64,000 nucleotides of DNA from an uncultured bacterium (GCA_963740635.1 CAVUEQ010000001.1:657026-721025); one strand, 5' to 3'; shown: positions 1 to 64,000, counted from the stretch's first letter. Program-made: numbers and translations. The notes: generated by a model not told the origin, from the letters alone.

Positions 1-639
1 CGTTTGCCAGGCGTTTTCGCCGTATTTGGGCACGAGTTTGCGCACGCCCACCTGGCCGTCGTAGTGGCCGTCTGAGGTGTAGCGGGCGGAGGTGAGGGCG
101 TAGTCTGCCACGACCATTTCGGCGGTGGCGGCGAGTTTTGCGCGGAATGCGGCCGGGTCCGGTTCGCCGGAGCGCAGCCACTCGAGGACCTCGGCGCGCT
201 GCATCGGTGTGGATATCACAATGCGGCGGCCCTTGGCAGCGGAGCGCAGCATGGCCGGGCCGCCCATGTCGGTTTGGTCGATGACGGATTCGGGGGTGGA
301 GTTGGGCTTGGCTATTTCTTCGGCGAGTGGGTAGAGGTCGACGCACACGAGATCGATATAGGGAATGCCCAACACGCTCATTTCCGCATGGTCTTCGGTG
401 GTGTCGCGGGCCAGCAATGCGGCATGGATTTCGCGGGACAAAGTCACCACGCGGTGGCCTAGAATAGGCCCGCCGCCAACCAGGGTGGCCACGTCCGTAA
501 CGGGGATTTTGGCTTCGGCAAGCTTTTTGGCTGTACCGCCGGAGGAGTAGATGGTCCAACCCGAATCGACCAATTCGCGGGCAAAGTCGGTGATGCCGGT
601 CTTGTCGTAGACCGAAAGTAATGCGTTGCGCTTGGTCAA
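1..639 (-). CDS. purH: AICAR formyltransferase/IMP cyclohydrolase PurH, N-terminal ~213 codons (continues beyond position 1)
   Basis: Absent from the ORF track because there is no stop in the window. My reverse-strand translation from TTG 639..637 gives LTKRNALLSVYDKTGITDFARELVDSGWTIYSSGGTAKKL...GGPAMLRSAAKG...KYGENAWQT. This is the MGS-like IMPCH domain plus the YGENxxQ motif. TTGA overlap with the purC stop. Confidence 0.85.
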   Translation of the reverse strand, partial: MTKRNALLSVYDKTGITDFARELVDSGWTIYSSGGTAKKLAEAKIPVTDVATLVGGGPILGHRVVTLSREIHAALLARDTTEDHAEMSVLGIPYIDLVCVDLYPLAEEIAKPNSTPESVIDQTDMGGPAMLRSAAKGRRIVISTPMQRAEVLEWLRSGEPDPAAFRAKLAATAEMVVADYALTSARYTSDGHYDGQVGVRKLVPKYGENAWQT

Positions 640-1502
640 ACCTGGACCTCACGCCCGGTCAGGAGCTTGCAGATGTCCTGGTAAATCTGCGCGGTTTTCG
701 CAATCACGTCGCCGGGCACGTGCGGCGCCGGCGGCTTCTTGTCCCAGCCAATGCCCATGGCCCATTGCCGCACGTATTCTTTGTCCATCGACTTGGGCGG
801 CAGGCCGGATTCGTGGGTCTTGGCATCTACGAAGCGGCTCGAGTCCGGGGTCAGAATTTCATCGCACAGGCTCAGCTTGCCATCGATGAAGCCAAGTTCA
901 AATTTCGTGTCCAGCAGCAAAATGCCGCGCTCTTTGGCAAAATCGGCGGCCGTCTGGTACGCCTCAAGGCTAATGCGGCGGGCGGCTTCGGCATTCTCCT
1001 GCCCTGCCAATTCGGCGGCCTGCTCAAAGCTGATGTTCTCATCGTGCTTCCCCTGCTCGGCCTTGGTCGACGGCGTGAACAGCGGCTCGGGCAATGCATC
1101 GCCCTCCTGCATGCCATCGGGCAACTTCGATCCGTGCAGCGTGCCTGATTCTTTGTACTCGCGCCAGCCGGAGCCTACCAAGTAGCCGCGCACAATGCAC
1201 TCAATCGGCAGCATTTCGGCCTTACGCACCAGCATGGCCCGGCCCGCGAATTGCCGGCCCCAGTCCGGGAAATCAGCCGGGTCGGTGGAGATGAGGTGGT
1301 TGGGCGCGGCCTTGGCCACGCCGGTATCGCGCAGCCAAAATTCGGTCATGGCGGTGAGCACCGCGCCCTTGCCCGGCACGGTTTCGCCGAGCACCACGTC
1401 GAAAATGCTGAGGCGGTCCGAGGCCACCATCAGGAAATTGTCGCCCGCGGCGTAGGTGTCGCGGACTTTGCCGGTGTGGACGGGCTTGGGCGCTTCGGTC
1501 AT
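636..1502 (-). CDS. purC: SAICAR synthetase
   Basis: 288-aa ORF: HTGKVRDTY...MVASDRLSIFD...ILLLDTKFELG, typical long-form PurC. Confidence 0.9.
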   Translation of the reverse strand: MTEAPKPVHTGKVRDTYAAGDNFLMVASDRLSIFDVVLGETVPGKGAVLTAMTEFWLRDTGVAKAAPNHLISTDPADFPDWGRQFAGRAMLVRKAEMLPIECIVRGYLVGSGWREYKESGTLHGSKLPDGMQEGDALPEPLFTPSTKAEQGKHDENISFEQAAELAGQENAEAARRISLEAYQTAADFAKERGILLLDTKFELGFIDGKLSLCDEILTPDSSRFVDAKTHESGLPPKSMDKEYVRQWAMGIGWDKKPPAPHVPGDVIAKTAQIYQDICKLLTGREVQV

Positions 1503-1990
1503 TATTTGACGTCCCCGGCCAAATCTACATTAAACTGAGGCGTTTTTTTGGTCTTTTCCAGATATGCGGACAGCCCCGTGGCCACTTTCTCATCACCGAT
1601 TGCCAAAATCTGCGCCGCGGCGACGGCCGCATTTTTCAGGCCCGCCTTCCCTACCCCCGTCGTCAACACCGGCACGCCCGGCGGCATGAAAATTGTTGAA
1701 GTAATGCCGGACTCGTCGAGCGGCACACCAATGACGGGGATGGTCATCTTAGTGAGGCCGGCCAGTGCGCCAGGCAGAGCAGCGGCCACACCGGCGGCGC
1801 CGATAAAGAGCTTCGTGCCCTCCTTTATGGACTGCGCGGCAAACTCATCTAGCTCATGCGCATTGCGGTGCGCCGAGCACACCGACACCGCGTTACTGAT
1901 GCCAATATCGGTCAGCGTTTGCGAAATCCCAGAGGCCTTTACCGCCTCGAGGTCGCTGGCACTACCGAGAACAATTTGAACCAGGGACAT
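1502..1990 (-). CDS. purE: N5-CAIR mutase / AIR carboxylase catalytic subunit
   Basis: 162-aa ORF: IVLGSASDL...CSAHRN...GAAGVAAALPGALAGLT..PVIGVP. SD AAAGGAG lies 8 nt upstream. 1-nt overlap with the purC start. Confidence 0.88.
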   Translation of the reverse strand: MSLVQIVLGSASDLEAVKASGISQTLTDIGISNAVSVCSAHRNAHELDEFAAQSIKEGTKLFIGAAGVAAALPGALAGLTKMTIPVIGVPLDESGITSTIFMPPGVPVLTTGVGKAGLKNAAVAAAQILAIGDEKVATGLSAYLEKTKKTPQFNVDLAGDVK

Positions 1991-2134
1991 GTCACTGCTC
2001 CTTTCACAACGTATCGAGGTTATTTTACCTTACCGGAGCCCGGTCTGGCCAGCGCCCTGAATTGACTAATGCGTGTAATTATTTTACTCTTTGCGCGGGT
2101 CAATCCGGCCCCCTGCGACGTCCTTGGAGGAGTC

Positions 2135-2592
2135 ATGTTTCGAACCTTGGTTGGGTCCTGGCCACTATGGGCCGTGATCGCCCCAACGGGTTTTGTGGTG
2201 TACCAGGCCTTTGTGAAGGGCGCCTGCCGAAAGGAACTTCAACGCTCACAGTGTTGTCTTACGGGCTGGCACTGGCTACGGCGATTCTGTTCGTCCTGAA
2301 CCAGATCTTCGGGTCCGACAAATCCTTGGCCATTCATGGCAAGGCCTTGCTGCTGATGTTTTGCATCGGGACTTGTCTGGCAATAGCCAACTTCGCTGTC
2401 TTGTGGGCTTTTCGTCACGGCGCTCCCCAGTCTGGATTCACTGCGGTGTACAACCCGACCTTCCTGATCGTTGGGATAGTCATCGGCCTGGTCATCTGGC
2501 ACGAGCGGCCAACCCCCGTGCAGTTGTTGGGACTCGGCGTCATCCTGGGCGGCGTTCTCATCTACTCACTCGGGAAGACCATCTGGTCCTAG
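2135..2592 (+). pseudogene. Small EamA/DMT-like membrane transporter interrupted by one frameshift near 2222-2226
   Basis: GGAGG-N4-ATG at 2135 opens MFRTLVGSWPLWAVIAPTGFVVYQAFVKG (frame of ORF 2069..2299). The hydrophobic continuation LPKGTSTLTVLSYGLALATAILFVL...VIWHERPTPVQLLGLGVILGGVLIYSL is in the frame of ORF 2062..2592. Restoring one C in GGCGCC(C)TGCCG joins them. Confidence 0.6.
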
Positions 2593-2611
2593 CTCGAGTG
2601 GATGCGCGGCC

Positions 2612-2668
2612 GGAAACCCAAATCGGTCCGGGCCTTTTAAGCTCCGGACCGGTTTCCGTTTTGTCTTT
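2612..2668 (+). terminator. Intrinsic terminator-like hairpin after the transporter gene
   Basis: GGAAAC..CGGTCCGG-N12-CCGGACCG GTTTCC, followed by GTTTTGTCTTT. Confidence 0.5.
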
Positions 2669-2670
2669 GA

Positions 2671-4068
2671 CTAGGCAGGAATTGTTTCAGTGGGGTTGCG
2701 GCGGTGGATGACCTTGATTTGGCAGAGCTCGCGCAGGCCATGGATGCCACGCTCGCGACCCTGGCCGGAGTTTTTGAAGCCGCCAAAGGGATCGGCTGGC
2801 GAGAAGCGATCTTCGAAGTTGAGGGCAATTGAGCCTCCGTCGATTTGACCGGCCACTCGCTCGGCCCGGTTGAGGTCGGAGGAGATGACGCGGCCGCCGA
2901 GGCCGTAAGGGGTGTCGTTGGCCAGCGAGACGGCCTCCGCATCAGTTTTGAAGGTGACGATGGGCAGCACCGGGCCGAAAACTTCTTCGCGCCACACCCG
3001 CATGTCGGGCTTGATGCCGGTGAGCAGAGTCGGGGCAACGTAAGCCCCTTTTAGAGCGCTGGGCACGGGCAGCTGCGCGGCGATTCTGGCGCCGCTATCG
3101 AGGGCCTCCTGCAGTTGACTTTTGATTAGCACCTGCTGGCGCTTGGCCACCAGACTTGAAATGTCAGTGTCGGGATTGGACCCAGGGCCGATAGTTTTAG
3201 TCTCAAGGACTTTTGCCAGCTCGCGGGTGAGGGCCGGAGCGACGGATTCGTGGACTATTAGGCGCTTGATGGCACTGCAGACTTGGCCGCAATTCCCGAA
3301 GCGCCCGGTGTAAATGATGCGCGAGGCCTCGGTGAGGTCGGCATCTTCGAAGACCACGCAGGGGTTGGAGCCGCCCATTTCCAGCACGGCCTTGATGAAT
3401 TTGTCGGCGGCGGTCCTGTACAGGAGTTTGCCGGTGCGGGTGCTGCCGGTGAACCAGATGAGGTCAACATCTGACTCGACCAGCTGCTGGCCGACGTCTC
3501 CCCCGCCATAGACTTCGGCGAACACGCCCTCCGGTAAGTTGTGCTTGTTAATTATCTCCTCGATGAGGCGCCCAACCAGGGGGCATTCCTCTGAGGTCTT
3601 GAACACGACTGGGTTGCCCGCGATAAGGTTCGGGAAAATGCCCCATACGGCCATGCCAAATGGGTAATTCCACGGCGCAATGGCGGCGGCCACGCCATGC
3701 GGCTCGTATCGGATGTAGTGGTGCGACTCGTCATCGCTCAGCGTGACTTCATCGGCCAGCGCCGTCTCAGCGTGGTCCAGAAACCAGGTGAGTTCAAGAT
3801 TGGTATAGCGCGTGGCCTCAGACCGGGCCTGCTCGATCGGCTTGCCCATTTCTTGGCTGATGAGCGTGGCGATTTCCTCAATGCGGGCCGCGAATTCGTC
3901 ACGGATTGGCTCGAGCAGTTTGACCCTAGCAGCCACGCCGAGGTCTTTCCAGGCGGTTTTGACGGCCTGAGCCTGCTTAACTTTGGCTTTAATTTCGGCC
4001 TGAGTCGAGACCTCGACTTCGCCATTCACGGAATAATTTTCGGCCGGATTGGTGGAAATTAATTTCAT
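2671..4068 (-). CDS. NAD(P)-dependent aldehyde dehydrogenase
   Basis: 465-aa ORF with an ALDH family signature: FTGSTRTGK, LEMGGSNP, GQVCSAIKR, EEVFGPVLP. TGCTAAAAT-N6-ATG lies directly upstream. Confidence 0.9.
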   Translation of the reverse strand: MKLISTNPAENYSVNGEVEVSTQAEIKAKVKQAQAVKTAWKDLGVAARVKLLEPIRDEFAARIEEIATLISQEMGKPIEQARSEATRYTNLELTWFLDHAETALADEVTLSDDESHHYIRYEPHGVAAAIAPWNYPFGMAVWGIFPNLIAGNPVVFKTSEECPLVGRLIEEIINKHNLPEGVFAEVYGGGDVGQQLVESDVDLIWFTGSTRTGKLLYRTAADKFIKAVLEMGGSNPCVVFEDADLTEASRIIYTGRFGNCGQVCSAIKRLIVHESVAPALTRELAKVLETKTIGPGSNPDTDISSLVAKRQQVLIKSQLQEALDSGARIAAQLPVPSALKGAYVAPTLLTGIKPDMRVWREEVFGPVLPIVTFKTDAEAVSLANDTPYGLGGRVISSDLNRAERVAGQIDGGSIALNFEDRFSPADPFGGFKNSGQGRERGIHGLRELCQIKVIHRRNPTETIPA

Positions 4069-4132
4069 ACGGGTATTTTAGCAGACGAAACCGGCTGCAC
4101 TTCTCATCGCTGAGAGGCGCGGCCGGCTGCTG

Positions 4133-4825
4133 TCATGCGACGTCTTCCTCTGAGACATACTTCATCCTGCGCGAGTCGAAAACCCACTTGGGGGCAAGGA
4201 GAGCGACCGGCAGAGGCTTCGTCACACCCCCGAGTTCGCACAGGACGATCCGCCAACGTGCTAGGTTCTGTTTCGGACGGGGGTTCTGCACCTCCGCAAG
4301 TTCGCCCGTGAGAGCGATCCGGTGGGTTCTGGACAGAACTCTAGTCAGCCTAGCGTGAGCGCCGGCGAGAGATTCCCCCCATGGCAAGCTGGGGGATGAG
4401 CCGTACCATTGGTTGAGGTAAACGAAATACTGCAGGCAGACTGCAACCCCGAACATGCGGCGGGTGTCCGTGGTGAAGTGATGCCCACGGCCGACGAAGC
4501 GGAAGACGGGTTCCGGCTTGAAGGCGTCGAGTTGTCGCTGAATCCAGATCGTGGTTAGGAAGTTGAGGTTGTTGTACCAGACCTCCTCGACGCTAGCCAG
4601 CCGGTGGGGCGGCTCCCGAAGGGGAAGATTCTCGGCGCAGAAGCGGGCGGTCTGAGTGACATTGGCCATGTCTTCGAGCGAGAACTGCCACCGCCAGGCG
4701 AGAGCGAAGGCGCCGGTTTGCCGGGCTAGTATGCGCATAACGCCGGCAATTTCGGGAATCGCCAGTAGCTCATCTGCCGACTTCCGGCAGTTAATACGCG
4801 TCTCGAGCAAGAAGCGCTTGGACAT
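4133..4825 (-). CDS. Hypothetical protein, no recognisable family
   Basis: 230-aa ORF with GGAGG 6 nt upstream of the ATG. Non-repetitive composition. Sits between purB and the aldehyde dehydrogenase. Confidence 0.55.
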   Translation of the reverse strand: MSKRFLLETRINCRKSADELLAIPEIAGVMRILARQTGAFALAWRWQFSLEDMANVTQTARFCAENLPLREPPHRLASVEEVWYNNLNFLTTIWIQRQLDAFKPEPVFRFVGRGHHFTTDTRRMFGVAVCLQYFVYLNQWYGSSPSLPWGESLAGAHARLTRVLSRTHRIALTGELAEVQNPRPKQNLARWRIVLCELGGVTKPLPVALLAPKWVFDSRRMKYVSEEDVA

Positions 4826-4912
4826 ATCTGACCTCCGGGATCGGGTAAGGATGTGAGGTGCGTGGCAAGACTGGTTTAGTTTTAGAATACCTTGAGCGTT
4901 TTGGCAAGGGAT

Positions 4913-6364
4913 CTAGAGAATCGGCTCGGGCGTGTATTTGGCGTCTTGGGGGTGGGCTTTGAGGACTCCTGCGGCGCGGGCGCGGAAGGCGTCGGTTTGT
5001 TGGCGGGCCAGGCCGGTGAAGGATAGCGGGTCGGCGTGGATGAGGTCCTGAAGCTCTATAGATGAGAACTTGAGGCGGGAGTCGGCGGCTAGGCGGTCGA
5101 GGAGGTCGTTGGGGGCGCCGGTTTCGCGCATGGCGGTGGCGACGGCGGTGGCGTGCTCTTTGATGGCCTCGTGGGCGGTTTCGCGGCCGACGCCTTTGGC
5201 GACGGCGGCCATGAGGATTTTGGAACTGGCGAGGAAGGGCAGGTAAGTTTTGAGCTCGGCCTCGATGACGGCCGGGTAGGCGCCGAACGAGTCGAGGACG
5301 GAGATGGCGGTTTGGAGCAGGCCGTCGACGGCGAAAAAGGCGTTGGGGATGGCGACGCGGCGGATGACGGAGCAACTCACGTCGCCCTCGGCCCATTGGG
5401 TGCCGACGACGCCCATGAGCTGGGTGTGGCTGCCGCCGAGCACGGCAAACAGGCCGTGAATGCGCTCGCTGGAGCGGGCATTCATTTTGTGCGGCATGGC
5501 GCTGGAGCCGGCCTGGCCCTTTTTGAAGCCCTCAGTCACCTGGCCGTTGCCGGCCATGAGGCGGATGGTAGTGGCGAGGTTGGCGATGGGGGCGGCGGCG
5601 CGGATGAGGGCGTCGACGACGGCGAGGTCGAGCGAGCGCGGGTAGATTTGGCCGGTGGAGGTGAAGGTGTGGCTGAAGCCCAGCTCCTTGGCAATGTCTG
5701 CTTCTAAGGCGGAGACATTTTCTTCCGAGCCCAATACCTGCAGCTGGTCGGCAGCGGTGCCCATGGGGCCTTTGATGCCGCGCAGCTGGTAGCCGGCGCG
5801 CAGTTCGGCTAGCGCGTCGATGCCGAGCAGCAGCTCTTCGCCGGCGGTGGCAAAGCGCTTGCCCAGGGTGGTCACCTGCGCCGGCACGTTGTGGCTGCGG
5901 CCCGCGATGGGCTGGTCGCGGTAGTCGCCGGCCAGCTTGTCGAGGCGGGCGAGGGTGGCGATGAGGCGGGATTGGATGAGGGCGAGGGAGTCGCGGATGG
6001 CAGCCTGCTCGGTGTTTTCGGTGACGTCGCGGCTGGTGAGGCCGACATGGATGGCCTCGTGGCCGGCCAGGGCGTTGAATTCTTCGATGCGGGCCATCAC
6101 GTCGTGGCGGGTGCGCAATTCGCGCTCGCGGATCGAATCGAGGTCGACTTGGTCGGTGACCTTTTCGTAAGCGGCGATGACTGAAGCGTCGGCTTTGGCG
6201 CCGTGCTTAGCCTGCGCGCGCAGAACGGAGATCCAGAATTTTCGCTCGCGAATGACTTTGGCCTCGTCGGTCCAGAGTTCAAGCATGGGCGTGGAAGCGT
6301 AGCGGTCGGCCAAAACATTGGGGATAAGGGGTTTGCTAGCGGACACTGAGAGTTTCCCCTTCAT
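4913..6364 (-). CDS. purB: Adenylosuccinate lyase
   Basis: 483-aa ORF: IPNVLADRYAS...GLTSRDVTEN...GSSAMPHKMN. The true start may be slightly downstream, since the ORF overlaps purM by 29 nt. Confidence 0.9.
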   Translation of the reverse strand: MKGKLSVSASKPLIPNVLADRYASTPMLELWTDEAKVIRERKFWISVLRAQAKHGAKADASVIAAYEKVTDQVDLDSIRERELRTRHDVMARIEEFNALAGHEAIHVGLTSRDVTENTEQAAIRDSLALIQSRLIATLARLDKLAGDYRDQPIAGRSHNVPAQVTTLGKRFATAGEELLLGIDALAELRAGYQLRGIKGPMGTAADQLQVLGSEENVSALEADIAKELGFSHTFTSTGQIYPRSLDLAVVDALIRAAAPIANLATTIRLMAGNGQVTEGFKKGQAGSSAMPHKMNARSSERIHGLFAVLGGSHTQLMGVVGTQWAEGDVSCSVIRRVAIPNAFFAVDGLLQTAISVLDSFGAYPAVIEAELKTYLPFLASSKILMAAVAKGVGRETAHEAIKEHATAVATAMRETGAPNDLLDRLAADSRLKFSSIELQDLIHADPLSFTGLARQQTDAFRARAAGVLKAHPQDAKYTPEPIL

Positions 6365-7451
6365 AAATTAAGTTCTTGGGCTTAATTACAACGCTTTTGT
6401 GATCACCTTCTTTGGTTATTTTTCCAGCAATCCATGCATTAATGTTATGTTTTTTGGAAATCTGCACAACAGCATCCGCATCTTCGGGACGCACATATAT
6501 CGCAAAACCCGCGCCCATGTTCCAGGTGCCGTAAGCTTCCTCGTCGGATACCGGGCCTTGCTCCTGCATGAATTTGAACACCGGCTGCGGCTCAGGAATT
6601 TGGTCGACGGTGTAGATGTACGGCTCCACAGCGCGCATGAGTTTGCGCCAACCGTGGCCGGTGATGTTGACCGTGTAGTGCATGTTAATGCCGGCCTCTT
6701 GGATGCCTTCGATGATTGGCACGTAGATGAAGGTGGGGTCGAGCAAGGCCTCCCCAAAACTGCGGCCGTCGCTGAGGACGGCGTCGTAGCCCGTGGTTTC
6801 GGCGATTTTGCGGGCCAGAGAGATGCCGTTGGCGTGGATGCCGGAGCTTGCGAGCAACACGATGGCGTCGCCGTCGGCAATGTCGCCGCGGATCCGGCGG
6901 TCTTTGGGCTTGATGATGCCCACCGCCGAGCCGGCTAGCGCAACGGCATTGGGCTCCACAACTCCGGTGAGGCCGGCCGATTCGCCGCCGCCCCAGACGC
7001 AGCCCGCCAGGTCGCAGGCCCGTTTCCAGCCGTCGGCCAGGCTCTTGGCGCGCTCCACGTTGGTGAACCAACGCGTGTCGCCGACTCCGGCGTGCATGGC
7101 GACCGATACAGGCAGAGCTCCCAAAGTGATGAGGTCGTTGATGATCATGGCAACGGTGTCCTGGGCAATGGCGTCGTAATAGTGCTTGCCGGTCAGCTCG
7201 TGCACCCTATCTGCCACCAAATTTTTGGTGCCGAGGTCCTCTTCGACGTGGGCCAGGTAGTGGTCACCGGCCTCAAGCAAAAAGGCAGATTCGCCGCGGC
7301 TAGCCGTAACTTCGGTGAAGCCCAGGCGCCGGGCATTGCCCCCTGTCGTGAGCGCCGCTGCCTGCGCGGCTCGTTTAAACGGGTCCAGAGCGTCGTAATC
7401 TACGCCGTGGTCGGAGTATTTGAGGCCGGGTTTGGACGCTGGTTTGCTCAT
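6336..7451 (-). CDS. purM: AIR synthetase (FGAM cyclo-ligase), PurM family
   Basis: 371-aa ORF with AIR-synthase-like N and C domains (DLGTKN, GGGESAG, ITGHG). Lies in the pur cluster. Confidence 0.8.
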   Translation of the reverse strand: MSKPASKPGLKYSDHGVDYDALDPFKRAAQAAALTTGGNARRLGFTEVTASRGESAFLLEAGDHYLAHVEEDLGTKNLVADRVHELTGKHYYDAIAQDTVAMIINDLITLGALPVSVAMHAGVGDTRWFTNVERAKSLADGWKRACDLAGCVWGGGESAGLTGVVEPNAVALAGSAVGIIKPKDRRIRGDIADGDAIVLLASSGIHANGISLARKIAETTGYDAVLSDGRSFGEALLDPTFIYVPIIEGIQEAGINMHYTVNITGHGWRKLMRAVEPYIYTVDQIPEPQPVFKFMQEQGPVSDEEAYGTWNMGAGFAIYVRPEDADAVVQISKKHNINAWIAGKITKEGDHKSVVIKPKNLIYEGETLSVR

Positions 7452-8026
7452 ACTGGGCTCGCTTTCGTCATTAATTTCTGGAGAGTTGCTGGATAAAGGC
7501 TGCGCTCGGCCTGCTTAATGCGCTCGTGCAGGATGGCGACGGAGTCGCCGGGCTCCACGGGTACCTGCTCCTGGGCGAGGATGGGCCCGGCGTCGAGCTC
7601 GAGGGTGGCGATGTGGATGGTGCAGCCGGTAACGTTCGAGCCGGATTCGAGCGCGTCGCGGACGGCAGTGTCACCTTTGAAGGCGGGCAGCAGCGACGGG
7701 TGGGTATTGATGATTTTGCCTTCGTAGCGGGCAAATACCGGCTCGGCGAGAATGGTCATGAAGCCGGCCATGGCGACGAGGTCAATGTGGTGGCGCTCGA
7801 GGACCTCCACCAGCTCACGCGAATAGGCGGTGCGGTCGAAGTCCCGGCCGTAGCTGCGACGCTCCACCAGCTCGGTGGGCACACCGGCGGCCGCCGCGAT
7901 CTCCAACCCGCGGCAGGGGCGGTCGGCCACCACCAGCGATACCTCAACCCCGGCCTTGAGCATAGCCTCCAAAATCGAACCGACGCCCGAAACCATCACG
8001 GCGAGCCTAGTCACAACGTGGCACAC
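7448..8026 (-). CDS. purN: GAR formyltransferase
   Basis: 192-aa ORF: LAVMVSG.GS...INTHPSLLPAFKG...TIH.A..ELDAGPI. ATGA overlap with purM. Confidence 0.9.
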   Translation of the reverse strand: MCHVVTRLAVMVSGVGSILEAMLKAGVEVSLVVADRPCRGLEIAAAAGVPTELVERRSYGRDFDRTAYSRELVEVLERHHIDLVAMAGFMTILAEPVFARYEGKIINTHPSLLPAFKGDTAVRDALESGSNVTGCTIHIATLELDAGPILAQEQVPVEPGDSVAILHERIKQAERSLYPATLQKLMTKASPV

Positions 8027-8108
8027 AACATAACGTATTGATTTTACCTGGAATTTGGGGCCGGGGCAAAGCGCCTAAGCGCGCGTTATGTCAGATAAAA
8101 TTACGAAA

Positions 8109-8942
8109 TCATTTCAGCGTAGTAATTGGCCTCGATTGTACTACGTAAAATTTTCCTTCTTTAAACGCCCATTCAATATCTTGCGGTACTCGAAAATGCT
8201 GTTCGATTCTCAGCCCGATCGATGCAATCTCTTCCACCTGTTTCTCGCGTAACGTGGCTTTGTCTGACATCGAAGCAGGGACTTGAACGACCTTATTCTC
8301 GGTACCAGTGAACAGCATCTGACTATCTTTAACACTGATATGAAACTCGGGTACGCTTAGTGGTTTTTTAATCACGACCCAACGGTCTGGCGTTATGGCC
8401 CCCTGCACAATCATTTCCCCCAGCCCATAGACGGCTTCAATAATCATAGAGTTTCGGTCACTCGTGACCGGGTTGGCGGTAAACATCACCCCTGATACCT
8501 GGCTGTCGACCATATCCTGCACCACAACGCCAACCGTTAACTGGTCTTCGGAAAGGTTTTTATCTTCGGCGTAGCTCAGTGCTCGCCCGGATCTTATTGA
8601 ATCCCAGCACTTTCGGACGCTATCATCGAGGCGGCCCTCACTGACATTCAAATACGACTCTAATTGGCCGGCCCAAGATGCATCACTCGCATCTTCGACA
8701 GTCGCGGAAGATCTGACTGCCACCCTGGTCGTGTTGAGCTTAAGGAAAGCATGGTGCAATTCAGCTTTGAACCCCGCGCTTAGGGGCCTGGCGGCAAAAT
8801 CATTGGATGCCTCGGCCGCAATTGCAAACCCGTTGGGAACAGGGAAACCGACCGCTAAAAGTTCACCCAGCGATGCAGCCTTGCCTCCATAGTTTGATGC
8901 ATTAACTCTATTGATCTCGCTCAGCTGTTTGATGTATTTCAT
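8109..8942 (-). CDS. PPDK_N-type ATP-grasp (PEP/pyruvate-binding) domain protein, stand-alone
   Basis: 277-aa ORF: YGGKAASLGELL..GFPVPNGF, VAVRSSATVEDA...WAGQLESYLNV, SGVMFTANP, GLGE.IVQG, PQDIEWA...VVQSRPIT. Markedly lower GC than the flanks. Confidence 0.8.
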   Translation of the reverse strand: MKYIKQLSEINRVNASNYGGKAASLGELLAVGFPVPNGFAIAAEASNDFAARPLSAGFKAELHHAFLKLNTTRVAVRSSATVEDASDASWAGQLESYLNVSEGRLDDSVRKCWDSIRSGRALSYAEDKNLSEDQLTVGVVVQDMVDSQVSGVMFTANPVTSDRNSMIIEAVYGLGEMIVQGAITPDRWVVIKKPLSVPEFHISVKDSQMLFTGTENKVVQVPASMSDKATLREKQVEEIASIGLRIEQHFRVPQDIEWAFKEGKFYVVQSRPITTLK

Positions 8943-10462
8943 GATAACTTTCTGACAATCCCGTGATCGGCATCTAGCTCCACCAAATCACCTTCTTTAA
9001 ACACATGCGTGGCATGCCGCGTTCCGATGACGCTCGGCAAGCCTAGCTCCCTGGAAACAATGGCGGCATGCGACGTAACGCCACCTTCATCCGTGACGAT
9101 GCCAATCGCCTCCCTGATCAGCGGCATCATTGCCGGCCGGGTGTGACCGGCCACCAGAATTTGGTTTTTCTTAATGGATCTCAGCTTGTCTTGCATATTG
9201 TCCCCCCAGTTGTATAGGCACACCCGGCCCCTCACAACCCCACGCATGGCTGGACTGCCCGACACTTCTACGATGTGCGATAGGTTTACAGCCGGGACCA
9301 ACCTGTCGAACATCATTTGCGCCTCTTCGCCATAAAAGGTAGTGATTTGACCATCGGCAAGGTAAATCATGTATTCCTCATGCTTTCCCATCCGATCAGC
9401 CGCATCCTCCTGTGTGTATGAGAAGGTTCCATCGAGAAAACGCTGCAGCTCATTGATATTCAGATAAGCAAAGGCATCTTTGCTTATCCCCCTGCGCCGG
9501 GCGACCTCCCTCGATAGGCCGATACCGGTCATGATAAGAAGCATAAATCCATCAACGCGCAAATTAAAGCGGTAAAAACCTAAATCAGCGAGAAAATTAA
9601 TAGTGCGAATTGTGTCTTGAGGAAGGTATAACTCACTAGCCAATCGAGTCCGCGCGGCTAAAACCTGCTCTGCCCGGCCTTTAACGATGGCGAGCTTTTG
9701 ACGCAGCTGCGTTATTGGCATGGCCGCATCCCGTAAGAGGTGCTTCATAAAAAACTCGATGTCATAGGACCAGGAGCCGTCCCCAATGCTCAAAATCTTG
9801 TACTTATTAAAATGCTCTTCTAGATCACTATATAATTTCGGGTACTCGGTTTGCAGCTTGTGCATTTTCTCTACTGCAGATTTGAGGACGGAATGATTGC
9901 TAATGAGTAGGGTTAGCCAATCGCGCCCTTCTTCGCCCATGCGGGTTAATTTTTCAGAAACCGCGAGTTCGGCCAGGTAGGAGTCTACTCTTTCTGTAGC
10001 GACGCGTTTTTTCAGCTCGTTTTTTATGCCGTCTTCAAACAAGACCGTGCGCTGCGGCTGGCAGGCAAGGAAATAGGAAAACACTATACTATCGAGCTCA
10101 TATGTTTTGAGAAACAGGTCATTTAACTGCGCGTCGCTCAGACTGGCAATATTTAAGCTATTGGCATCATCGATATGCCGGCCAACTTTTTGCAAAATGC
10201 TTTTGACGTCGCGAAAATACTTCGCCCGGTTAGCCACATCCGAAAAGTATTGGTAATAATAATGAGCAGATAATCTGAGCTCGTTGGATTCGTAATACGC
10301 CTTGCCTTGCTTATCTCTACTATAGAAAATGTAATATTTGTCACCGCGAAAGCCTAAGCTAGCCAGAGTTTTGGCATGGGGCAGGACTTCCTCAAAGTAG
10401 TGGGCAAGCGGAGGAACATCGTTGACGCCGTACGCATATTGGTAATTCCTTTTACTCGCCAC
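8939..10462 (-). CDS. Protein with an unassigned ~420-aa N-terminal region and a C-terminal PEP-utilising (swivelling phospho-His) domain
   Basis: 507-aa ORF ending ...GIVTDEGGVTSHAAIVSRELGLPSVIGT..., the mobile-domain catalytic His motif. ATGA overlap with the downstream ATP-grasp gene. Confidence 0.75.
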   Translation of the reverse strand: MASKRNYQYAYGVNDVPPLAHYFEEVLPHAKTLASLGFRGDKYYIFYSRDKQGKAYYESNELRLSAHYYYQYFSDVANRAKYFRDVKSILQKVGRHIDDANSLNIASLSDAQLNDLFLKTYELDSIVFSYFLACQPQRTVLFEDGIKNELKKRVATERVDSYLAELAVSEKLTRMGEEGRDWLTLLISNHSVLKSAVEKMHKLQTEYPKLYSDLEEHFNKYKILSIGDGSWSYDIEFFMKHLLRDAAMPITQLRQKLAIVKGRAEQVLAARTRLASELYLPQDTIRTINFLADLGFYRFNLRVDGFMLLIMTGIGLSREVARRRGISKDAFAYLNINELQRFLDGTFSYTQEDAADRMGKHEEYMIYLADGQITTFYGEEAQMMFDRLVPAVNLSHIVEVSGSPAMRGVVRGRVCLYNWGDNMQDKLRSIKKNQILVAGHTRPAMMPLIREAIGIVTDEGGVTSHAAIVSRELGLPSVIGTRHATHVFKEGDLVELDADHGIVRKLS

Positions 10463-11357
10463 CGGTAATGAGGGCCTGATATTCTTTGCCCTTGAAGTCG
10501 GTGCGAGCTACGCCGCCTTTAACGTGAATGGGGATTGACTCGGCGTGGGCAGGAAGATAATCGTGACTGTCTTCGGCGACTCCGAGTTCATCCTGGAGTA
10601 GAGATCTGACGACCCCATCGTGCGCGACTAGAACGTACATTCGCTTTCGGCCGGCATCAGTTTCGTAATGTTGCCGAGTTAGCATAGCCACATCTTCGAT
10701 GACCCCCTTGGCCCTGGCCGCTACGTCCCGGCCCGTTTCTGCCCCAATCGCTTTGGCGACCGCCTCAGCTTCTGGATCGCTCCCCCTCAGATGAGCTTCT
10801 TTCCAGCCTTTTCCGTGCCTTTCTCTAAGAGATTTAATGTAGCCCATGGGGTTCTCGTTGCGCTCATCTGTTGTGCCTGGCCGAAACGGTATGTAATAAA
10901 TATCGCCCTCAACCAGACGGTCGTTGGGCAGTGAGTCGGGGCGCTGTTCGTAGACGGGAGAGACGACCCTTATGCCTTGTTGCTGCAACTCATCGTCATG
11001 TTCAAGAATGGCATTGATGGCTTCAGTAGAGGTTTCCTCTGCCCGCCTGCCGCCTTCATCCGGAAGACCGGCGCCCATGGGGTAGTCAGGACTATCGTAT
11101 CTTTGCGAGCTGGCAATGAATGATATGTCGACTTTACCCCCTAGAGAGCGAGCAGCTTCAAGTACCTGCTCCCCCAATTCTCTTGATTGCTGGACGCCCT
11201 TCTCGGTTAAATGCCCGAGTGTTTCCGGACGCTCTTCATCCATCGAATATTCCGCATGCCTCGCCACAATCAGCTCGAAGTCCGGAGTTGCGGTTAGATG
11301 TTCCGCGACGTTTTCTGCTGACTCGTGCCCTGGCGGTTGCTCTTGGAATTGGTCCAT
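10452..11357 (-). CDS. Histidine phosphatase superfamily (phosphoglycerate-mutase-like) protein
   Basis: 301-aa ORF with LIVARHAEY (RHG-type motif) and VLVAHDGVVRSL. First gene of the low-GC three-gene unit. Confidence 0.6.
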   Translation of the reverse strand: MDQFQEQPPGHESAENVAEHLTATPDFELIVARHAEYSMDEERPETLGHLTEKGVQQSRELGEQVLEAARSLGGKVDISFIASSQRYDSPDYPMGAGLPDEGGRRAEETSTEAINAILEHDDELQQQGIRVVSPVYEQRPDSLPNDRLVEGDIYYIPFRPGTTDERNENPMGYIKSLRERHGKGWKEAHLRGSDPEAEAVAKAIGAETGRDVAARAKGVIEDVAMLTRQHYETDAGRKRMYVLVAHDGVVRSLLQDELGVAEDSHDYLPAHAESIPIHVKGGVARTDFKGKEYQALITGGE

Positions 11358-11447
11358 TCTGCAATTCTACAGCTGTTTTATGATCTGTGAAGCATTGACT
11401 GGGCTGGTCAGATATCTCAAGATACGGCTATGTGACAAGGAATTCGG

Positions 11448-14400
11448 GTGCTTAGACTACACCGCCGGGACCGGGTGAGCAACAACGAAGTCAGCCAGCT
11501 GCACGCGGCGGGGATGAAAACGCCGACGACGGTGGCGGCCGAGTGGGTGTATTACGTGGAGACTTCGGGCCGGCTGGGTGACGATGATGCAAAGAAGCTG
11601 AAGTGGTTGCTGGGCGAAACGTTTGACCCCCTGGGCACGCGCGAGGCAACCTTTTTGGGCGAGCACCCGAGCGTGATTGAGATCGGGCCGCGGCTGAACT
11701 TTGAGACGCCGTGGGCCAGCACCGCCCGGCAGATTTGCCACTCGGTGGGGCTCCGGGCGGTAGTGAGGATTGAGCGCGCGCGGCGGCTGGGTTTCCCGAA
11801 GCGGCTGAGCGAGGCCGAGCATGCGGACCTGGTGGCGGCGCTGGCCGACCGCATGACCCAGCAGCCCTACGGGCAAGCGCCGGAGACGCTGGTCGTGAGC
11901 GGGGAGCCGGAGCCGGTGCATGTGATACACGTAATGAAGCACGGGATTGAGGCGCTGCGCCGGGCCAATACCGACTTCGGGCTGGCCATGGACGAAGAAG
12001 ATCTGAACAATTACCTGGATCTGTTTGCCAACCGGCTGAAGCGCGACCCCACGGACGTGGAGATTTTTTCGCTGGGACAAGGGAATAACGAGCACGCGAG
12101 GCACGGGTTTTTCCGGGGCAGCCTGGTGCTCGACGGCCAGCCGCTGGGCACGAGCCTGATGAAGATAGTGAAGGCGCCATGGCAGGCCAACCCGAACAAT
12201 TCGGTGATCGCGTTTCATGATGATAGCTCGGCGATCGAGGGGCGGCGGGTGCACGTGATGGCGCCGGAGAGCCCCGGCGAGCCGAGCCCGTTTGAGCTCG
12301 ACGACCGCACCTACCACCCGACGCTGACGGCCGAGACGCACAATTTCCCCACCGGCATCGCGCCATACCCGGGGGCCGCGACCGGCACCGGCGGGCGAAT
12401 TCGCGACAACCAGAGCGTGGGGCGGGGCGGATTGGTGGTGGCAAGCGGCGTGGGTTACAGCGTCGGCAACTTGCACATTCCCGGCTATGACCTGCAGTGG
12501 GAACAGGACGGGGTGGCGCATCCGGCGAATTTGGCATCTCCCTTGGATATTTTGATCGCGGGCTCCAACGGCGCCTCGGATTACGGCAACTGCTACGGCG
12601 AGCCGGTATTGCTGGGGCACGTGCGGACATTTGGGCAGAAAATGCCCGGCGGGTACCGGGCTTGGTTTAAGCCCATCATGTATTCCGAGGGCGTGGGCAT
12701 GCTCGACGCACTGCATGCCGAAAAGGGCAAACCGGAGCCAAAAATGCTGATAGTACAAGTGGGCGGACCGGCCTACCGGATCGGTATGGGCGGGGGTGCC
12801 GCCAGCTCACTGATGAGCGGCGACAACACCGAGGCGCTTGATTTTAACGCGGTGCAGCGGGGCGACGCCGAGATGGAGCAACGGCTCAACCGCGTGATCC
12901 GCACGTGCATTGAGCTGGGAGCGGATAATCCGATCGTGAGCGCGCATGACCTGGGGGCCGGCGGCGATTCGAACGCGCTGCCGGAGATTGCCGAGCCGGC
13001 GGGGGCGCGGATTGACCTGCGGGCGATGCCGGTGGGCGACGCGACACTGTCGGTGCTGGAGATCTGGGGCAACGAATCGCAGGAGCGCGACGCGCTGCTG
13101 CTACGGCCGGAAGATTTGGAGCGGTTTGAGGCTATTTGCAAGCGCGAAAACGCGCCGTTTGCGGTGGTAGGCGAAATTACGGGCGACGGGAATTTGGTGG
13201 TGTACGACGACAGCAACCACAGTACGCCGGTAAACCTCCCCCTGGAGCCATTTCCGGGCGGGGTGCCGATAAAGACGGTGGAGCTCACAACGGTGGCGCC
13301 GGAACTGAAGCCGCTGAAGCTGCCGGGGGATTTGACGGTCCGGGAGGCGCTAGAGCGGGTGCTGCGGCTGGTGTCGGTGGGCTCCAAGAGTTGGCTAACG
13401 CGCAAGGTGGACCGGTGCGTGACCGGGTTGGTGGCGCAGCAGCAAGGAGTGGGGCCGCTGGAGACGCCGCTCGCCGACTTTGCGATTTCGGCGCACAGTT
13501 TGTTTGGCAATAGCGGCACGGTGCTGGCTCAGGGCGAGCGGCCGCTGATTGGATTAATTTCGCCTAGTGCCCAAGGGCGCATGACGGTCGGCGAGGCCCT
13601 CACGAACCTGATGGGGGCGCGCATTTCGGACCTCAGCGACGTGCGGGCCAGCGCCAACTGGATGTGGGCGGCCAAGCTCGAGGGCGAGGGCGCGCGGTTG
13701 TACGAAGCCGCCGTGGCCATGAGCGATACCATGACGGCGCTGGGCATGGCGGTGGACGGCGGCAAGGACAGCCTGAGCATGGCGGCCCAAACGCCGGCCG
13801 GGCTGGTGAAGGCTCCGGGGCAGCTGGTGGTGGCGCCGTATGCCGTGATGCCCGACGTGCGGCAAAAAGTGACGCCCGACTTTAAAGGTGAGGGCGACGT
13901 ACTGATATTGGTGGATTTGAGCGGTGGCCACGCCAGGCTGGGCGGGTCGGCGCTGGCCCAGGCCTACGGGCAAATCGGCGACGAGGCCCCCGACCTCGAC
14001 GACCCGGCGGTGCTCGGCCAGGCCTTTGCCAGCGTGCAGGGGTTAATCCGGCGCGGCCGGCTGCGCTCGGTGCACGACCGCAGCGACGGCGGCCTGCTGG
14101 TGACGGCGCTCGAGATGGCCTTGGCCGGCAATTTCGGCCTGGAGCTCGATTTGCCCGCGACCGATTCAGGGCCGCTGGCCGCGCTGTTTGCCGAGGAGCT
14201 CGGCGTACTGTTGGCGGTGAAGCCCGACAACGCCGAAGCGGTGCGGGCCGAGCTAGCCGCCGACCGGGTGGCGAGCGCCACCTTGGGCCGCGTGGGTGTG
14301 ACCGCCGGGCCCGTGCGCGTGCGGGTGGGCGGGAGCACAGTGCTCGACATGCCCTTGCACGAGCTGCGCGGCTTGTGGGAAGACACCGCCAGCCATCTCG

Positions 14401-15338
14401 ACGCGCTGCAAGCCAATCCGGACTGCGTGGCGGAAGAGGCCGAGCTGCTCAAATCGCCGCGCGTATCGCCGCGCTGGCACCTCACCTACACCCCTACCGG
14501 CGTGCGGCCGCCGGTGAGCAGCGGGGCGGCGCGGCCCAAGGTGGCTGTGCTGCGCGAGGCCGGCAACAACGGCGACCGCGAGATGGCCGGGTCGTTCCTG
14601 GCCGCCGGATTTGAGGTCTGGGACGTCACCATGAGCGACATTATTAGCGGCCGCACCCACCTCGGCCAGTTCCGGGGCGTGGCGTTCCCGGGCGGGTTCT
14701 CGTTTGGCGACGTGCTCGACGCCGGCAAGGGCTCTGCTGGAGTTATTCGGTTTAACAAGGTGCTGGCCAAGGAATTTGCCAACTTCTACGAGCGCCCGGA
14801 TACGTTTTCGCTGGGAACATGCAATGGCGCGCAGCTGATGGCGCTGCTGGGCTGGGCGCCGTTTATTAACCTGGCCGACGACGAGCGGCCGCGCTTCATT
14901 AGCAATACTTCGGGCCGGCTCGAGTGCCGATTCGTGACGGTGGAGATTGGGCCGAGCCCGGCGATTATGCTGCGCGGCATGGAGGGCAGCAGGCTGGGGG
15001 TGTGGGTCGCGCACGGCGAGGGCCGGCTGCACGTCCCCACGCCCGAGGTCATGAAGCAGATCGGCGAGCAGAACCTGGCCCCCATGCGGTACGTGGAGCC
15101 CGACGGCGGCCCCACCACGGCCTACCCGTTCAACCCCAACGGCAGCCCCGGCGGCATCACGGCATTGTGCTCGCCCGACGGCCGCCACCTGGCCATGATG
15201 CCGCACCCCGAGCGCCTTGCGAACGCCCTCTGGCAGTGGCCGTGGCTGCCGGAGGACTGGGCCTCGCTGCCCGCCAGCCCGTGGCTGCGCATGTTCCAGA
15301 ACGCCCGCGAGTGGTGCGACCGGCAGACATCCCGCTAA
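11448..15338 (+). CDS. purL: FGAM synthase, large single-chain form
   Basis: 1296-aa uninterrupted ORF with an FGAM-synthase core and a C-terminal glutamine amidotransferase (GTCNGAQL, HPER). The exact start is uncertain: GTG 11448 or GTG 11475. Confidence 0.92.
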   Translation: MLRLHRRDRVSNNEVSQLHAAGMKTPTTVAAEWVYYVETSGRLGDDDAKKLKWLLGETFDPLGTREATFLGEHPSVIEIGPRLNFETPWASTARQICHSVGLRAVVRIERARRLGFPKRLSEAEHADLVAALADRMTQQPYGQAPETLVVSGEPEPVHVIHVMKHGIEALRRANTDFGLAMDEEDLNNYLDLFANRLKRDPTDVEIFSLGQGNNEHARHGFFRGSLVLDGQPLGTSLMKIVKAPWQANPNNSVIAFHDDSSAIEGRRVHVMAPESPGEPSPFELDDRTYHPTLTAETHNFPTGIAPYPGAATGTGGRIRDNQSVGRGGLVVASGVGYSVGNLHIPGYDLQWEQDGVAHPANLASPLDILIAGSNGASDYGNCYGEPVLLGHVRTFGQKMPGGYRAWFKPIMYSEGVGMLDALHAEKGKPEPKMLIVQVGGPAYRIGMGGGAASSLMSGDNTEALDFNAVQRGDAEMEQRLNRVIRTCIELGADNPIVSAHDLGAGGDSNALPEIAEPAGARIDLRAMPVGDATLSVLEIWGNESQERDALLLRPEDLERFEAICKRENAPFAVVGEITGDGNLVVYDDSNHSTPVNLPLEPFPGGVPIKTVELTTVAPELKPLKLPGDLTVREALERVLRLVSVGSKSWLTRKVDRCVTGLVAQQQGVGPLETPLADFAISAHSLFGNSGTVLAQGERPLIGLISPSAQGRMTVGEALTNLMGARISDLSDVRASANWMWAAKLEGEGARLYEAAVAMSDTMTALGMAVDGGKDSLSMAAQTPAGLVKAPGQLVVAPYAVMPDVRQKVTPDFKGEGDVLILVDLSGGHARLGGSALAQAYGQIGDEAPDLDDPAVLGQAFASVQGLIRRGRLRSVHDRSDGGLLVTALEMALAGNFGLELDLPATDSGPLAALFAEELGVLLAVKPDNAEAVRAELAADRVASATLGRVGVTAGPVRVRVGGSTVLDMPLHELRGLWEDTASHLDALQANPDCVAEEAELLKSPRVSPRWHLTYTPTGVRPPVSSGAARPKVAVLREAGNNGDREMAGSFLAAGFEVWDVTMSDIISGRTHLGQFRGVAFPGGFSFGDVLDAGKGSAGVIRFNKVLAKEFANFYERPDTFSLGTCNGAQLMALLGWAPFINLADDERPRFISNTSGRLECRFVTVEIGPSPAIMLRGMEGSRLGVWVAHGEGRLHVPTPEVMKQIGEQNLAPMRYVEPDGGPTTAYPFNPNGSPGGITALCSPDGRHLAMMPHPERLANALWQWPWLPEDWASLPASPWLRMFQNAREWCDRQTSR

Positions 15339-15403
15339 TCTGTGGCATAATACGTGGTACTTCAGTTGTTTTGACATCCTACAACCCCACTACGGAGGCG
15401 GTT

Positions 15404-15925
15404 ATGAGACACAAACCCAAGCCGCCGCGATTCGTGCGGCAACGCCAAAGGGCCACGCGTTGGAGGGTCTTGCACCGCATGGCCAGGAATTTTCTGTTTG
15501 CGCTGGCGGTTTGCTTGTTTTCATATGGGCGGATAAGTGGCTTGGCGCTCACGCTATTAGCGCTAGTTGGTACGGAAATAGCCTGGCATTACTGTACCAG
15601 GACGGCACCGCTTCAGCCGATACCTGATATCCGCGCGTTGGAAGGCAGCGGTCACGGATTGTGCTGCAGCGACCTCATCTACATCAAAGAAAGTTGCGGC
15701 CACGCGGCGAGCTACAAGGTGGGCGAGGCTGGGCCAAAAGTCTGCCTCTGCTGCTGCGAGAAGTGGTTGCGCTACACAGGGATCGACCTGGACCGGCTGC
15801 GGCCTTACCCGCTCGAGCCGTCCTGCCCGATAAGGCACCGGCACGAGCTGGCCTGCCTGGTGCTTCCTAGACCGCACTTGCTCGCTCACTTATCCCAGCC
15901 CGGCGCCCGGGTGTTTTTCGACTAG
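15404..15925 (+). CDS. Cys-rich membrane protein, paralog 1 (unassigned family)
   Basis: GGAGG-N5-ATG at 15404. The 174-aa product is the tail of ORF 14924..15925. It has hydrophobic helices, then GLCCSDLIYIKESCGHAASYKVGEAGPKVCLCCCEKWL. Confidence 0.6.
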   Translation: MRHKPKPPRFVRQRQRATRWRVLHRMARNFLFALAVCLFSYGRISGLALTLLALVGTEIAWHYCTRTAPLQPIPDIRALEGSGHGLCCSDLIYIKESCGHAASYKVGEAGPKVCLCCCEKWLRYTGIDLDRLRPYPLEPSCPIRHRHELACLVLPRPHLLAHLSQPGARVFFD

Positions 15926-15940
15926 CTACCGGAGGTAGTA

Positions 15941-16495
15941 ATGGATAACCGAGACGAAGAGACTCAGCGCGAAGCGGCGGCGGCCTTTAGATACAGGCTG
16001 ACCGGGACGGCGTATGGCCCGTTGATCTTCCTGGCAGGATTCTGGTTGGCGGTGATGACGATAATCACCGCATTATTCACAGGTAACATCTGGTTGGCGC
16101 TGGTGGCCGTCGCCCTTCCGTTTGCCGGATTATGGCTCTCGTTCGCCTTTGCACGGAGAATATGGTCGCGGCAGATTCCGCACATCAGACCGCTGCGGGC
16201 AGACCCGGCCAACCCCAACGGGTTCTGCCAAAGCGCCATGTTGAGCTTGGCCGATGGGTGCGAGCACGCGGCCGGTTACGTGGTAGGCTACCCGGAGGTG
16301 AGGCTCTGCCTGTGCTGCTGCGCCAGGTGGCTCTTCCGCGGCCTCAGGGAAAGCCGGTTCTCGATAGAAATCCTAACTGATGACAGGGGGCCACGGCTGA
16401 GCTTCCCCGGCCAGGATCAGCGCTGCTTCGCCGACAGGCGAGCACCCGCGGTGGCGTACCTGGTGAGGCAATCGGCTCCGTGGATGGAACACTGA
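15941..16495 (+). CDS. Cys-rich membrane protein, paralog 2 (unassigned family)
   Basis: 184-aa ORF with two long TM helices, then GFCQSAMLSLADGCEHAAGYVVGYPEVRLCLCCCARWL. This aligns with the upstream gene's motif. Confidence 0.6.
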   Translation: MDNRDEETQREAAAAFRYRLTGTAYGPLIFLAGFWLAVMTIITALFTGNIWLALVAVALPFAGLWLSFAFARRIWSRQIPHIRPLRADPANPNGFCQSAMLSLADGCEHAAGYVVGYPEVRLCLCCCARWLFRGLRESRFSIEILTDDRGPRLSFPGQDQRCFADRRAPAVAYLVRQSAPWMEH

Positions 16496-16503
16496 AGCAT
16501 GGG

Positions 16504-16536
16504 CTCGAGGGCGCAGGAGTTTTACGCGCCCTCGGG
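16504..16536. terminator. GC-rich hairpin between convergent genes
   Basis: CTCGAGGGCGC-N11-GCGCCCTCGGG. No clear U-tract. Confidence 0.4.
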
Positions 16537-16552
16537 TCCGGCACCGGTATTA

Positions 16553-16636
16553 TTATTTAGGCTTCTTGTCTTTCTTGGGGCCTTTGGGTTTCTTAACTTC
16601 TTTGCCCTTTCCGCCCTTGTCTCTGCCTTTGGCCAT
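16553..16636 (-). CDS. 27-aa lysine-rich small protein (candidate)
   Basis: My translation is MAKGRDKGGKGKEVKKPKGPKKDKKPK*. GAGGG lies 6 nt upstream of the ATG. Too short for the ORF track. Confidence 0.35.
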   Translation of the reverse strand: MAKGRDKGGKGKEVKKPKGPKKDKKPK

Positions 16637-16699
16637 GATGCCCTCGCTTTCATATGCGACTAACATTAGCACACTTCCCCGCCGGGCATGGGCGATGGC

Positions 16700-17035
16700 T
16701 CAGCCCCGGGCGCGGTCCTCGAACCATTCCCGAGGCCGGTTGTACTGCCAGGGGTCGCGAACGTTGCATTTAATGACTTCATACGTTTCCCAAACTTTGC
16801 CCGTTACGTAAGGCTCCCGCTTCAGCCAATCGTGGAGCTCTTTTTCGGTAGCGAAATCCATAAGCAGCATCGAGCCGATCATCTGGTTGTTGCCGTCCCA
16901 GAGCGCCGCGCCGTACCACATGTTGCCGGACTGACGCAGCTGCTCGCCGAGATCGATGTGGTCGGGACGGGCCTTCTGGCGGCGGGCCGGTGCTTCAGGG
17001 TCGGTGCCGTCCCGGCCGATGATGACGAACTGCAC
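16700..17035 (-). CDS. YciI-like protein
   Basis: 111-aa ORF: MQFVIIGRDGTD...RPDHIDLGEQL...G... Confidence 0.7.
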   Translation of the reverse strand: MQFVIIGRDGTDPEAPARRQKARPDHIDLGEQLRQSGNMWYGAALWDGNNQMIGSMLLMDFATEKELHDWLKREPYVTGKVWETYEVIKCNVRDPWQYNRPREWFEDRARG

Positions 17036-17037
17036 GC

Positions 17038-19005
<1,968 letters not shown>

Positions 19006-19038
19006 GGTTAGATTGTACATCTTTGCTACAATGTCGCT

Positions 19039-20641
19039 ATGCAGAATCCTCTTGAAACTCCGGCTGCAGCAGCACCCACTGAAAAAGCCCCGGCCCTGTC
19101 GCCGCTGATGGAGGGTTTGGTGAAACTGTTGCGCACCAAGCAGCCGCCGGCCTGGAAGGGGGCCAAAATCCATGTGCCGGAGATTACTTCCGGCGCTTAC
19201 TTCCTCTACGAGCAAATCCGCAATGCAGTCGAATACCGCGAGCAGCACCTGTTTTTGCGGGGGGCGATCGAGCGGTTTTTGCTGCGCGAGCTGGGGTCGG
19301 CCGAGCCGGAAAGCATCGGGTTTGAGCTGGTCAGCGAACTCACCAAAACCCGCTACCTGGCCAACGACACGATTACCGACGAGCACGTCGCCTACCTGGA
19401 TTACCTGGTGGATCGCTATGCGACGCTGCAAAAGCTGGCTTTGGCGCACGGCAAACCCGATTACGACCAGGTAGCCACGGCCATTGTGCAACTGCTGAGC
19501 GTGGAGCTCGAGCGGGCGTTGCACCCGCATCCCACCGAGGCGGCGATCGTGGAGTTTACCTACGCGTCGTTTATTAAGCACGCCGACGTGCCGCGCGAAG
19601 ACCAGCTGGTCCTGTACGCCGCCGTCCACAAGGCGCTCTTGAAATCGGACTTGGCCACCATCCGCTACGGTGTGTTTTCGCGCAAGTTCCCCCGCTGGCT
19701 CGAGGACGACGCGCAGCTCGAGGCGGCCGGCGCCGGCTTTAGCGGCCTGAACAATGAGCTGGCGGAGCAGATTGGGGGCTCACAGCCGCACCGGATGTTT
19801 AGGCTGGTGCGCCGGCACATCGCCCCGTATCTGATCCTGCGCGAAATCATTAAGACCAGCACCAAAGGCCTCGAGCAGCTGTCCACCACACCGAGCGTGC
19901 TCATGGAGAAGGCCCGCAGCGTGGCCGAGCAGCAGTACCAGGTGGCGTCGGCGCGGCTGAAGCGCAGCGTGGTGCAGGCTATGATTTTCTTGTTTGTGAC
20001 CAAAATGGTGATCGGCGTACTGATCGAAATTCCGTACGAGCTGTTTGTTTATGGTGAGGTCAACCCTGTGCCGCTGGCGATCAACCTGATATTCCCGCCG
20101 CTGTACATGGCCGCGGTCGGGTTTGGCATCAAGACGCCGGGCCCGCGCAACACCACCAAAATCCTCAGCGACCTCAAGCTCATCGTGTACCAATCAGAAC
20201 AGCCGCTCAGCTACACGTTGCGCACCCGCGGCCGCCGCTCGAGCGTACGCGGCGCCTTCAACCTGTTTTTACGGGCTCACTTCCCTGCTGACGCTGGCCG
20301 GCATTTCGTACCTGCTGCAACTGGTGGGCTTCAATATTGTCAGCGGCATCATCTTCTTCGTGTTCCTGTCGACCGTAAGCTTCTTCGCCTACCGTATTTC
20401 CAACTCCGTCCGCGAGTACGCGGTGATCGACGAAGACACCGGTTTTTTCACGACCCTGAGCGATTTTTTACTGACGCCTTTCATACGCACGGGGCAATGG
20501 CTGGCCGAGCGCTACAGCCGCATCAACATCTTCACAGCCATCCTGGACATCATTATCGAAACACCATTCAAGACCCTGCTGCGCATCATCGAGCAGTGGA
20601 ACGCCTTCCTGCGCGACAAGCGCGACGACGTCCTGCGCTAG
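19039..20641 (+). pseudogene. Hypothetical polytopic membrane protein with a frameshift at a T5 run (20266-20270)
   Basis: ORF 19039..20679 becomes an Arg/His/Pro-rich tail after ...RGAFNLF. The hydrophobic continuation GLTSLLTLAGISYLLQLVGFNIVSGIIFFVFLSTVSFFAY... is in the frame of ORF 20123..20641. TGCTACAAT-N6-ATG lies at the start. Confidence 0.6.
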
Positions 20642-20681
20642 GCTTGCATAGCGCTAGGTATTGTGTTATTAATGCATGAGC

Positions 20682-20710
20682 TTGAATGTTCGCTTTTTGT
20701 TTGGTATAAT
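20682..20710 (+). promoter_or_regulatory. Sigma-70-type promoter TTGAAT-N17-TATAAT
   Basis: TTGAAT at 20682-20687 and TATAAT at 20705-20710. About 45 nt upstream of the ATG at 20756, which has an AAAGGGG SD. Confidence 0.6.
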
Positions 20711-20755
20711 GGCTTTGTGATCGGGAATATACTGGAAAGACGAAAGGGGTGCAAA

Positions 20756-21064
20756 ATGCCGACCGTGGATTTTACAAAGGAAGAACTACTTACGGATATG
20801 CGCGTGCTAGTCGATGAGCGACTGGATGAGAAGTTGGAGGCGCGATTCAAGAAGGAGCGAGAGTACACGCGCAGCTTGCTTGATGAGCGATTCGCACAAG
20901 AGCGCGAGTATACGCGGCAGATGATGACTGATACCTTTTTGAGCTTTTGGGAGTCCAATCTGGAGCCGGCTTTCGAGTCGCTGGAGACCGAAGTCAAAAA
21001 GCAGGGACGGCTATTGGCACGTCACTCGAACGACATCATGGAGCTGCGGTCGCGCACAACGTAA
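20756..21064 (+). CDS. Hypothetical coiled-coil protein
   Basis: 102-aa product (internal Met of ORF 20663..21064) containing the internal repeat KKEREYTRSLLDERF / AQEREYTRQMM. Confidence 0.5.
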   Translation: MPTVDFTKEELLTDMRVLVDERLDEKLEARFKKEREYTRSLLDERFAQEREYTRQMMTDTFLSFWESNLEPAFESLETEVKKQGRLLARHSNDIMELRSRTT

Positions 21065-21402
21065 TGGCTACTGAGGCACGGACGGCGGAATTTTTGGCGG
21101 AGCAGGTGGCGGGCGCGGGTGAGATACGCACGCGCAAGATGTTTGGTGAATACGCTTTGTATTGCGACGAGAAGGTGGTGGCGTTTATTTGCGACGACCA
21201 ACTATACGTGAAGATTACCGCCGCGAGCCGGCCGTATCTCGACGAGTCGCACGATGCGCCGGCTTATCCCGGGTCGAAGCCATATATCCGGGTGCCGGAA
21301 GATTATTGGGACGATGCCGACTGGATGTCGCGGATCGTGCGGGCGGTGGCCGATAGTGTGCCGGCCCCTAAACCAAAGGCGCGGCGCACGCGGAAAGATT
21401 AG
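21064..21402 (+). CDS. TfoX N-terminal domain protein
   Basis: MATEARTAEFLAEQV...RKMFGEYALYCDEKVVAFICDDQLYVK. TAATG coupling to the upstream gene. Confidence 0.65.
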   Translation: MATEARTAEFLAEQVAGAGEIRTRKMFGEYALYCDEKVVAFICDDQLYVKITAASRPYLDESHDAPAYPGSKPYIRVPEDYWDDADWMSRIVRAVADSVPAPKPKARRTRKD

Positions 21403-21520
21403 CTGTATTATCTTGTTATAAGGATTAGGGACTTAGGCAAGTTGTTACTCGAGAAACATAATTTAACCAAGGTAGTAGTCTTTTCGATTACGCTAGAGGA
21501 CTGGAAGGTAGAGTGGTTGG

Positions 21521-22435
21521 GTGAGTAATCTGGATTACAAAAAGCTTGGGGCGCAAATAAAGGACGTTTACGTCGACAAGGAGCGGTACCAGCTCAACAA
21601 GGACGTTCCTACGTTCTACAGAGACGGCAAATATGTGGGCGATTTCTTTAACTTCACGATATTCGAGCTTGATGGGTCAAACCCACCAACCTTTTACCAT
21701 GTCTTTAGCCCGTACGACATCATCACGAGCAAAAGCACTCAGCAAGCGGCGGTTTTTCGTTCAGGTGAATTGATTTTTAGTTCGGAGTTTACTCCCTATA
21801 TGCAGCAACGGACTGGGGTAATGTCGGCGCTGGTGTTGGGTGCCCTTGGCATCAAAGCACTCAAGAATCTGCGCGTTTTGTACGTTGGTACTGGCTCGAT
21901 TGCACAGAGAGACATCGCGGCTTTAAAAGCGCATTTTCCGGATGTCGCTGAAGTTTCGTTTGTGAACCGGGGCGATGAAGCTAAAGAGTTTACGAAGATA
22001 GCTCGAGAACTTGGGGTTGAGACGGCCCGAAGCAGCTTAGGGCAGATCGGCGACTTTGATATCATCATTTGCCATACGAACTCAAAGGAACCGGTGGTGA
22101 CTGCCGATCTGGAGGCCAAGATTAAGTCTGGCACGATTATCGCTGTGTTTTCATCGGAGGACTTTACCGAGCTGGCACCAGAGTTTTTTGACACCAAGGT
22201 CGCCAACATACTGATTGATTGGGAACAGACAATCGAGGAAGCGCTGGAATTAAAAGCCAGCGTGGACAGCGGTCGTGCCGACCCGGAGAAGTTTGTTTCG
22301 TTAGCAGAACTATTTTCAAGCGGGCTGCCAAACAGAGGGCGCAAGAACTACACGATATACCGGTCACACGGTACGCCGATGCAAAATCTGGCGGCATTAA
22401 AGCTGCTCGTGAACGATAAGGAATCTAAGGTCTGA
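21521..22435 (+). CDS. Ornithine cyclodeaminase / mu-crystallin family-like NAD-binding protein (tentative)
   Basis: 304-aa ORF with a GTG start. Rossmann-like LYVGTGSIAQ and a C-terminal YRSHGTPMQNLAA. Lower GC than neighbours. Confidence 0.4.
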   Translation: MSNLDYKKLGAQIKDVYVDKERYQLNKDVPTFYRDGKYVGDFFNFTIFELDGSNPPTFYHVFSPYDIITSKSTQQAAVFRSGELIFSSEFTPYMQQRTGVMSALVLGALGIKALKNLRVLYVGTGSIAQRDIAALKAHFPDVAEVSFVNRGDEAKEFTKIARELGVETARSSLGQIGDFDIIICHTNSKEPVVTADLEAKIKSGTIIAVFSSEDFTELAPEFFDTKVANILIDWEQTIEEALELKASVDSGRADPEKFVSLAELFSSGLPNRGRKNYTIYRSHGTPMQNLAALKLLVNDKESKV

Positions 22436-23362
22436 CTGTAACGACTACCTTGCCCTGGGGGTGGCCGGTTTGGAAGTAGCTGAGAGCGGCGCCGGCTTGG
22501 TCGAGCGAAAGGTTTTGGCGATGACCGGCTTGACGGCGCCGGACTCGACCAGCTTGGTGAGGGCGGCGAGGCGGTCGGTGGTGACTTTGGTGTACTGGTG
22601 AAAGGCCGACACTCGGTGCTGCCTGGCGAGGGCCTCATCAACAGGCGCGCTCATGGAGGCGATCGCGCCCCCGGGCTTTAGAACTGCGTGCGAATCGGTA
22701 TAGGTTTGGCCGCCAACGGTATCGAAAACCGCGTCATAGTCCGACAGCTTGTCCTGGAATTTTTCGGTTTTATAATCGATGACCACGTCCGCGCCGAGGC
22801 CTTTCAGGAAGTCCGCGTGCGACGCCTCGGCAGTGGTGGCAACGTACGCCCCGAGATGCTTGGCGAGCTGGATAGCCAGGCTGCCGATGCCGCCGGCGCC
22901 CCCGTGGATGAGGATTTTTTGGCCGGGCTGGAGGTTGAGGGTTTCGACGAGGGCCTGGTAGGCGCTAACACCAACGAGGGGCAGGGCCGCGGCCTCTTCG
23001 AAGCTGACACTGGCCGGCTTGGGGCCGAGGTTGGCAGGAGAGGCCGGCCCGAATTCGGCGAAAGATCCGTGGCTTGAGAGAGGCCCGGCCTGGCCATAAA
23101 CCGCGTCGCCGGGTTTGAAGTTCGCAACCTCGGGTCCAACCTCCGCAATTACCCCGGCGAAGTCGCTGCCAAGCACGGCCGGAAAGTCCAGCTCTTTCAT
23201 TCGCCGCATCGCACCCGATAGGACCGCAAGATCAAAAGGATTGACAGCGGAGGCATGAACCTGGATCAGGACTTGGCTTGTTTTTATGACCGGCTTGGCG
23301 GCGTCCGTGACAGTCCTGATGATTTCGGGGGCGCCATATGCGGTGATTTGCGCTGCTTTCAT
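22425..23362 (-). pseudogene. NADPH:quinone oxidoreductase (MDR family) with a C-terminal frameshift near 22506
   Basis: ORF 22445..23362 (305 aa) has QOR motifs. After ...KPVIAKTF the expected ending PLDQAGAALSYFQTGHPQGKVVVTVRP* lies in another frame. TTTCGCTC looks like TTTC(C)GCTC with one C missing. Confidence 0.7.
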
Positions 23363-23464
23363 AGACTAGGTACCTCGCATTACTTTACTTAGTATAGTAA
23401 CACGAGGACGGGGTCTATTTGAAAGATGTGCCGAGAATTGGCGGCCGGCTGCTACAATGCGGAC

Positions 23465-23974
23465 ATGAGCTCTCCGACACAATTTGAAGCCAAAACCCCG
23501 CTCGATAAGTTTTTTCAGGCCGGCATTTTGCTGAAGGCCATCGACGGGCTGCTCGAGATAATCGGCGGTGTGCTGTTGCTGTTTGTGAAGCCGGCATACT
23601 TGGACCAGTTTGCGGTCACGTTGACGCAGCACGAGCTAGTAGAGGATCCGCACGACTTTGTAGTCAGCCACCTGGTGATGATTTTGCAGGCCGGCAAGGG
23701 TTCACTGCTGTTTGGGGCGGTGTATCTGGTGACGCATGGGCTGGTGAAGATATTGCTTGTGAGCGAGATTCTGCGCGGGCGGCTGTGGGCCTACCAGGGA
23801 CTGATCTGGTTTACGGTCGGGTTTATGGTTTACCAGACTTACCGGTTCGCGTATTCGGGCTCGGTGCTTATGATAGTGCTGACCTTGTATGACGCGGTAG
23901 TGGTGTGGCTGACGGTGGTGGAGTACCGCAAGCGGCGAGGGGACCGGCAAGCGGGTGAAACTCAGGCAGTGTAG
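23465..23974 (+). CDS. DUF2127-like membrane protein
   Basis: FFQAGILLKAIDGLLEIIGGVLLLFV pattern and four hydrophobic helices. TGCTACAAT-N6-ATG supports the start at 23465. Confidence 0.6.
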   Translation: MSSPTQFEAKTPLDKFFQAGILLKAIDGLLEIIGGVLLLFVKPAYLDQFAVTLTQHELVEDPHDFVVSHLVMILQAGKGSLLFGAVYLVTHGLVKILLVSEILRGRLWAYQGLIWFTVGFMVYQTYRFAYSGSVLMIVLTLYDAVVVWLTVVEYRKRRGDRQAGETQAV

Positions 23975-25428
23975 GACGTGGAGCTGGTGGTGCCGCCGTG
24001 GCCGGTCCAGTTGGTGTGGAAGAATTCGCCGCGCGGTTTGTCCACGCGCTCGTAAGTGTGCGCGCCGAAGTAATCGCGCTGGGCCTGGAGCAGGTTCGCG
24101 GGCAGGCTGGCGGTGCGGTATCCGTCGTAGAACGCCAGCGCGGTGCTGAAGGCCGGCACCGGGATGCCTTTCTTGACGGCCGCGGCGACGACGTTGCGCC
24201 AGGCGCCTTGAGCGGCGTTGATCGCCTCGTGGAAGAACGGCTCCAGCAGCAGGTTGGTGAGCTCGGGATCGTTGTCGAAGGCTTCCTTGATGTCGCCGAG
24301 GAACCGGCTGCGGATGATGCAGCCGCCGCGCCACATCAGCGCGATGCCGCCGTAGTTGAGGTTCCAATTGTATTCCGCGGCCGCCGCGCGCATGAGCATG
24401 TAGCCCTGCGCGTAGCTGACGATCTTCGAGGCGTAAAGCGCATGGCGGATGTGCTCGATGAACGCCTTGCGCGGTCGCCGGGCTGCGGCGGGCTTGGGGC
24501 CCTTGAACACCTTGGCGGCCTCCACGCGCTCGTCTTTCAGCGCCGACAAACGCAGCGGCGAAGACCGCCTCGGCGATCAGCGTGATCGGGAATTCCGAGG
24601 TTGGCCGAATTGATGACGGTCCATTTGCCCGTGCCCTTTCTGGCCGGCGGTGTCGAGAATCTTGTCCACCAGCGGCTGGCCGTCCGTGTCTTTGAAGGCC
24701 AGGATGTCGCGGGTGATTTCGATGAGGTAGGTGTCGAGCTCGCCTTTGTTCCATTCGGCGAAGACTTCGTGCATTTGCTCGGCGGCGTCAGGCCAGGCTG
24801 GTCCTCATGATGTGGTAGGCTTCGCAGATGAGCTGCATGTCGCCGTATTCGATGCCGTTGTGGACCATCTTCACGTAATGGCCGGCGCCGCCCTCGCCCA
24901 CCCAATCGCAGCACGGCGTGCCGTCTTCGACTTTGGCGGCGATGCCCTGGAAGATGTCCTTCACGTGCGGCCACGCGGCGGGCGAACCGCCGGGCATGAT
25001 CGCCGGGCCCATGCCGCGCGCCTTCTTCGCCGCCGCTCACGCCGGTGCCGATGTAAAGCAGGCCCTTGATCTCGACGTATTTCACGCGGCGGGCGGTGTC
25101 CTCGAACAGCGAATTGCCGCCGTCAATGATGATGTCGCCGGGTTCGAGGTGCGGCAGGAGGTGCTCGATGAATTCGTCCACTGGCTTGCCGGCCTTGACC
25201 ATCAGCATCACGCGGCGGGGGCTTTTGAGCTGCGCGACCATTTCCTCGATGAGTGGGCGCCGATGACCTTCGTGCCCTTGGCTTCGTTGGCGAGGAAGTC
25301 GTCCACCTTCTGATGGTGCGGTTGTAGGCCACGACGGTGAAGCCGTGGTCGTTCATGTTGAGGATGAGGTTCTGGCCCATCACGGCCAGGCCGATGACGG
25401 CGATATCGGCGGTAGGTTCGGGTTTCAT
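23962..25428 (-). pseudogene. gnd: 6-phosphogluconate dehydrogenase (decarboxylating) broken by at least 8 single-base indels
   Basis: A conserved 6PGD sequence is recoverable only by hopping frames. The segments are MKPEPTADIAVIGLAVMGQNLILNMNDHGFTVVAYNRT | QKVDDFLANEAKGTKVIGAHS | LIEEMVAQLKSPRRVMLMVKAG...[13 protein letters not shown] | [18 protein letters not shown]...[10 protein letters not shown] | GLTP | [24 protein letters not shown]...DTAGQKG | [15 protein letters not shown] | [10 protein letters not shown] | ..LSALKDERV...GAHTYERVD. Shift sites are near 25316, 25250, 25005, 24793, 24783, 24635, 24587 and 24555. Confidence 0.9.
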
Positions 25429-25530
25429 AATCTAGAGTTTACCGCGACAAGCGGTTTTGATACAGCAAATCGCTTATTTCCTTTTAAGAGTAAGTGCTGT
25501 CCATTACTTTCAACAATCCCTCACTAGAAC

Positions 25531-25632
25531 TATGTAGACCATCTATACACCAATGATTAGAATCCCTTTGCTAAGCCATTATTAATCGCTGTCCCAAGCC
25601 ATTATTGTATAGGTATGTAGATCATCTACATA
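25531..25632. promoter_or_regulatory. AT-rich spacer with two related palindromes and a direct repeat upstream of gnd
   Basis: TATGTAGACCATCTATACA at 25531-25549 (imperfect). TATGTAGATCATCTACATA at 25614-25632 (perfect 9-1-9 palindrome). AAGCCATTATT occurs at 25573-25583 and 25596-25606. Confidence 0.4.
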
Positions 25633-25684
25633 GTTGGCGTTAGGTAAATATCGAAAAATCTCAACTACCCGTAACGGAATTCTG

Positions 25685-26536
25685 CTAGGTCTGGTACCCG
25701 ACTGAAATCATGGCGCTGAAAACGAGGATGACGATGAGCGAGAAGCGGAAAAGTTGGCGGGCCCAGAGTTTGTCGTCGGGGGCGGTGAAACCCGCGTAGG
25801 CCAGGCGCAACCAATAGCCGCCGAAGGCGAGCATGACGACGAGATAAACCAAGCCGGTGTAGCCGGTGATGGTGAGCAGGCTGGTGGCGACGAGGAAGGC
25901 CACGATGTAGACGATGATCTGGTTTTTGGCGGCGCGAACGCCACGGCGCACAGGGAGCACCGGGATGCCGGCGGCGGAGTAATCATCGGCGCGGTAGGTG
26001 GCGATGGAGTAGAAGTGCGGCATTTGCCAGGTGACGAGGACCAGGAACAGGATGATGGCGGCGGCGTCGAGGCGGCCGGTGACAGCCGTGTAGCCGACCA
26101 CGGGCGGGATGGCGCCGGAGATGCTGCCGATGAGGGTGCCGTGGACGGTGCGGCGCTTGCCGATGCCATATAGAAACACGTAGGCGAAATAGCCGAAGAG
26201 CGCCAGGCCGGCGGCGAGCAGGTTGGTGAGGGCTAGGAGTATGAAGGTGCCGGCCGCGCCGAGGACGGCCGCGAAGGTGAGGGCGGCGCGCGGCGAGACT
26301 TTGCCGGTGACCAGCGCGCGGTTTTTAGTGCGGGCCATGCGGCGGTCGATGTCGCGGTCCAGGTAATTGTTGGACACGCAGGCCGCGGCGATGACGGCAG
26401 AGAGGCCGGCCAGCGTGGCCACCAGCAGGCCGGCGTCGACCTGGCCGCGGGAGGCCAGAAAAAATCCGCCGGCGGCCGTGATGGCGTTGCCGTAGACGAT
26501 GCCCGGCTTGGTGAGCCGGTAATAGGTTTTGAGCAC
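25685..26536 (-). CDS. cyoE: Protoheme IX farnesyltransferase (heme O synthase)
   Basis: 283-aa polytopic ORF with a GTG start: YYRLTKPGIVYGN...NNYLDRDID..M.RT..R. UbiA family. Confidence 0.88.
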   Translation of the reverse strand: MLKTYYRLTKPGIVYGNAITAAGGFFLASRGQVDAGLLVATLAGLSAVIAAACVSNNYLDRDIDRRMARTKNRALVTGKVSPRAALTFAAVLGAAGTFILLALTNLLAAGLALFGYFAYVFLYGIGKRRTVHGTLIGSISGAIPPVVGYTAVTGRLDAAAIILFLVLVTWQMPHFYSIATYRADDYSAAGIPVLPVRRGVRAAKNQIIVYIVAFLVATSLLTITGYTGLVYLVVMLAFGGYWLRLAYAGFTAPDDKLWARQLFRFSLIVILVFSAMISVGYQT

Positions 26537-26737
26537 CGGGGCCGCTATTTGCCAAACCCTTCGTCGTGAATGATGTATTTGTCCATATTGTCGGGCGTCA
26601 TGCCGTGATAGTTAAGGTTGTTCATGGTTATTTATACTATAACAGTTTCGCGGTACGTCGCTTAAAAGCTATACTCTTGGCTCATAACTGATTTACATGG
26701 CATAATGATTATGCTTATTTGTGATGGAGCGCGGTTG

Positions 26738-27640
26738 ATGTCGAAAACAAAACCGAAGCACCGGCCCGGCAGCCTGGCCAGGGTGATAGTCCTGGGGATT
26801 GCCGCGTTGTCACTGCTGTATATGGTGCTGATGCATGGTCACAATGTGCAGGTGCTTAACCCGAAGGGCTTCGTTGCACAAGAAGAGCTAGGGATGATTA
26901 TTTTTTCCACAATCGTGCTGCTGGCGGTGGCGGTGCCAACTGTCGGGGTGCTCTACTTCACCGCCTGGAAGTACCGTGAGTCCAACACCAAGGCCAAGCA
27001 CGACCCGCAGATGCAGGGCGGTAAGCTGTTCCTGCTAGCGACGTGGGGGATTCCCATCGTTTTTATGAGCGTGCTGAGCGTAGTGATGTGGACTGCGACT
27101 CACAAATACGTGCCTCAACAAACTATTCCCGCATCGGTCAAACCGCTGAGGGTGGAAGTGGTGGCGATGAGGTGGAAATGGCTATTTATCTATCCCGAGC
27201 AGCACATAGCGACCGTAAACTTTGTCCAAATGCCGGTTAATACCCCGGTAACCTTTGAACTGACCGCCGACGATGCACCCATGAGTGGGTTTTGGATCCC
27301 GAACCTGGGCGGCATGCTGTACGCCATGACCGGCCACCTGAACCCCCTCAACCTGATGGCACAGACGCCGGGTGATTATGAAGGCAGATCAGGCGAAATC
27401 AACGGCGCCGGCTTTGCTGACATGAAATTCACGGCCAGGGCTAGCTCCAAGGCAGAATTCGATGACTGGGTGGTCGATATGCGGCAGTCGGGGGGTGTAC
27501 TCGATGACGCTGAGTACCAAAAATTGCTCAAGCCCAGCGAAGCTAATCCCGCCACGTTCTACTCGGATTACGAAAAGGGGTTATATGCTACAGTGCTTAC
27601 GAAATACTCGGGCTCACATAACCACGGCGGACAAGAATGA
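26738..27640 (+). CDS. cyoA: Quinol oxidase subunit II (no CuA ligands seen)
   Basis: ORF 26705..27640. Preferred start is ATG 26738, with GGAG upstream. Two N-terminal TM helices and a cupredoxin domain with GRSGEINGAGFADMKF in place of the CuA Cys/His motif. Confidence 0.85.
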   Translation: MSKTKPKHRPGSLARVIVLGIAALSLLYMVLMHGHNVQVLNPKGFVAQEELGMIIFSTIVLLAVAVPTVGVLYFTAWKYRESNTKAKHDPQMQGGKLFLLATWGIPIVFMSVLSVVMWTATHKYVPQQTIPASVKPLRVEVVAMRWKWLFIYPEQHIATVNFVQMPVNTPVTFELTADDAPMSGFWIPNLGGMLYAMTGHLNPLNLMAQTPGDYEGRSGEINGAGFADMKFTARASSKAEFDDWVVDMRQSGGVLDDAEYQKLLKPSEANPATFYSDYEKGLYATVLTKYSGSHNHGGQE

Positions 27641-29754
27641 ACTGGCAGGAAGTAATCCTCGGTAAGTTAACTACCCAGGCGTTGCCGCACGAATGGTTTA
27701 CTATTGGCGGGACGATCGGCTTTATACTGCTACCATTCCTGGGCGTGATCGCACTTGGCTGGATCAAGGGCTGGAAGTGGTTGTGGGGAGAGTGGTTCAC
27801 CTCGGTTGACCCGAAGCGAATCGGCATCATGTACATGATTGTGGCCGGGTTTATGCTGTTGCGCGGCGGCCTGGACGCACTTATGCTCTGGCTGCAGCAG
27901 GCGCTGGGAGCCAGTAACATGCCCGGTTTTCTGGGCGTCCAGCACGGCTACCTCTCGGCCAGCCACTTCCAACAGATCTTCACAGCCCATGGCAACATCA
28001 TGGTGTTTTTCGTGGCGATGGCCTTCATCTTCGGGCTCATCAACTTCATCGTGCCATTGCAGATTGGCGCGCGTGACTTAGCGTTTCCGTTTTTGAATAC
28101 GCTCGGGTTTTGGCTCTACGTGGCCGGCGTAGTCATGGTAAACATGTTCTTCGCGCTGGGCGGCGAATACGCCGCGACCGGCTGGCTGGCGATAGCACCG
28201 CTACAGGGCAAGGAGTTTAGCCCCGGTGTGGGGGTGGACTATTGGATCTGGAGCCTTCAGATTTCCGGCATTGGCACCACCTTGAGTGCGCTGAACTTCA
28301 TTGTGACCATTATCAAGATGCGCGCACCCGGCATGACCATCTGGAAGATGCCGCTGTTTACCTGGGGCTCGCTGTGCAGCATGCTGATGGCGATCACGGT
28401 CTTCCCGCTGCTGACCGCTACGCTCTTCCTGTCCTTTTTCGATCGCTACATCGGCACGCACTTCTTCACCATCACGGCCGGGGGCGATCCTATGCTGTAC
28501 ACAAGCATGATCTGGATGTGGGGGCATCCCGAGGTCTATATTCTGGTGCTGCCGGCCTTTGGAGTGTTTTCTGAGGTGGTGTCGACCTTCAGCCGCAAGC
28601 CGGTCGCCAGCTACGCGACTGCGGTATTGGGTATGGTCGGCGTCTCGTCACTGGGACTTTCGGTGTGGCTGCACCACTTCTTCACGATGGGGGCCGGCGC
28701 CGACGTCAACGCGTGGTTCGGGCTGATGAGCATGATAATTGCGATCCCGACGGCGGTGCTAATGTATACCTGGATCGCCACGTTGTACAAGGGCCGGATT
28801 CGGTTTGCTACCCCGATGCTGTGGTTTTTGGGGTTTGTCTTCACTTTCACGATCGGCGGCTTGAGCGGCGTAATGCTGGGTATACCGACGGCGGATTTCC
28901 AGCTGCACAACAGCCTGTACCTGGTGGCCCATTTCCACGCCAACGTGGTCGGTGGGGTGCTCTTCGGTATCTTTTGCGGCATTACCTTCTGGTTCCCCAA
29001 GTTTGCGGGCTTTAGGCTCAATGAGCGGATCGGGAAGAACGCCTTCTGGTTCTGGATTGTGGGGTTCTGTTTGTCATTTATACCGATGATGATTCTGGGG
29101 CTAATGGGGGCTACCCGCCGCCTTGACCACTACGACGCCTCTACCGGCTGGCAGCCGTTGTACATCACTATGCTCATCGGCGGCCTCCTCATAGCGAGCG
29201 GCGTGGGCTTGCAGCTGGCTCAGATTTTGGCCAGCATTATTGAGCGCAAACGCCTGGCAGATACGACCGGAGATCCATGGAATGGACGGTCGCTGGAGTG
29301 GTCCACCGCCTCACCGCCTCCGGCCTATAACATCAGCAAAATTCCGACCGTGACCACTCGTGATGCGTTTTGGGAAATGAAGCAAAAAGGCCAGGGCGAG
29401 CCGGCCTACGAGGATATCCACGTCGTTAAGAATACCGCTGCCGGCATCTACATCTCCATCTTCGCTTTCCTCGCGGGCTTTGGCTTCGTCTGGAACATAG
29501 TGTGGCTGTGGGTGGCGTCGCTAATAGCGATAATCGTGAGCATTGTGGTGCGGTCATTCACCGAGGACACCGAGTATACAGTGACGGCGGCCGAGGTGAA
29601 GGCGCTCGAGGAAGAGCGCCTGAAGCACGTGCCTGATGCCCCGCCCGCAAGTGTCAGTGATCCCGATGAAGACATGGGAGTATGGGACCTGGTGAAGTGG
29701 TTGATGGCGTTTGCTTTGGATATTGTGAGGAGGAAACGATGGCGGAAGCAGTAG
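27637..29754 (+). CDS. cyoB: Heme-copper quinol oxidase subunit I
   Basis: 705-aa ORF: GMIWMWGHPEVYILVLPAFG, LWFLGFVFTFTIGGLSGV and HFH motifs. ATGA overlap with subunit II. Confidence 0.93.
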   Translation: MNWQEVILGKLTTQALPHEWFTIGGTIGFILLPFLGVIALGWIKGWKWLWGEWFTSVDPKRIGIMYMIVAGFMLLRGGLDALMLWLQQALGASNMPGFLGVQHGYLSASHFQQIFTAHGNIMVFFVAMAFIFGLINFIVPLQIGARDLAFPFLNTLGFWLYVAGVVMVNMFFALGGEYAATGWLAIAPLQGKEFSPGVGVDYWIWSLQISGIGTTLSALNFIVTIIKMRAPGMTIWKMPLFTWGSLCSMLMAITVFPLLTATLFLSFFDRYIGTHFFTITAGGDPMLYTSMIWMWGHPEVYILVLPAFGVFSEVVSTFSRKPVASYATAVLGMVGVSSLGLSVWLHHFFTMGAGADVNAWFGLMSMIIAIPTAVLMYTWIATLYKGRIRFATPMLWFLGFVFTFTIGGLSGVMLGIPTADFQLHNSLYLVAHFHANVVGGVLFGIFCGITFWFPKFAGFRLNERIGKNAFWFWIVGFCLSFIPMMILGLMGATRRLDHYDASTGWQPLYITMLIGGLLIASGVGLQLAQILASIIERKRLADTTGDPWNGRSLEWSTASPPPAYNISKIPTVTTRDAFWEMKQKGQGEPAYEDIHVVKNTAAGIYISIFAFLAGFGFVWNIVWLWVASLIAIIVSIVVRSFTEDTEYTVTAAEVKALEEERLKHVPDAPPASVSDPDEDMGVWDLVKWLMAFALDIVRRKRWRKQ

Positions 29755-30335
29755 CCGAGCCCAGCCAGCACGAAGAAGCAGCCAACGACCGGACGGTGTT
29801 TGGATTCTGGGTCTACCTTATGACCGACTTGTTGATGTTCTCCATTCTGTTTGCGGCCTATTCGGTGCTGCACGGCAACACGCTCGGCGGGGAATCGGGG
29901 CGAGAGCTCTTTAGCCAACCGGTGGCGCTCACCAAAACACTGCTGCTGCTCACCAGTAGCTTCACTGCCGGCATCGGCATGTACCGGGCGAGGCAGGGCA
30001 ACAAGAAACAAGTCCTAATCTGGTTTGGCATCACCTTCCTGCTTGGCCTGTCCTTTTTGGGGCTGGAAATCAAGGAGTTCGTCCAGTTTTTCCACGAAGG
30101 CCACACTATTCAGACTAACGGCTTCCTGTCGTCCTTTTTCGTGCTGGTGGGCACGCACGGGCTGCACATTACCTCAGGACTGCTGTGGATGGGGATCACG
30201 CTGGGGGTGGTATCGGCGCGCGGATTGCGCCCTAGCGTGGTGCGGAAACTGAGCTTGCTGAGCCTGTTCTGGCATTTCCTAGATATTGTCTGGATCTTCA
30301 TTTTCACTATCGTTTACCTGCAGGCCCGGGTGTGA
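29739..30335 (+). CDS. cyoC: Quinol oxidase subunit III
   Basis: GAGGAGG-N5-ATG at 29739. FGFWVYLMTDLLMFSILFAAY...FWHFLDIVWIFIFTIVY. Confidence 0.88.
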   Translation: MAEAVAEPSQHEEAANDRTVFGFWVYLMTDLLMFSILFAAYSVLHGNTLGGESGRELFSQPVALTKTLLLLTSSFTAGIGMYRARQGNKKQVLIWFGITFLLGLSFLGLEIKEFVQFFHEGHTIQTNGFLSSFFVLVGTHGLHITSGLLWMGITLGVVSARGLRPSVVRKLSLLSLFWHFLDIVWIFIFTIVYLQARV

Positions 30336-30991
30336 AAAGAGAGCACGGCACCGTCAAGAATTATGTGATCGGGTTTGGCCTGTCGCTTCTGTTTACGCTC
30401 ATTCCCTACTTCCTGGTGGCGAACCAGGTCGTGACGGGCGAGGCGCTTTATCTCACGATCATTACGTTTGCGCTGCTGCAGGCTATTATCCAAGTGTTCT
30501 TCTTCCTGCACCTGGGGCGGGAACGCAATCCGCGCTGGCAGTCTGGATTTCTGGCGGCTACGGTCGGCGGTATAATTGTGGTGACGGTGGGCACCACAAT
30601 TATCCTGTACCACCTGCACACCAACATGACGCCGTCGGCAGAGGCACTGAAGGCGGCTGAAGACGAGGGCATTGCCCAGGTCGGCGGGCAGGATACCGGC
30701 GCTTGCGTCGGGCCGTACGTCCTCCACAAAGTTACGATCACGAACGGCGTTGCCAGCCCCAGCCACACCAACGCGCGAAAGTGTGACCGGATCGAATTCA
30801 AGGATGCGGACAGCGGGGTGCGTGATATTGCTTTCGGATCTTATCCGCACCATGAGGTGTATGGGGGAGTGGAAGACCTGATAATCTCCAGGGATCAGAA
30901 CCAGACATTGATTCTGGACGAGTTGGGCACGTATTCGTTCCACGACCACCTGCACGAGCAGACAACCGGCAGCTTTACCGTAAAACCCTGA
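30332..30991 (+). CDS. cyoD: Quinol oxidase subunit IV fused to a ~110-aa C-terminal cupredoxin-like domain
   Basis: GTGA overlap with cyoC. The first ~105 aa are CyoD-like, with three TM helices (YVIGFGLSLLFTLIPYFLV...). The C-terminal half HKVTITNGVASPSH..CDRIEFKDAD..HHEVYGG..GTYSFHDHLHEQTTGSFTV is beta-rich and His-rich. Confidence 0.75.
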   Translation: MKREHGTVKNYVIGFGLSLLFTLIPYFLVANQVVTGEALYLTIITFALLQAIIQVFFFLHLGRERNPRWQSGFLAATVGGIIVVTVGTTIILYHLHTNMTPSAEALKAAEDEGIAQVGGQDTGACVGPYVLHKVTITNGVASPSHTNARKCDRIEFKDADSGVRDIAFGSYPHHEVYGGVEDLIISRDQNQTLILDELGTYSFHDHLHEQTTGSFTVKP

Positions 30992-31278
30992 CCGAATCAT
31001 AACCCCCAAGTGCTTCAGGTCACTGACCAGCCGGGCCGGGAGCCCTAGCATGTGATATGAGGGCAACCGCGCGCCGCCTCGGCGATGCAAGGGCGCTGGT
31101 CGTGAGGGGCCGCTATCGATGCGGACGATTCTGCTATCCAGACCAGGGCGCGACCGCCACACCCTAAACTGCCGGACGGATCTATCAGGGGAGGACCGTC
31201 CAGCAGGGACACGGAATTATTATCCAGGCGGGACCTGAACCAGGCTCCGGCGGTAGTGCGGCGCCCAGGAGTCGCGGC

Positions 31279-31608
31279 TCAGAACCGGTAGGCCGTCACC
31301 TTTTCTTCGGTCACCAGAGCGCCGTTCACCATGCCGGTGGTTTCGAGCTCGTCCTTGAGCCGGTCGATTTTGGCGGCTGTATCCACGATTTCCACTACTA
31401 ATGACAGGTCGGTGCTGAGCTCCAGGATGCCGGCGGTATGCATTTTGTGGTGGCGCCCAAAGCCTTCTATCCCCCGCAACACCGTGGCGCCGGCATATTC
31501 GTGGGTGCGCAGGTATTCCAGCAGGTACTGGTAGGCCGGCCGGCCTTTAAACTTGTAGCTTTCTTCCAGGAAGATGCGCAATAGCACTTGCTGCTCGGTC
31601 TGTTTCAC
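31279..31608 (-). CDS. DUF190 (CrcB-associated) protein
   Basis: GTG start at 31608 overlapping the crcB stop (GTGA). LLRIFLEESYKFKGRPAYQYLLEYLR..GATVLRGIEGFG. Confidence 0.75.
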   Translation of the reverse strand: MKQTEQQVLLRIFLEESYKFKGRPAYQYLLEYLRTHEYAGATVLRGIEGFGRHHKMHTAGILELSTDLSLVVEIVDTAAKIDRLKDELETTGMVNGALVTEEKVTAYRF

Positions 31609-31994
31609 TTTATTAATCCTCCAATTAGTAAGGCCGCCTCTTTGCCTAAGTATATGGCAAGCAGGCACAAAAACAGGTTGGCGCTCAGATTTAGCCCGAA
31701 CAACGCGTAGTCGCGCAGGTCCACAAAGCGGAACGACTCGTAGGCAAACGTCGACATTGTGGTGAAGGCGCCGATGAAGCCCACGGCCATGAAGCTACGG
31801 AATTCGGGGGAGATGAGCCGGTCGTCGTGCAAAATGCTGTACATAATGACGCCCAAAAAGAAGCTGCCGATAATGTTCACCAGCAGCGTGCCGAGCGGAA
31901 AGCTGCCCCAGAACCCCGAGGTATATTTGGAAACCAGGAACCGGCTGACGGCTCCCAGAAACCCTCCGGCGCCTATAAGCAAAAGTTGCTGCAT
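31605..31994 (-). CDS. crcB: Fluoride channel CrcB/FluC
   Basis: 129-aa ORF: GGFLGAVSRFLV, GTLLVNIIGSFFLG, GFIGAFTTMSTF. Confidence 0.88.
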   Translation of the reverse strand: MQQLLLIGAGGFLGAVSRFLVSKYTSGFWGSFPLGTLLVNIIGSFFLGVIMYSILHDDRLISPEFRSFMAVGFIGAFTTMSTFAYESFRFVDLRDYALFGLNLSANLFLCLLAIYLGKEAALLIGGLIK

Positions 31995-32045
31995 GGTTGG
32001 AAGTATACCAATAAACGGGGTCCGTGGTGACCACCGGACACCAGC

Positions 32046-32077
32046 AATTCCTTGGCTGGGGCGCAGGATTCGAACTG
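32046..32077 (-). repeat. tRNA-Gln 3'-end-like repeat R1
   Basis: AATTCCTTGGCTGGGGCGCAGGATTCGAACTG on the + strand. Compare the tRNA copy AATTCCTTGGCTGGGGCGCTAGGATTCGAACC. Confidence 0.8.
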
Positions 32078-32101
32078 AAAGTTAGACAGGTCGTTGATCA
32101 C

Positions 32102-32118
32102 TACACTAAGGTAGTGTA
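32102..32118 (+). promoter_or_regulatory. Candidate antitoxin operator (7-3-7 perfect inverted repeat)
   Basis: TACACTA-AGG-TAGTGTA, 14 nt upstream of the RHH antitoxin ATG. Confidence 0.4.
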
Positions 32119-32131
32119 CACTGTAGTCATT

Positions 32132-32353
32132 ATGAAGAATATTACACTTTCAGCACCCGAAGAGCTGATTGAGCTGGCACGGAAAAAGGCTGCGGCAAAA
32201 GGCACGACACTGAACAATGAATTTCGAGATTGGCTGGAGGCACAGGCGATAAGCGGCGAAGAGCATGTGGCGCAGTATAAGCAGCTGCTGGGACAGTTGT
32301 CCCACGTGGACGCTGGCCGTAAGTTCACTCGAGACGAAATGAACGAGCGCTAG
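32132..32353 (+). CDS. Ribbon-helix-helix-type antitoxin (VapB-like)
   Basis: 73-aa product MKNITLSAPEELIELARKKAAAKGTTLNNEFRDWL. Ends 4 nt upstream of a PIN toxin gene. Confidence 0.6.
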   Translation: MKNITLSAPEELIELARKKAAAKGTTLNNEFRDWLEAQAISGEEHVAQYKQLLGQLSHVDAGRKFTRDEMNER

Positions 32354-32357
32354 GCCA

Positions 32358-32786
32358 ATGCCCCTAAAAGATAAAGTATTTTTTGATACCAATGTTTTGG
32401 TATACCAATTTGACCGATCTACTCCGTCCAAACAGAGTCGAGCCGAAGAACTCATAGAGCACTGCATCCTCGAGAAACGCGCTGCTATAAGTTCACAAGT
32501 GGTGCAAGAGTTCATGAACGTGGCTTTATCGAAGTTCGCAGTGAAACTATCAGCGCAGGAGCTGGAACAGGTTATGTTTATGCTGCTCAAACCGCTATGT
32601 TCTCATACCCCCACCTTTGAGTTTTATCAGCGAACGCTCAAACTATATGCGTCACACTCACTTAGCTTTTACGATGCACTAATTATCCAAGCAGCGATGG
32701 ATCTGGGTTGCAGGACGCTTTATAGCGAAGATTTACAGGATGGCCAGCGGTTCGGAACTATAACGGTCAAAAACCCATTTATCTAA
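32358..32786 (+). CDS. vapC: PIN-domain toxin (VapC family)
   Basis: 142-aa ORF: FFDTNVLVY...SSQVVQEF...FYDALIIQAA...LYSEDLQDG. Confidence 0.75.
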   Translation: MPLKDKVFFDTNVLVYQFDRSTPSKQSRAEELIEHCILEKRAAISSQVVQEFMNVALSKFAVKLSAQELEQVMFMLLKPLCSHTPTFEFYQRTLKLYASHSLSFYDALIIQAAMDLGCRTLYSEDLQDGQRFGTITVKNPFI

Positions 32787-32799
32787 AAAGCAACATACG

Positions 32800-32827
32800 C
32801 TTGGCTGGGGCTCAGGATTCGAACTTT
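32800..32827 (-). repeat. tRNA-Gln 3'-end-like repeat R2
   Basis: CTTGGCTGGGGCTCAGGATTCGAACTTT. Confidence 0.75.
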
Positions 32828-32836
32828 GCAATCAGA

Positions 32837-33232
32837 CTACTTCGTGGCATCCAGGGACTTGAAGCCCGAAATTGTTATTGCGAGTATTTTGGGGTCACTT
32901 GTTACTAGCGTACATTTTTCGTTTCGGGCAACCGAGATTAGCATATTGTCAAAAGGGTCTTTATTGTCGGGGTTAAAAATGGCGTACCCGTGTAAGGCGT
33001 CTTCATCAGGCATAATTATTTCGATGCCCATTTTCGGCAGATCACCAATTACCGAGTGATCATAGTCCAGCTTGCCAATGCTGGCTTTTATTGTCATCTC
33101 GAAAAAAGAAAAATAGCTGATGCTAACCCGGTTACTTGTATCACTGAGCCGTTGCAGAGCACTGGAGCCGATGTTATTGTTCTCGTTCAAAAGCCAAATG
33201 AAAACCTGAGTGTCTACTAAGAGGTGCGCCAC
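32837..33232 (-). CDS. vapC: PIN-domain toxin (VapC family)
   Basis: 131-aa ORF: LLVDTQVFIWLL...ISYFSFFEM...DPFDNMLISVA...LVTSDPKI. Confidence 0.75.
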   Translation of the reverse strand: MAHLLVDTQVFIWLLNENNNIGSSALQRLSDTSNRVSISYFSFFEMTIKASIGKLDYDHSVIGDLPKMGIEIIMPDEDALHGYAIFNPDNKDPFDNMLISVARNEKCTLVTSDPKILAITISGFKSLDATK

Positions 33233-33235
33233 TCT

Positions 33236-33487
33236 TTATTCATCCAACATCAGCGCGGCAATACTCTTGTCTGTCGACTCGGCAAATGCATCTGGTTTTG
33301 CCGTTATTTTACCCTTGGCTATGCTGAATACGCGTTTTGAGAGTGAGCCAGACTCCTGATCGGAGACTTTTACCATTAGTACTTCTGGCTTGCCAAATCC
33401 ACCAATATAGATCTTTTCGCCCTGCTTTGCTTGGGCAATATATTTGCTGAGGTTGGTTTTGGCATCGTGGATTGATATCATCTTCAT
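33236..33487 (-). CDS. Phd/YefM-family antitoxin
   Basis: 83-aa ORF: MISIHDAKTNLSKYIAQAKQGEKIYIGGFGKPEVLMV. Confidence 0.7.
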   Translation of the reverse strand: MKMISIHDAKTNLSKYIAQAKQGEKIYIGGFGKPEVLMVKVSDQESGSLSKRVFSIAKGKITAKPDAFAESTDKSIAALMLDE

Positions 33488-33558
33488 GTTTCTATCTTAG
33501 CTAGCCTAGCTAACCCTGTCAAGCGATAGTGCTAGTCCTTGCCGGATGAGTAGTTGAT

Positions 33559-33594
33559 GGCTTTGTAAAGCCAAAAAATTCCTGGCTGAGGCGG
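33559..33594 (-). repeat. tRNA-Gln 3'-end-like repeat R3, including the downstream hairpin
   Basis: GGCTTTGTAAAGCCAAAAAATTCCTGGCTGAGGCGG. Compare GGCTTTACAAAGCCAATAATTCCTTGGCTGGGGCGC next to the tRNA. Confidence 0.65.
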
Positions 33595-33600
33595 AAGTAC

Positions 33601-34494
33601 TTATTCCAAACTTTTCAGTCTCTCCAAAACACCCTCGGCGAAAATGCGGGATACCATTTCGTCATAGCCACTGTCGAGTCCGCTGCTGCCGACCACTATC
33701 CTGCCCTCATCAGGGTCATCTGCGCTGCCCGCGTGCACCGCTCCTTGTCGGAGTGCACTACTGTTAGGTGATTCGGTTAGGAGTGTATACATGGCTTTCA
33801 GCGCCGCAATCTTATCAAACGGCAGGGACCATGGTATTTCCGCGCCTTCCGGATCTTTCAGAGTAATGAAGGTATCGTTAGCCAACAAACTGGCACTCAA
33901 AGCCTGTTGTAGCTCGGGACTAAAATCTGCGTCTTGTTTGTCTGTCATTATTGTCTTACGCAGAGTTTTCACTTTTTCCAGAAGGGCATCCCGCTGAGCC
34001 TTATCGAGCTTTAGGGCTTTCGGATCGAGTGCAACCACCGCCATTACCGGCTTCTGCTCCGGCTTGATCACTAGGTCTTTCGGGCGCAAACCCTTGAAAC
34101 GCCCATCTTCATTTACGCTGTTGGCATCATCAACCCCTGGCGGCGCCGGCTCCAGGTAGTCGGCTTTCGTGGCTTTATTACCATTTGAAGTTGTGTCATC
34201 GAAGCCCTCAATTGTTTCTTTGGTTGCGAGCTCACCCAAGGCGGAATTCTGCCACAATTCACTAACCTTTGTTGTCAGGTGATTGTCTTTTAGCTCGCGA
34301 AGAGCGTAGGCCAGCCGTCCTTCGCCGAAGAAGTGGGCGGCAACGGCTTTGGTGGCCCGGCCTAATTCAGAGGAAGCGGCGCCGGCATCGATCGACGAGA
34401 GAAACGAGCCATTCCGGCGAGGGCCACGCTCGGGTGATTCAAGGTTGGGGAACGAAAATGTAGCTTCCCTCTCGGGGCCGGGTTGTTCTTGCAT
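33601..34494 (-). CDS. Hypothetical protein
   Basis: 297-aa ORF. No motif I recognise. Confidence 0.5.
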   Translation of the reverse strand: MQEQPGPEREATFSFPNLESPERGPRRNGSFLSSIDAGAASSELGRATKAVAAHFFGEGRLAYALRELKDNHLTTKVSELWQNSALGELATKETIEGFDDTTSNGNKATKADYLEPAPPGVDDANSVNEDGRFKGLRPKDLVIKPEQKPVMAVVALDPKALKLDKAQRDALLEKVKTLRKTIMTDKQDADFSPELQQALSASLLANDTFITLKDPEGAEIPWSLPFDKIAALKAMYTLLTESPNSSALRQGAVHAGSADDPDEGRIVVGSSGLDSGYDEMVSRIFAEGVLERLKSLE

Positions 34495-34538
34495 GTGTAA
34501 ATCATAGCATCTGAGCCTGGCTCAGATGCAGCGCAGGG

Positions 34539-35336
34539 CTATTTTGTCGAAACCGCAATGGTCAGCGTCATAGCATAGTGCTTTTCGAGCGTACCGCCTG
34601 GCAATTTATTAATGATGTTTGCGATGCGGTGGAAAAATTTGTCGCGGTCGGTTTTCGAAAGAGCGATCATCATGGAGTAGGTTGAAAGCACGTCGAGATA
34701 TTGTTGGGCAGTGTATTTTATCACCATCGGAAAAGCACTATAGCTCACGAATGTAAACAGGTTCGGATCGAACTTTTCAGTTGAGCGCAGGCTGGCTAGT
34801 TTAGGCGGTTCTGATTGGGTGTATAGATTTGCTTGTTGCTCAAATGGGATGTACCTGTCAAAAAATGGCTTGCTGGAATGGTAGAATTGATCGCCGTTCC
34901 CGTCACATGTATGTACAGTGTGAATCACCGCCAAATGACCCCCGTTTACCAGTAGGTCGTGGGTTTTTGTGTATTTATACTCGTCGAGGACCCAATGAAA
35001 AGCAGTAGCTGAAAGGATAAGAGCGAACTCGTCCTTGGGCAGCTCGGTCCGCTCGAACGCGCCGGTGACGATCTGGACATTAGAGTAGCCCGCAAGAACC
35101 TCCCGAGCCTTCTCGGCCATCTGTGGTCCGAGCTCAACGGCTGTAATATTGTACCCTCGATCCGCCAAAGGCTTTGTTGCTTGGCCGGTTCCCGGGCCTA
35201 TCTCCAAAATGCTCGCGCCGGGCGCCAGTTTGGTGTCCTTAATCAGGCGCTCAAATAGCTGCACCGGGTAGTGCGGCCGTGATGCATGGTAATGGTCGGG
35301 CACTTGGTCGAATGTTGATCGCAGAGGAATGGTCAT
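34539..35336 (-). CDS. Class I SAM-dependent methyltransferase
   Basis: 265-aa ORF: ILEIGPGTGQATKPLADRGYNITAVELGPQMAEKA. Confidence 0.8.
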   Translation of the reverse strand: MTIPLRSTFDQVPDHYHASRPHYPVQLFERLIKDTKLAPGASILEIGPGTGQATKPLADRGYNITAVELGPQMAEKAREVLAGYSNVQIVTGAFERTELPKDEFALILSATAFHWVLDEYKYTKTHDLLVNGGHLAVIHTVHTCDGNGDQFYHSSKPFFDRYIPFEQQANLYTQSEPPKLASLRSTEKFDPNLFTFVSYSAFPMVIKYTAQQYLDVLSTYSMMIALSKTDRDKFFHRIANIINKLPGGTLEKHYAMTLTIAVSTK

Positions 35337-35343
35337 GTGATAG

Positions 35344-35364
35344 ATAATAGTTCCTTGGCTGGGA
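35344..35364 (-). repeat. tRNA-Gln 3'-end-like repeat R4 (short)
   Basis: ATAATAGTTCCTTGGCTGGGA. Confidence 0.55.
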
Positions 35365-35471
35365 CTATGGTCCGATTACCGGACTTTACAAACGCCGGTA
35401 AATCCTTTAACGGTGAAGCGGGTTGAAGCCCTGTTTGCGGAGTGGCATGAGCCAGTAGCTAGCACGAGTGA

Positions 35472-35816
35472 TTAGAGAGCTTTAGGCCTAGTCGAAATGC
35501 GGGTTAGCGCTCGTCCGAGCAATGCTAGGATTATCCCGCACACAGCCCCGAACACCCCTAAAATAACAAAGAAAGGTACTCTGCTAATCAAGCTCTGGCT
35601 GCCGCTATACCCCATAATCATAAAGACAAACGAAACCAGGAAGCCGAATATAGCCCCTCCCATAGCAGCCTCACTCAATCTTTTTGCCAGAAAACCAATA
35701 CCAAGCCCAATAATGGCCCATGCTGCCAAACTAAATACCGATTCATGCAATAGCAGCTTTGATACAGCCATGCCAATCACTGCTCCGCTAAGGCTAATAA
35801 TTACAATTCTCTGCAT
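35472..35816 (-). CDS. Small 4-TM membrane protein
   Basis: 114-aa hydrophobic ORF. Confidence 0.5.
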   Translation of the reverse strand: MQRIVIISLSGAVIGMAVSKLLLHESVFSLAAWAIIGLGIGFLAKRLSEAAMGGAIFGFLVSFVFMIMGYSGSQSLISRVPFFVILGVFGAVCGIILALLGRALTRISTRPKAL

Positions 35817-35847
35817 AGGTACATACTACCACGATAAGCATAAGCCC

Positions 35848-35875
35848 AATGGCTGGGGCGGCAGGTTTCGAACTG
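35848..35875 (-). repeat. tRNA-Gln 3'-end-like repeat R5
   Basis: AATGGCTGGGGCGGCAGGTTTCGAACTG, abutting the doc stop codon. Confidence 0.7.
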
Positions 35876-36262
35876 TTACGATTGCTTGCTACTATGCTGC
35901 TGTATCCACTTTGCTACATCGGCTAGGTCCGGGTGACTGTTAGCCATGCTGAGCGTATATTGTTCGAGCTCCTCGTTCGTCGCTGAGAGGTCATAACCAT
36001 TAACTGTGAGAAAACGATACATCGAGATGGCAGAGGTTCGTTTGTTGCCATCAATGAAGACGTGATAGTTGCAAAGTGCCTCGTACAAGGCGGCCGCTTT
36101 GGCGAAGACAGTGGGATACAGTTCTTGCCCACCGAAGCCGGCTTGTGGCTTGGCCGCGATTGACTCTAGAAGTTCAGGCTCCCGGATCCCAAGAGAGCCG
36201 CCGGTAGCTTCCACAATTTGATTATGGATAGCTGTGATTTCGGCGGCTTCGAGGTAGTGCAT
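35876..36262 (-). CDS. doc: Fic/Doc-family toxin (Doc)
   Basis: 128-aa ORF with the Fic motif HVFIDGNKRT. Confidence 0.85.
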   Translation of the reverse strand: MHYLEAAEITAIHNQIVEATGGSLGIREPELLESIAAKPQAGFGGQELYPTVFAKAAALYEALCNYHVFIDGNKRTSAISMYRFLTVNGYDLSATNEELEQYTLSMANSHPDLADVAKWIQQHSSKQS

Positions 36263-36483
36263 TATATGTCGGCAAGCGCTTCCAAGGCTGGGCGGTAGCG
36301 ATCGATGGCTTTGCTTGTCCAGGCTGTGAGTTCTTCATCTACTGGCAGGCTTTCCGTGACTGGCACGAGACGGAAGATTGGTTTTGACCGTTTGACGACC
36401 ACGAAGGTTTCGCCACGATTTGCCCGCTCTGCTACAGCCTCTGTGTTTTCTCTGAGCTCCTTGAGCCCGATTATGGTGGCCAT
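36262..36483 (-). CDS. phd: Phd/YefM-type antitoxin
   Basis: 73-aa ORF: IIGLKELRENTEAVAERANRGETFVVVKRSKPIFRLVPV. 1-nt overlap with doc. Confidence 0.7.
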   Translation of the reverse strand: MATIIGLKELRENTEAVAERANRGETFVVVKRSKPIFRLVPVTESLPVDEELTAWTSKAIDRYRPALEALADI

Positions 36484-36542
36484 ATAGTTGATCCTTTAAG
36501 GTTACTTATAGATTAACTTAAAAGCTACTTTGTGTCAACATG

Positions 36543-36560
36543 ATAATTCCTTGGCTGGGC
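36543..36560 (-). repeat. tRNA-Gln 3'-end-like repeat R6
   Basis: ATAATTCCTTGGCTGGGC. 17 of 18 nt are identical to the copy at 36629-36646. Confidence 0.7.
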
Positions 36561-36637
36561 CTAGTCAGCGACATCAGAATCGCTCTTGAACAGGCCGGGG
36601 AGCTGCGAGATGTGGCTTTACAAAGCCAATAATTCCT

Positions 36638-36712
36638 TGGCTGGGGCGCTAGGATTCGAACCTAGGATCTCTTGAGCCAGAATCAAGCGCCTTACCACTT
36701 GGCCACGCCCCA
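36638..36712 (-). tRNA. tRNA-Gln (anticodon CUG), CCA encoded
   Basis: 75-nt reverse-strand sequence TGGGGCGTGGCCAAGTGGTAAGGCGCTTGATTCTGGCTCAAGAGATCCTAGGTTCGAATCCTAGCGCCCCAGCCA. 7-bp acceptor stem, anticodon stem CTTGA/TCAAG with loop TTCTGGC, and T-arm CCTAG-GTTCGAATC-CTAG(G). Confidence 0.9.
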
Positions 36713-36756
36713 TTGAATTGTGTGCCGCCTGCGCGACCGTATTATGTTACAAGAAT

Positions 36757-37227
36757 TTATGTCTTCGGTAAAGATTGCCGGCGGGGGCGGAGGCGTTTGA
36801 GCTGGGGCCAAGCCCGGCGCAGGATGCCGGCGCCGTACACCAGGAAAACCAGGAAGGCCGAAATCCAGGCGATGGCGTCTTCGGAGGCGTCGATGTTGTA
36901 GCGGGCGGTGAGGTGGACCCACATGCCGAATTCGTCGAAGGATAGGGCCAGGCCGACGCCGTAAAAGTAGGCCTGCAAGCGGCGGCCCTTGTTTACGGTG
37001 ATGGCGATGAAGCCGACGATGGCGAGCACGAAAAAGCCGTAAATGAAATGGTGGACGTGAGTGCCGCGCACGTGGAGGAACAAATACGGATAGCGCGCCA
37101 CGAGGAACCGGGCCATCCAGAAGGTCGGCAGGAAGCCCACGAGCACCCAGAACGGGATTTGCTTGCGCCGGTTGAGGATGAGCTCATTAAGTGCGAAGCG
37201 GAAGGGCTTCAGGAATTTGCGTGCCAT
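36757..37227 (-). CDS. Hypothetical membrane protein
   Basis: 156-aa ORF with about 4 TM helices, immediately downstream of sodX. Confidence 0.5.
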   Translation of the reverse strand: MARKFLKPFRFALNELILNRRKQIPFWVLVGFLPTFWMARFLVARYPYLFLHVRGTHVHHFIYGFFVLAIVGFIAITVNKGRRLQAYFYGVGLALSFDEFGMWVHLTARYNIDASEDAIAWISAFLVFLVYGAGILRRAWPQLKRLRPRRQSLPKT

Positions 37228-37229
37228 GG

Positions 37230-37616
37230 TTACAGTTTAGCAATTATTACGGCCTCGATGTCGGCGAGCGGGACGGGGCCGAACTGGCGCGAATCGCTGG
37301 AGCGGGCGGCGTTGTCGCCGAGCAGCGTGGCTTGGCCGGCGGTGACGGCGGCCAGGCGCTTGATGAGCGGCCGGCCGGCGTGCGTGGCCACCACCGCCTG
37401 GCCGGGCCGGGGCCGGCGGAACCAGCGCAGGCCCAGCAGGAGGTCGCCCGGCCGGTAGCTGGGCAGCATGCTGTCGCCGGCTACCCGGTAGAGGCCGAGG
37501 GGCCAGAGGCGCGCGGGCGCCACGGAGCGGATTATTCCGAGTGCAGCCAGCGGTGTCTGCGGTCGCCTTTGCGACCGAGTTCGCTGGCCAGCGAGGAATG
37601 ATTCGCGCAGGGGCAC
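37230..37616 (-). CDS. sodX: Ni-SOD maturation protease (S26 signal-peptidase-like)
   Basis: 128-aa ORF: RVAGDSMLPSY.PGDLLL...IKRL...LLGDN...S.DSR.FG. Adjacent to sodN. Confidence 0.75.
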   Translation of the reverse strand: MPLRESFLAGQRTRSQRRPQTPLAALGIIRSVAPARLWPLGLYRVAGDSMLPSYRPGDLLLGLRWFRRPRPGQAVVATHAGRPLIKRLAAVTAGQATLLGDNAARSSDSRQFGPVPLADIEAVIIAKL

Positions 37617-37617
37617 A

Positions 37618-38019
37618 CTATTTGGCCGCCTGTTTGGTGGCGTCGAAGACCGTAGTGATTTCGGCGATGAGCGCCAGCAGCTTTTCGCCTTCGGCGGGCT
37701 CGTGATGGTGCTTGGTCTCCCCCGCCTGTTTGGTGGCGCGCCATATGAGGTCGTGCAGGTCCGGGTGTGCGGCGAGATGCTCGGGCTTGAAGTAGTCGGT
37801 CCACAGCACCCACAGGTGATGCTTCACCATTTCGGCGCGGGATTCCTTGATGATGAGCGAGCGGACGCGGAAATCGGGGTCGGGATTGTCCGCCATTTTT
37901 TTCATGATGGCGAGCACCAATTCGGCCTCAATACGGGCCTGGGCCGGGTCATAGACGCCGCAGGGCAGGTCGCAGTGAGCATAGACAGTTTTGGCGGGCA
38001 GCAAGTGCAGTAAACTCAT
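37618..38019 (-). CDS. sodN: Nickel superoxide dismutase precursor
   Basis: GGAGG-N6-ATG at 38019 gives a 14-aa propeptide MSLLHLLPAKTVYA followed by the Ni-hook HCDLPCGVYDP. Confidence 0.9.
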   Translation of the reverse strand: MSLLHLLPAKTVYAHCDLPCGVYDPAQARIEAELVLAIMKKMADNPDPDFRVRSLIIKESRAEMVKHHLWVLWTDYFKPEHLAAHPDLHDLIWRATKQAGETKHHHEPAEGEKLLALIAEITTVFDATKQAAK

Positions 38020-38134
38020 AATTTCCTCCATATTCTGCTGCTAATTATACGCCGAGAATAGATGCGTAGCGGTGCTCAAAAATGCCAACATAAGCGGCTT
38101 GAATGGTGATGATGCTTACGTTTATACTAAAACT

Positions 38135-39280
38135 ATGATTCGTGTGATGGATGGAGTGCGTCCAACGCCTTCGCGGCTTCGTGCGGTGACCCTGCCGAGG
38201 CCGGGTGTGGGCGCGCGCCGCCGCGAAGTGGTGGCCGCCTCGCAAATGGTGGCCGCCAGCACCGGCTACGTGATGGGCCTGGACGGCGTGCGGCGGCCGG
38301 CGCGCACGTCGCCGCGGGCGGTCGTGGGCGCCATGCAGGCTTCGGCGACGCCGCCGATGCCCGCGATGGCGCCGGCGGCGGCGCTGCCTGAGGCCCGGAG
38401 TCCGCTGGCCGGCTGGCGGCGGCCGGCGATCGCGTTTGGGTTGGTGGCCATGGCGCTGGTGGCGTCGGGCGGGGTGGCGGTGCGGCTGGCGAGCAACGGC
38501 TCGACCGCGCGTGCGGCTGCCGAGGCGCCCAAGCCGGCAGCCACCGTGGCTCCGGCAGTGGCGCCCACGGCCACGCCGGTACCCCAGAAGACCGGTCTCC
38601 AGCAATTACTCACGGATTTCGCGGCCGGCAACCCGGGCAAATTCGGCATTGTGGTGAAGGACTTAGCCACCGGCGAGACGGCCGGCATTAACCCCGACCA
38701 GCAGATGGAAAGCGCCAGCTTGTATAAATTGTTCGTGGCCCAGCGCATTTACCAGCAGATCGACCTGGGCCAGCTCACTTACGGCAAAGCGGCCGGCGGC
38801 GGCACGGGGCGCAACATTCAGGATTGCCTGCGGGTGATGATCAACATTTCGGACAACGATTGCGGCCGGGCGCTGGGAACGATCCTTGGCTGGGGGGCGC
38901 AAAACCAGGCGCTGGCGATCGAAGGCTACAAAGCAACCAATCTGGCCACTCCGCAAAAAACCTCGGCCGGCGACGTGGCTACATTGCTCAGCCGGCTGTA
39001 CACCGGCACCCTCGTGTCGGCCAACTCGACCAACGGCTTCATGGGGCTGCTCAAAGACCAGCGTGTGAACAACCGGCTGCCGGTGGGTCTGCCCACGGGC
39101 ACAGTGATTGCGCACAAGACCGGCGACCTCGACGGCTTCGTCCACGACGCCGGCATCGTATACGGACCCAAGACCAACTACCTGGTGGTGGTCACCAGCG
39201 GGCCGTGGAACACACCCGGCAGCGCGCCGGCCCAGTTTGCAAAGCTGTCGGGCCAACTCTGGAATTATTTCGAACAATAG
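38135..39280 (+). CDS. Membrane-anchored class A beta-lactamase-like serine hydrolase
   Basis: SxxK (SLYK), SDN (ISDND) and KTG (HKTGD) motifs. Ala/Pro-rich linker and one TM helix. TATACT-N6-ATG supports the start at 38135 (ORF track start is 38072). Confidence 0.7.
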   Translation: MIRVMDGVRPTPSRLRAVTLPRPGVGARRREVVAASQMVAASTGYVMGLDGVRRPARTSPRAVVGAMQASATPPMPAMAPAAALPEARSPLAGWRRPAIAFGLVAMALVASGGVAVRLASNGSTARAAAEAPKPAATVAPAVAPTATPVPQKTGLQQLLTDFAAGNPGKFGIVVKDLATGETAGINPDQQMESASLYKLFVAQRIYQQIDLGQLTYGKAAGGGTGRNIQDCLRVMINISDNDCGRALGTILGWGAQNQALAIEGYKATNLATPQKTSAGDVATLLSRLYTGTLVSANSTNGFMGLLKDQRVNNRLPVGLPTGTVIAHKTGDLDGFVHDAGIVYGPKTNYLVVVTSGPWNTPGSAPAQFAKLSGQLWNYFEQ

Positions 39281-39310
39281 TTATCTGCGAAAATCTATTT
39301 TTGTAAAAAT

Positions 39311-39342
39311 AGGTATCAATTATATGCATATAAAATATACCT
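39311..39342. repeat. 32-bp AT-rich palindromic element, copy 1
   Basis: AGGTAT-CAATT-ATATGCATAT-AAAAT-ATACCT. Second copy at 50534..50565. Confidence 0.8.
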
Positions 39343-39373
39343 AAAATGTCCCCTGCGGATGCTTTCCCTATTT

Positions 39374-40168
39374 CTAATTTGTAATAAATATTGGCAGCGC
39401 CTGCGGGTAGGTGGCGTTAATAAGGGCCAGATATAAGACCAGGTCGACAGTGAGATGAATAGTTATGACATATAAGAGCGACTCTGTGCGCTTGAAAATG
39501 TAGCCCTGCAGCAGCGTGAACGGGATGAGGCCCAGCGGCGCCCAGCCGCGGAACCCGAGCTCGTACAGGAAGGTGGTGAAAATAATGGACTGGGCGAGGT
39601 TGGCCCACACGAACGGCAGGTAGTGACGGAAGACGCCGAGGATCGTGTTCACGAAAAACAGCTCGTCCCACACGCCCACGACGGCGCAGGCCACGCCGAG
39701 CGCGATGAGACTGGCGGGGTCGGGGCCAACCTGCCAGTTGTGATACGCGCCGGTGGAGCTGAAATAGTAAGGCATGATCAGATACGCGAATAGGCCCCAC
39801 GTCAGGATGTAGAAAACCTCGGCGCGGTACCAGTGGCGGCCCTGGTGGAAGCGGAAGGTAATGACGCGGTCGTCCCAGTACCGGCGCAGGATGTAGGCCG
39901 GCAGAATGGCCGCTGGTATGAGAAACAAACTCATGCGCAGGACGTGGCCGGCGCCGAGATTGGTGCTCACGGGCGCCAGGGCGAGCAAGGCGAGGGCGCC
40001 GAGGATCACGAGCAGGCGGCGGCGGAACGGGTCGTTTTGCGACCAGGTGAACACGGCCGCCGCTAGCAGAAGCGACCATCCGAAGACGCGCCAGTGCAGC
40101 ACCAGGATGTCTATCTCAGCCAGGCAAGCCAGCGCGATGACGATGCGGGCGGCGAGGCGCTCACTCAT
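39374..40168 (-). CDS. CPBP-family (CAAX-like) intramembrane protease-like protein
   Basis: Start MSERLAARI at 40168 (ATGAGTGA overlap with the trmD stop). Polytopic, with WDELFF, a later FxxxYE and HLTVD motifs. The N-terminal part of track ORF 39374..40615 is a shadow of trmD. Confidence 0.6.
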   Translation of the reverse strand: MSERLAARIVIALACLAEIDILVLHWRVFGWSLLLAAAVFTWSQNDPFRRRLLVILGALALLALAPVSTNLGAGHVLRMSLFLIPAAILPAYILRRYWDDRVITFRFHQGRHWYRAEVFYILTWGLFAYLIMPYYFSSTGAYHNWQVGPDPASLIALGVACAVVGVWDELFFVNTILGVFRHYLPFVWANLAQSIIFTTFLYELGFRGWAPLGLIPFTLLQGYIFKRTESLLYVITIHLTVDLVLYLALINATYPQALPIFITN

Positions 40169-40856
40169 GGGCGGGCTCGTGGCCTGAGAGGTCCGGGCGG
40201 AATTTGGCGGTTTTGGCGCGGGCCTGGGTGCGTCGCCACTTCTCGATCTCGGCGTGGTGGCCGTTTTGGAGCACTTCCGGCACGGACTCGCCCCGGAATT
40301 CCACCGGGCGGGTGTAGTGCGGGTACTCGAGGAGCGCCGGGTCGGAAAACGATTCGTCGTGGGCCGACTGCTCGCCGCCCAGCACGCCCGGAACGAGGCG
40401 GATGACGGAGTCGGCGATGACCATGGCCGGCAGCTCGCCGCCCGTGAGCACATAGTCGCCGATGGAGATCTGGTCGTCCACGTAGCTGAAGATGCGCTCG
40501 TCGAAGCCCTCGTAGTGGCCGGCGAGCAGGATGAGGCCGGGCAGCTGTGCGTACTGGTGGGCCGCGGCCTGAGTGTAGCGGTGGCCGGCCGGCGTGAGGA
40601 CCACCACGGGGGCACCGGGGTTGCCCCGGCGGGCGGCCTCGATGGCAGCCACCACCGGCTCTACGCGCAGCACCATGCCGTCGCCGCCGCCATAGGGCGT
40701 GTCGTCCACGGTGCGGCGCGGGCCCAGGCCATACTCGCGCAGGTCTATGAGGTTAATCTGGGCCAGGCCTTTGTCCTGAGCCTTGGCGATCATACTCATA
40801 TCAAACGGGCCTTTGAACATGTCGGGAAAGAGCGTAATAATGTCGACGCGAAACAT
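40161..40856 (-). CDS. trmD: tRNA (guanine37-N1)-methyltransferase
   Basis: 231-aa ORF: MFRVDIITLFPDMF...IDLR.Y......VDD.PYGGG.GMV...SIGDYVLTGGELPAMV. Confidence 0.92.
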   Translation of the reverse strand: MFRVDIITLFPDMFKGPFDMSMIAKAQDKGLAQINLIDLREYGLGPRRTVDDTPYGGGDGMVLRVEPVVAAIEAARRGNPGAPVVVLTPAGHRYTQAAAHQYAQLPGLILLAGHYEGFDERIFSYVDDQISIGDYVLTGGELPAMVIADSVIRLVPGVLGGEQSAHDESFSDPALLEYPHYTRPVEFRGESVPEVLQNGHHAEIEKWRRTQARAKTAKFRPDLSGHEPAHE

Positions 40857-40901
40857 GCTTATACTATGCCATAAATCGAGCCTGCATACGATGCCATCTG
40901 G

Positions 40902-41471
40902 CTATGGGAGCTTCGTTAAGTGCTGGCCATACTTTTCGGCCTGCACTTTGTACCATTCGTTATACCCTATCACCCACTCGACCTCGTCCGGCTTGAGGCT
41001 GTCCGGGTAAGTGTGGCCCGGGCTACTCCACAGGCCACGGGTGTACACCCGCTCCTTTATGCGTTCATGGTTGTCATCATAGAGAAATGTGACGTGCAAC
41101 TTGAGGTGCGAGAAGCGTTTTAGCAGGACGGGAATCAGTGCCGGGGTGACGGCAATCCCTTCGAGTACAAGCCGGTCCCAGGGGAGAGCGACCTCGAGCA
41201 GCACCAGCACTCCCTTTTGCGTGTCCTGCGCTTGAGCAATCTCCTCGGCCAGCATCTTCGCTGGGGTATCGAATACGGCGTAATACTCTGCGGCCGTCTG
41301 CTGTTGGCCGGTGTAGAGGTGGCCGGTCTCGTCGGGCGCGCCCACGCCCCGCATCCAATCCCGGATGTTGTCGGTGGACATCACGACGGCGTGCTCACGA
41401 GTGGCAAGTTTGGCGGCCAAAGTGGTTTTACCGGTGAGCGGTGCGCCCCCGATGAGAAATAGCTTGTTCAT
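40902..41471 (-). CDS. P-loop NTPase/kinase-like protein
   Basis: 189-aa ORF with the Walker A motif GGAPLTGKTT. Confidence 0.55.
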   Translation of the reverse strand: MNKLFLIGGAPLTGKTTLAAKLATREHAVVMSTDNIRDWMRGVGAPDETGHLYTGQQQTAAEYYAVFDTPAKMLAEEIAQAQDTQKGVLVLLEVALPWDRLVLEGIAVTPALIPVLLKRFSHLKLHVTFLYDDNHERIKERVYTRGLWSSPGHTYPDSLKPDEVEWVIGYNEWYKVQAEKYGQHLTKLP

Positions 41472-41485
41472 ATTAGTGAGTAAAT

Positions 41486-41917
41486 TTAGAGGTCGAGGTC
41501 GTCGAGGTCGGCGAATTCGCGCTTGGTGCGGGCCAGCATTTCGGCCTCGGCGTCGGTTTGCGGGGCGGCCGGGGCGGTTTCGGGGGCCTCGGCGGCTCGG
41601 GGCTCGTCGGAGCCATAGGCGGCCGGGGCCGGTGCGGCGCCCTCGGCGGCGGCCGGTGCGTGCTCGCTGCCTTCGGGCTCAATGATCTTGAGGTTCACGC
41701 GAGCGTCGTTGCGGCTGCCCAATACGCGCAGCAGGGTGCGGATGCTCTTGGCGGTGGCGCCGGCCTTGCCGATTACCTTGCCCATGTCTTCGGGGTTCAC
41801 CAACAATTCGAGCAACACGCCCATGTCATCCACCAACCGCTTCACCTCGACATCGTCGGGGTGGTTAACCAATGCTTTCACTACGTATTCTACAAATTCC
41901 TTATCCATGTCCGGCAT
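41486..41917 (-). CDS. KH-domain RNA-binding protein (YlqC/KhpA-like) with an Ala/Pro/Glu-rich C-terminal tail
   Basis: VEYVVKALVNHPDDVEV...GKVIGKAGATAKSIRTLL, followed by a ~60-aa low-complexity tail. Confidence 0.8.
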   Translation of the reverse strand: MPDMDKEFVEYVVKALVNHPDDVEVKRLVDDMGVLLELLVNPEDMGKVIGKAGATAKSIRTLLRVLGSRNDARVNLKIIEPEGSEHAPAAAEGAAPAPAAYGSDEPRAAEAPETAPAAPQTDAEAEMLARTKREFADLDDLDL

Positions 41918-41980
41918 ATCACCACTCCTTACAGAATTATGGATCTTGCGGACATCATACCATTTTTGGCGGACAACAAG

Positions 41981-42451
41981 CTATGCAGAGGGCTCTTCGG
42001 TGGCGCCGGCCTCGGCTTCTGCTTCGGCTTCCTCGGGCGATACTTCGGTGTAGGCCTCAGCTGGGACGGTCTCTTCGGCAGCGGGCGCGACAGGTACGCC
42101 GTCGGCCTTGGCTTCAGCCTTCTCTTCAGCCTTAGGAGCTTCCTCGGCCGGAGCTGCCTCTTCGGCCGGAGCTTCCACCGGCTTGGGGGCCTTAGTTTTG
42201 AGCACAACCCACTTGGGCAGCTCGACTTTTTCACGCATCAGGATCTTCACCATCGTGTTCGAGGGCTGGGCTCCATTTGCGAGCAGTTTGGCAATTTCGT
42301 CGCGCTTGAGCACGGTGGCTTTGGTGTGGGGGTTGTAGTGGCCCACGATGGCCACAAACTTGCCCGTAGCCGCGCGCGCAGATTCGGCCGCAACAATTCG
42401 GTAGGTGGGGTATTTACTGCGGCCGGCGCGGGCCAAGCGGATAACTAGCAA
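41981..42451 (-). CDS. rpsP: 30S ribosomal protein S16 with a long C-terminal extension
   Basis: TTG start. LVIRLARAGRSKYPTYRIVAAESARAATGKFVAIVGHYNP, then a ~70-aa Ala/Glu/Pro/Lys-rich tail. Confidence 0.9.
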   Translation of the reverse strand: MLVIRLARAGRSKYPTYRIVAAESARAATGKFVAIVGHYNPHTKATVLKRDEIAKLLANGAQPSNTMVKILMREKVELPKWVVLKTKAPKPVEAPAEEAAPAEEAPKAEEKAEAKADGVPVAPAAEETVPAEAYTEVSPEEAEAEAEAGATEEPSA

Positions 42452-42543
42452 AAAAGGTATTCCTGATAAGTGATTACAACGAAGTAGAGTTTACCTATTT
42501 AGGGGCATAAAGTCAACAGATATGAAAGGCTGGGGTCTGGACG

Positions 42544-44001
42544 TCACAGTGTATCAATCTCATCTAGCTGCTCTTTACTATAGCCGCCATAAATTAAGTT
42601 AATGCGAGTTCCAGGCGTCAACCGTGTGAGGGGTAGCTCAATCCCGTTGCGATCCTTAATTTTCCCTTTATAGGGATTTTGGAAGATCTGGGTGACCTCT
42701 TGACCCGCTTGTGTCTTCGCATGAATCGCGCCTTGAGTTCCGGCTGTATCAACTGAAAGGAGTGTGAGATTTGTCGTTGTACCCGGGCAGTAGTAGCTCG
42801 CCGCTCCAGCGTCGATAAGTTTGCAAAATCGGGGGTCTTGAGCCGACTCCTGGATAACGATTTTATATACGTAAACTTTATTCGTCCGGTTATCCTGCCT
42901 CCAGTAGTACGTAATTACACTGCCGGGCTTTGCGTAGAAAGAGTCAGATGATTTCCCGTCTGGTGTAAAGTACTTGGCTTGGCTCTGGTCTATTCTGGAA
43001 GCCTGCGTGTCGGTGGGGCCATCCAACGACATCGCAGCTATCTCGAAAGCTGGATCGCGACTAATTACCAGCATGTCCTTATCGACCCGGATATCTTGAT
43101 TGTAGACCTGCGCACTCGGCACCTGATATGTGAAGCATTGCTTCCCAGCCGCGTGATGAAGGAAATCTCTAGGCTTTGTACCGCCAGAGGCGTCATAGTG
43201 AAACCACCCACATAGTTGATAGTTTGTACCGATATAGAAGAATTCGACGTTGTCCTCTCGAGCGATAGCCTCGGGATCAATATGTTGCGCAGGGAGGTTT
43301 TTAAATGCATCCGCGATTTTGTCTGCTGTTTCCTGTAAATGGGGACCCATCACCCTATCCTGGTAGTGCCTCCAGGCGAGGGGGAAAGTAAAGTAAATGA
43401 AGAGAACGGAACACACGAAAAGTGCGGTAATAATTGCTAGCTCGCGCTTTCCGATATTAATGGGCGTTCCAATGGATCTACCGCCCAGACGAATTGCGGC
43501 ATAAATTGCTAGCCCTAGCTGTGAACAAATGATGAGATTTCTGGTCTGGATCAGTATATTGATAAGAATTTCGGGGCGTTGAAATGCGTATGAGTTGCTG
43601 AAGAGATGAGATAGGGTAGCCGCCAATTGACCAACGAGTACAAGTACCGCAATTTGTGCAACTTGTTTGTTGCGGAAAACACCCAAAAGTAACGCTACCA
43701 ATAGTACTAAGAACGGAATGATAAATAAGATTAACCCACCTAGCCAATTCGTTGGTGAACAGGTATCCACGAAACCTATAGCACAGGCATTGATAGGATA
43801 AATAGCCTGATGGAAACTGTATAGCAGTCTGGATGGTGGGAGGAGATAGGCTAGGGTGCCACAGAAAATCAATGCCGATATTGCTAGGGATAATTTGTTG
43901 TTTGTCGGCGAGTTTGGCTTTGTCGGGATGGGGAGTTTTGTAGATTTGGAATAATTTTCCGGGTTTATCTCGGATGTGATTGTTGGTGGCGTCGTGTCCA
44001 T
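42544..44001 (-). CDS. Hypothetical polytopic membrane protein with a large extracytoplasmic C-terminal domain
   Basis: 485-aa ORF in a low-GC patch. No family recognised. Confidence 0.5.
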   Translation of the reverse strand: MDTTPPTITSEINPENYSKSTKLPIPTKPNSPTNNKLSLAISALIFCGTLAYLLPPSRLLYSFHQAIYPINACAIGFVDTCSPTNWLGGLILFIIPFLVLLVALLLGVFRNKQVAQIAVLVLVGQLAATLSHLFSNSYAFQRPEILINILIQTRNLIICSQLGLAIYAAIRLGGRSIGTPINIGKRELAIITALFVCSVLFIYFTFPLAWRHYQDRVMGPHLQETADKIADAFKNLPAQHIDPEAIAREDNVEFFYIGTNYQLCGWFHYDASGGTKPRDFLHHAAGKQCFTYQVPSAQVYNQDIRVDKDMLVISRDPAFEIAAMSLDGPTDTQASRIDQSQAKYFTPDGKSSDSFYAKPGSVITYYWRQDNRTNKVYVYKIVIQESAQDPRFCKLIDAGAASYYCPGTTTNLTLLSVDTAGTQGAIHAKTQAGQEVTQIFQNPYKGKIKDRNGIELPLTRLTPGTRINLIYGGYSKEQLDEIDTL

Positions 44002-44039
44002 TACTGCTTATGCTAGCATATGCAGCTCAGGGGATGTGG

Positions 44040-44324
44040 TTAGAACAAACGCCCGTCGAACAGTAATTGAGTCAGGAGCCAAAATGAAAGCCATGTTCCA
44101 AAAGTAATCGCAATTACCATGTTCACGACATGAACGTTGGTCAGGTGGCGGTTTTTTATAGCGAGGTAGACGCTCAAAATACTCGTCAGAACTGCTATGA
44201 AAATAGGGTAGACCCAACTGGGCAATGGTGAATGGGAGCCAATCAGTACAGCTGCCGCAAGTCCGAACAAAGCTGGGAGAACGTCAACTACTCGGAGGGT
44301 TTGGTTTTTAGAAGTTCTCTTCAT
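44040..44324 (-). CDS. Small 3-TM membrane protein
   Basis: 94-aa hydrophobic ORF starting 2 nt after the smc stop. Confidence 0.45.
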   Translation of the reverse strand: MKRTSKNQTLRVVDVLPALFGLAAAVLIGSHSPLPSWVYPIFIAVLTSILSVYLAIKNRHLTNVHVVNMVIAITFGTWLSFWLLTQLLFDGRLF

Positions 44325-44325
44325 A

Positions 44326-46848
44326 TTACCGCGCCGCCAGCCTCGTGGCTTGTTCGAGGCGCATGGAGATGAGGTGAGAGGTGTGGTGCTCGCCCATGGT
44401 GACGCCGAAGAGGGTTTTGGCGGCCTGCATGGTTTGGCGGTTGTGGGTGATGACGATTAGTTGGGAGAATTGCTCGAGCTCGCCGAGAATGGTGGCGAGG
44501 CGGCCGGAGTTGGCTTCGTCGAGGGCGGCGTCGATTTCGTCGAGGACAACGAAAGGGCTGGGGTTGACCTTCATGATGGCGGCAATGAGGGCGACGCCGG
44601 CCAGGGCTCTCTCGCCGCCGGAAAGGGCCGCGATGGTGGCGAGGCGCTTGCCTTTGGGGCTGGCTTTGATGTTGATGCCGTAGGTGCCGTCTTCGGATTC
44701 GGTGAGCTCGAGGGAGGCGTTGCCGCCTTCGAAGAGACGTGTGAAGTAGGCGCTGAATTGCTCGGCGAGCCGAGAGAAGTTGTCGTGGAAACGGGTTTTG
44801 ATGGTGGCGTCGAGGCGGGAGACGAGGGTGAGGAGGTCGGATTCGGCGCGCTCGAGGTCGGCGATTTGGGCGGCGAGCTCGGCGTCCCGGGCGGTAACTT
44901 CCTGGTATTGGGCGAGCTGCTCTTGATAGACCTGGGTGCGGGCTTCGAGCAGGGCCTCGGCGCGGGCGAGGCGGTCGGTGAGGTCGGGGAGGGATGCGGA
45001 TTGGAATTGTGGCTGGTCTGGGCCGGTGGCGGTGGCGGGTGCGGCCTCGGGGGAGATGCCCCAGGCTATGGCCTGGCGGGTGACGGCCGCGAGCTCGCGG
45101 GCGGCGGTGGTGCGGGCAGTACGGAGGGCGGACTGGGACTCGGCGAGGGTTTGGAGCTGAGTCTTGATGCGCTCGAGGTCGGCGAGCCGGCGGCTGCCCT
45201 CAGCGATGGCGGCGGATTGGTCTGAGAGATTGGGCAGCTGGGCGCGCTCGGCGTCGAGGGCGGCGGTGTCGGATTGGAGTTTGGCGGCGGCTTGGGCTTC
45301 GCGAGTACGAAGACGCGGGAGGGATTCGGCGGCGCGCTTGAGAGGGGTGAGCTCGGATTTGAGCTCCCCCAGGCGGGCTTCGAGGCGTTCGACCTGACTG
45401 AGCTGGTAGGCCAGGTCGATCTCGAGCGAGCTGCCGGCGATGGCCAGGTTGGTCTGGTGCTCGACGGCAGTGTCGCGCTTGGTCATGGCGGCTTCGAGCC
45501 GCTTTTGGGATGTGCCAAGCTCGGCCGCGAGGCCGTCTGAGCTGATGCGGGTGGCGTGGCTGAGCAGGCGGCCGGCCTTGTGGACCAGGAGCTTGACCTG
45601 GCTGTGGTCGAGCTGTGGGGTGCCGAGGCCGGCGGCGAGGGTCTTGAGGATATGGAGAGCGTTGTGGAGGTAGGCGTCGCGGGCGTCGCTGCCGGCATCT
45701 TTGCGGACGGCAATGAGCGCGGCCTGGGCGGCAGCAACGGATTTACCGGCGGCGTCGACGGCGGCGCGGGCACGGGCCGTGGCCTCGGCGTTGCCGGCGA
45801 GCTCGGCGCGCAGGTCGGTGAGGCGCTCCTGAGCCTCGGCCAGCTCGGTGGCGGCATGGGTGAGACGGCTGCTGGCCTGCTTGGCCATCTCGGCGTCGCG
45901 GACGGCGGCTGATACGGCCGATTGGGCTTCGTGGAGGGCGGCGGCGGAGCGGTCGCGGGATTGCTCGAGCGCCGAGAGGTGGGATTGGAGGCGGACGAGG
46001 CGCTGGGCGGCCTGAGCCTCGGCGCGTTCGGCACGGCGGCCGGCTTGCTCGAGGGCGTGCCTCTCGTGGCGCAGGTTGTGGGCGCCCTGGGCTGCGCCCT
46101 CGAGCCCGGAGGCCGCGGCGGCTGCGGCTGAGTTCCAGTGGGCGTAGGCCGCGGCCGACACGGCGGCGCGCAAGGCGGCCACTTCGGCCTCGAGACGCTC
46201 GCGCTCGCCGGCCGCGCCCACGGTGGTCTCGAGCGAGCCGAGGCGCGGCGCCAGTTCGCCGGCGATGTCGCGCAGCCGCGTGAGGTTGGCGGCGGTGGCG
46301 TTGAGTCTGCGCAGCGCCGCCTCGCGACCTAGCTCGGGTCCGCGGATGCCGGCGGCCTCGTCGAACAGCAGTTTGCGCTCGGCAGGCGTACTCATCAGCA
46401 TGTTGTCGATCATTCCCTGCCCGATCACCGCGTAGGTGTTGGCGCCCACTCCGGCCTGGGCCAGCAGCGATTGGATGTCGCTCAAACGCACGCTGCGGCC
46501 GGCCAGACGGTAGTCGGTCTCGCCGCTGCGGTACATGCGGCGGGCGATTTCGACCTGGGTGAGGTCGAGCGGGAACGCGCCGTCTTCATTATCAAATAAG
46601 AGCACCACTTCGGCATAACTGGCCCGGGGTTTAGTGTCGTTGCCGGCAAACACGACCTCTTCGCGGCCGCCCTCCAGCCGCAGGCGGTTTTTACCCTGCT
46701 CACCCAGCGCCCAGCGGACGGCGTCGGCCAGGTTGCTTTTGCCGGAGCCATTGGGCCCGACGATAGCCGTAATGCCGCGCTCAAGATCGATAACGGTCTT
46801 GCCGGCAAACGATTTGAACCCGGTTACGGTTACGCGACTAAGATACAC
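44326..46848 (-). CDS. smc: SMC-family ATPase, unusually short (840 aa), with no recognisable hinge
   Basis: GTG start with GGGGAG SD. N-head FKSFAGKTVIDLERGITAIVGPNGSGKSNLADAVRWALGEQ. C-head LSGGERALAGVALIAAI...FVVLDEIDAALD. The middle ~500 aa are Ala-rich coiled coil. Confidence 0.8.
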   Translation of the reverse strand: MYLSRVTVTGFKSFAGKTVIDLERGITAIVGPNGSGKSNLADAVRWALGEQGKNRLRLEGGREEVVFAGNDTKPRASYAEVVLLFDNEDGAFPLDLTQVEIARRMYRSGETDYRLAGRSVRLSDIQSLLAQAGVGANTYAVIGQGMIDNMLMSTPAERKLLFDEAAGIRGPELGREAALRRLNATAANLTRLRDIAGELAPRLGSLETTVGAAGERERLEAEVAALRAAVSAAAYAHWNSAAAAAASGLEGAAQGAHNLRHERHALEQAGRRAERAEAQAAQRLVRLQSHLSALEQSRDRSAAALHEAQSAVSAAVRDAEMAKQASSRLTHAATELAEAQERLTDLRAELAGNAEATARARAAVDAAGKSVAAAQAALIAVRKDAGSDARDAYLHNALHILKTLAAGLGTPQLDHSQVKLLVHKAGRLLSHATRISSDGLAAELGTSQKRLEAAMTKRDTAVEHQTNLAIAGSSLEIDLAYQLSQVERLEARLGELKSELTPLKRAAESLPRLRTREAQAAAKLQSDTAALDAERAQLPNLSDQSAAIAEGSRRLADLERIKTQLQTLAESQSALRTARTTAARELAAVTRQAIAWGISPEAAPATATGPDQPQFQSASLPDLTDRLARAEALLEARTQVYQEQLAQYQEVTARDAELAAQIADLERAESDLLTLVSRLDATIKTRFHDNFSRLAEQFSAYFTRLFEGGNASLELTESEDGTYGINIKASPKGKRLATIAALSGGERALAGVALIAAIMKVNPSPFVVLDEIDAALDEANSGRLATILGELEQFSQLIVITHNRQTMQAAKTLFGVTMGEHHTSHLISMRLEQATRLAAR

Positions 46849-46899
46849 ATTAACTCCCCACCATTAGCATTATTGTATCAGGTGAAAATATTGGACGGA

Positions 46900-47222
46900 G
46901 GCGGGCAGTAAGCCAAGATTGACGAACGCCATGTCCCGCGGCGTTGCGGGACATGGCGCTTCGTCTGGGTGCCAAACTCATACTAGGGCACCCAGGCGCG
47001 TGGCCGCGGCGGATTAGGCCGTAGCGGCATGGGGAGAACGGGACGAATGCAGCGGGCAGCCGCTCGCCCGGCGGCGCCGGCTTGCCCTGGCGGTTCCAGC
47101 GCGGTTACGCACACGCGTCCTCGTTTATTTGAAGGAGGGAGCACCCCTCAGGTTCGTTTCAGACGGATTTGGGGGTTGCTTAAGTTCGTTATACCATAAG
47201 CATTAAGGATTTGGCCAGAAAA
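46900..47222. other. ORF-free, GC-rich, highly self-complementary spacer (candidate structured RNA, family unassigned)
   Basis: No ORF of 60 aa or more on either strand. There is a ~20-bp hairpin at 46921-46965 (GACGAACGCCATGTCCCGC...GCGGGACATGGCGCTTCGTC), a second at 46966-46994 (TGGGTGCC-N12-GGCACCCA) and further GC stems. Confidence 0.35.
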
Positions 47223-47918
47223 TCAGGCTTTGACCCGGGCTAGGTTCTTGAGCGCGGCGGCAGCAGCTTCTTGCTGGCCGGCCTGCTTGCTGGAGCCGGA
47301 GCCCTGGCCATACAGGGTGTCGCCCACGTACACGCCGATGGTGAAGGTTTTGTCGTGGTCGGGGCCGGCTTCGTCCATGACTTTGTAACCCGGCGTGAGT
47401 CCGAAGCGCTCCTGGGCCAGCTCCTGGAATTTGCTCTTGGGGTCCATCCAGGTACCAGTCTCGAGGATTTCGGGCAGGCGCGATATGATGTGTCCGGTGA
47501 TGAATTTCTTGGCGGTGTCGTAGCCCTGGTCCAGATATGCGGCGCCGATAATCGCCTCCACGGCGTTGGCCGAAATGAGCGCGTGCGAGCGGGAGTTACC
47601 CTTGGATTCGCCCCGGCTGAGCTTGAAGTGCCCGGCGATCTGGAGCTTTTCGGCCACGGCCGCCAGCGACTCGGTCTTCACCAGCGCCGAGCGCCAGTTG
47701 GTGAGGTCGCCCTCGGGATTGGAATAGTTACGGTAGAGGTAATCGGTGACGACCAGCTCGAGCACGGCGTCGCCGAGGAATTCGATGCGCTCGTTGTGCT
47801 CCAGGCCGGGCTTGGGGTGCTCGTTGAGGTAGCTGCGGTGGATGAAAGCGCGCTCGAGCAAGCTCACATCATTAAATTGGATGCCGATGCGGTCCTGGAA
47901 GTCTTGTAGCGGTTTCAT
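47223..47918 (-). CDS. rnc: Ribonuclease III
   Basis: 231-aa ORF: NERIEFLGDAVLELVV signature plus a dsRBD. Confidence 0.92.
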   Translation of the reverse strand: MKPLQDFQDRIGIQFNDVSLLERAFIHRSYLNEHPKPGLEHNERIEFLGDAVLELVVTDYLYRNYSNPEGDLTNWRSALVKTESLAAVAEKLQIAGHFKLSRGESKGNSRSHALISANAVEAIIGAAYLDQGYDTAKKFITGHIISRLPEILETGTWMDPKSKFQELAQERFGLTPGYKVMDEAGPDHDKTFTIGVYVGDTLYGQGSGSSKQAGQQEAAAAALKNLARVKA

Positions 47919-48463
47919 GCCGCGGCTCCTTGGACTTTGGCGCTGCGGGCCTTGGCCTTGGGATTCGGGAGCGAGTGCTGCAGCTTGGTGAGGCCCAGGC
48001 GGAACAGGCGCTCAGTGTCGCGGTATTCGATGAGCCCCAGGGCCTTGTCGGCCGGGAACCATTTGGCGTCCACGATGCCTTCCGAATCTTCGGGGATTAC
48101 GGCGTCGGTGTTGCCGAGCGCCTCCATGAGGAACACGTGAGTGGTCATGAAGATGAGTTTGCCCTCCTTGCGGTAGAAAAAGTGCAGTTTATCGAGCTTG
48201 TCGCCGAGGCGGAAACGGGTGAGGCCGGTTTCTTCGGCGACCTCGCGCAGGGCGGTCTGCTCCAGGCTTTCGCCGGCTTCTACGTGGCCCTTGGGGATGG
48301 TCCAGCGGCCGAGGCGGTCCTGGATCATCAGGATCTCGACGCCGTCACCGGGCACGCGGCGGTACACCACGCCCCCGGCGGTGTATTCGCGGACGGCTTT
48401 ACCGGCGCGGTTATTTTTCGGTTTGGTCTGCCGGTTTGGCCGGCGGTTCTTCTTCTGGTTCAT
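47915..48463 (-). CDS. NUDIX hydrolase
   Basis: Nudix box [22 protein letters not shown]. Start placed at the internal Met (MNQKKNRR). The start is uncertain and the gene overlaps the nusB 3' end. Confidence 0.75.
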
Positions 48464-48887
48464 AAAATTCGCTATTCCGGTAAATGGTCCCCAGCACGCC
48501 GTTGATGAATTTGCTGGAGTTTTCGCCGCCGAAGGTTTTGGCCAGCTCAACGGCTTCGTTGATGGCCACCTTCGGCGGCACGTCGCGCTTGATCATCAGC
48601 TCGTAAACGCCGATGCGCAGGACGATTTTGTCGATCTTGGCTATTTGCTCCACCGGCCATTCAGGAGCGGCCGGACCGATGATGCCGTCGATCTCGGCCT
48701 GGTGCTTGTGCACACCGTCCACCACGTCCTCCACGAAATTCGTGTCGTCGATGCTGGAGCGGAACTCGTCGAGATTGCGCTGCAGAATGGGCGCGAGCTC
48801 GAGTTCGGTTTGGTCGCCGGCCCGAAAATCGTGCTCGTAGAGCGTTTGCATGGCCACGATGCGGCCGAGGTGTCGGTTGGAAGCCAT
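48411..48887 (-). CDS. nusB: Transcription antitermination factor NusB
   Basis: 158-aa ORF: [10 protein letters not shown]...[16 protein letters not shown]...[15 protein letters not shown]. Confidence 0.88.
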
Positions 48888-48897
48888 TGGGTAGAGC

Positions 48898-49065
48898 TTA
48901 AGCCTTCTTAGCTGTTTTGAGCAAGCCGAGTTCGGCGGCTTTCTTGAGACGGCGCGGGACTTCTGCCCCGGTAGAGGCGCGGACGAGCTGCACCGGCTCG
49001 AGGGCGAGGTGCGAGCGGCGCTGACCCTGGACGGTCCTGGTAGTACGTTTCTTAGGTACGGCCAC
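48898..49065 (-). CDS. rpmF: 50S ribosomal protein L32
   Basis: GTG start at 49065 with AAAGGAAA upstream. [19 protein letters not shown]. Confidence 0.85.
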
Positions 49066-49528
49066 GCTTGTTTCCTTTCGTGATACGCGCCCGGCTGCCA
49101 ACGCGCGCGCTGTCGTGTGTTTCCTTAGTATACTTGGTCGCAACGCCTGTGATGCCCGGGCAGTCGGGCCGGTCAAGGACCTGGAGCGGGATGTCGAGGA
49201 TGAGCTCCTGAGCGATTAGAGCGGCGAGGTCGATAACGCCATCGGTTATGGGCATCTGGTCGTCGCCGGGAGCTTCCGCGTATTCCTGGGCCAGGTCTAC
49301 TTGGGTGGGGCGCGCAAAAGTGCTTAAACAACGGTGGCATTCGAGCTCAATTTCGGTCGAAACGTGCCCTTTTAGGAGCAAGCTCGAATCGAGGCGCGAG
49401 ATTACAATCTCCCCCTCTATATCCCGGGTCAGCTTGATGCCTTCCAGATGCGGGCGTTCACCCGCTATCTTGTACGCCTCACTAAACCCGACCGATTCAA
49501 CTAGAATGTCGCGAACGTTGATGTGCAT
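49052..49528 (-). CDS. yceD: YceD/DUF177 family protein
   Basis: 158-aa ORF preceding rpmF. Pattern ...LECHRCL...D...P.D. Confidence 0.75.
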
Positions 49529-49586
49529 AGCACTCTTGCACGCGATTATATCTTATTTTGTGGTATGTGGCAACTGTTTAGGGCCG

Positions 49587-50478
49587 GGCTCATTCAACTA
49601 AAACGGAACAAGCACTAGAATCAAGTTGCGGAAACAACTAAAGCTAGGAGGCCTGTCCCGTGTATACGGTACTCGATTTACCCGTAGATGACTACGGATG
49701 CGTCCAAATAATCATCAATCATATCTTTCCTGAGGGCGCCCGGTGTCCCTGGAAGCATCACCCAGGTATTTGCCTGAGAGAGAAGTATCTGTGGTGCCGA
49801 AGCTGCCGTCGCAAGTGGAGCCTCAAAAAGATGCTGGGCTTTGGGTACGCCAAGCTCAGCTGGCGGCAGATCCTGGCGCTTGTCCTGGGCTGGGTGCGTA
49901 AACTTTCACCGGGTGACATCCTGGGCATGGTAGGCACCAGCTACGAAACCATCCAGCGGTGGTTGGAACGGCTGCGCAAGCGATTGCCAGAGGATGCCGG
50001 CAAGCTGGCCGGATTGGTCGAAATAGACCAATCATATCTGGGGCGCAAGAAGCACGGCAACCAAGTGCTCGTCATGGGCGTGGTGGACCGCGAGACTGAC
50101 GAGGTTCGCATCCGCGTCATCCCCGACATGGAGCAAGACAGCGTCGAGGGCTTCCTAGACGACTGGGTCGAGCCGGAAACCTTGATTCATGCCGACGCTC
50201 ACGCCTCACATTTAAGCCTGGAGGACGTGGGTTACGGCCTCGTGTTGTGCAACCACGACCGAGGCCACTTTGGTCCCACGAACCGGATTGAGGGTGTCTG
50301 GAGTAGTTTTGACAGGTTTGTTATTCGTACCCGGGTCCAATTCCTAAAGCGATCCTTGCCTGGGTTACTGCAGGAGTACTGTGCGCGGAGAAACCGCCCA
50401 GAACTCTTTACGGACCCGCTAACATTCCTTACCCTTACAAGTAACTTGACCTAGTGTTCCGTTTTCGTGGAATGAGCC
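49587..50478 (+). mobile_element. Complete IS1595-family (ISXO2-like) insertion sequence, 892 bp, with an 8-bp target-site duplication
   Basis: IRL is GGCTCATTCAACTAAAACGGAACA (49587-49610). The reverse complement of IRR (50455-50478) is GGCTCATTCCACGAAAACGGAACA, 22/24 identical. Direct repeat TAGGGCCG at 49579-49586 and 50479-50486. Confidence 0.85.
49660..50454 (+). CDS. IS1595-family DDE transposase
   Basis: 264-aa ORF with a GTG start after AGGAGG. N-terminal Zn-ribbon CPWK...CRSCRRKWS. ISXO2-like core IDQSYLGRKKHGNQVLVMGVVDRE...IHADAHASH. Confidence 0.85.
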   Translation: MYTVLDLPVDDYGCVQIIINHIFPEGARCPWKHHPGICLREKYLWCRSCRRKWSLKKMLGFGYAKLSWRQILALVLGWVRKLSPGDILGMVGTSYETIQRWLERLRKRLPEDAGKLAGLVEIDQSYLGRKKHGNQVLVMGVVDRETDEVRIRVIPDMEQDSVEGFLDDWVEPETLIHADAHASHLSLEDVGYGLVLCNHDRGHFGPTNRIEGVWSSFDRFVIRTRVQFLKRSLPGLLQEYCARRNRPELFTDPLTFLTLTSNLT

Positions 50479-50533
50479 TAGGGCCGGCCGGCTGTGCGGC
50501 TGCAGCATGGGAAATTATCGCGTGTCTGTTTTT

Positions 50534-50565
50534 AGGTATGTTATATATGCATATAATTTATACCT
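50534..50565. repeat. 32-bp AT-rich palindromic element, copy 2
   Basis: AGGTAT-GTTAT-ATATGCATAT-AATTT-ATACCT, followed by ATTTTT. Confidence 0.8.
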
Positions 50566-50617
50566 ATTTTTGGGGAAATGATTTTTCCCGAAATGTGGGG
50601 GTGCTCGTGTCGGTGCT

Positions 50618-51250
50618 TTAGAAGGAGAATTCTTCCAAGCTCGGAATAACACGTTTGACGCCGGCTTTGATAAATTGCGGGGCCGTGACGTGGCCGGTGG
50701 TGACGGCGACGAAATCGAGGCCGGCGCCGGTAGCAGCGCGGTAATCGGCCAGCGAATCGCCGATGTAAGTGATGTTCTGCTTGATGCCGGCCTGGGCCAG
50801 GCGTGCCAGCATGGGCTTGAAGACGGCGGGGTCTGGCTTGTGGACGGTGGTGTCCTCCATGGTCTGGATGAAGACGAAATCGGCCAAGTTGAAACCGAGC
50901 CGCTCGAGGTCAGCGTGGACGACGCGGTTGCTCGTGGCGGTCAGAATGCTGAGCAACACGCCGGCCTCGTGCAAGCGTGTCACCGCGTCGAGCGCGCCGG
51001 GTTGAAGTACGAGGGGGAATTCGTGCTCGCGGGCAAGTTTCGCGTTGACCATGTTCTCGAGAGTGTCGGAATTTTGGAAGAAAATCCCGTGAAGATCGGT
51101 GTATGGTTTGCCCCAGTGCTCGCGGACGGTGGCTTCTGAGAGGTCGATGCCATATGAATCTTTGGCCACAGCTTGCCAATGCTTGACCTTGATGTCGTAG
51201 GTCTTCACGAGGGTGTCGTCGAAATCGAAAATGACGGCTTTGGCTTTCAT
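50618..51250 (-). CDS. HAD-superfamily hydrolase
   Basis: Start MKAKAVIFDFDDTLV at 51250 (ATGA overlap with the upstream gene). The upstream part of track ORF 50618..51565 is a shadow. Confidence 0.8.
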   Translation of the reverse strand: MKAKAVIFDFDDTLVKTYDIKVKHWQAVAKDSYGIDLSEATVREHWGKPYTDLHGIFFQNSDTLENMVNAKLAREHEFPLVLQPGALDAVTRLHEAGVLLSILTATSNRVVHADLERLGFNLADFVFIQTMEDTTVHKPDPAVFKPMLARLAQAGIKQNITYIGDSLADYRAATGAGLDFVAVTTGHVTAPQFIKAGVKRVIPSLEEFSF

Positions 51251-51960
51251 AATGGCTTCGCGAAGGGCAAAAGATGAAGTGCGAACGACCACGCCATGGC
51301 CAGCGGGATCCAGAGAGTGAGCGTGATGGCGAGGGCGCGCAGGTGCCGGCGGTGGGCCCGGCGGGGCGAGCGGATGGTGTCGTAGGTGATGAGTTTGAGC
51401 TCGGGGACGGCCATGTAAATGACCTGCAGGACCAGCCAGTAGACCGGCAGGAAACCGGCCGCGCCCAGCAGAAATGCGCGCGTGATGGGCAATTGCGTGG
51501 CCAGGAAGCTGAGCGCGCCGCCGGCCAGGGCGGCCAGCCAGCCGAATTCCTCCAGTTGCGCCCACACGTAGCGGCGGGCCTGGCCGAGGCGCTGATCGTG
51601 CGTGACGGTGCCTTCGGTGTAGCTGGCCGGATGTTCGCCGCCCATGAAAGTGTGGTCGCCCCGAGCTGGAGCCGGCCGGTCACCGGCACTGGCGGCGCGG
51701 GTACTGGTGCGCTGTGTGCGGGCGGCTGCGTCGGCGGCGGAGTCGCGGCGGCGGTCAACCCGAAGCCGGTCGGAGGCATTACTCAGGATGGTATAGGCCC
51801 GGGTGAGGCGCTCCATGTCTTTGGGGTTGCCGCCGGCGTCGGGATGCGCCTTCTTGGCCCGGGCGCGGTAGGACTTGCGGATTTGGTCGGCCGTGGCTCC
51901 GCGCGACACGCCGAGCACGGCGTACGGATCGATTTCGGGATCGACGACGGGGATGGCCAC
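51247..51960 (-). CDS. J-domain (DnaJ-like) membrane protein
   Basis: GTG start at 51960. DPYAVLGVSRGATADQIRKSYRARAKKAHPDAGG (HPD motif), then a disordered linker and four TM helices. Confidence 0.7.
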   Translation of the reverse strand: MAIPVVDPEIDPYAVLGVSRGATADQIRKSYRARAKKAHPDAGGNPKDMERLTRAYTILSNASDRLRVDRRRDSAADAAARTQRTSTRAASAGDRPAPARGDHTFMGGEHPASYTEGTVTHDQRLGQARRYVWAQLEEFGWLAALAGGALSFLATQLPITRAFLLGAAGFLPVYWLVLQVIYMAVPELKLITYDTIRSPRRAHRRHLRALAITLTLWIPLAMAWSFALHLLPFAKPL

Positions 51961-52613
51961 TAGAGATCCTTCAATACCGCCGGCGTGAAATCGGTGAGCG
52001 AACCGAGCACCAAGTCGGAAATTACAAAACGCTTGTCGTTTTTCATTTTGGCGTCGGGGACGGCAACGCATTTCATTTTGGCGGCCTTGGCCGAGAGCAC
52101 GCCGTTGGGCGAATCCTCAAACGCCAGGCAGTCGGTTGGATGCACGCCGAGGTTCTTGGCGGCTGAAATATACACACCGGGATGGGGTTTTCCATAAGGC
52201 TCATGCTCCGCCGATTGCACCACTTTTATGTCTTTGTCGAACCCGGATTTATCGAGGAAGGCTTGGATGATGGCCGTCTGCGAGGAGCTGGCGATGGCCA
52301 TGGGCAGGCCGGCCTCGGCCACCATGCGCACGACGTCGGATGCGCCCGGCTGCAACTCGCCCTTCTCGCGGATGAGCTCGATGACGCCGTTAATAAGCAG
52401 CTCGTTGACCTCGTCCTGAGAGGGCCCCGTCCACGGGTGGCGCTTGTACCAGTAATGTACGACTTCATCAGAGCGCAGGCCCATGGTCTGTTTGGTGGTT
52501 TCGTGAGTGAGTGGCACGCCGACCGATTTGAAGGTGCGCAGCTCCACTTCCTCCCAGAGCGGCTCGCTGTCGATCAGCAGCCCGTCCATATCAAAAATGA
52601 CGGCCTTGATCAT
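51960..52613 (-). CDS. HAD-superfamily phosphatase (beta-phosphoglucomutase/sugar-phosphatase subfamily)
   Basis: 217-aa ORF: IKAVIFDMDGLLIDSEPLW...ASSS...KPHPGVY...FEDSPNGV. Confidence 0.85.
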   Translation of the reverse strand: MIKAVIFDMDGLLIDSEPLWEEVELRTFKSVGVPLTHETTKQTMGLRSDEVVHYWYKRHPWTGPSQDEVNELLINGVIELIREKGELQPGASDVVRMVAEAGLPMAIASSSQTAIIQAFLDKSGFDKDIKVVQSAEHEPYGKPHPGVYISAAKNLGVHPTDCLAFEDSPNGVLSAKAAKMKCVAVPDAKMKNDKRFVISDLVLGSLTDFTPAVLKDL

Positions 52614-52616
52614 TGG

Positions 52617-55600
52617 CTAGGCCTTCACCACGAAGTTGACTAGCTTGCGGGGAACCACGATGGTTTTGACGATTTTGCCTTCGGCCAGGTATTTGGCCAC
52701 CTTGGCGTCGGCTTTGGCGGCCTCGGTGAGCTCGGCCTCGGAGGCGTCGGCGGCGAGCACCAGGTTAGCCCGCACCCGGCCGTTGACCTGCACCACTACG
52801 GTAACGAGGTCGTCTTTGATGAGTTCGGGGTCGTATTTGGGCCAGCCGGCCACGTGGATGCTCTCTTCATTGCCAAGGTCGCGCCACAGTTCTTCGGCGA
52901 CGTGGGGCGTGATGGGCGCCAGCAGCAGGAGCAGAGTGCGGACGGTTTCTTGGGCGAGGCCGCTGTAGCTGGGGTCGGTAAGGTGCTGGTGGATGCGAGG
53001 GCTGGTGAGGAAATTGACGTATTCCATCAGGGTGCTGACGGCGGTATTGAAACGCATGTCGTGGAGGTCGTCGTGGATTTTCTTGATGGTTTTGTGGGTG
53101 AAGCGACTGACCTCCGTGGCGATTTCGGCGGTGTTGGGCGCGGATTCGCGGCTGGGGTCGTGCCGATTGGCGATGAGGTCGTGGGCCAGCGTCCACACCT
53201 TATACACGAAACGGCTGGAGCCGGCCAGGCGCTCGGCGGACCAGGGGGTGGTTTCGTCGTAGGGCGCCATGAAGAGGATGTACAGGCGCAGGGTGTCGGC
53301 GCCGTGGGTGGCGATGATGTCGGTGGGGTTGATGACGTTGCCCAGCGATTTGCTCATTTTGCGGCCGTCCGAAGCCAAGACTATGCCTTGGCCGCGGCGG
53401 GCGGTGTAGGGTTCGGGGGTGGGGACGAGGCCTTGGTCGTAGAAGAATTGGTGCCAGAAACGCGAGTAAAGCAGGTGGAGCGTGGTGTGCTCCATGCCGC
53501 CGAGGTAGAGGTCGACTGGGCCCCAGTACTTCATGGCTTCGGGGTCGGCGAAGGCCGCGGAGTTGTGCGGGTCGGCGTAGCGCAGATAATACCAGCTGGA
53601 ACCGGCCCAGTTGGGCATGGTGTCGGTCTCTCGTGTGGCCGGGCCGCCGCACTTGGGGCAAGTGGTGTTGACCCACTCGTCTACTTTGGCCAGGGGCGAC
53701 TCCCCCGTTTCGGTTGGTTCATAATGCTTGACGTCGGGCAGCCTCACCGGAAGCTCGGAGTCGGGGACAGGGATAGCTTTCGTCAGCAACGTCACGTGCC
53801 ACGCAACCAGGCCGTACTTCTTAATCTTTTCGCCGTATTCGGGTCGATGATGCTCGTAATGCGCAGCCAGTTCTTCGCCATTCTTGAACGTATGCCCGAA
53901 AGCGGCTGTTACAGCGTCCTTGTCGGCGGCCAAGTCGTCGACAGTTTTGTAATGTCGCGACGTTTTGATCTCGGCATAAACGGTATCGCTGGCTGAAGTC
54001 AACTTGATGATCGAACTGGGCTGTATACCCGCATACTCAGGAATTGCTGCACGCGTCATAGCGGACTTGTCGCCCTGGACAAGCTCCTGGAAACTGCTCG
54101 GATCCGCAAAATCGACTTCGGGAGCACCCGAGAATTTTGACGCGTCGACACAGTGCGGGCAATGAATTATGGGAATCGGCTCGCCCCAGTAGTGCTGGCG
54201 GGAGAAAATCCAGTCGCGCAGTTTGTACTTCACCGACGGCTTCCCGGCGCCCTTTTTCTCCAGTGCGGCCACGATTGCTTTTTTGGCTTTATCCCCCTCC
54301 AGGCCGTCAAACTCGCCGGAATTTATCAATTTTCCGTAACCCGTGTATGCATCCGCTCCTTTGGGTGCGGTTACGACTTGGACAATGGGCAGGTGGAAAG
54401 TCTTGGCAAATTCGCCGTCGCGCTCGTCGTGGGCCGGGACGGCCATGATGGCGCCGGTGCCGTAGCTGCCGAGCACATAATCGGCTACCCAGACCGGGAT
54501 CAGTTCTCCGGTAAGCGGGTGGATGGCCTTCACGCCGGTGTCGAAGCCGGTTTTGGTTTTGTCGTCCTCCTGGCGCTGGAGCTCAGTTTCGGTGAGAGAT
54601 TTTTTGACATAGCGGCTCACTTTTTCATCTGGTTCCCACCCTGCCTTCATCCACCGGTCAGCGACCTCGGGAGAGACGACCAAAAAAGTAGCGCCGAAGA
54701 GCGTGTCCTGCCGAGTGGTGAATACTGTAAGCGGGTCCGACACCGCCTCGAGGACTGCTGGTTCTTGATCACCACAAAAGTGGCTTTCTTGCACTGTACC
54801 CGCGGTGACTTTGACGCCAAATTTCTGGGCCAGGAAGTCGGCGCGCTCAGACGGCACCGCATAATCTTCGCTGGCACGTAGGACCACCACTTCCTCGACG
54901 TTCCGCTTGATCGCAGCCCAGTCGAATGTCCAATCGTTTTTCCGTTCAAACGGACGCTCATTGTCTTTAAAGCCCGGCTGGGCGAAGCCGGCTACGAGCA
55001 CGAGTTTGCGGATCGGCGTTTGCAATTGTTCGACAACTTTTAAAGCGACCGGCGCCCCGAAGCTGTGACCCATGAGGACGGTATCTTTATTAAATGTGCA
55101 GTTCTTAAGCGCATAATCCGCTTGCTCGGTGATACTGGGGTCGTTGGTATTGGGCAGGTCTGGCGCTTCGACTTTGGACGTCTTAGAAAGTATTTTGCTG
55201 AGCCAAGGGAAAAAGACCTCGTTGCCCTTACCCGAGGAGCCATGGAGAAGGACGTAATTGCTGGCGAGACTGGCGACAGGGAACGTGATTTCGGCGCCAT
55301 CGGAGCGGCCGATCCAGTTGACCTGCTGGTCGGCGATGCGCGGCGGATAATCCACGGACCCCAGGCCGTCGATGAGGCGGTCGGCGTAGGCGGTGATATG
55401 CAGCATCCACTGTTTGAGCAGCTTCTTCTCGACCGGGGTGCCGCAGCGCTCATGACGCCCGTCCACGACTTCCTCGTTGGCCAGGCCGGTTTTCTCCTTT
55501 GGGCACCAGTTAATGGCCATCTCGGCCTGGTAGGCGAGCCCGGCCTCAAAGAATTTCAAAAACAGCCACTGGGTCCACTTGTAGTAATCGGGGTCGGTGG

Positions 55601-55982
55601 TGTTGACCTCGCGGTCCCAGTCGAAGCTGAAGCCCATGCCGTCGAACTGAGTGCGGAACGTGGCTACATTCTCAGCCGTAGCGTCCTGCGGGCGGATTTT
55701 GTGCTTAATGGCGTAATTTTCAGTGGGCAGGCCAAAGGCGTCGTAGCCCATCGGGTAGAGCACATTGAAACCCTGCATGCGCTTGTGGCGCGCCATGACG
55801 TCGCCGAGGGTGTACTCGCGGATGTGGCCGGCATGCAGACCCGCGCCCGACGGATACGGGAACTCGGTGAGCATGTAGTACTTCTCGCGGGTACGATCGC
55901 CCGTGACGGCGGCATACAATTTGGTATCGGCCCAAATTTTCTGCCACTTGGGCTCTATGCTTTTAGGGTCGTATTTCGTCAT
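52617..55982 (-). CDS. leuS: Leucyl-tRNA synthetase carrying two inserted domains
   Basis: The track ORF runs to 56015. The canonical N-terminus MTKYDPKSIEPKWQKIW begins at 55982. HAGH (HIGH) and KMSKS motifs are present. The CP1 motifs TTRQDT and AVPAHDERD are intact. Extra segments are at 54735-55274 and 53778-54149. Confidence 0.92.
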   Translation of the reverse strand: MTKYDPKSIEPKWQKIWADTKLYAAVTGDRTREKYYMLTEFPYPSGAGLHAGHIREYTLGDVMARHKRMQGFNVLYPMGYDAFGLPTENYAIKHKIRPQDATAENVATFRTQFDGMGFSFDWDREVNTTDPDYYKWTQWLFLKFFEAGLAYQAEMAINWCPKEKTGLANEEVVDGRHERCGTPVEKKLLKQWMLHITAYADRLIDGLGSVDYPPRIADQQVNWIGRSDGAEITFPVASLASNYVLLHGSSGKGNEVFFPWLSKILSKTSKVEAPDLPNTNDPSITEQADYALKNCTFNKDTVLMGHSFGAPVALKVVEQLQTPIRKLVLVAGFAQPGFKDNERPFERKNDWTFDWAAIKRNVEEVVVLRASEDYAVPSERADFLAQKFGVKVTAGTVQESHFCGDQEPAVLEAVSDPLTVFTTRQDTLFGATFLVVSPEVADRWMKAGWEPDEKVSRYVKKSLTETELQRQEDDKTKTGFDTGVKAIHPLTGELIPVWVADYVLGSYGTGAIMAVPAHDERDGEFAKTFHLPIVQVVTAPKGADAYTGYGKLINSGEFDGLEGDKAKKAIVAALEKKGAGKPSVKYKLRDWIFSRQHYWGEPIPIIHCPHCVDASKFSGAPEVDFADPSSFQELVQGDKSAMTRAAIPEYAGIQPSSIIKLTSASDTVYAEIKTSRHYKTVDDLAADKDAVTAAFGHTFKNGEELAAHYEHHRPEYGEKIKKYGLVAWHVTLLTKAIPVPDSELPVRLPDVKHYEPTETGESPLAKVDEWVNTTCPKCGGPATRETDTMPNWAGSSWYYLRYADPHNSAAFADPEAMKYWGPVDLYLGGMEHTTLHLLYSRFWHQFFYDQGLVPTPEPYTARRGQGIVLASDGRKMSKSLGNVINPTDIIATHGADTLRLYILFMAPYDETTPWSAERLAGSSRFVYKVWTLAHDLIANRHDPSRESAPNTAEIATEVSRFTHKTIKKIHDDLHDMRFNTAVSTLMEYVNFLTSPRIHQHLTDPSYSGLAQETVRTLLLLLAPITPHVAEELWRDLGNEESIHVAGWPKYDPELIKDDLVTVVVQVNGRVRANLVLAADASEAELTEAAKADAKVAKYLAEGKIVKTIVVPRKLVNFVVKA

Positions 55983-56305
55983 GCTGTGAACATTATACCG
56001 GCTGGTGTCAATCAACCAGCTGCCGTTTGAAGAATGCGACGGTGGCAGCGTTGATTTTGGCGAGCATGCGGACCAGGGCCATTCGGCTTCGCTAAGAATC
56101 CGGCAAGGTTTAGTCCCAAGTGCGTTGGAATAGAAATTTTTTCGCTCATATTCATGGATTTTAGCATTACTTATAAGAGAATGATGAGCTCTGAACGTAT
56201 TTTCCGTTTACACATACTGCAAGGGGTTACCGAATTCCGGACAGCTACAATTTTTTTGAGCTCAAATTGGACAGTGGTGTCCGGGTTTCGGTATAGTGCC
56301 TGGCT

Positions 56306-56614
56306 ATGAGTGTTCCGATGGTATCGACGAAATATTTTTTGCTGCTGGCGCTGGCCGTGGGACCGCAGCACGGGACGGCGATGCGCAAGCAAATGCTGGA
56401 TGATACTTTGGGGTATTGGGTTCGCGATAGTAGTTTATATGATTGCCTGAAAAGTATGCTAAGCGATGGTCTGATCGAGCAGATTAATGTGAGGGATCCG
56501 GTGCGCAAGGTGTACCGGCTGACCGACAAGGGCGAGCGCCTACTGGCGCTGGAAGTGCGGACCCACAAGCGGGCGGCGGAATTGGGGTGGCGCAGGCTTA
56601 AACTTCACCTTTGA
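56306..56614 (+). CDS. PadR-family transcriptional regulator
   Basis: 102-aa ORF: YFLLLALAVGPQHGTAMRKQM...LYDCLKSMLSDGLIE...KVYRLTDKGERLL. TATAGT lies 8 nt upstream, and the palindrome GGACA-N4-TGTCC overlaps the -35 region. Confidence 0.75.
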   Translation: MSVPMVSTKYFLLLALAVGPQHGTAMRKQMLDDTLGYWVRDSSLYDCLKSMLSDGLIEQINVRDPVRKVYRLTDKGERLLALEVRTHKRAAELGWRRLKLHL

Positions 56615-57914
56615 AATCGGGGAATTGCGCGGCCTTGGTGCGCAGCCAGCCCCGCGATTGGCGCACAAACTTAGAGATGTCGGCCGGGTCGCGCAGCAGG
56701 GGCTTGAGCGCCTCCTCGGCGAACACGCCGTTTTGCGAGCCCTTGGACAGCACGACGTCGCCGGGCGCGAGGAGCGCGGCCAGGAAAGCGCCGGCGGCAT
56801 AGGGCGAGTCGGCCGGCTTGAAGCGGCTGGGATCGAGGCCGGCGCGGACGGCGGCCGGACCGAGGTGCTTGCTGGCGAGCGCGCCGATAGTCACCAGCAG
56901 GTCCACGCCCGCGGCGGCCTCCCCCACCTGCTCGTGGTAGCGCGGCGCATCGGGCCCGAGCTCGTTCATGGAGCCCATAATGGCGATGCGCCGGCCGCTG
57001 GCAGGGGCGGCCTCGAGCGCGCGCAGGGCCGCGATGGCCGCCTCGGGGCTGGAATTGTAGGTGTCGTCGATGAGCATGGAGCCGTTTATCCCCGCAAGCG
57101 GGTTCATGCGGCCGCTCACCGGTTTCAATCCCGCCAGCCCCGCCGCGATCTGGGCAGTCGTGAGGCCCATGAGATCTGCCACAGCATATGCGGCGGCCGC
57201 CGCTTTGGCGCTGTGCTGCCCAAATAGCGGCAGACTCAAATGCTTGAGCGTGGTGTGACCTTCGTGAGACAGAGTGGCAGTAGTGCCATTCTCGGGGTCG
57301 GTGGCGGCCACGGTGAGGCCGTATTCCGGCTCACTTCCTAGGCCGTAGTAGTGGTGGTTCGGATGCGGGTCGAGGTATTTATGGCGGTATTTGGCCGGAA
57401 TTTCGTCGTAATTGGCCACAAACACTTTCGAGCCGCCGGCCAGTGCCAGCTCCTCAGCGGCCAATTGGTCCATACCGCCAGGAAAATTCTCCATGTGCTC
57501 AGCTGTGAGAGCCGTGATGACGCTAATGTCCGGCGACAGGTAGCGCAGGTAGCGCGGGATTTCGCCGGGGTGGTCGGTGCCGAGCTCCAGCACCAGCACC
57601 TGCGGGCGGTAACGGCTGAGGATAATAAATTCGCTGCGAAGAAGTTTCCAGGCCCAGGCGAACGGATTAAACAGTGAACCGGGCACAGACATTGCAAATA
57701 CCGACAGCGGGAGCCCGATTTCGGAATTATACCCCAGCTCGATAATGCTTTGGGTCCGGAATTTCTCGCGCAACACGGTGGCGATGGCCAGGCGGGTACC
57801 GGTTTTGCCGACGCTACCACCGACCGCTACCACCCGCGGCTTGTGCCGGGCAATTAACCGGCGGACCTGGTTTTCGAAGAGGCGGGCAACGAAGCGCCGA
57901 AAAACGGATTTCAT
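56598..57914 (-). CDS. murF: Mur ligase, most likely UDP-MurNAc-tripeptide--D-Ala-D-Ala ligase
   Basis: 438-aa ORF: VAVGGSVGKTGT, Mur ligase middle and C-terminal domains. Confidence 0.7.
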   Translation of the reverse strand: MKSVFRRFVARLFENQVRRLIARHKPRVVAVGGSVGKTGTRLAIATVLREKFRTQSIIELGYNSEIGLPLSVFAMSVPGSLFNPFAWAWKLLRSEFIILSRYRPQVLVLELGTDHPGEIPRYLRYLSPDISVITALTAEHMENFPGGMDQLAAEELALAGGSKVFVANYDEIPAKYRHKYLDPHPNHHYYGLGSEPEYGLTVAATDPENGTTATLSHEGHTTLKHLSLPLFGQHSAKAAAAAYAVADLMGLTTAQIAAGLAGLKPVSGRMNPLAGINGSMLIDDTYNSSPEAAIAALRALEAAPASGRRIAIMGSMNELGPDAPRYHEQVGEAAAGVDLLVTIGALASKHLGPAAVRAGLDPSRFKPADSPYAAGAFLAALLAPGDVVLSKGSQNGVFAEEALKPLLRDPADISKFVRQSRGWLRTKAAQFPDFKGEV

Positions 57915-57955
57915 ATAGGCATGATAACACCGCGTGGCCGTGCTAGAATTCCCTT
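57915..57955. promoter_or_regulatory. 41-bp divergent intergenic region with back-to-back extended -10 boxes, each 6 nt from its ATG
   Basis: Minus strand: TGTTATCAT-GCCTAT-ATG (murF). Plus strand: TGCTAGAAT-TCCCTT-ATG (murA). No SD on either side. Confidence 0.6.
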
Positions 57956-59260
57956 ATGATTAATACACTGAAAATCCGGGGCGGCCGGAGCCTGAGCGGC
58001 CGTGTGCGCGTGGCCGGAGCCAAAAACGCCGCCTCCAAAATGATGATCGCCAGCCTCCTGACCGATGACGAGGTGATCTTAAGTAACTGCCCGCAGATCG
58101 ATGAACTGGCGATCACCGCGGAGATTTGCGCGGCGGTGGGCATGCATGTGCAGCGTGACGGCCACCGCGCCATTTTGCATACCCCCGAAATCACGAGCCG
58201 GAGGGTGGCCAAAATGACGCGCAGTAACCGCATCTCGATCCTGGCGCTGGCGCCGCTGCTGCACCGGGCGGGCGAGGCGGATGTGCCGCTGGTGAAAGGC
58301 GACGCCATTGGACCGCGCCCGGTCAACTTCCACTTGAGCGCGCTGCAACAGATGGGTGCCATAATTGAGGAAACCGACGGTACCTACCGGGCCACCGCGC
58401 CCAAGGGAGGATTGCACGGCGCCGCCATCACCCTCCCCTACCCCAGCGTGATGGCGACCGAGACCGTGATGTTGGCGGGGGTGTTGGCCAAAGGGCGCAC
58501 GCGCATCGACAACTGTGCGCTGGAGCCGGAAATCAGCGACCTGGTGAAATTCCTGCAGCAGATGGGCGCGATTATAGAGTTTGGCGCCGGGCGGACCATT
58601 ACGATTGATGGCGTAAAAAAGCTTCACGGAGCCAAATTCAGCGTGATGCCAGACCGGCTGGAAGCGGCCTCCTGGGCCAACGTGGCGCTGGCCACCGGCG
58701 GCGAGATTATCGTCGAAGACGCCCGCCAGGCCGACATGGTGACGTTTTTGAACACCGTGCGGCGCATTGGCGGCGACTACGAGGTGCTGCCCGAGGGCAT
58801 CCGCTTCCGGCGGGGTACCGCGGGGCTTACGGGCATTGAGCTCGAGACCGACACCTACCCCGGGTTTGCTACCGACTGGCAGCAGCCGACGGTGGTGACA
58901 TTGACGCAGGCAAGCGGTATATCGGTGGTGCATGAGACAGTGTATGAAGACCGGTTCGGGTACACCGAGGACCTCAAGCGCATGGGGGCGGACATTGGCG
59001 TGTTTGCCAAATGCCTGGGTGAGCTGCCGTGCCGGTTCCGCAACCATTCCCAGCGGCACTCGGCGGTGATAATCGGGCCGAAACAATTGCATGGAGCGGA
59101 GGTTGATATTCCGGATATCCGCGCGGGCATGGCGCAAGTGATCGCGGCGCTGGTGGCGGAGGGCGAGAGCACGCTCACGGGGGTGCACCACCTGGAGCGG
59201 GGCTACGAGCAATTGTGGGACAAGCTAACGGCCATGGGCGCTGATTTCGAGATCGAGTAG
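57956..59260 (+). CDS. murA: UDP-N-acetylglucosamine 1-carboxyvinyltransferase
   Basis: 434-aa ORF: L.I.GG..L.G.V.V.GAKNAA... and an EPSP-synthase fold pattern. Confidence 0.92.
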   Translation: MINTLKIRGGRSLSGRVRVAGAKNAASKMMIASLLTDDEVILSNCPQIDELAITAEICAAVGMHVQRDGHRAILHTPEITSRRVAKMTRSNRISILALAPLLHRAGEADVPLVKGDAIGPRPVNFHLSALQQMGAIIEETDGTYRATAPKGGLHGAAITLPYPSVMATETVMLAGVLAKGRTRIDNCALEPEISDLVKFLQQMGAIIEFGAGRTITIDGVKKLHGAKFSVMPDRLEAASWANVALATGGEIIVEDARQADMVTFLNTVRRIGGDYEVLPEGIRFRRGTAGLTGIELETDTYPGFATDWQQPTVVTLTQASGISVVHETVYEDRFGYTEDLKRMGADIGVFAKCLGELPCRFRNHSQRHSAVIIGPKQLHGAEVDIPDIRAGMAQVIAALVAEGESTLTGVHHLERGYEQLWDKLTAMGADFEIE

Positions 59261-59632
59261 TACACGCTGGAGGTCAAAGTCGACGGATTGCGGCTCGCCG
59301 AAGCCGGCGTTTTTCATTATTTCGACGGCGTGGTTTAGGCGAATGAATTCTTCTCTTAATCTAAGGTGTCCGTGTGGCGTGAGACCGTAAATGAGTCTCG
59401 GTTTGTTTTGTTTGCCTACTGGGCGTTTATCGACAAGCTCAATTAGGGCTTCGTTTTCGAGTTTTTCGGCTGCCAAGTATATTTTTTCCGTCCTGACATT
59501 GAGACTACCAAGAGAATCTTTCCAGATTACACTTTTAAGGGCATACCGGTGCAACTCTCTCTTGCTCAAGGCAAGAAGAATATAGAATTCCACTGCCCGC
59601 ATTGGCCGGGATAAATTCGGAAAAGGATACAT
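59225..59632 (-). CDS. PadR-like winged-helix regulator (tentative)
   Basis: 135-aa ORF: VEFYILLALSKRELHRYAL...KIYLAAEKLENEALIE...LIYGLTPHG. Low GC. Its 3' end overlaps murA by 36 nt. Confidence 0.5.
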   Translation of the reverse strand: MYPFPNLSRPMRAVEFYILLALSKRELHRYALKSVIWKDSLGSLNVRTEKIYLAAEKLENEALIELVDKRPVGKQNKPRLIYGLTPHGHLRLREEFIRLNHAVEIMKNAGFGEPQSVDFDLQRVLLDLEISAHGR

Positions 59633-59667
59633 AAATCAGAATATTACTCCCCTTTTAGCTATTAGCC

Positions 59668-59702
59668 AAAAAGGGAATACTTTTGCGAAAAAGGTATTCC
59701 CC
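59668..59702 (-). terminator. Intrinsic terminator downstream of the Ala-rich secreted protein gene
   Basis: The minus strand reads GGGAATAC-N13-GTATTCCC followed by TTTTT. Confidence 0.65.
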
Positions 59703-59763
59703 CTCGAGGAGGTCGCTGAGCCAACGCTGGCTCGGGCGCAAACGCACCCAGCCCCGGGTATGA

Positions 59764-60609
59764 CTACGGTGTGGCCGTTGGTGTGGGGCTCACGGTCGGC
59801 GAGGGATTGGCGCTGACGCCCAGGGCGGCTTTGAGCTTGGCGAGGGCGTCCTTGATAGCGGCCTTGAAGGTGGCATTGGCGGCGTCGACGGCGGCGCGGC
59901 GGGCGGCCTTGAGGGTGTCGAGGTTGGGGCCGACCTTGGCCGAGGACTTGCGGGCCGTCTCCAAGTTGGCGCGGGCGGTGTCGAGGGCGGTCTTGAGCGC
60001 GGTGCGCACAGTGGCTGGGGGCATGCCGGCGGCGCAGCTGGCCTTGGCGGCGGCCAGGGCATTGGCAACTGCGGTCTTATAGGCCGTGGCCGCGGCCTTG
60101 AGGTCGGCCTGGCGGGCGACCACGGCGGCCTGCAAGCCGGCCTTGAAGTCGGCGTTGGCCTTGTCGACGGCGGCGCGGCGGGCGGCTACAGCGGCCAGCA
60201 CGGCGGCCTTAAAGTCGGCCGCAGCGGCCTTCTGGGCGTCGGTGGTGGCCTTGGCGTCTAGCTCGGTAAATTTACTGCCTAGCTTGGAGTCGGCATCGGT
60301 GCGGCCGGCGGCAATTTTGGTTTTAACATCAGCAAAGTCGCTGTCAATTTTACCCTTGCGGGCGGCAAAATCGTTGCTGAGCTGAGTGAAGCGGCTGGTG
60401 GTCTCGGTGCTAACCGTGCCGGTGGCGTCGGAAAAGCGCGAGCAAAATTGGGCGCCTTCGAGCTTGACCTTGGCCTGTGCTTCGCCAAGCGGACGAACTG
60501 AGGGTGAGGGCTTGGGGCTCTGCGAATTGCCGTCCTCGGCCAAAACCAGGCTGGGGACGAGCATGGTACCGGACAAAAACACCAGGAAGAATCTAGTAAG
60601 CGCTGGCAC
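59764..60609 (-). CDS. Secreted Ala/Lys-rich repetitive helical protein
   Basis: Signal peptide MPALTRFFLVFLSGTMLVPSLVLA. Repeated A..FKAA / AA.DKANADFKAGL units. Confidence 0.6.
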   Translation of the reverse strand: MPALTRFFLVFLSGTMLVPSLVLAEDGNSQSPKPSPSVRPLGEAQAKVKLEGAQFCSRFSDATGTVSTETTSRFTQLSNDFAARKGKIDSDFADVKTKIAAGRTDADSKLGSKFTELDAKATTDAQKAAAADFKAAVLAAVAARRAAVDKANADFKAGLQAAVVARQADLKAAATAYKTAVANALAAAKASCAAGMPPATVRTALKTALDTARANLETARKSSAKVGPNLDTLKAARRAAVDAANATFKAAIKDALAKLKAALGVSANPSPTVSPTPTATP

Positions 60610-60913
60610 TGCTTGACCCTCCCAAGTTGGTTACGTCGACGTCGGCTTCAGTGAGCTGGTCGGCGGCGCTTTCGGCGCTGGTACTGAGGCTGGCGTCGTC
60701 GGCGGCACTGGTTTCGGTGATGGCCGCGGCCGAGTTAGCCGCACTCACCGCGCTATTCGCCGCCGGCGCCGGCGCGCTCGGAGTTGTGGCGGCCGGACTG
60801 TGCTGGCTCGATTGGTACAGGGCCAGGCCGACGAGGGCAAGCACGGCGGCTACCAGTACCAACTCGAGAAGCATGGCCACGCCACGCTGATCGTGTAAGT
60901 AATTCTGCTTCAT
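60593..60913 (-). CDS. Small N-terminally anchored Ala/Ser-rich protein, possibly pilin-like
   Basis: QRG-VAMLLELVLVAAVLALVGLALY resembles a prepilin leader, but the Glu is at +6 rather than +5. Confidence 0.4.
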   Translation of the reverse strand: MKQNYLHDQRGVAMLLELVLVAAVLALVGLALYQSSQHSPAATTPSAPAPAANSAVSAANSAAAITETSAADDASLSTSAESAADQLTEADVDVTNLGGSSSASAY

Positions 60914-60986
60914 GATGTTTTTTGTTTTTACCCTTAATGTGCGTTCATTATTGCACTTATGCTTGGGGTGTCAAGTGCCATACGCC

Positions 60987-62063
60987 TTAGTCCAGGTCCT
61001 GGCCGGCGCTGGGGCCGTCGGCCCAGAGGTTGCCGGTGTGGACGACCGGTGGGTCGTCGGAGGTGAGTGGGCCGTAGCCGCCGCTGTTTGGGTGGTACAC
61101 GGTGGAGAACCGGTTGTTAGTAATGTTGATGTTGCTGACAACTGCAAGATTGTCCCGGCCCGCTGAGTAGCCGCCGTACACAGTGTACCCGCCGCCCGCG
61201 AACAGGTTTTTGTCGATGAATATGTTGCGCATATCCGTAGCCGACCCGGTGGACAGGATGATGGAGGTACCGTCGCCCTGGTTGAAGATCGTGTTGTGGC
61301 GGATAGTCAGGCCGGTCGTGCCCAATGTCTGGATGCCGTCGTTATGACTGGTATCGGAGTGGATCAAGTCGTGGATGTAGGAATCCTGGATGGTGTCGTT
61401 GCTGGCCTTGGCTCCGTCGGCGGTGCCATGGATGTCGACCCGGGTGGCGGTGTAGTCACCGGCGATGCCGTCGTGGGTAACGTCGTTGAGGCCGTCGATC
61501 TCGGTGTCGGAAACCTGCAGGCCGGAGGCATCGTTGCGAATGACCCAGTAGCAGCCGACCGTCTTCACCAAAACGTTTTTGATGATGACGTTGTTGGCGC
61601 CGGTGCGGACGTGGATGCAGCCGTCGACTTCCATGTTTTGCAGCACGTAGCCGGCTTGGGTGATGTCGATGTCGCCCGTGTGGACGGTGAGAGTGACGGG
61701 AGTGCGGGTGTCGCCGGGCAGACCGTGCGGGTAGCCGGTGTTATTGGGCCCGGGCCAGCAGCCACCCCACGGGTCGGGGCCGCCGGGGGTGTTGGCCGCA
61801 CCGGTGCAGGCGCCAGGGGTGGGGGTTGGGGTGGGCGCGGCGAATTTGACGGCCTGACCGCCGGAGGCATTCGCGTCGGCCACATTAGTGGCTGATCCCG
61901 ACAACGTGCCGGCTTCGGGCTCGAAAGCGAGAGGGGAACCAGCGGCGAAGATGCGCCAGACGACCAGTATGCCGACTGCTACAACCGGAACCATAACCAA
62001 AACCGCCCGGCGCCAGTTGAGGCTTCGGGTTGAGGTGAGCAGTTTGATGCCGGACTTTCTCAT
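60987..62063 (-). CDS. Secreted/anchored right-handed parallel beta-helix repeat protein
   Basis: 358-aa ORF with an N-terminal TM anchor, FEPEAGTL...ASGGQAVKF, a Thr/Pro linker, then repetitive beta-helix turns (N.I.N, HDGI, HNDGIQ). Confidence 0.7.
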   Translation of the reverse strand: MRKSGIKLLTSTRSLNWRRAVLVMVPVVAVGILVVWRIFAAGSPLAFEPEAGTLSGSATNVADANASGGQAVKFAAPTPTPTPGACTGAANTPGGPDPWGGCWPGPNNTGYPHGLPGDTRTPVTLTVHTGDIDITQAGYVLQNMEVDGCIHVRTGANNVIIKNVLVKTVGCYWVIRNDASGLQVSDTEIDGLNDVTHDGIAGDYTATRVDIHGTADGAKASNDTIQDSYIHDLIHSDTSHNDGIQTLGTTGLTIRHNTIFNQGDGTSIILSTGSATDMRNIFIDKNLFAGGGYTVYGGYSAGRDNLAVVSNINITNNRFSTVYHPNSGGYGPLTSDDPPVVHTGNLWADGPSAGQDLD

Positions 62064-62213
62064 TTGAGGCTATGTTAACCTCTTATGCATTGAGCGTCAA
62101 AACACCCTGTCGTGGCTAAGAACCGGCTCTTACCACCACCAATCGCGTTTGACCATGCGTGTCCCCTTAGGGTTATTTAAGAATAATATAGCACGCCCGA
62201 AGCACCTCCGGAG

Positions 62214-62474
62214 TTACTTGTACAATTGCGAGTGCGTACCGACTGCCACGAAGAACGCCGTATCGTCGTCGAGGAGCTTAAAGTGCAGGCGTAAATCTTC
62301 GTCGGCGCTGATTGAATAATACCCAGCCCACTCTTCGCCAAGGGCATGGCGGCGTAGCGCCTCATGTTTCGGATCGTCTAGAAACAGCTCTATGCAATCA
62401 GTAGCCTTGCGTTTAAGCGTTTTCGGCAGCCTGGCAAATTGCTGGTCAAAGCCCGCGCTATATTGAATCGTCAC
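62214..62474 (-). CDS. RelE/ParE-superfamily toxin
   Basis: 86-aa ORF, 4-nt overlap with the upstream antitoxin gene. ...WAGYYSISADEDLRLHFKLLDDDTAFFVAVGTHSQLY. Confidence 0.65.
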   Translation of the reverse strand: MTIQYSAGFDQQFARLPKTLKRKATDCIELFLDDPKHEALRRHALGEEWAGYYSISADEDLRLHFKLLDDDTAFFVAVGTHSQLYK

Positions 62475-62749
62475 AGCGAGCGCAGGTGCTCAAGGGCTTC
62501 TTTCTTGGTCTTGGCCGTGGTGATGCCGCGACCGGCCGCGAGGTCGGCGTCAGCCTCGCGCATTATTTTCCTTAGGTAAGCCGTAGGCTCAAGGACGGTG
62601 CTAAAAACGACCTTGCGATCCCGGAGCATTTGCTTAATTGACCCATTGACTAGAGCGGATACGGGTACGCCAACCTCAGCCGCAAACTCTTTGAGAGATT
62701 GTTTAGTCTGCGTATCGATTTTGACATTTAGTGTAGTATTCATACGCAC
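62471..62749 (-). CDS. RelB/DinJ-type antitoxin
   Basis: 92-aa ORF: LNVKIDTQTKQSLKEFAAEVGVPVSALVNGSIKQML. Confidence 0.65.
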   Translation of the reverse strand: MRMNTTLNVKIDTQTKQSLKEFAAEVGVPVSALVNGSIKQMLRDRKVVFSTVLEPTAYLRKIMREADADLAAGRGITTAKTKKEALEHLRSL

Positions 62750-62781
62750 AGAGTACGCCTATTGTGATTACTTTTCAATGT

Positions 62782-64000
62782 TCAGGTGCACAGGCCGCCG
62801 CTGACGTGCGGGTTAGTATTGTCTAGGTTCTCGCCCGTTTCTAGCGTCGTATTGCCGCTGCGGGTGCTTCCCGAGCCGCTCCAGTCGCCGGTGGGCCCGC
62901 CATAATATGGCGGCCAAATGAAGTTGGAATTGCCCTCGGCCGGCCCTCGGTAGAACCATGCGCCAAAACTCCCCACACAGCTAAAGAGGTGGGTTGAGAG
63001 CTTGTTGTTAGTGAAATGGATGTTGGTGGTAGTGTAGCCGCCGACTGCCGACGGGTTGCCCGGGCTGCCGTCGCCGGGATTGTAATCTTCGGCGTAGACA
63101 GCGAAACCGCCGCCCTCGATGAGGTTGTTGGTGACGGTGATGTCGTGGCTGGAACGGTTGCCGTCCCAGATGGCGATGGCGCTGTCGGTGCCGTTGCCGT
63201 TGGCGTCGGAGGTCATTTGGAAAGTGTTGTGGTCAATCAGTCCATTGCCGGCGCCCTCGGTCTGGTAGCCGTCGATGTGGCCGTTGGCGGTGGCAGTAGT
63301 GAGGTCGTGGATATAGTTGTTTTGGATGGTGAAGTTGTCGCCGGCGGTGGCGGGGTCGAACTGGACTTGGGACCAGCTAAAGAAGCCATCATCGATGTTA
63401 TAGCAGTCGTTGTATGTGGCGGTCATGCTCGCGCCGGAGTACCAGACGCAAGCGTGGACCTGTTTTTGGCCATTGAATTCGTTGTGGTCGATGGTGGCGG
63501 TGGCGTTGTCGTCAACCATCACCGCCCCTGTGCCATTAGCGCCGCCGCGAATATTGAAGCCGTTGCAGGCGGCTGATCGAGTTGTTTTTGATCGTCACGC
63601 CCAGTAGTCTGCACCTCAATACAGCCAGTGATGCTCTGGCAGCTTATAGTCGTGTTGGCCGTGGTGACGTGAATGATGCCCTGCGCGTCTTTCGCAAGTG
63701 CGGAGGTGGTGAGCACGCCGCCACATTGCGACAGCACGTAGCCGGTATTGGTCGGTCCGGGCCAGCCACAAGTTTCGAGGTTGGCCCAGAGATAGTTGCC
63801 GCCCGAGGCGCAGGCTGCCGGAGGAGTGGGGGTGGGAGTAGCTCCGGTGGCAAACTTGACCGCCTGGCCGCCCGAGGCGCCGGCATCGGAGACAACCGCG
63901 GCGGGGCTGGTGAGCGTGCCGGACTCGGGCTCGAAGGCGGTGAAGCTACCGGCGGCGAAGATTTTGATTACGACAATAATGCCGATTGCAGCCGTCAGAC
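62782..64000 (-). pseudogene. Second beta-helix repeat protein (paralog of 60987..62063), 5' end outside the window, with two frameshifts near 63600 and 63575
   Basis: Reverse-strand reading gives ...IFAAGSFTAFEPESGTLTSPAAVVSDAGASGGQAVKFA...GCIEVQTTG | VTIKNNSI | SAACNGFNIRGGANGTGAVMVDDNATATIDHNEFNG... across three frames (track ORFs 63644..63895, 63519..63737 and 62782..63522). Confidence 0.7.

Follow-up and report, generated by a model that had tools for sequence, protein, structure and literature searches.

The window analysed here, a 64,000-nucleotide stretch of DNA from a member of the Saccharimonadia (CPR/Patescibacteria), contains two closely spaced divergent gene pairs, murF/murA and pgi/hyp546, in which back-to-back promoter motifs occupy intergenic regions of 41 bp and 33 bp respectively; a search for a regulator site between murF and murA found no inverted repeat in the intergenic region. 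At these and a number of other genes, a hexamer resembling a bacterial -10 element, often extended by an upstream TGn, ends six nucleotides before the start codon (N6) or slightly further away (N7-N9; Table 1). The gene map was drawn using a start-trimming caller and manual curation in place of a longest-ORF greedy caller; the latter had over-extended pgi by 208 codons and lost both hyp546 and hyp485.

Table 1. Start codons in the window with a nearby -10 hexamer, and two contrast cases (Nx, x nucleotides between hexamer and start codon)
Gene	Position	Strand	Arrangement	Remarks
aldH	4066..4083	-	TGCTAAAAT-ACCCGT-ATG	N6
pgi	19003..19017	-	TACAAT-CTAACC-ATG	N6; back-to-back with 546-aa gene
hyp546 (546-aa hypothetical gene)	19024..19041	+	TGCTACAAT-GTCGCT-ATG	N6; divergent neighbour of pgi
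DUF2127 gene	23450..23467	+	TGCTACAAT-GCGGAC-ATG	N6
beta-lactamase-like gene	38099..38137	+	-35 TTGAAT, 18 bp, TATACT-AAAACT-ATG	N6; -10 to ATG at 38123..38137
murF	57912..57929	-	TGTTATCAT-GCCTAT-ATG	N6; extended -10
murA	57941..57958	+	TGCTAGAAT-TCCCTT-ATG	N6; extended -10
histidine-phosphatase-like gene	11355..11369	-	TAGAAT-N6-ATG	absent from preliminary description
phd antitoxin	33485..33522	-	TTGACA, 17 bp, TAAGAT-N6-ATG	canonical -35; absent from preliminary description
297-aa hypothetical gene	34492..34509	-	TGCTATGAT-N6-ATG	absent from preliminary description
114-aa ORF (putative gene)	35814..35831	-	TGGTAGTAT-N6-ATG	no Pfam match
156-aa ORF	37225..37242	-	TGCTAAACT-N6-ATG	2 nt past sodX stop; sole operon-internal case
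putative 90-aa ORF	62741..62755	-	TACTCT-N6-ATG	weak case
crcB1	31992..32010	-	TGGTATACT-N7-ATG	
gnd	25426..25441	-	TAAACT-N7-ATG	reading frame disrupted
methyltransferase gene	35334..35349	-	TATTAT-N7-ATG	
hyp485 (485-aa hypothetical gene)	43999..44018	-	TGCTAGCAT-N8-ATG	predicted leader 0-2 nt
padR1	56292..56308	+	TATAGT-N8-ATG	
padR2	59630..59646	-	TAATAT-N8-ATG	
hyp358 (358-aa hypothetical gene)	62061..62100	-	TTGACG, 17 bp, TAACAT-N8-ATG	
leuS	55980..55997	-	TATAAT-N9-ATG	predicted leader 0-3 nt
smc	46846..46880	-	TGATACAAT, 23-nt leader with GGGGAG, GTG	contrast case; extended -10, Shine-Dalgarno site
sodN	38017..38050	-	TATAAT, 24-nt leader with GGAGG, ATG	contrast case

A preliminary description of this DNA had listed seven such genes and three looser versions (the gene at 44001, padR at 56306 and leuS at 55982, with spacers of N8-N9), along with GGAGG-type sites before genes at 2135, 4825, 15404, 29739, 38019 and 49660. 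All ten motifs and all six sites are present, but the estimate of 'at least seven genes' plus three, although real, was too low: 16 starts at transcription-unit heads carry the motif at N6-N7 and a further four to five at N8-N9. At least nine starts lie beyond the earlier list (11357, 25428, 31994, 33487, 34494, 35336, 35816, 59632 and 62063). The motif of the 156-aa ORF (37227) may mark a promoter inside the operon or may be coincidental.

The extended form TGNTANNNT-N6-ATG occurs nine times in the window, against 0.83 ± 0.88 expected from 100 dinucleotide shuffles, none of which reached nine (maximum 4); the positional enrichment over shuffled controls that the preliminary description proposed as a check is indeed found. 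Eight of the nine matches lead into ORFs of 114 aa or more. ATG lies at a spacer of six in nine of the 59 TGNTANNNT sites, whereas the remaining spacers average 0.93 (Poisson P = 6e-7), and six is the sole peak in the spacer histogram. Enrichment is greatest for this TGn form of the -10, with TG at -15/-14, one base 5' of TANNNT; TGn is carried by nine of the 17 N6-N7 cases, comprising eight of the 16 at transcription-unit heads and the operon-internal 37227. When genes are aligned by their starts, TANNNT forms a single sharp peak at offset -12 (8-9 genes, compared with 0-3 at adjacent offsets and 2-4 at offset -6), while the same profiles give no peak at -12 for internal in-frame ATGs. Both in the window and in related genomes, ATG alone is enriched at N6/N7, with no enrichment of GTG, TTG or CTG, which fits the dependence of leaderless translation on a 5' AUG (PMC4007540).

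The start codons proposed for these genes are backed by conserved N-termini and by the limits of protein domains. The proposed ATGs of aldH, murA, the DUF2127 gene, crcB, padR, leuS and phd lie 5-17 residues from the start of a Pfam domain: for instance, position 11 of the Aldedh profile aligns at residue 5 of aldH, the EPSP_synthase profile begins at residue 8 of murA and the CrcB profile at residue 5 of crcB1, position 2 of the DUF2127 profile aligns at residue 17, and the Phd profile aligns from its first position to the first residue. The PGI profile begins at residue 48 of pgi, the start of which is supported at 19005 by coding potential, with scores per codon of 0.054 for the extra 5' part of the long ORF and 0.271 for the gene on the opposite strand. 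The starts of murF, leuS and aldH are fixed by conserved N-termini, independently of the motif. Alternative starts at 23426 (an upstream ATG of the DUF2127 gene) and 38072 are plausible. Taken together, domain boundaries and N-termini would fit, indirectly, with translation from these ATGs.

These data bear on the suggestion that the motif is a by-product of AT-rich intergenic composition, or of mis-chosen starts, the true ones lying downstream behind ordinary leaders. TANNNT is certainly common, with 923 sites in the window, and the excess of TANNNT-N6-ATG is modest (22, versus 12.9 ± 3.4 in shuffles); several genes also have alternative in-frame starts, and some ORFs are without homology support. 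However, the restriction of the enrichment to one spacer length and to ATG, its persistence against dinucleotide shuffles, its absence from internal ATGs, the position of the Pfam domains and the motif-independent starts of murF, leuS and aldH largely refute this explanation, to which a negligible probability is now attached.

The distribution of the motif among genes is also distinctive. On the curated gene map, where the starts of pgi, 23465, 38135 and gnd were picked partly with the motif in view, making the figures for gene position and Shine-Dalgarno sites somewhat circular, the N6-N7 motif precedes 16 of 43 transcription-unit heads (~37%; ~47% with the N8-N9 cases added) but only one of 24 operon-internal genes (P = 0.003), and a Shine-Dalgarno 4-mer is found at none of the 21 motif genes in the curated table, as opposed to 18 of the 46 others (P = 6e-4). 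The spacer-histogram, shuffle and codon-specificity tests are independent of gene calls and hence not circular. Shine-Dalgarno sequences peak at -13 to -9 in gene-anchored profiles. The remaining transcription-unit heads have the same -10 consensus 16-50 nt upstream, followed by a leader with a GGAGG-type Shine-Dalgarno site, and operon-internal genes either have a Shine-Dalgarno site or are coupled through overlapping stop and start codons. Rfam and tRNA scans of the window yielded only tRNA-Gln, so a structured RNA leader does not explain the missing Shine-Dalgarno sites.

In extended -10 promoters of the sigma-70 type, found in Escherichia coli and Gram-positive bacteria, a TG one base 5' of the hexamer offsets a poor -35 element, and transcription starts 7 nt downstream. 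Similarly, -35 elements are mostly absent here: 33 aligned promoters have no conserved -35 column, TTGACA-like sequences at 17-18 bp are found in only three cases (phd, hyp358 and the beta-lactamase-like gene), and a scan for two-hexamer promoters recovered that of murA alone. As the same -10 consensus precedes the Shine-Dalgarno leader at smc, sodN, KH, rpsP, adh and phd2, the motif appears to be this organism's promoter element. The 33-41 bp separating the ATGs of the divergent pairs would place each -35 region inside the coding sequence of the neighbouring gene.

It is conceivable, if improbable, that the TA-rich hexamer is instead a translational signal other than a Shine-Dalgarno site, for example an A/U-rich enhancer or an element bound by S1, within a longer 5' UTR whose promoter would lie further upstream, of the type termed 'group B' by GeneMarkS-2. 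CPR ribosomes are unusual, having a short bS1 and, in around half of Parcubacteria, no anti-Shine-Dalgarno motif (PMC9297842), and the motif genes have no Shine-Dalgarno site. By contrast, TG at -15/-14 is typical of an RNA polymerase sigma contact, at some genes a canonical TTGACA stands 17 bp from the hexamer, and the motif is found upstream of Shine-Dalgarno leaders rather than replacing them. Furthermore, group B motifs, of the Bacteroidetes type, precede all genes, whereas this one precedes a single operon-internal gene of the 24, and a promoter further upstream would fall inside the neighbouring gene in the divergent pairs.

The promoter reading leads to a specific prediction regarding the 5' ends of the transcripts. 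Across 49 bacteria, experimentally mapped transcription starts cluster around a point 7 bp past the -10 (PMC12641261), and where the -10 ends six nucleotides before the ATG, the A is the seventh base after the hexamer. It is very probable that these are sigma-70-type promoters, mostly with an extended -10 (TGnTAnnnT) and with little or no -35, whose hexamer ends 6 nt, or sometimes 7 nt, short of the ATG that opens a transcription unit, and that they generate leaderless mRNAs. RNA polymerase would start at a purine 7 nt past the -10, making the A of the ATG the +1 nucleotide; the resulting mRNA would have neither a 5' UTR nor a Shine-Dalgarno site, and ribosomes would load directly onto the 5'-terminal AUG through the leaderless pathway. 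We infer both the start on this A, from the 7-bp rule, and the mode of ribosome loading. The base at -1 is a pyrimidine in 27 of the 33 motif matches that lead into ORFs of 80 aa or more, and is never G, in agreement with the Y-1/R+1 rule for start sites; since this bias is not significant over all motif matches, prior to filtering for long ORFs, it counts as supporting evidence only.

Alternatively, the promoters could be real but transcription could start slightly ahead of the ATG, giving very short leaders of 1-5 nt. The 7-nt rule would imply starts 1-3 nt upstream for genes with N7-N9 spacers (crcB1, gnd, the methyltransferase gene, hyp485, padR1, padR2, hyp358 and leuS), and the N8-N9 genes probably do have leaders of 1-3 nt rather than none. 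Likewise, the spacing between TATAAT and ATG spans N7-N11 among leuS orthologues, and the 188 start sites inferred from RNA-seq in TM7x, the only Saccharibacteria set traced, show unusually variable distances from the -10; the text of the TM7x transcriptome preprint contains no analysis of start sites, UTRs or promoters. As a general account, very short leaders are nevertheless unlikely, as the exact N6 spacing is dominant, its peak is sharp, and a pyrimidine at -1 with A at +1 agrees with a start on the A itself. Leaders of up to ~5 nt keep to the leaderless pathway in any case (PMC4007540), meaning the functional gap between the short-leader and fully leaderless arrangements is small.

The same architecture is found in 215 kb of sequence from related Saccharimonadia, where the motif occurs 20 times at N6 and 13 times at N7, relative to a background of 4.4 (P = 5.5e-8), and precedes at least 15 distinct gene families. 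TANNNT is present at N6/N7 in all 11 murF orthologues found with a conserved MKxxxRR-type N-terminus, despite their spacer sequences being unrelated, and a -10 is present at N6 in aldH in three of three cases, these being the window gene and its orthologues at loci L010 and L023, the two that were found. Most leuS orthologues, which share a conserved MK(K/R)YDP start, also have the motif. In these relatives murA has either this layout or a leader of ~20 nt with a GAAAGGA Shine-Dalgarno site, and the closest relatives have the Shine-Dalgarno leader, indicating that the state of a single gene changes readily over evolution. Searches of the relatives' loci with tblastn found orthologues only for genes near murA, and none for pgi, DUF2127, the beta-lactamase-like gene or others. 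With this replication, the leaderless reading advanced in the preliminary description agrees with the window and its relatives in every sequence-level prediction examined, namely motif position, start codon usage, Shine-Dalgarno sites, transcription-unit heads and start-codon placement.

Other CPR loci, totalling 743 kb, have an excess at N9 instead (32 versus 16), a peak of the extended -10 at -15 in gene-anchored profiles (22 of 716 genes, against 1-5 at adjacent offsets) and T at -1 in 21 of 23 cases and A at -3 in 13 of 23, all of these counts being inflated by orthologue redundancy. Shine-Dalgarno 4-mers are around threefold rarer in these loci than in Saccharimonadia. The N9 spacing in genomes of the Uhrbacteria/Parcubacteria type predicts a fixed 3-nt leader, 5'-A-N-U-AUG. 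On this basis, it might tentatively be proposed that leaderless or near-zero-leader initiation is a major, perhaps ancestral, mode across the CPR, with a -10-to-ATG spacing specific to each lineage: N6, with a start on the A, in Saccharimonadia, and a sharp N9 in Uhrbacteria/Parcubacteria-type genomes. Such a mode could be tied to reduced ribosomes, with their short bS1 and, in many Parcubacteria, loss of the anti-Shine-Dalgarno.

The analysis confirms that a leaderless-type architecture is real in this piece of a Saccharimonadia/TM7 genome, at ~40% of operon-leading genes; it is an ordinary kind of feature, newly spelled out in this lineage. Accurate calling of gene starts in metagenome-assembled CPR/Saccharimonadia genomes hinges on modelling it, and an extended -10, six nucleotides and ATG constitute a compact promoter of ~18 bp for Saccharibacteria genetics. 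These findings also extend the range of bacteria relying heavily on leaderless translation to a lineage whose ribosomes are reduced, and, while the mechanism is already known, are relevant to the question of leaderless initiation as an ancestral state in the Terrabacteria/CPR portion of the tree. No description of leaderless-type starts was found in the literature on Saccharibacteria, Patescibacteria, CPR or TM7.

Leaderless mRNAs are well characterised elsewhere. In the lambda cI mRNA transcribed from PRM, a 5'-terminal AUG suffices for translation. Leaderless mRNAs occur only exceptionally in E. coli, whereas leaderless-type starts would form a main class here. Leaderless genes in haloarchaea and Sulfolobus (GeneMarkS-2 group D) are, as here, first genes without a 5' UTR, with Shine-Dalgarno sites at internal genes; however, the archaeal promoter is a TATA box ~26 nt upstream, rather than a bacterial -10 at 6 nt. 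Leaderless starts at GTG are known in mycobacteria. They are likewise found in Deinococcus deserti, in contrast to the ATG-only signal in the window; many mRNAs in that species start at or near the start codon, without a Shine-Dalgarno site, which has been used for re-annotation of starts, and 60% were found to be leaderless, with both GUG and AUG, through dRNA-seq and proteomics, compared with the lower share predicted here from sequence (de Groot et al. 2014, PMC4007540). The closest likeness is to GeneMarkS-2 group C, typical of Actinobacteria and Deinococcus-Thermus, in which operon-leading genes have a Pribnow box 6-8 nt away from their start codon, the rest have Shine-Dalgarno sites, and predictions put the leaderless share of operons at 25-50% (PMC6028130). 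The architecture of the window appears to match this class: it has the same -10 placement and Shine-Dalgarno remainder as Mycobacterium tuberculosis, M. smegmatis, Streptomyces coelicolor and Corynebacterium glutamicum, and a similar share, at 37-47% of transcription-unit heads, but differs in its lineage and in a -10 that is often of the extended TGn form.

The preliminary description proposed that many genes here are expressed as leaderless mRNAs, based on a -10 hexamer, usually extended by an upstream TG, lying exactly 6 nt before the ATG (a spacer termed N6) of at least seven genes that lack a Shine-Dalgarno sequence. All the strings it quoted are present at the positions it gave, including those of looser N8-N9 cases and the GGAGG sites of other genes, and the scans of the window identified further cases that it had missed (see table). 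Between murF and murA, two extended -10 boxes lie on opposite strands, each exactly 6 nt from its own ATG.

The positional enrichment predicted from this proposal was found in the window, both as an excess over shuffled sequence at a single spacer and as a gene-anchored peak. Independently of gene calls, TGNTANNNT sites on both strands were compared across spacers of 0-30 nt: 9 of 59 are followed by an ATG at exactly 6 nt, against an average of 0.93 at the other spacers (Poisson P = 6e-7), while dinucleotide shuffles gave 0.83 +/- 0.88 matches, with a maximum of 4. For eight of the nine, the ATG is the start of an ORF 114-546 aa long, and an excess is also evident without the TG requirement (22 instances of TANNNT-N6-ATG against 12.9 expected). 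When genes were called using a codon-usage model blind to upstream sequence, TANNNT peaked sharply at offset -12 (8-9 genes; 0-3 at neighbouring offsets, 2-4 at offset -6), with no such peak at internal in-frame ATGs. The enrichment at N6/N7 is limited to ATG, GTG, TTG and CTG being at background level in both the window and its relatives; GTG or TTG starts 18 of the 46 window genes that are not -10-proximal.

Operon position and Shine-Dalgarno usage were counted on a curated map of 67 genes, comprising 43 transcription-unit heads and 24 operon-internal genes. A -10 at N6-N7 precedes the ATG of 16 heads but only one operon-internal gene (P = 0.003), rising to 20 heads with the same single internal gene when N8-N9 are added (P = 2.5e-4). 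An alternative reading, that the motif is a non-Shine-Dalgarno ribosome-binding signal of the type found in GeneMarkS-2 group B, was rejected because it is nearly absent (1/24) from operon-internal genes. Consistent with the original claim, Shine-Dalgarno 4-mers in range are absent from all 21 -10-proximal genes but present in 18 of the 46 others (P = 6e-4). The extended TG is present in nine N6-N7 cases, and -35 sequences are found 17 bp from the -10 of phd (TTGACA) and hyp358, encoding a hypothetical protein of 358 aa (TTGACG), and 18 bp from that of a beta-lactamase-like gene (TTGAAT). Genes with a Shine-Dalgarno leader, such as smc, sodN, KH, rpsP, adh, phd2 and yceD, have the same -10 consensus 16-50 nt upstream. 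In Saccharimonadia, 33 cases open ORFs of 80 aa or more; 27 of these have a pyrimidine immediately before the ATG and none has G, a trend that loses significance when the ORF filter is omitted. The yceD arrangement, common to orthologues in eight related loci (L001, L002, L005, L011-L015), looks like a third start class, with a short leader of ~9-10 nt and a weak AAGAG Shine-Dalgarno-like element.

Pfam profiles start no further than 5-17 residues from the proposed ATG in aldH, murA, the DUF2127 gene, crcB, padR, leuS and phd. That of PGI begins at residue 48 of the pgi product, as is usual for this model; per-codon coding scores over the same DNA are 0.054 for the 208-codon extension that gives the longest pgi ORF and 0.271 for the opposite-strand gene. 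The murF N-terminus, MK(A/S/P/D)xxRR(L/F), is common to orthologues in ten related genomes, and TANNNT lies at N6 or N7 before the conserved ATG in all 11 cases, including the window gene, the spacers themselves being mutually unrelated. Orthologues of leuS starting MK(K/R)YDP have TATAAT at N7-N11, and both aldH orthologues found have a -10 at N6. Alternative starts at 23426 (DUF2127 gene) and 38072 are plausible.

Leaderless transcription, as originally proposed, is the best explanation of this arrangement, with a putative start position and mode of ribosome loading. Mapped start sites in 49 bacteria centre 7 bp downstream of the -10 (PMC12641261); RNA polymerase engaging an (extended) -10 would start at a purine at this distance, which with a 6-nt spacer would be the A of the ATG, and the resulting mRNA, lacking a leader, would be translated from its 5'-terminal AUG. 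The N8-N9 genes would have leaders of 1-3 nt, within the roughly 5 nt that the leaderless pathway is reported to tolerate (PMC4007540).

Window MurA is 60-81% identical to that of metagenome-assembled Saccharimonadia/Saccharibacteria (TM7, Patescibacteria/Candidate Phyla Radiation, CPR) genomes, with which synteny extends across the murF-murA-leuS neighbourhood. A set of 80 related loci (1.26 Mb; L001-L080) provided independent replicates and outgroups. In 215 kb of close relatives, TGNTANNNT-ATG has a background count of 4.4 but reaches 20 at N6 (P = 5.5e-8) and 13 at N7 (P = 7e-4). These cases fall in at least 15 distinct gene families, extending beyond murF and murA; the N6/N7 peak is present but weaker in more distant Saccharibacteria. 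Unlike murF, murA varies: it is leaderless-type in the window, L008, L015, L018-L020, L023, L025 and L026, whereas in L002, L003 and L005, the closest relatives, a GAAAGGA Shine-Dalgarno sequence lies within a leader of ~20 nt. Start type thus differs among genomes with MurA 74-81% identical and is readily changed for single genes.

In Uhrbacteria/Parcubacteria-type genomes (other CPR loci, L024 and L030-L080), the extended -10 lies sharply at 9 nt before ATGs, rather than 6 (32 against a background of 16), with a gene-anchored peak at -15 (22/716; 1-5 at neighbouring offsets). ORFs of at least 80 aa, from about 12 gene families, are opened by 23 of the 32; T at -1 in 21 and A at -3 in 13 of these suggest a lineage-specific, fixed 3-nt leader of predicted form ANU-AUG. 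The frequency of Shine-Dalgarno 4-mers in these loci is about one-third of that in Saccharimonadia. Fibrobacteres-labelled loci (L052, L057, L058, L061, L064, L069, L073) contain 14 instances of TANNNT-N6-ATG where the other spacers predict 4.2 (P about 1e-4), although extended -10 motifs are very scarce in them, hinting at leaderless-type starts there as well.

Positions of -10-proximal starts and other features (window coordinates unless a locus is named)
Feature	Position (strand)	Description
murF-murA core	57909-57958	41-bp gap separating divergent ATGs
Further N6 starts	11357, 33487, 34494, 35816, 37227, 62743	Window scans
Further N7 starts	25428, 31994, 35336	Window scans
Further N8 starts	59632, 62063	Window scans
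N9 examples	L024:9982-10002, L030:4771-4791, L031:11526-11546	Other CPR loci
yceD	49526-49550 (-)	Conserved TATAAT ~16 nt before ATG; conserved CAAGAGTGC spacer
LeuS	52617-55982 (-)	1121 aa; insert at ~residues 243-448
6-phosphogluconate dehydrogenase	23962-25428 (-)	At least two reading frames: NAD-binding part in 24537-25241 frame, C-terminal 6PGD domain in 23962-24549
hyp546, 3' two-thirds	19630-20676 (+)	Coding score 0.032 per codon vs 0.271 for first 197 codons; no Pfam match
Low-GC island	32358-36483	49% GC
PIN	32358-32786	Low-GC island
phd/PIN	32837-33487	Low-GC island
phd/doc	35876-36483	Low-GC island
tRNA-Gln	36638-36712	End of low-GC island
Other low-GC stretch	8-12 kb	
Quinol oxidase	25685-30991	cyoABCD-like operon; divergent UbiA/CyoE prenyltransferase
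Nickel superoxide dismutase	37230-38019	With its SodX peptidase

The LeuS insert, a serine-hydrolase/alpha-beta-hydrolase domain (PF06821, PF12697) preceding the editing domain, is patchily present among related genomes. The split 6-phosphogluconate dehydrogenase gene is a pseudogene or else reflects a frameshift in the assembly, and hyp546, encoding a hypothetical protein of 546 aa, may be something other than one ordinary gene. The low-GC island, dense in toxin-antitoxin modules within a window of ~60% GC, is probably mobile; Rfam and tRNA scans of the 64 kb found a single tRNA and no other Rfam family. Together, the quinol oxidase and nickel superoxide dismutase loci give this CPR genome a predicted set of genes for handling oxygen.

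No paper on leaderless mRNAs, or such Shine-Dalgarno usage, in Saccharibacteria or CPR emerged from full-text searches, and a TM7x transcriptome preprint contains no start-site or promoter analysis. A survey of CPR ribosomes (PMC9297842) reports that bS1 is short and that Parcubacteria have frequently lost the anti-Shine-Dalgarno motif, but it is not among the papers retrieved by a full-text search combining 'leaderless' and 'Saccharibacteria'. As these searches returned no description, the Saccharimonadia are considered a newly added case of a known architecture. In GeneMarkS-2 group C, the first genes of operons have a Pribnow box 6-8 nt from their start codon, remaining genes use Shine-Dalgarno sites and 25-50% of operons are predicted to be leaderless; this group accounts for 90% of Actinobacteria and 97% of Deinococcus-Thermus genomes (PMC6028130). 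The window displays every sequence-level feature defining group C, to which its architecture is assigned.
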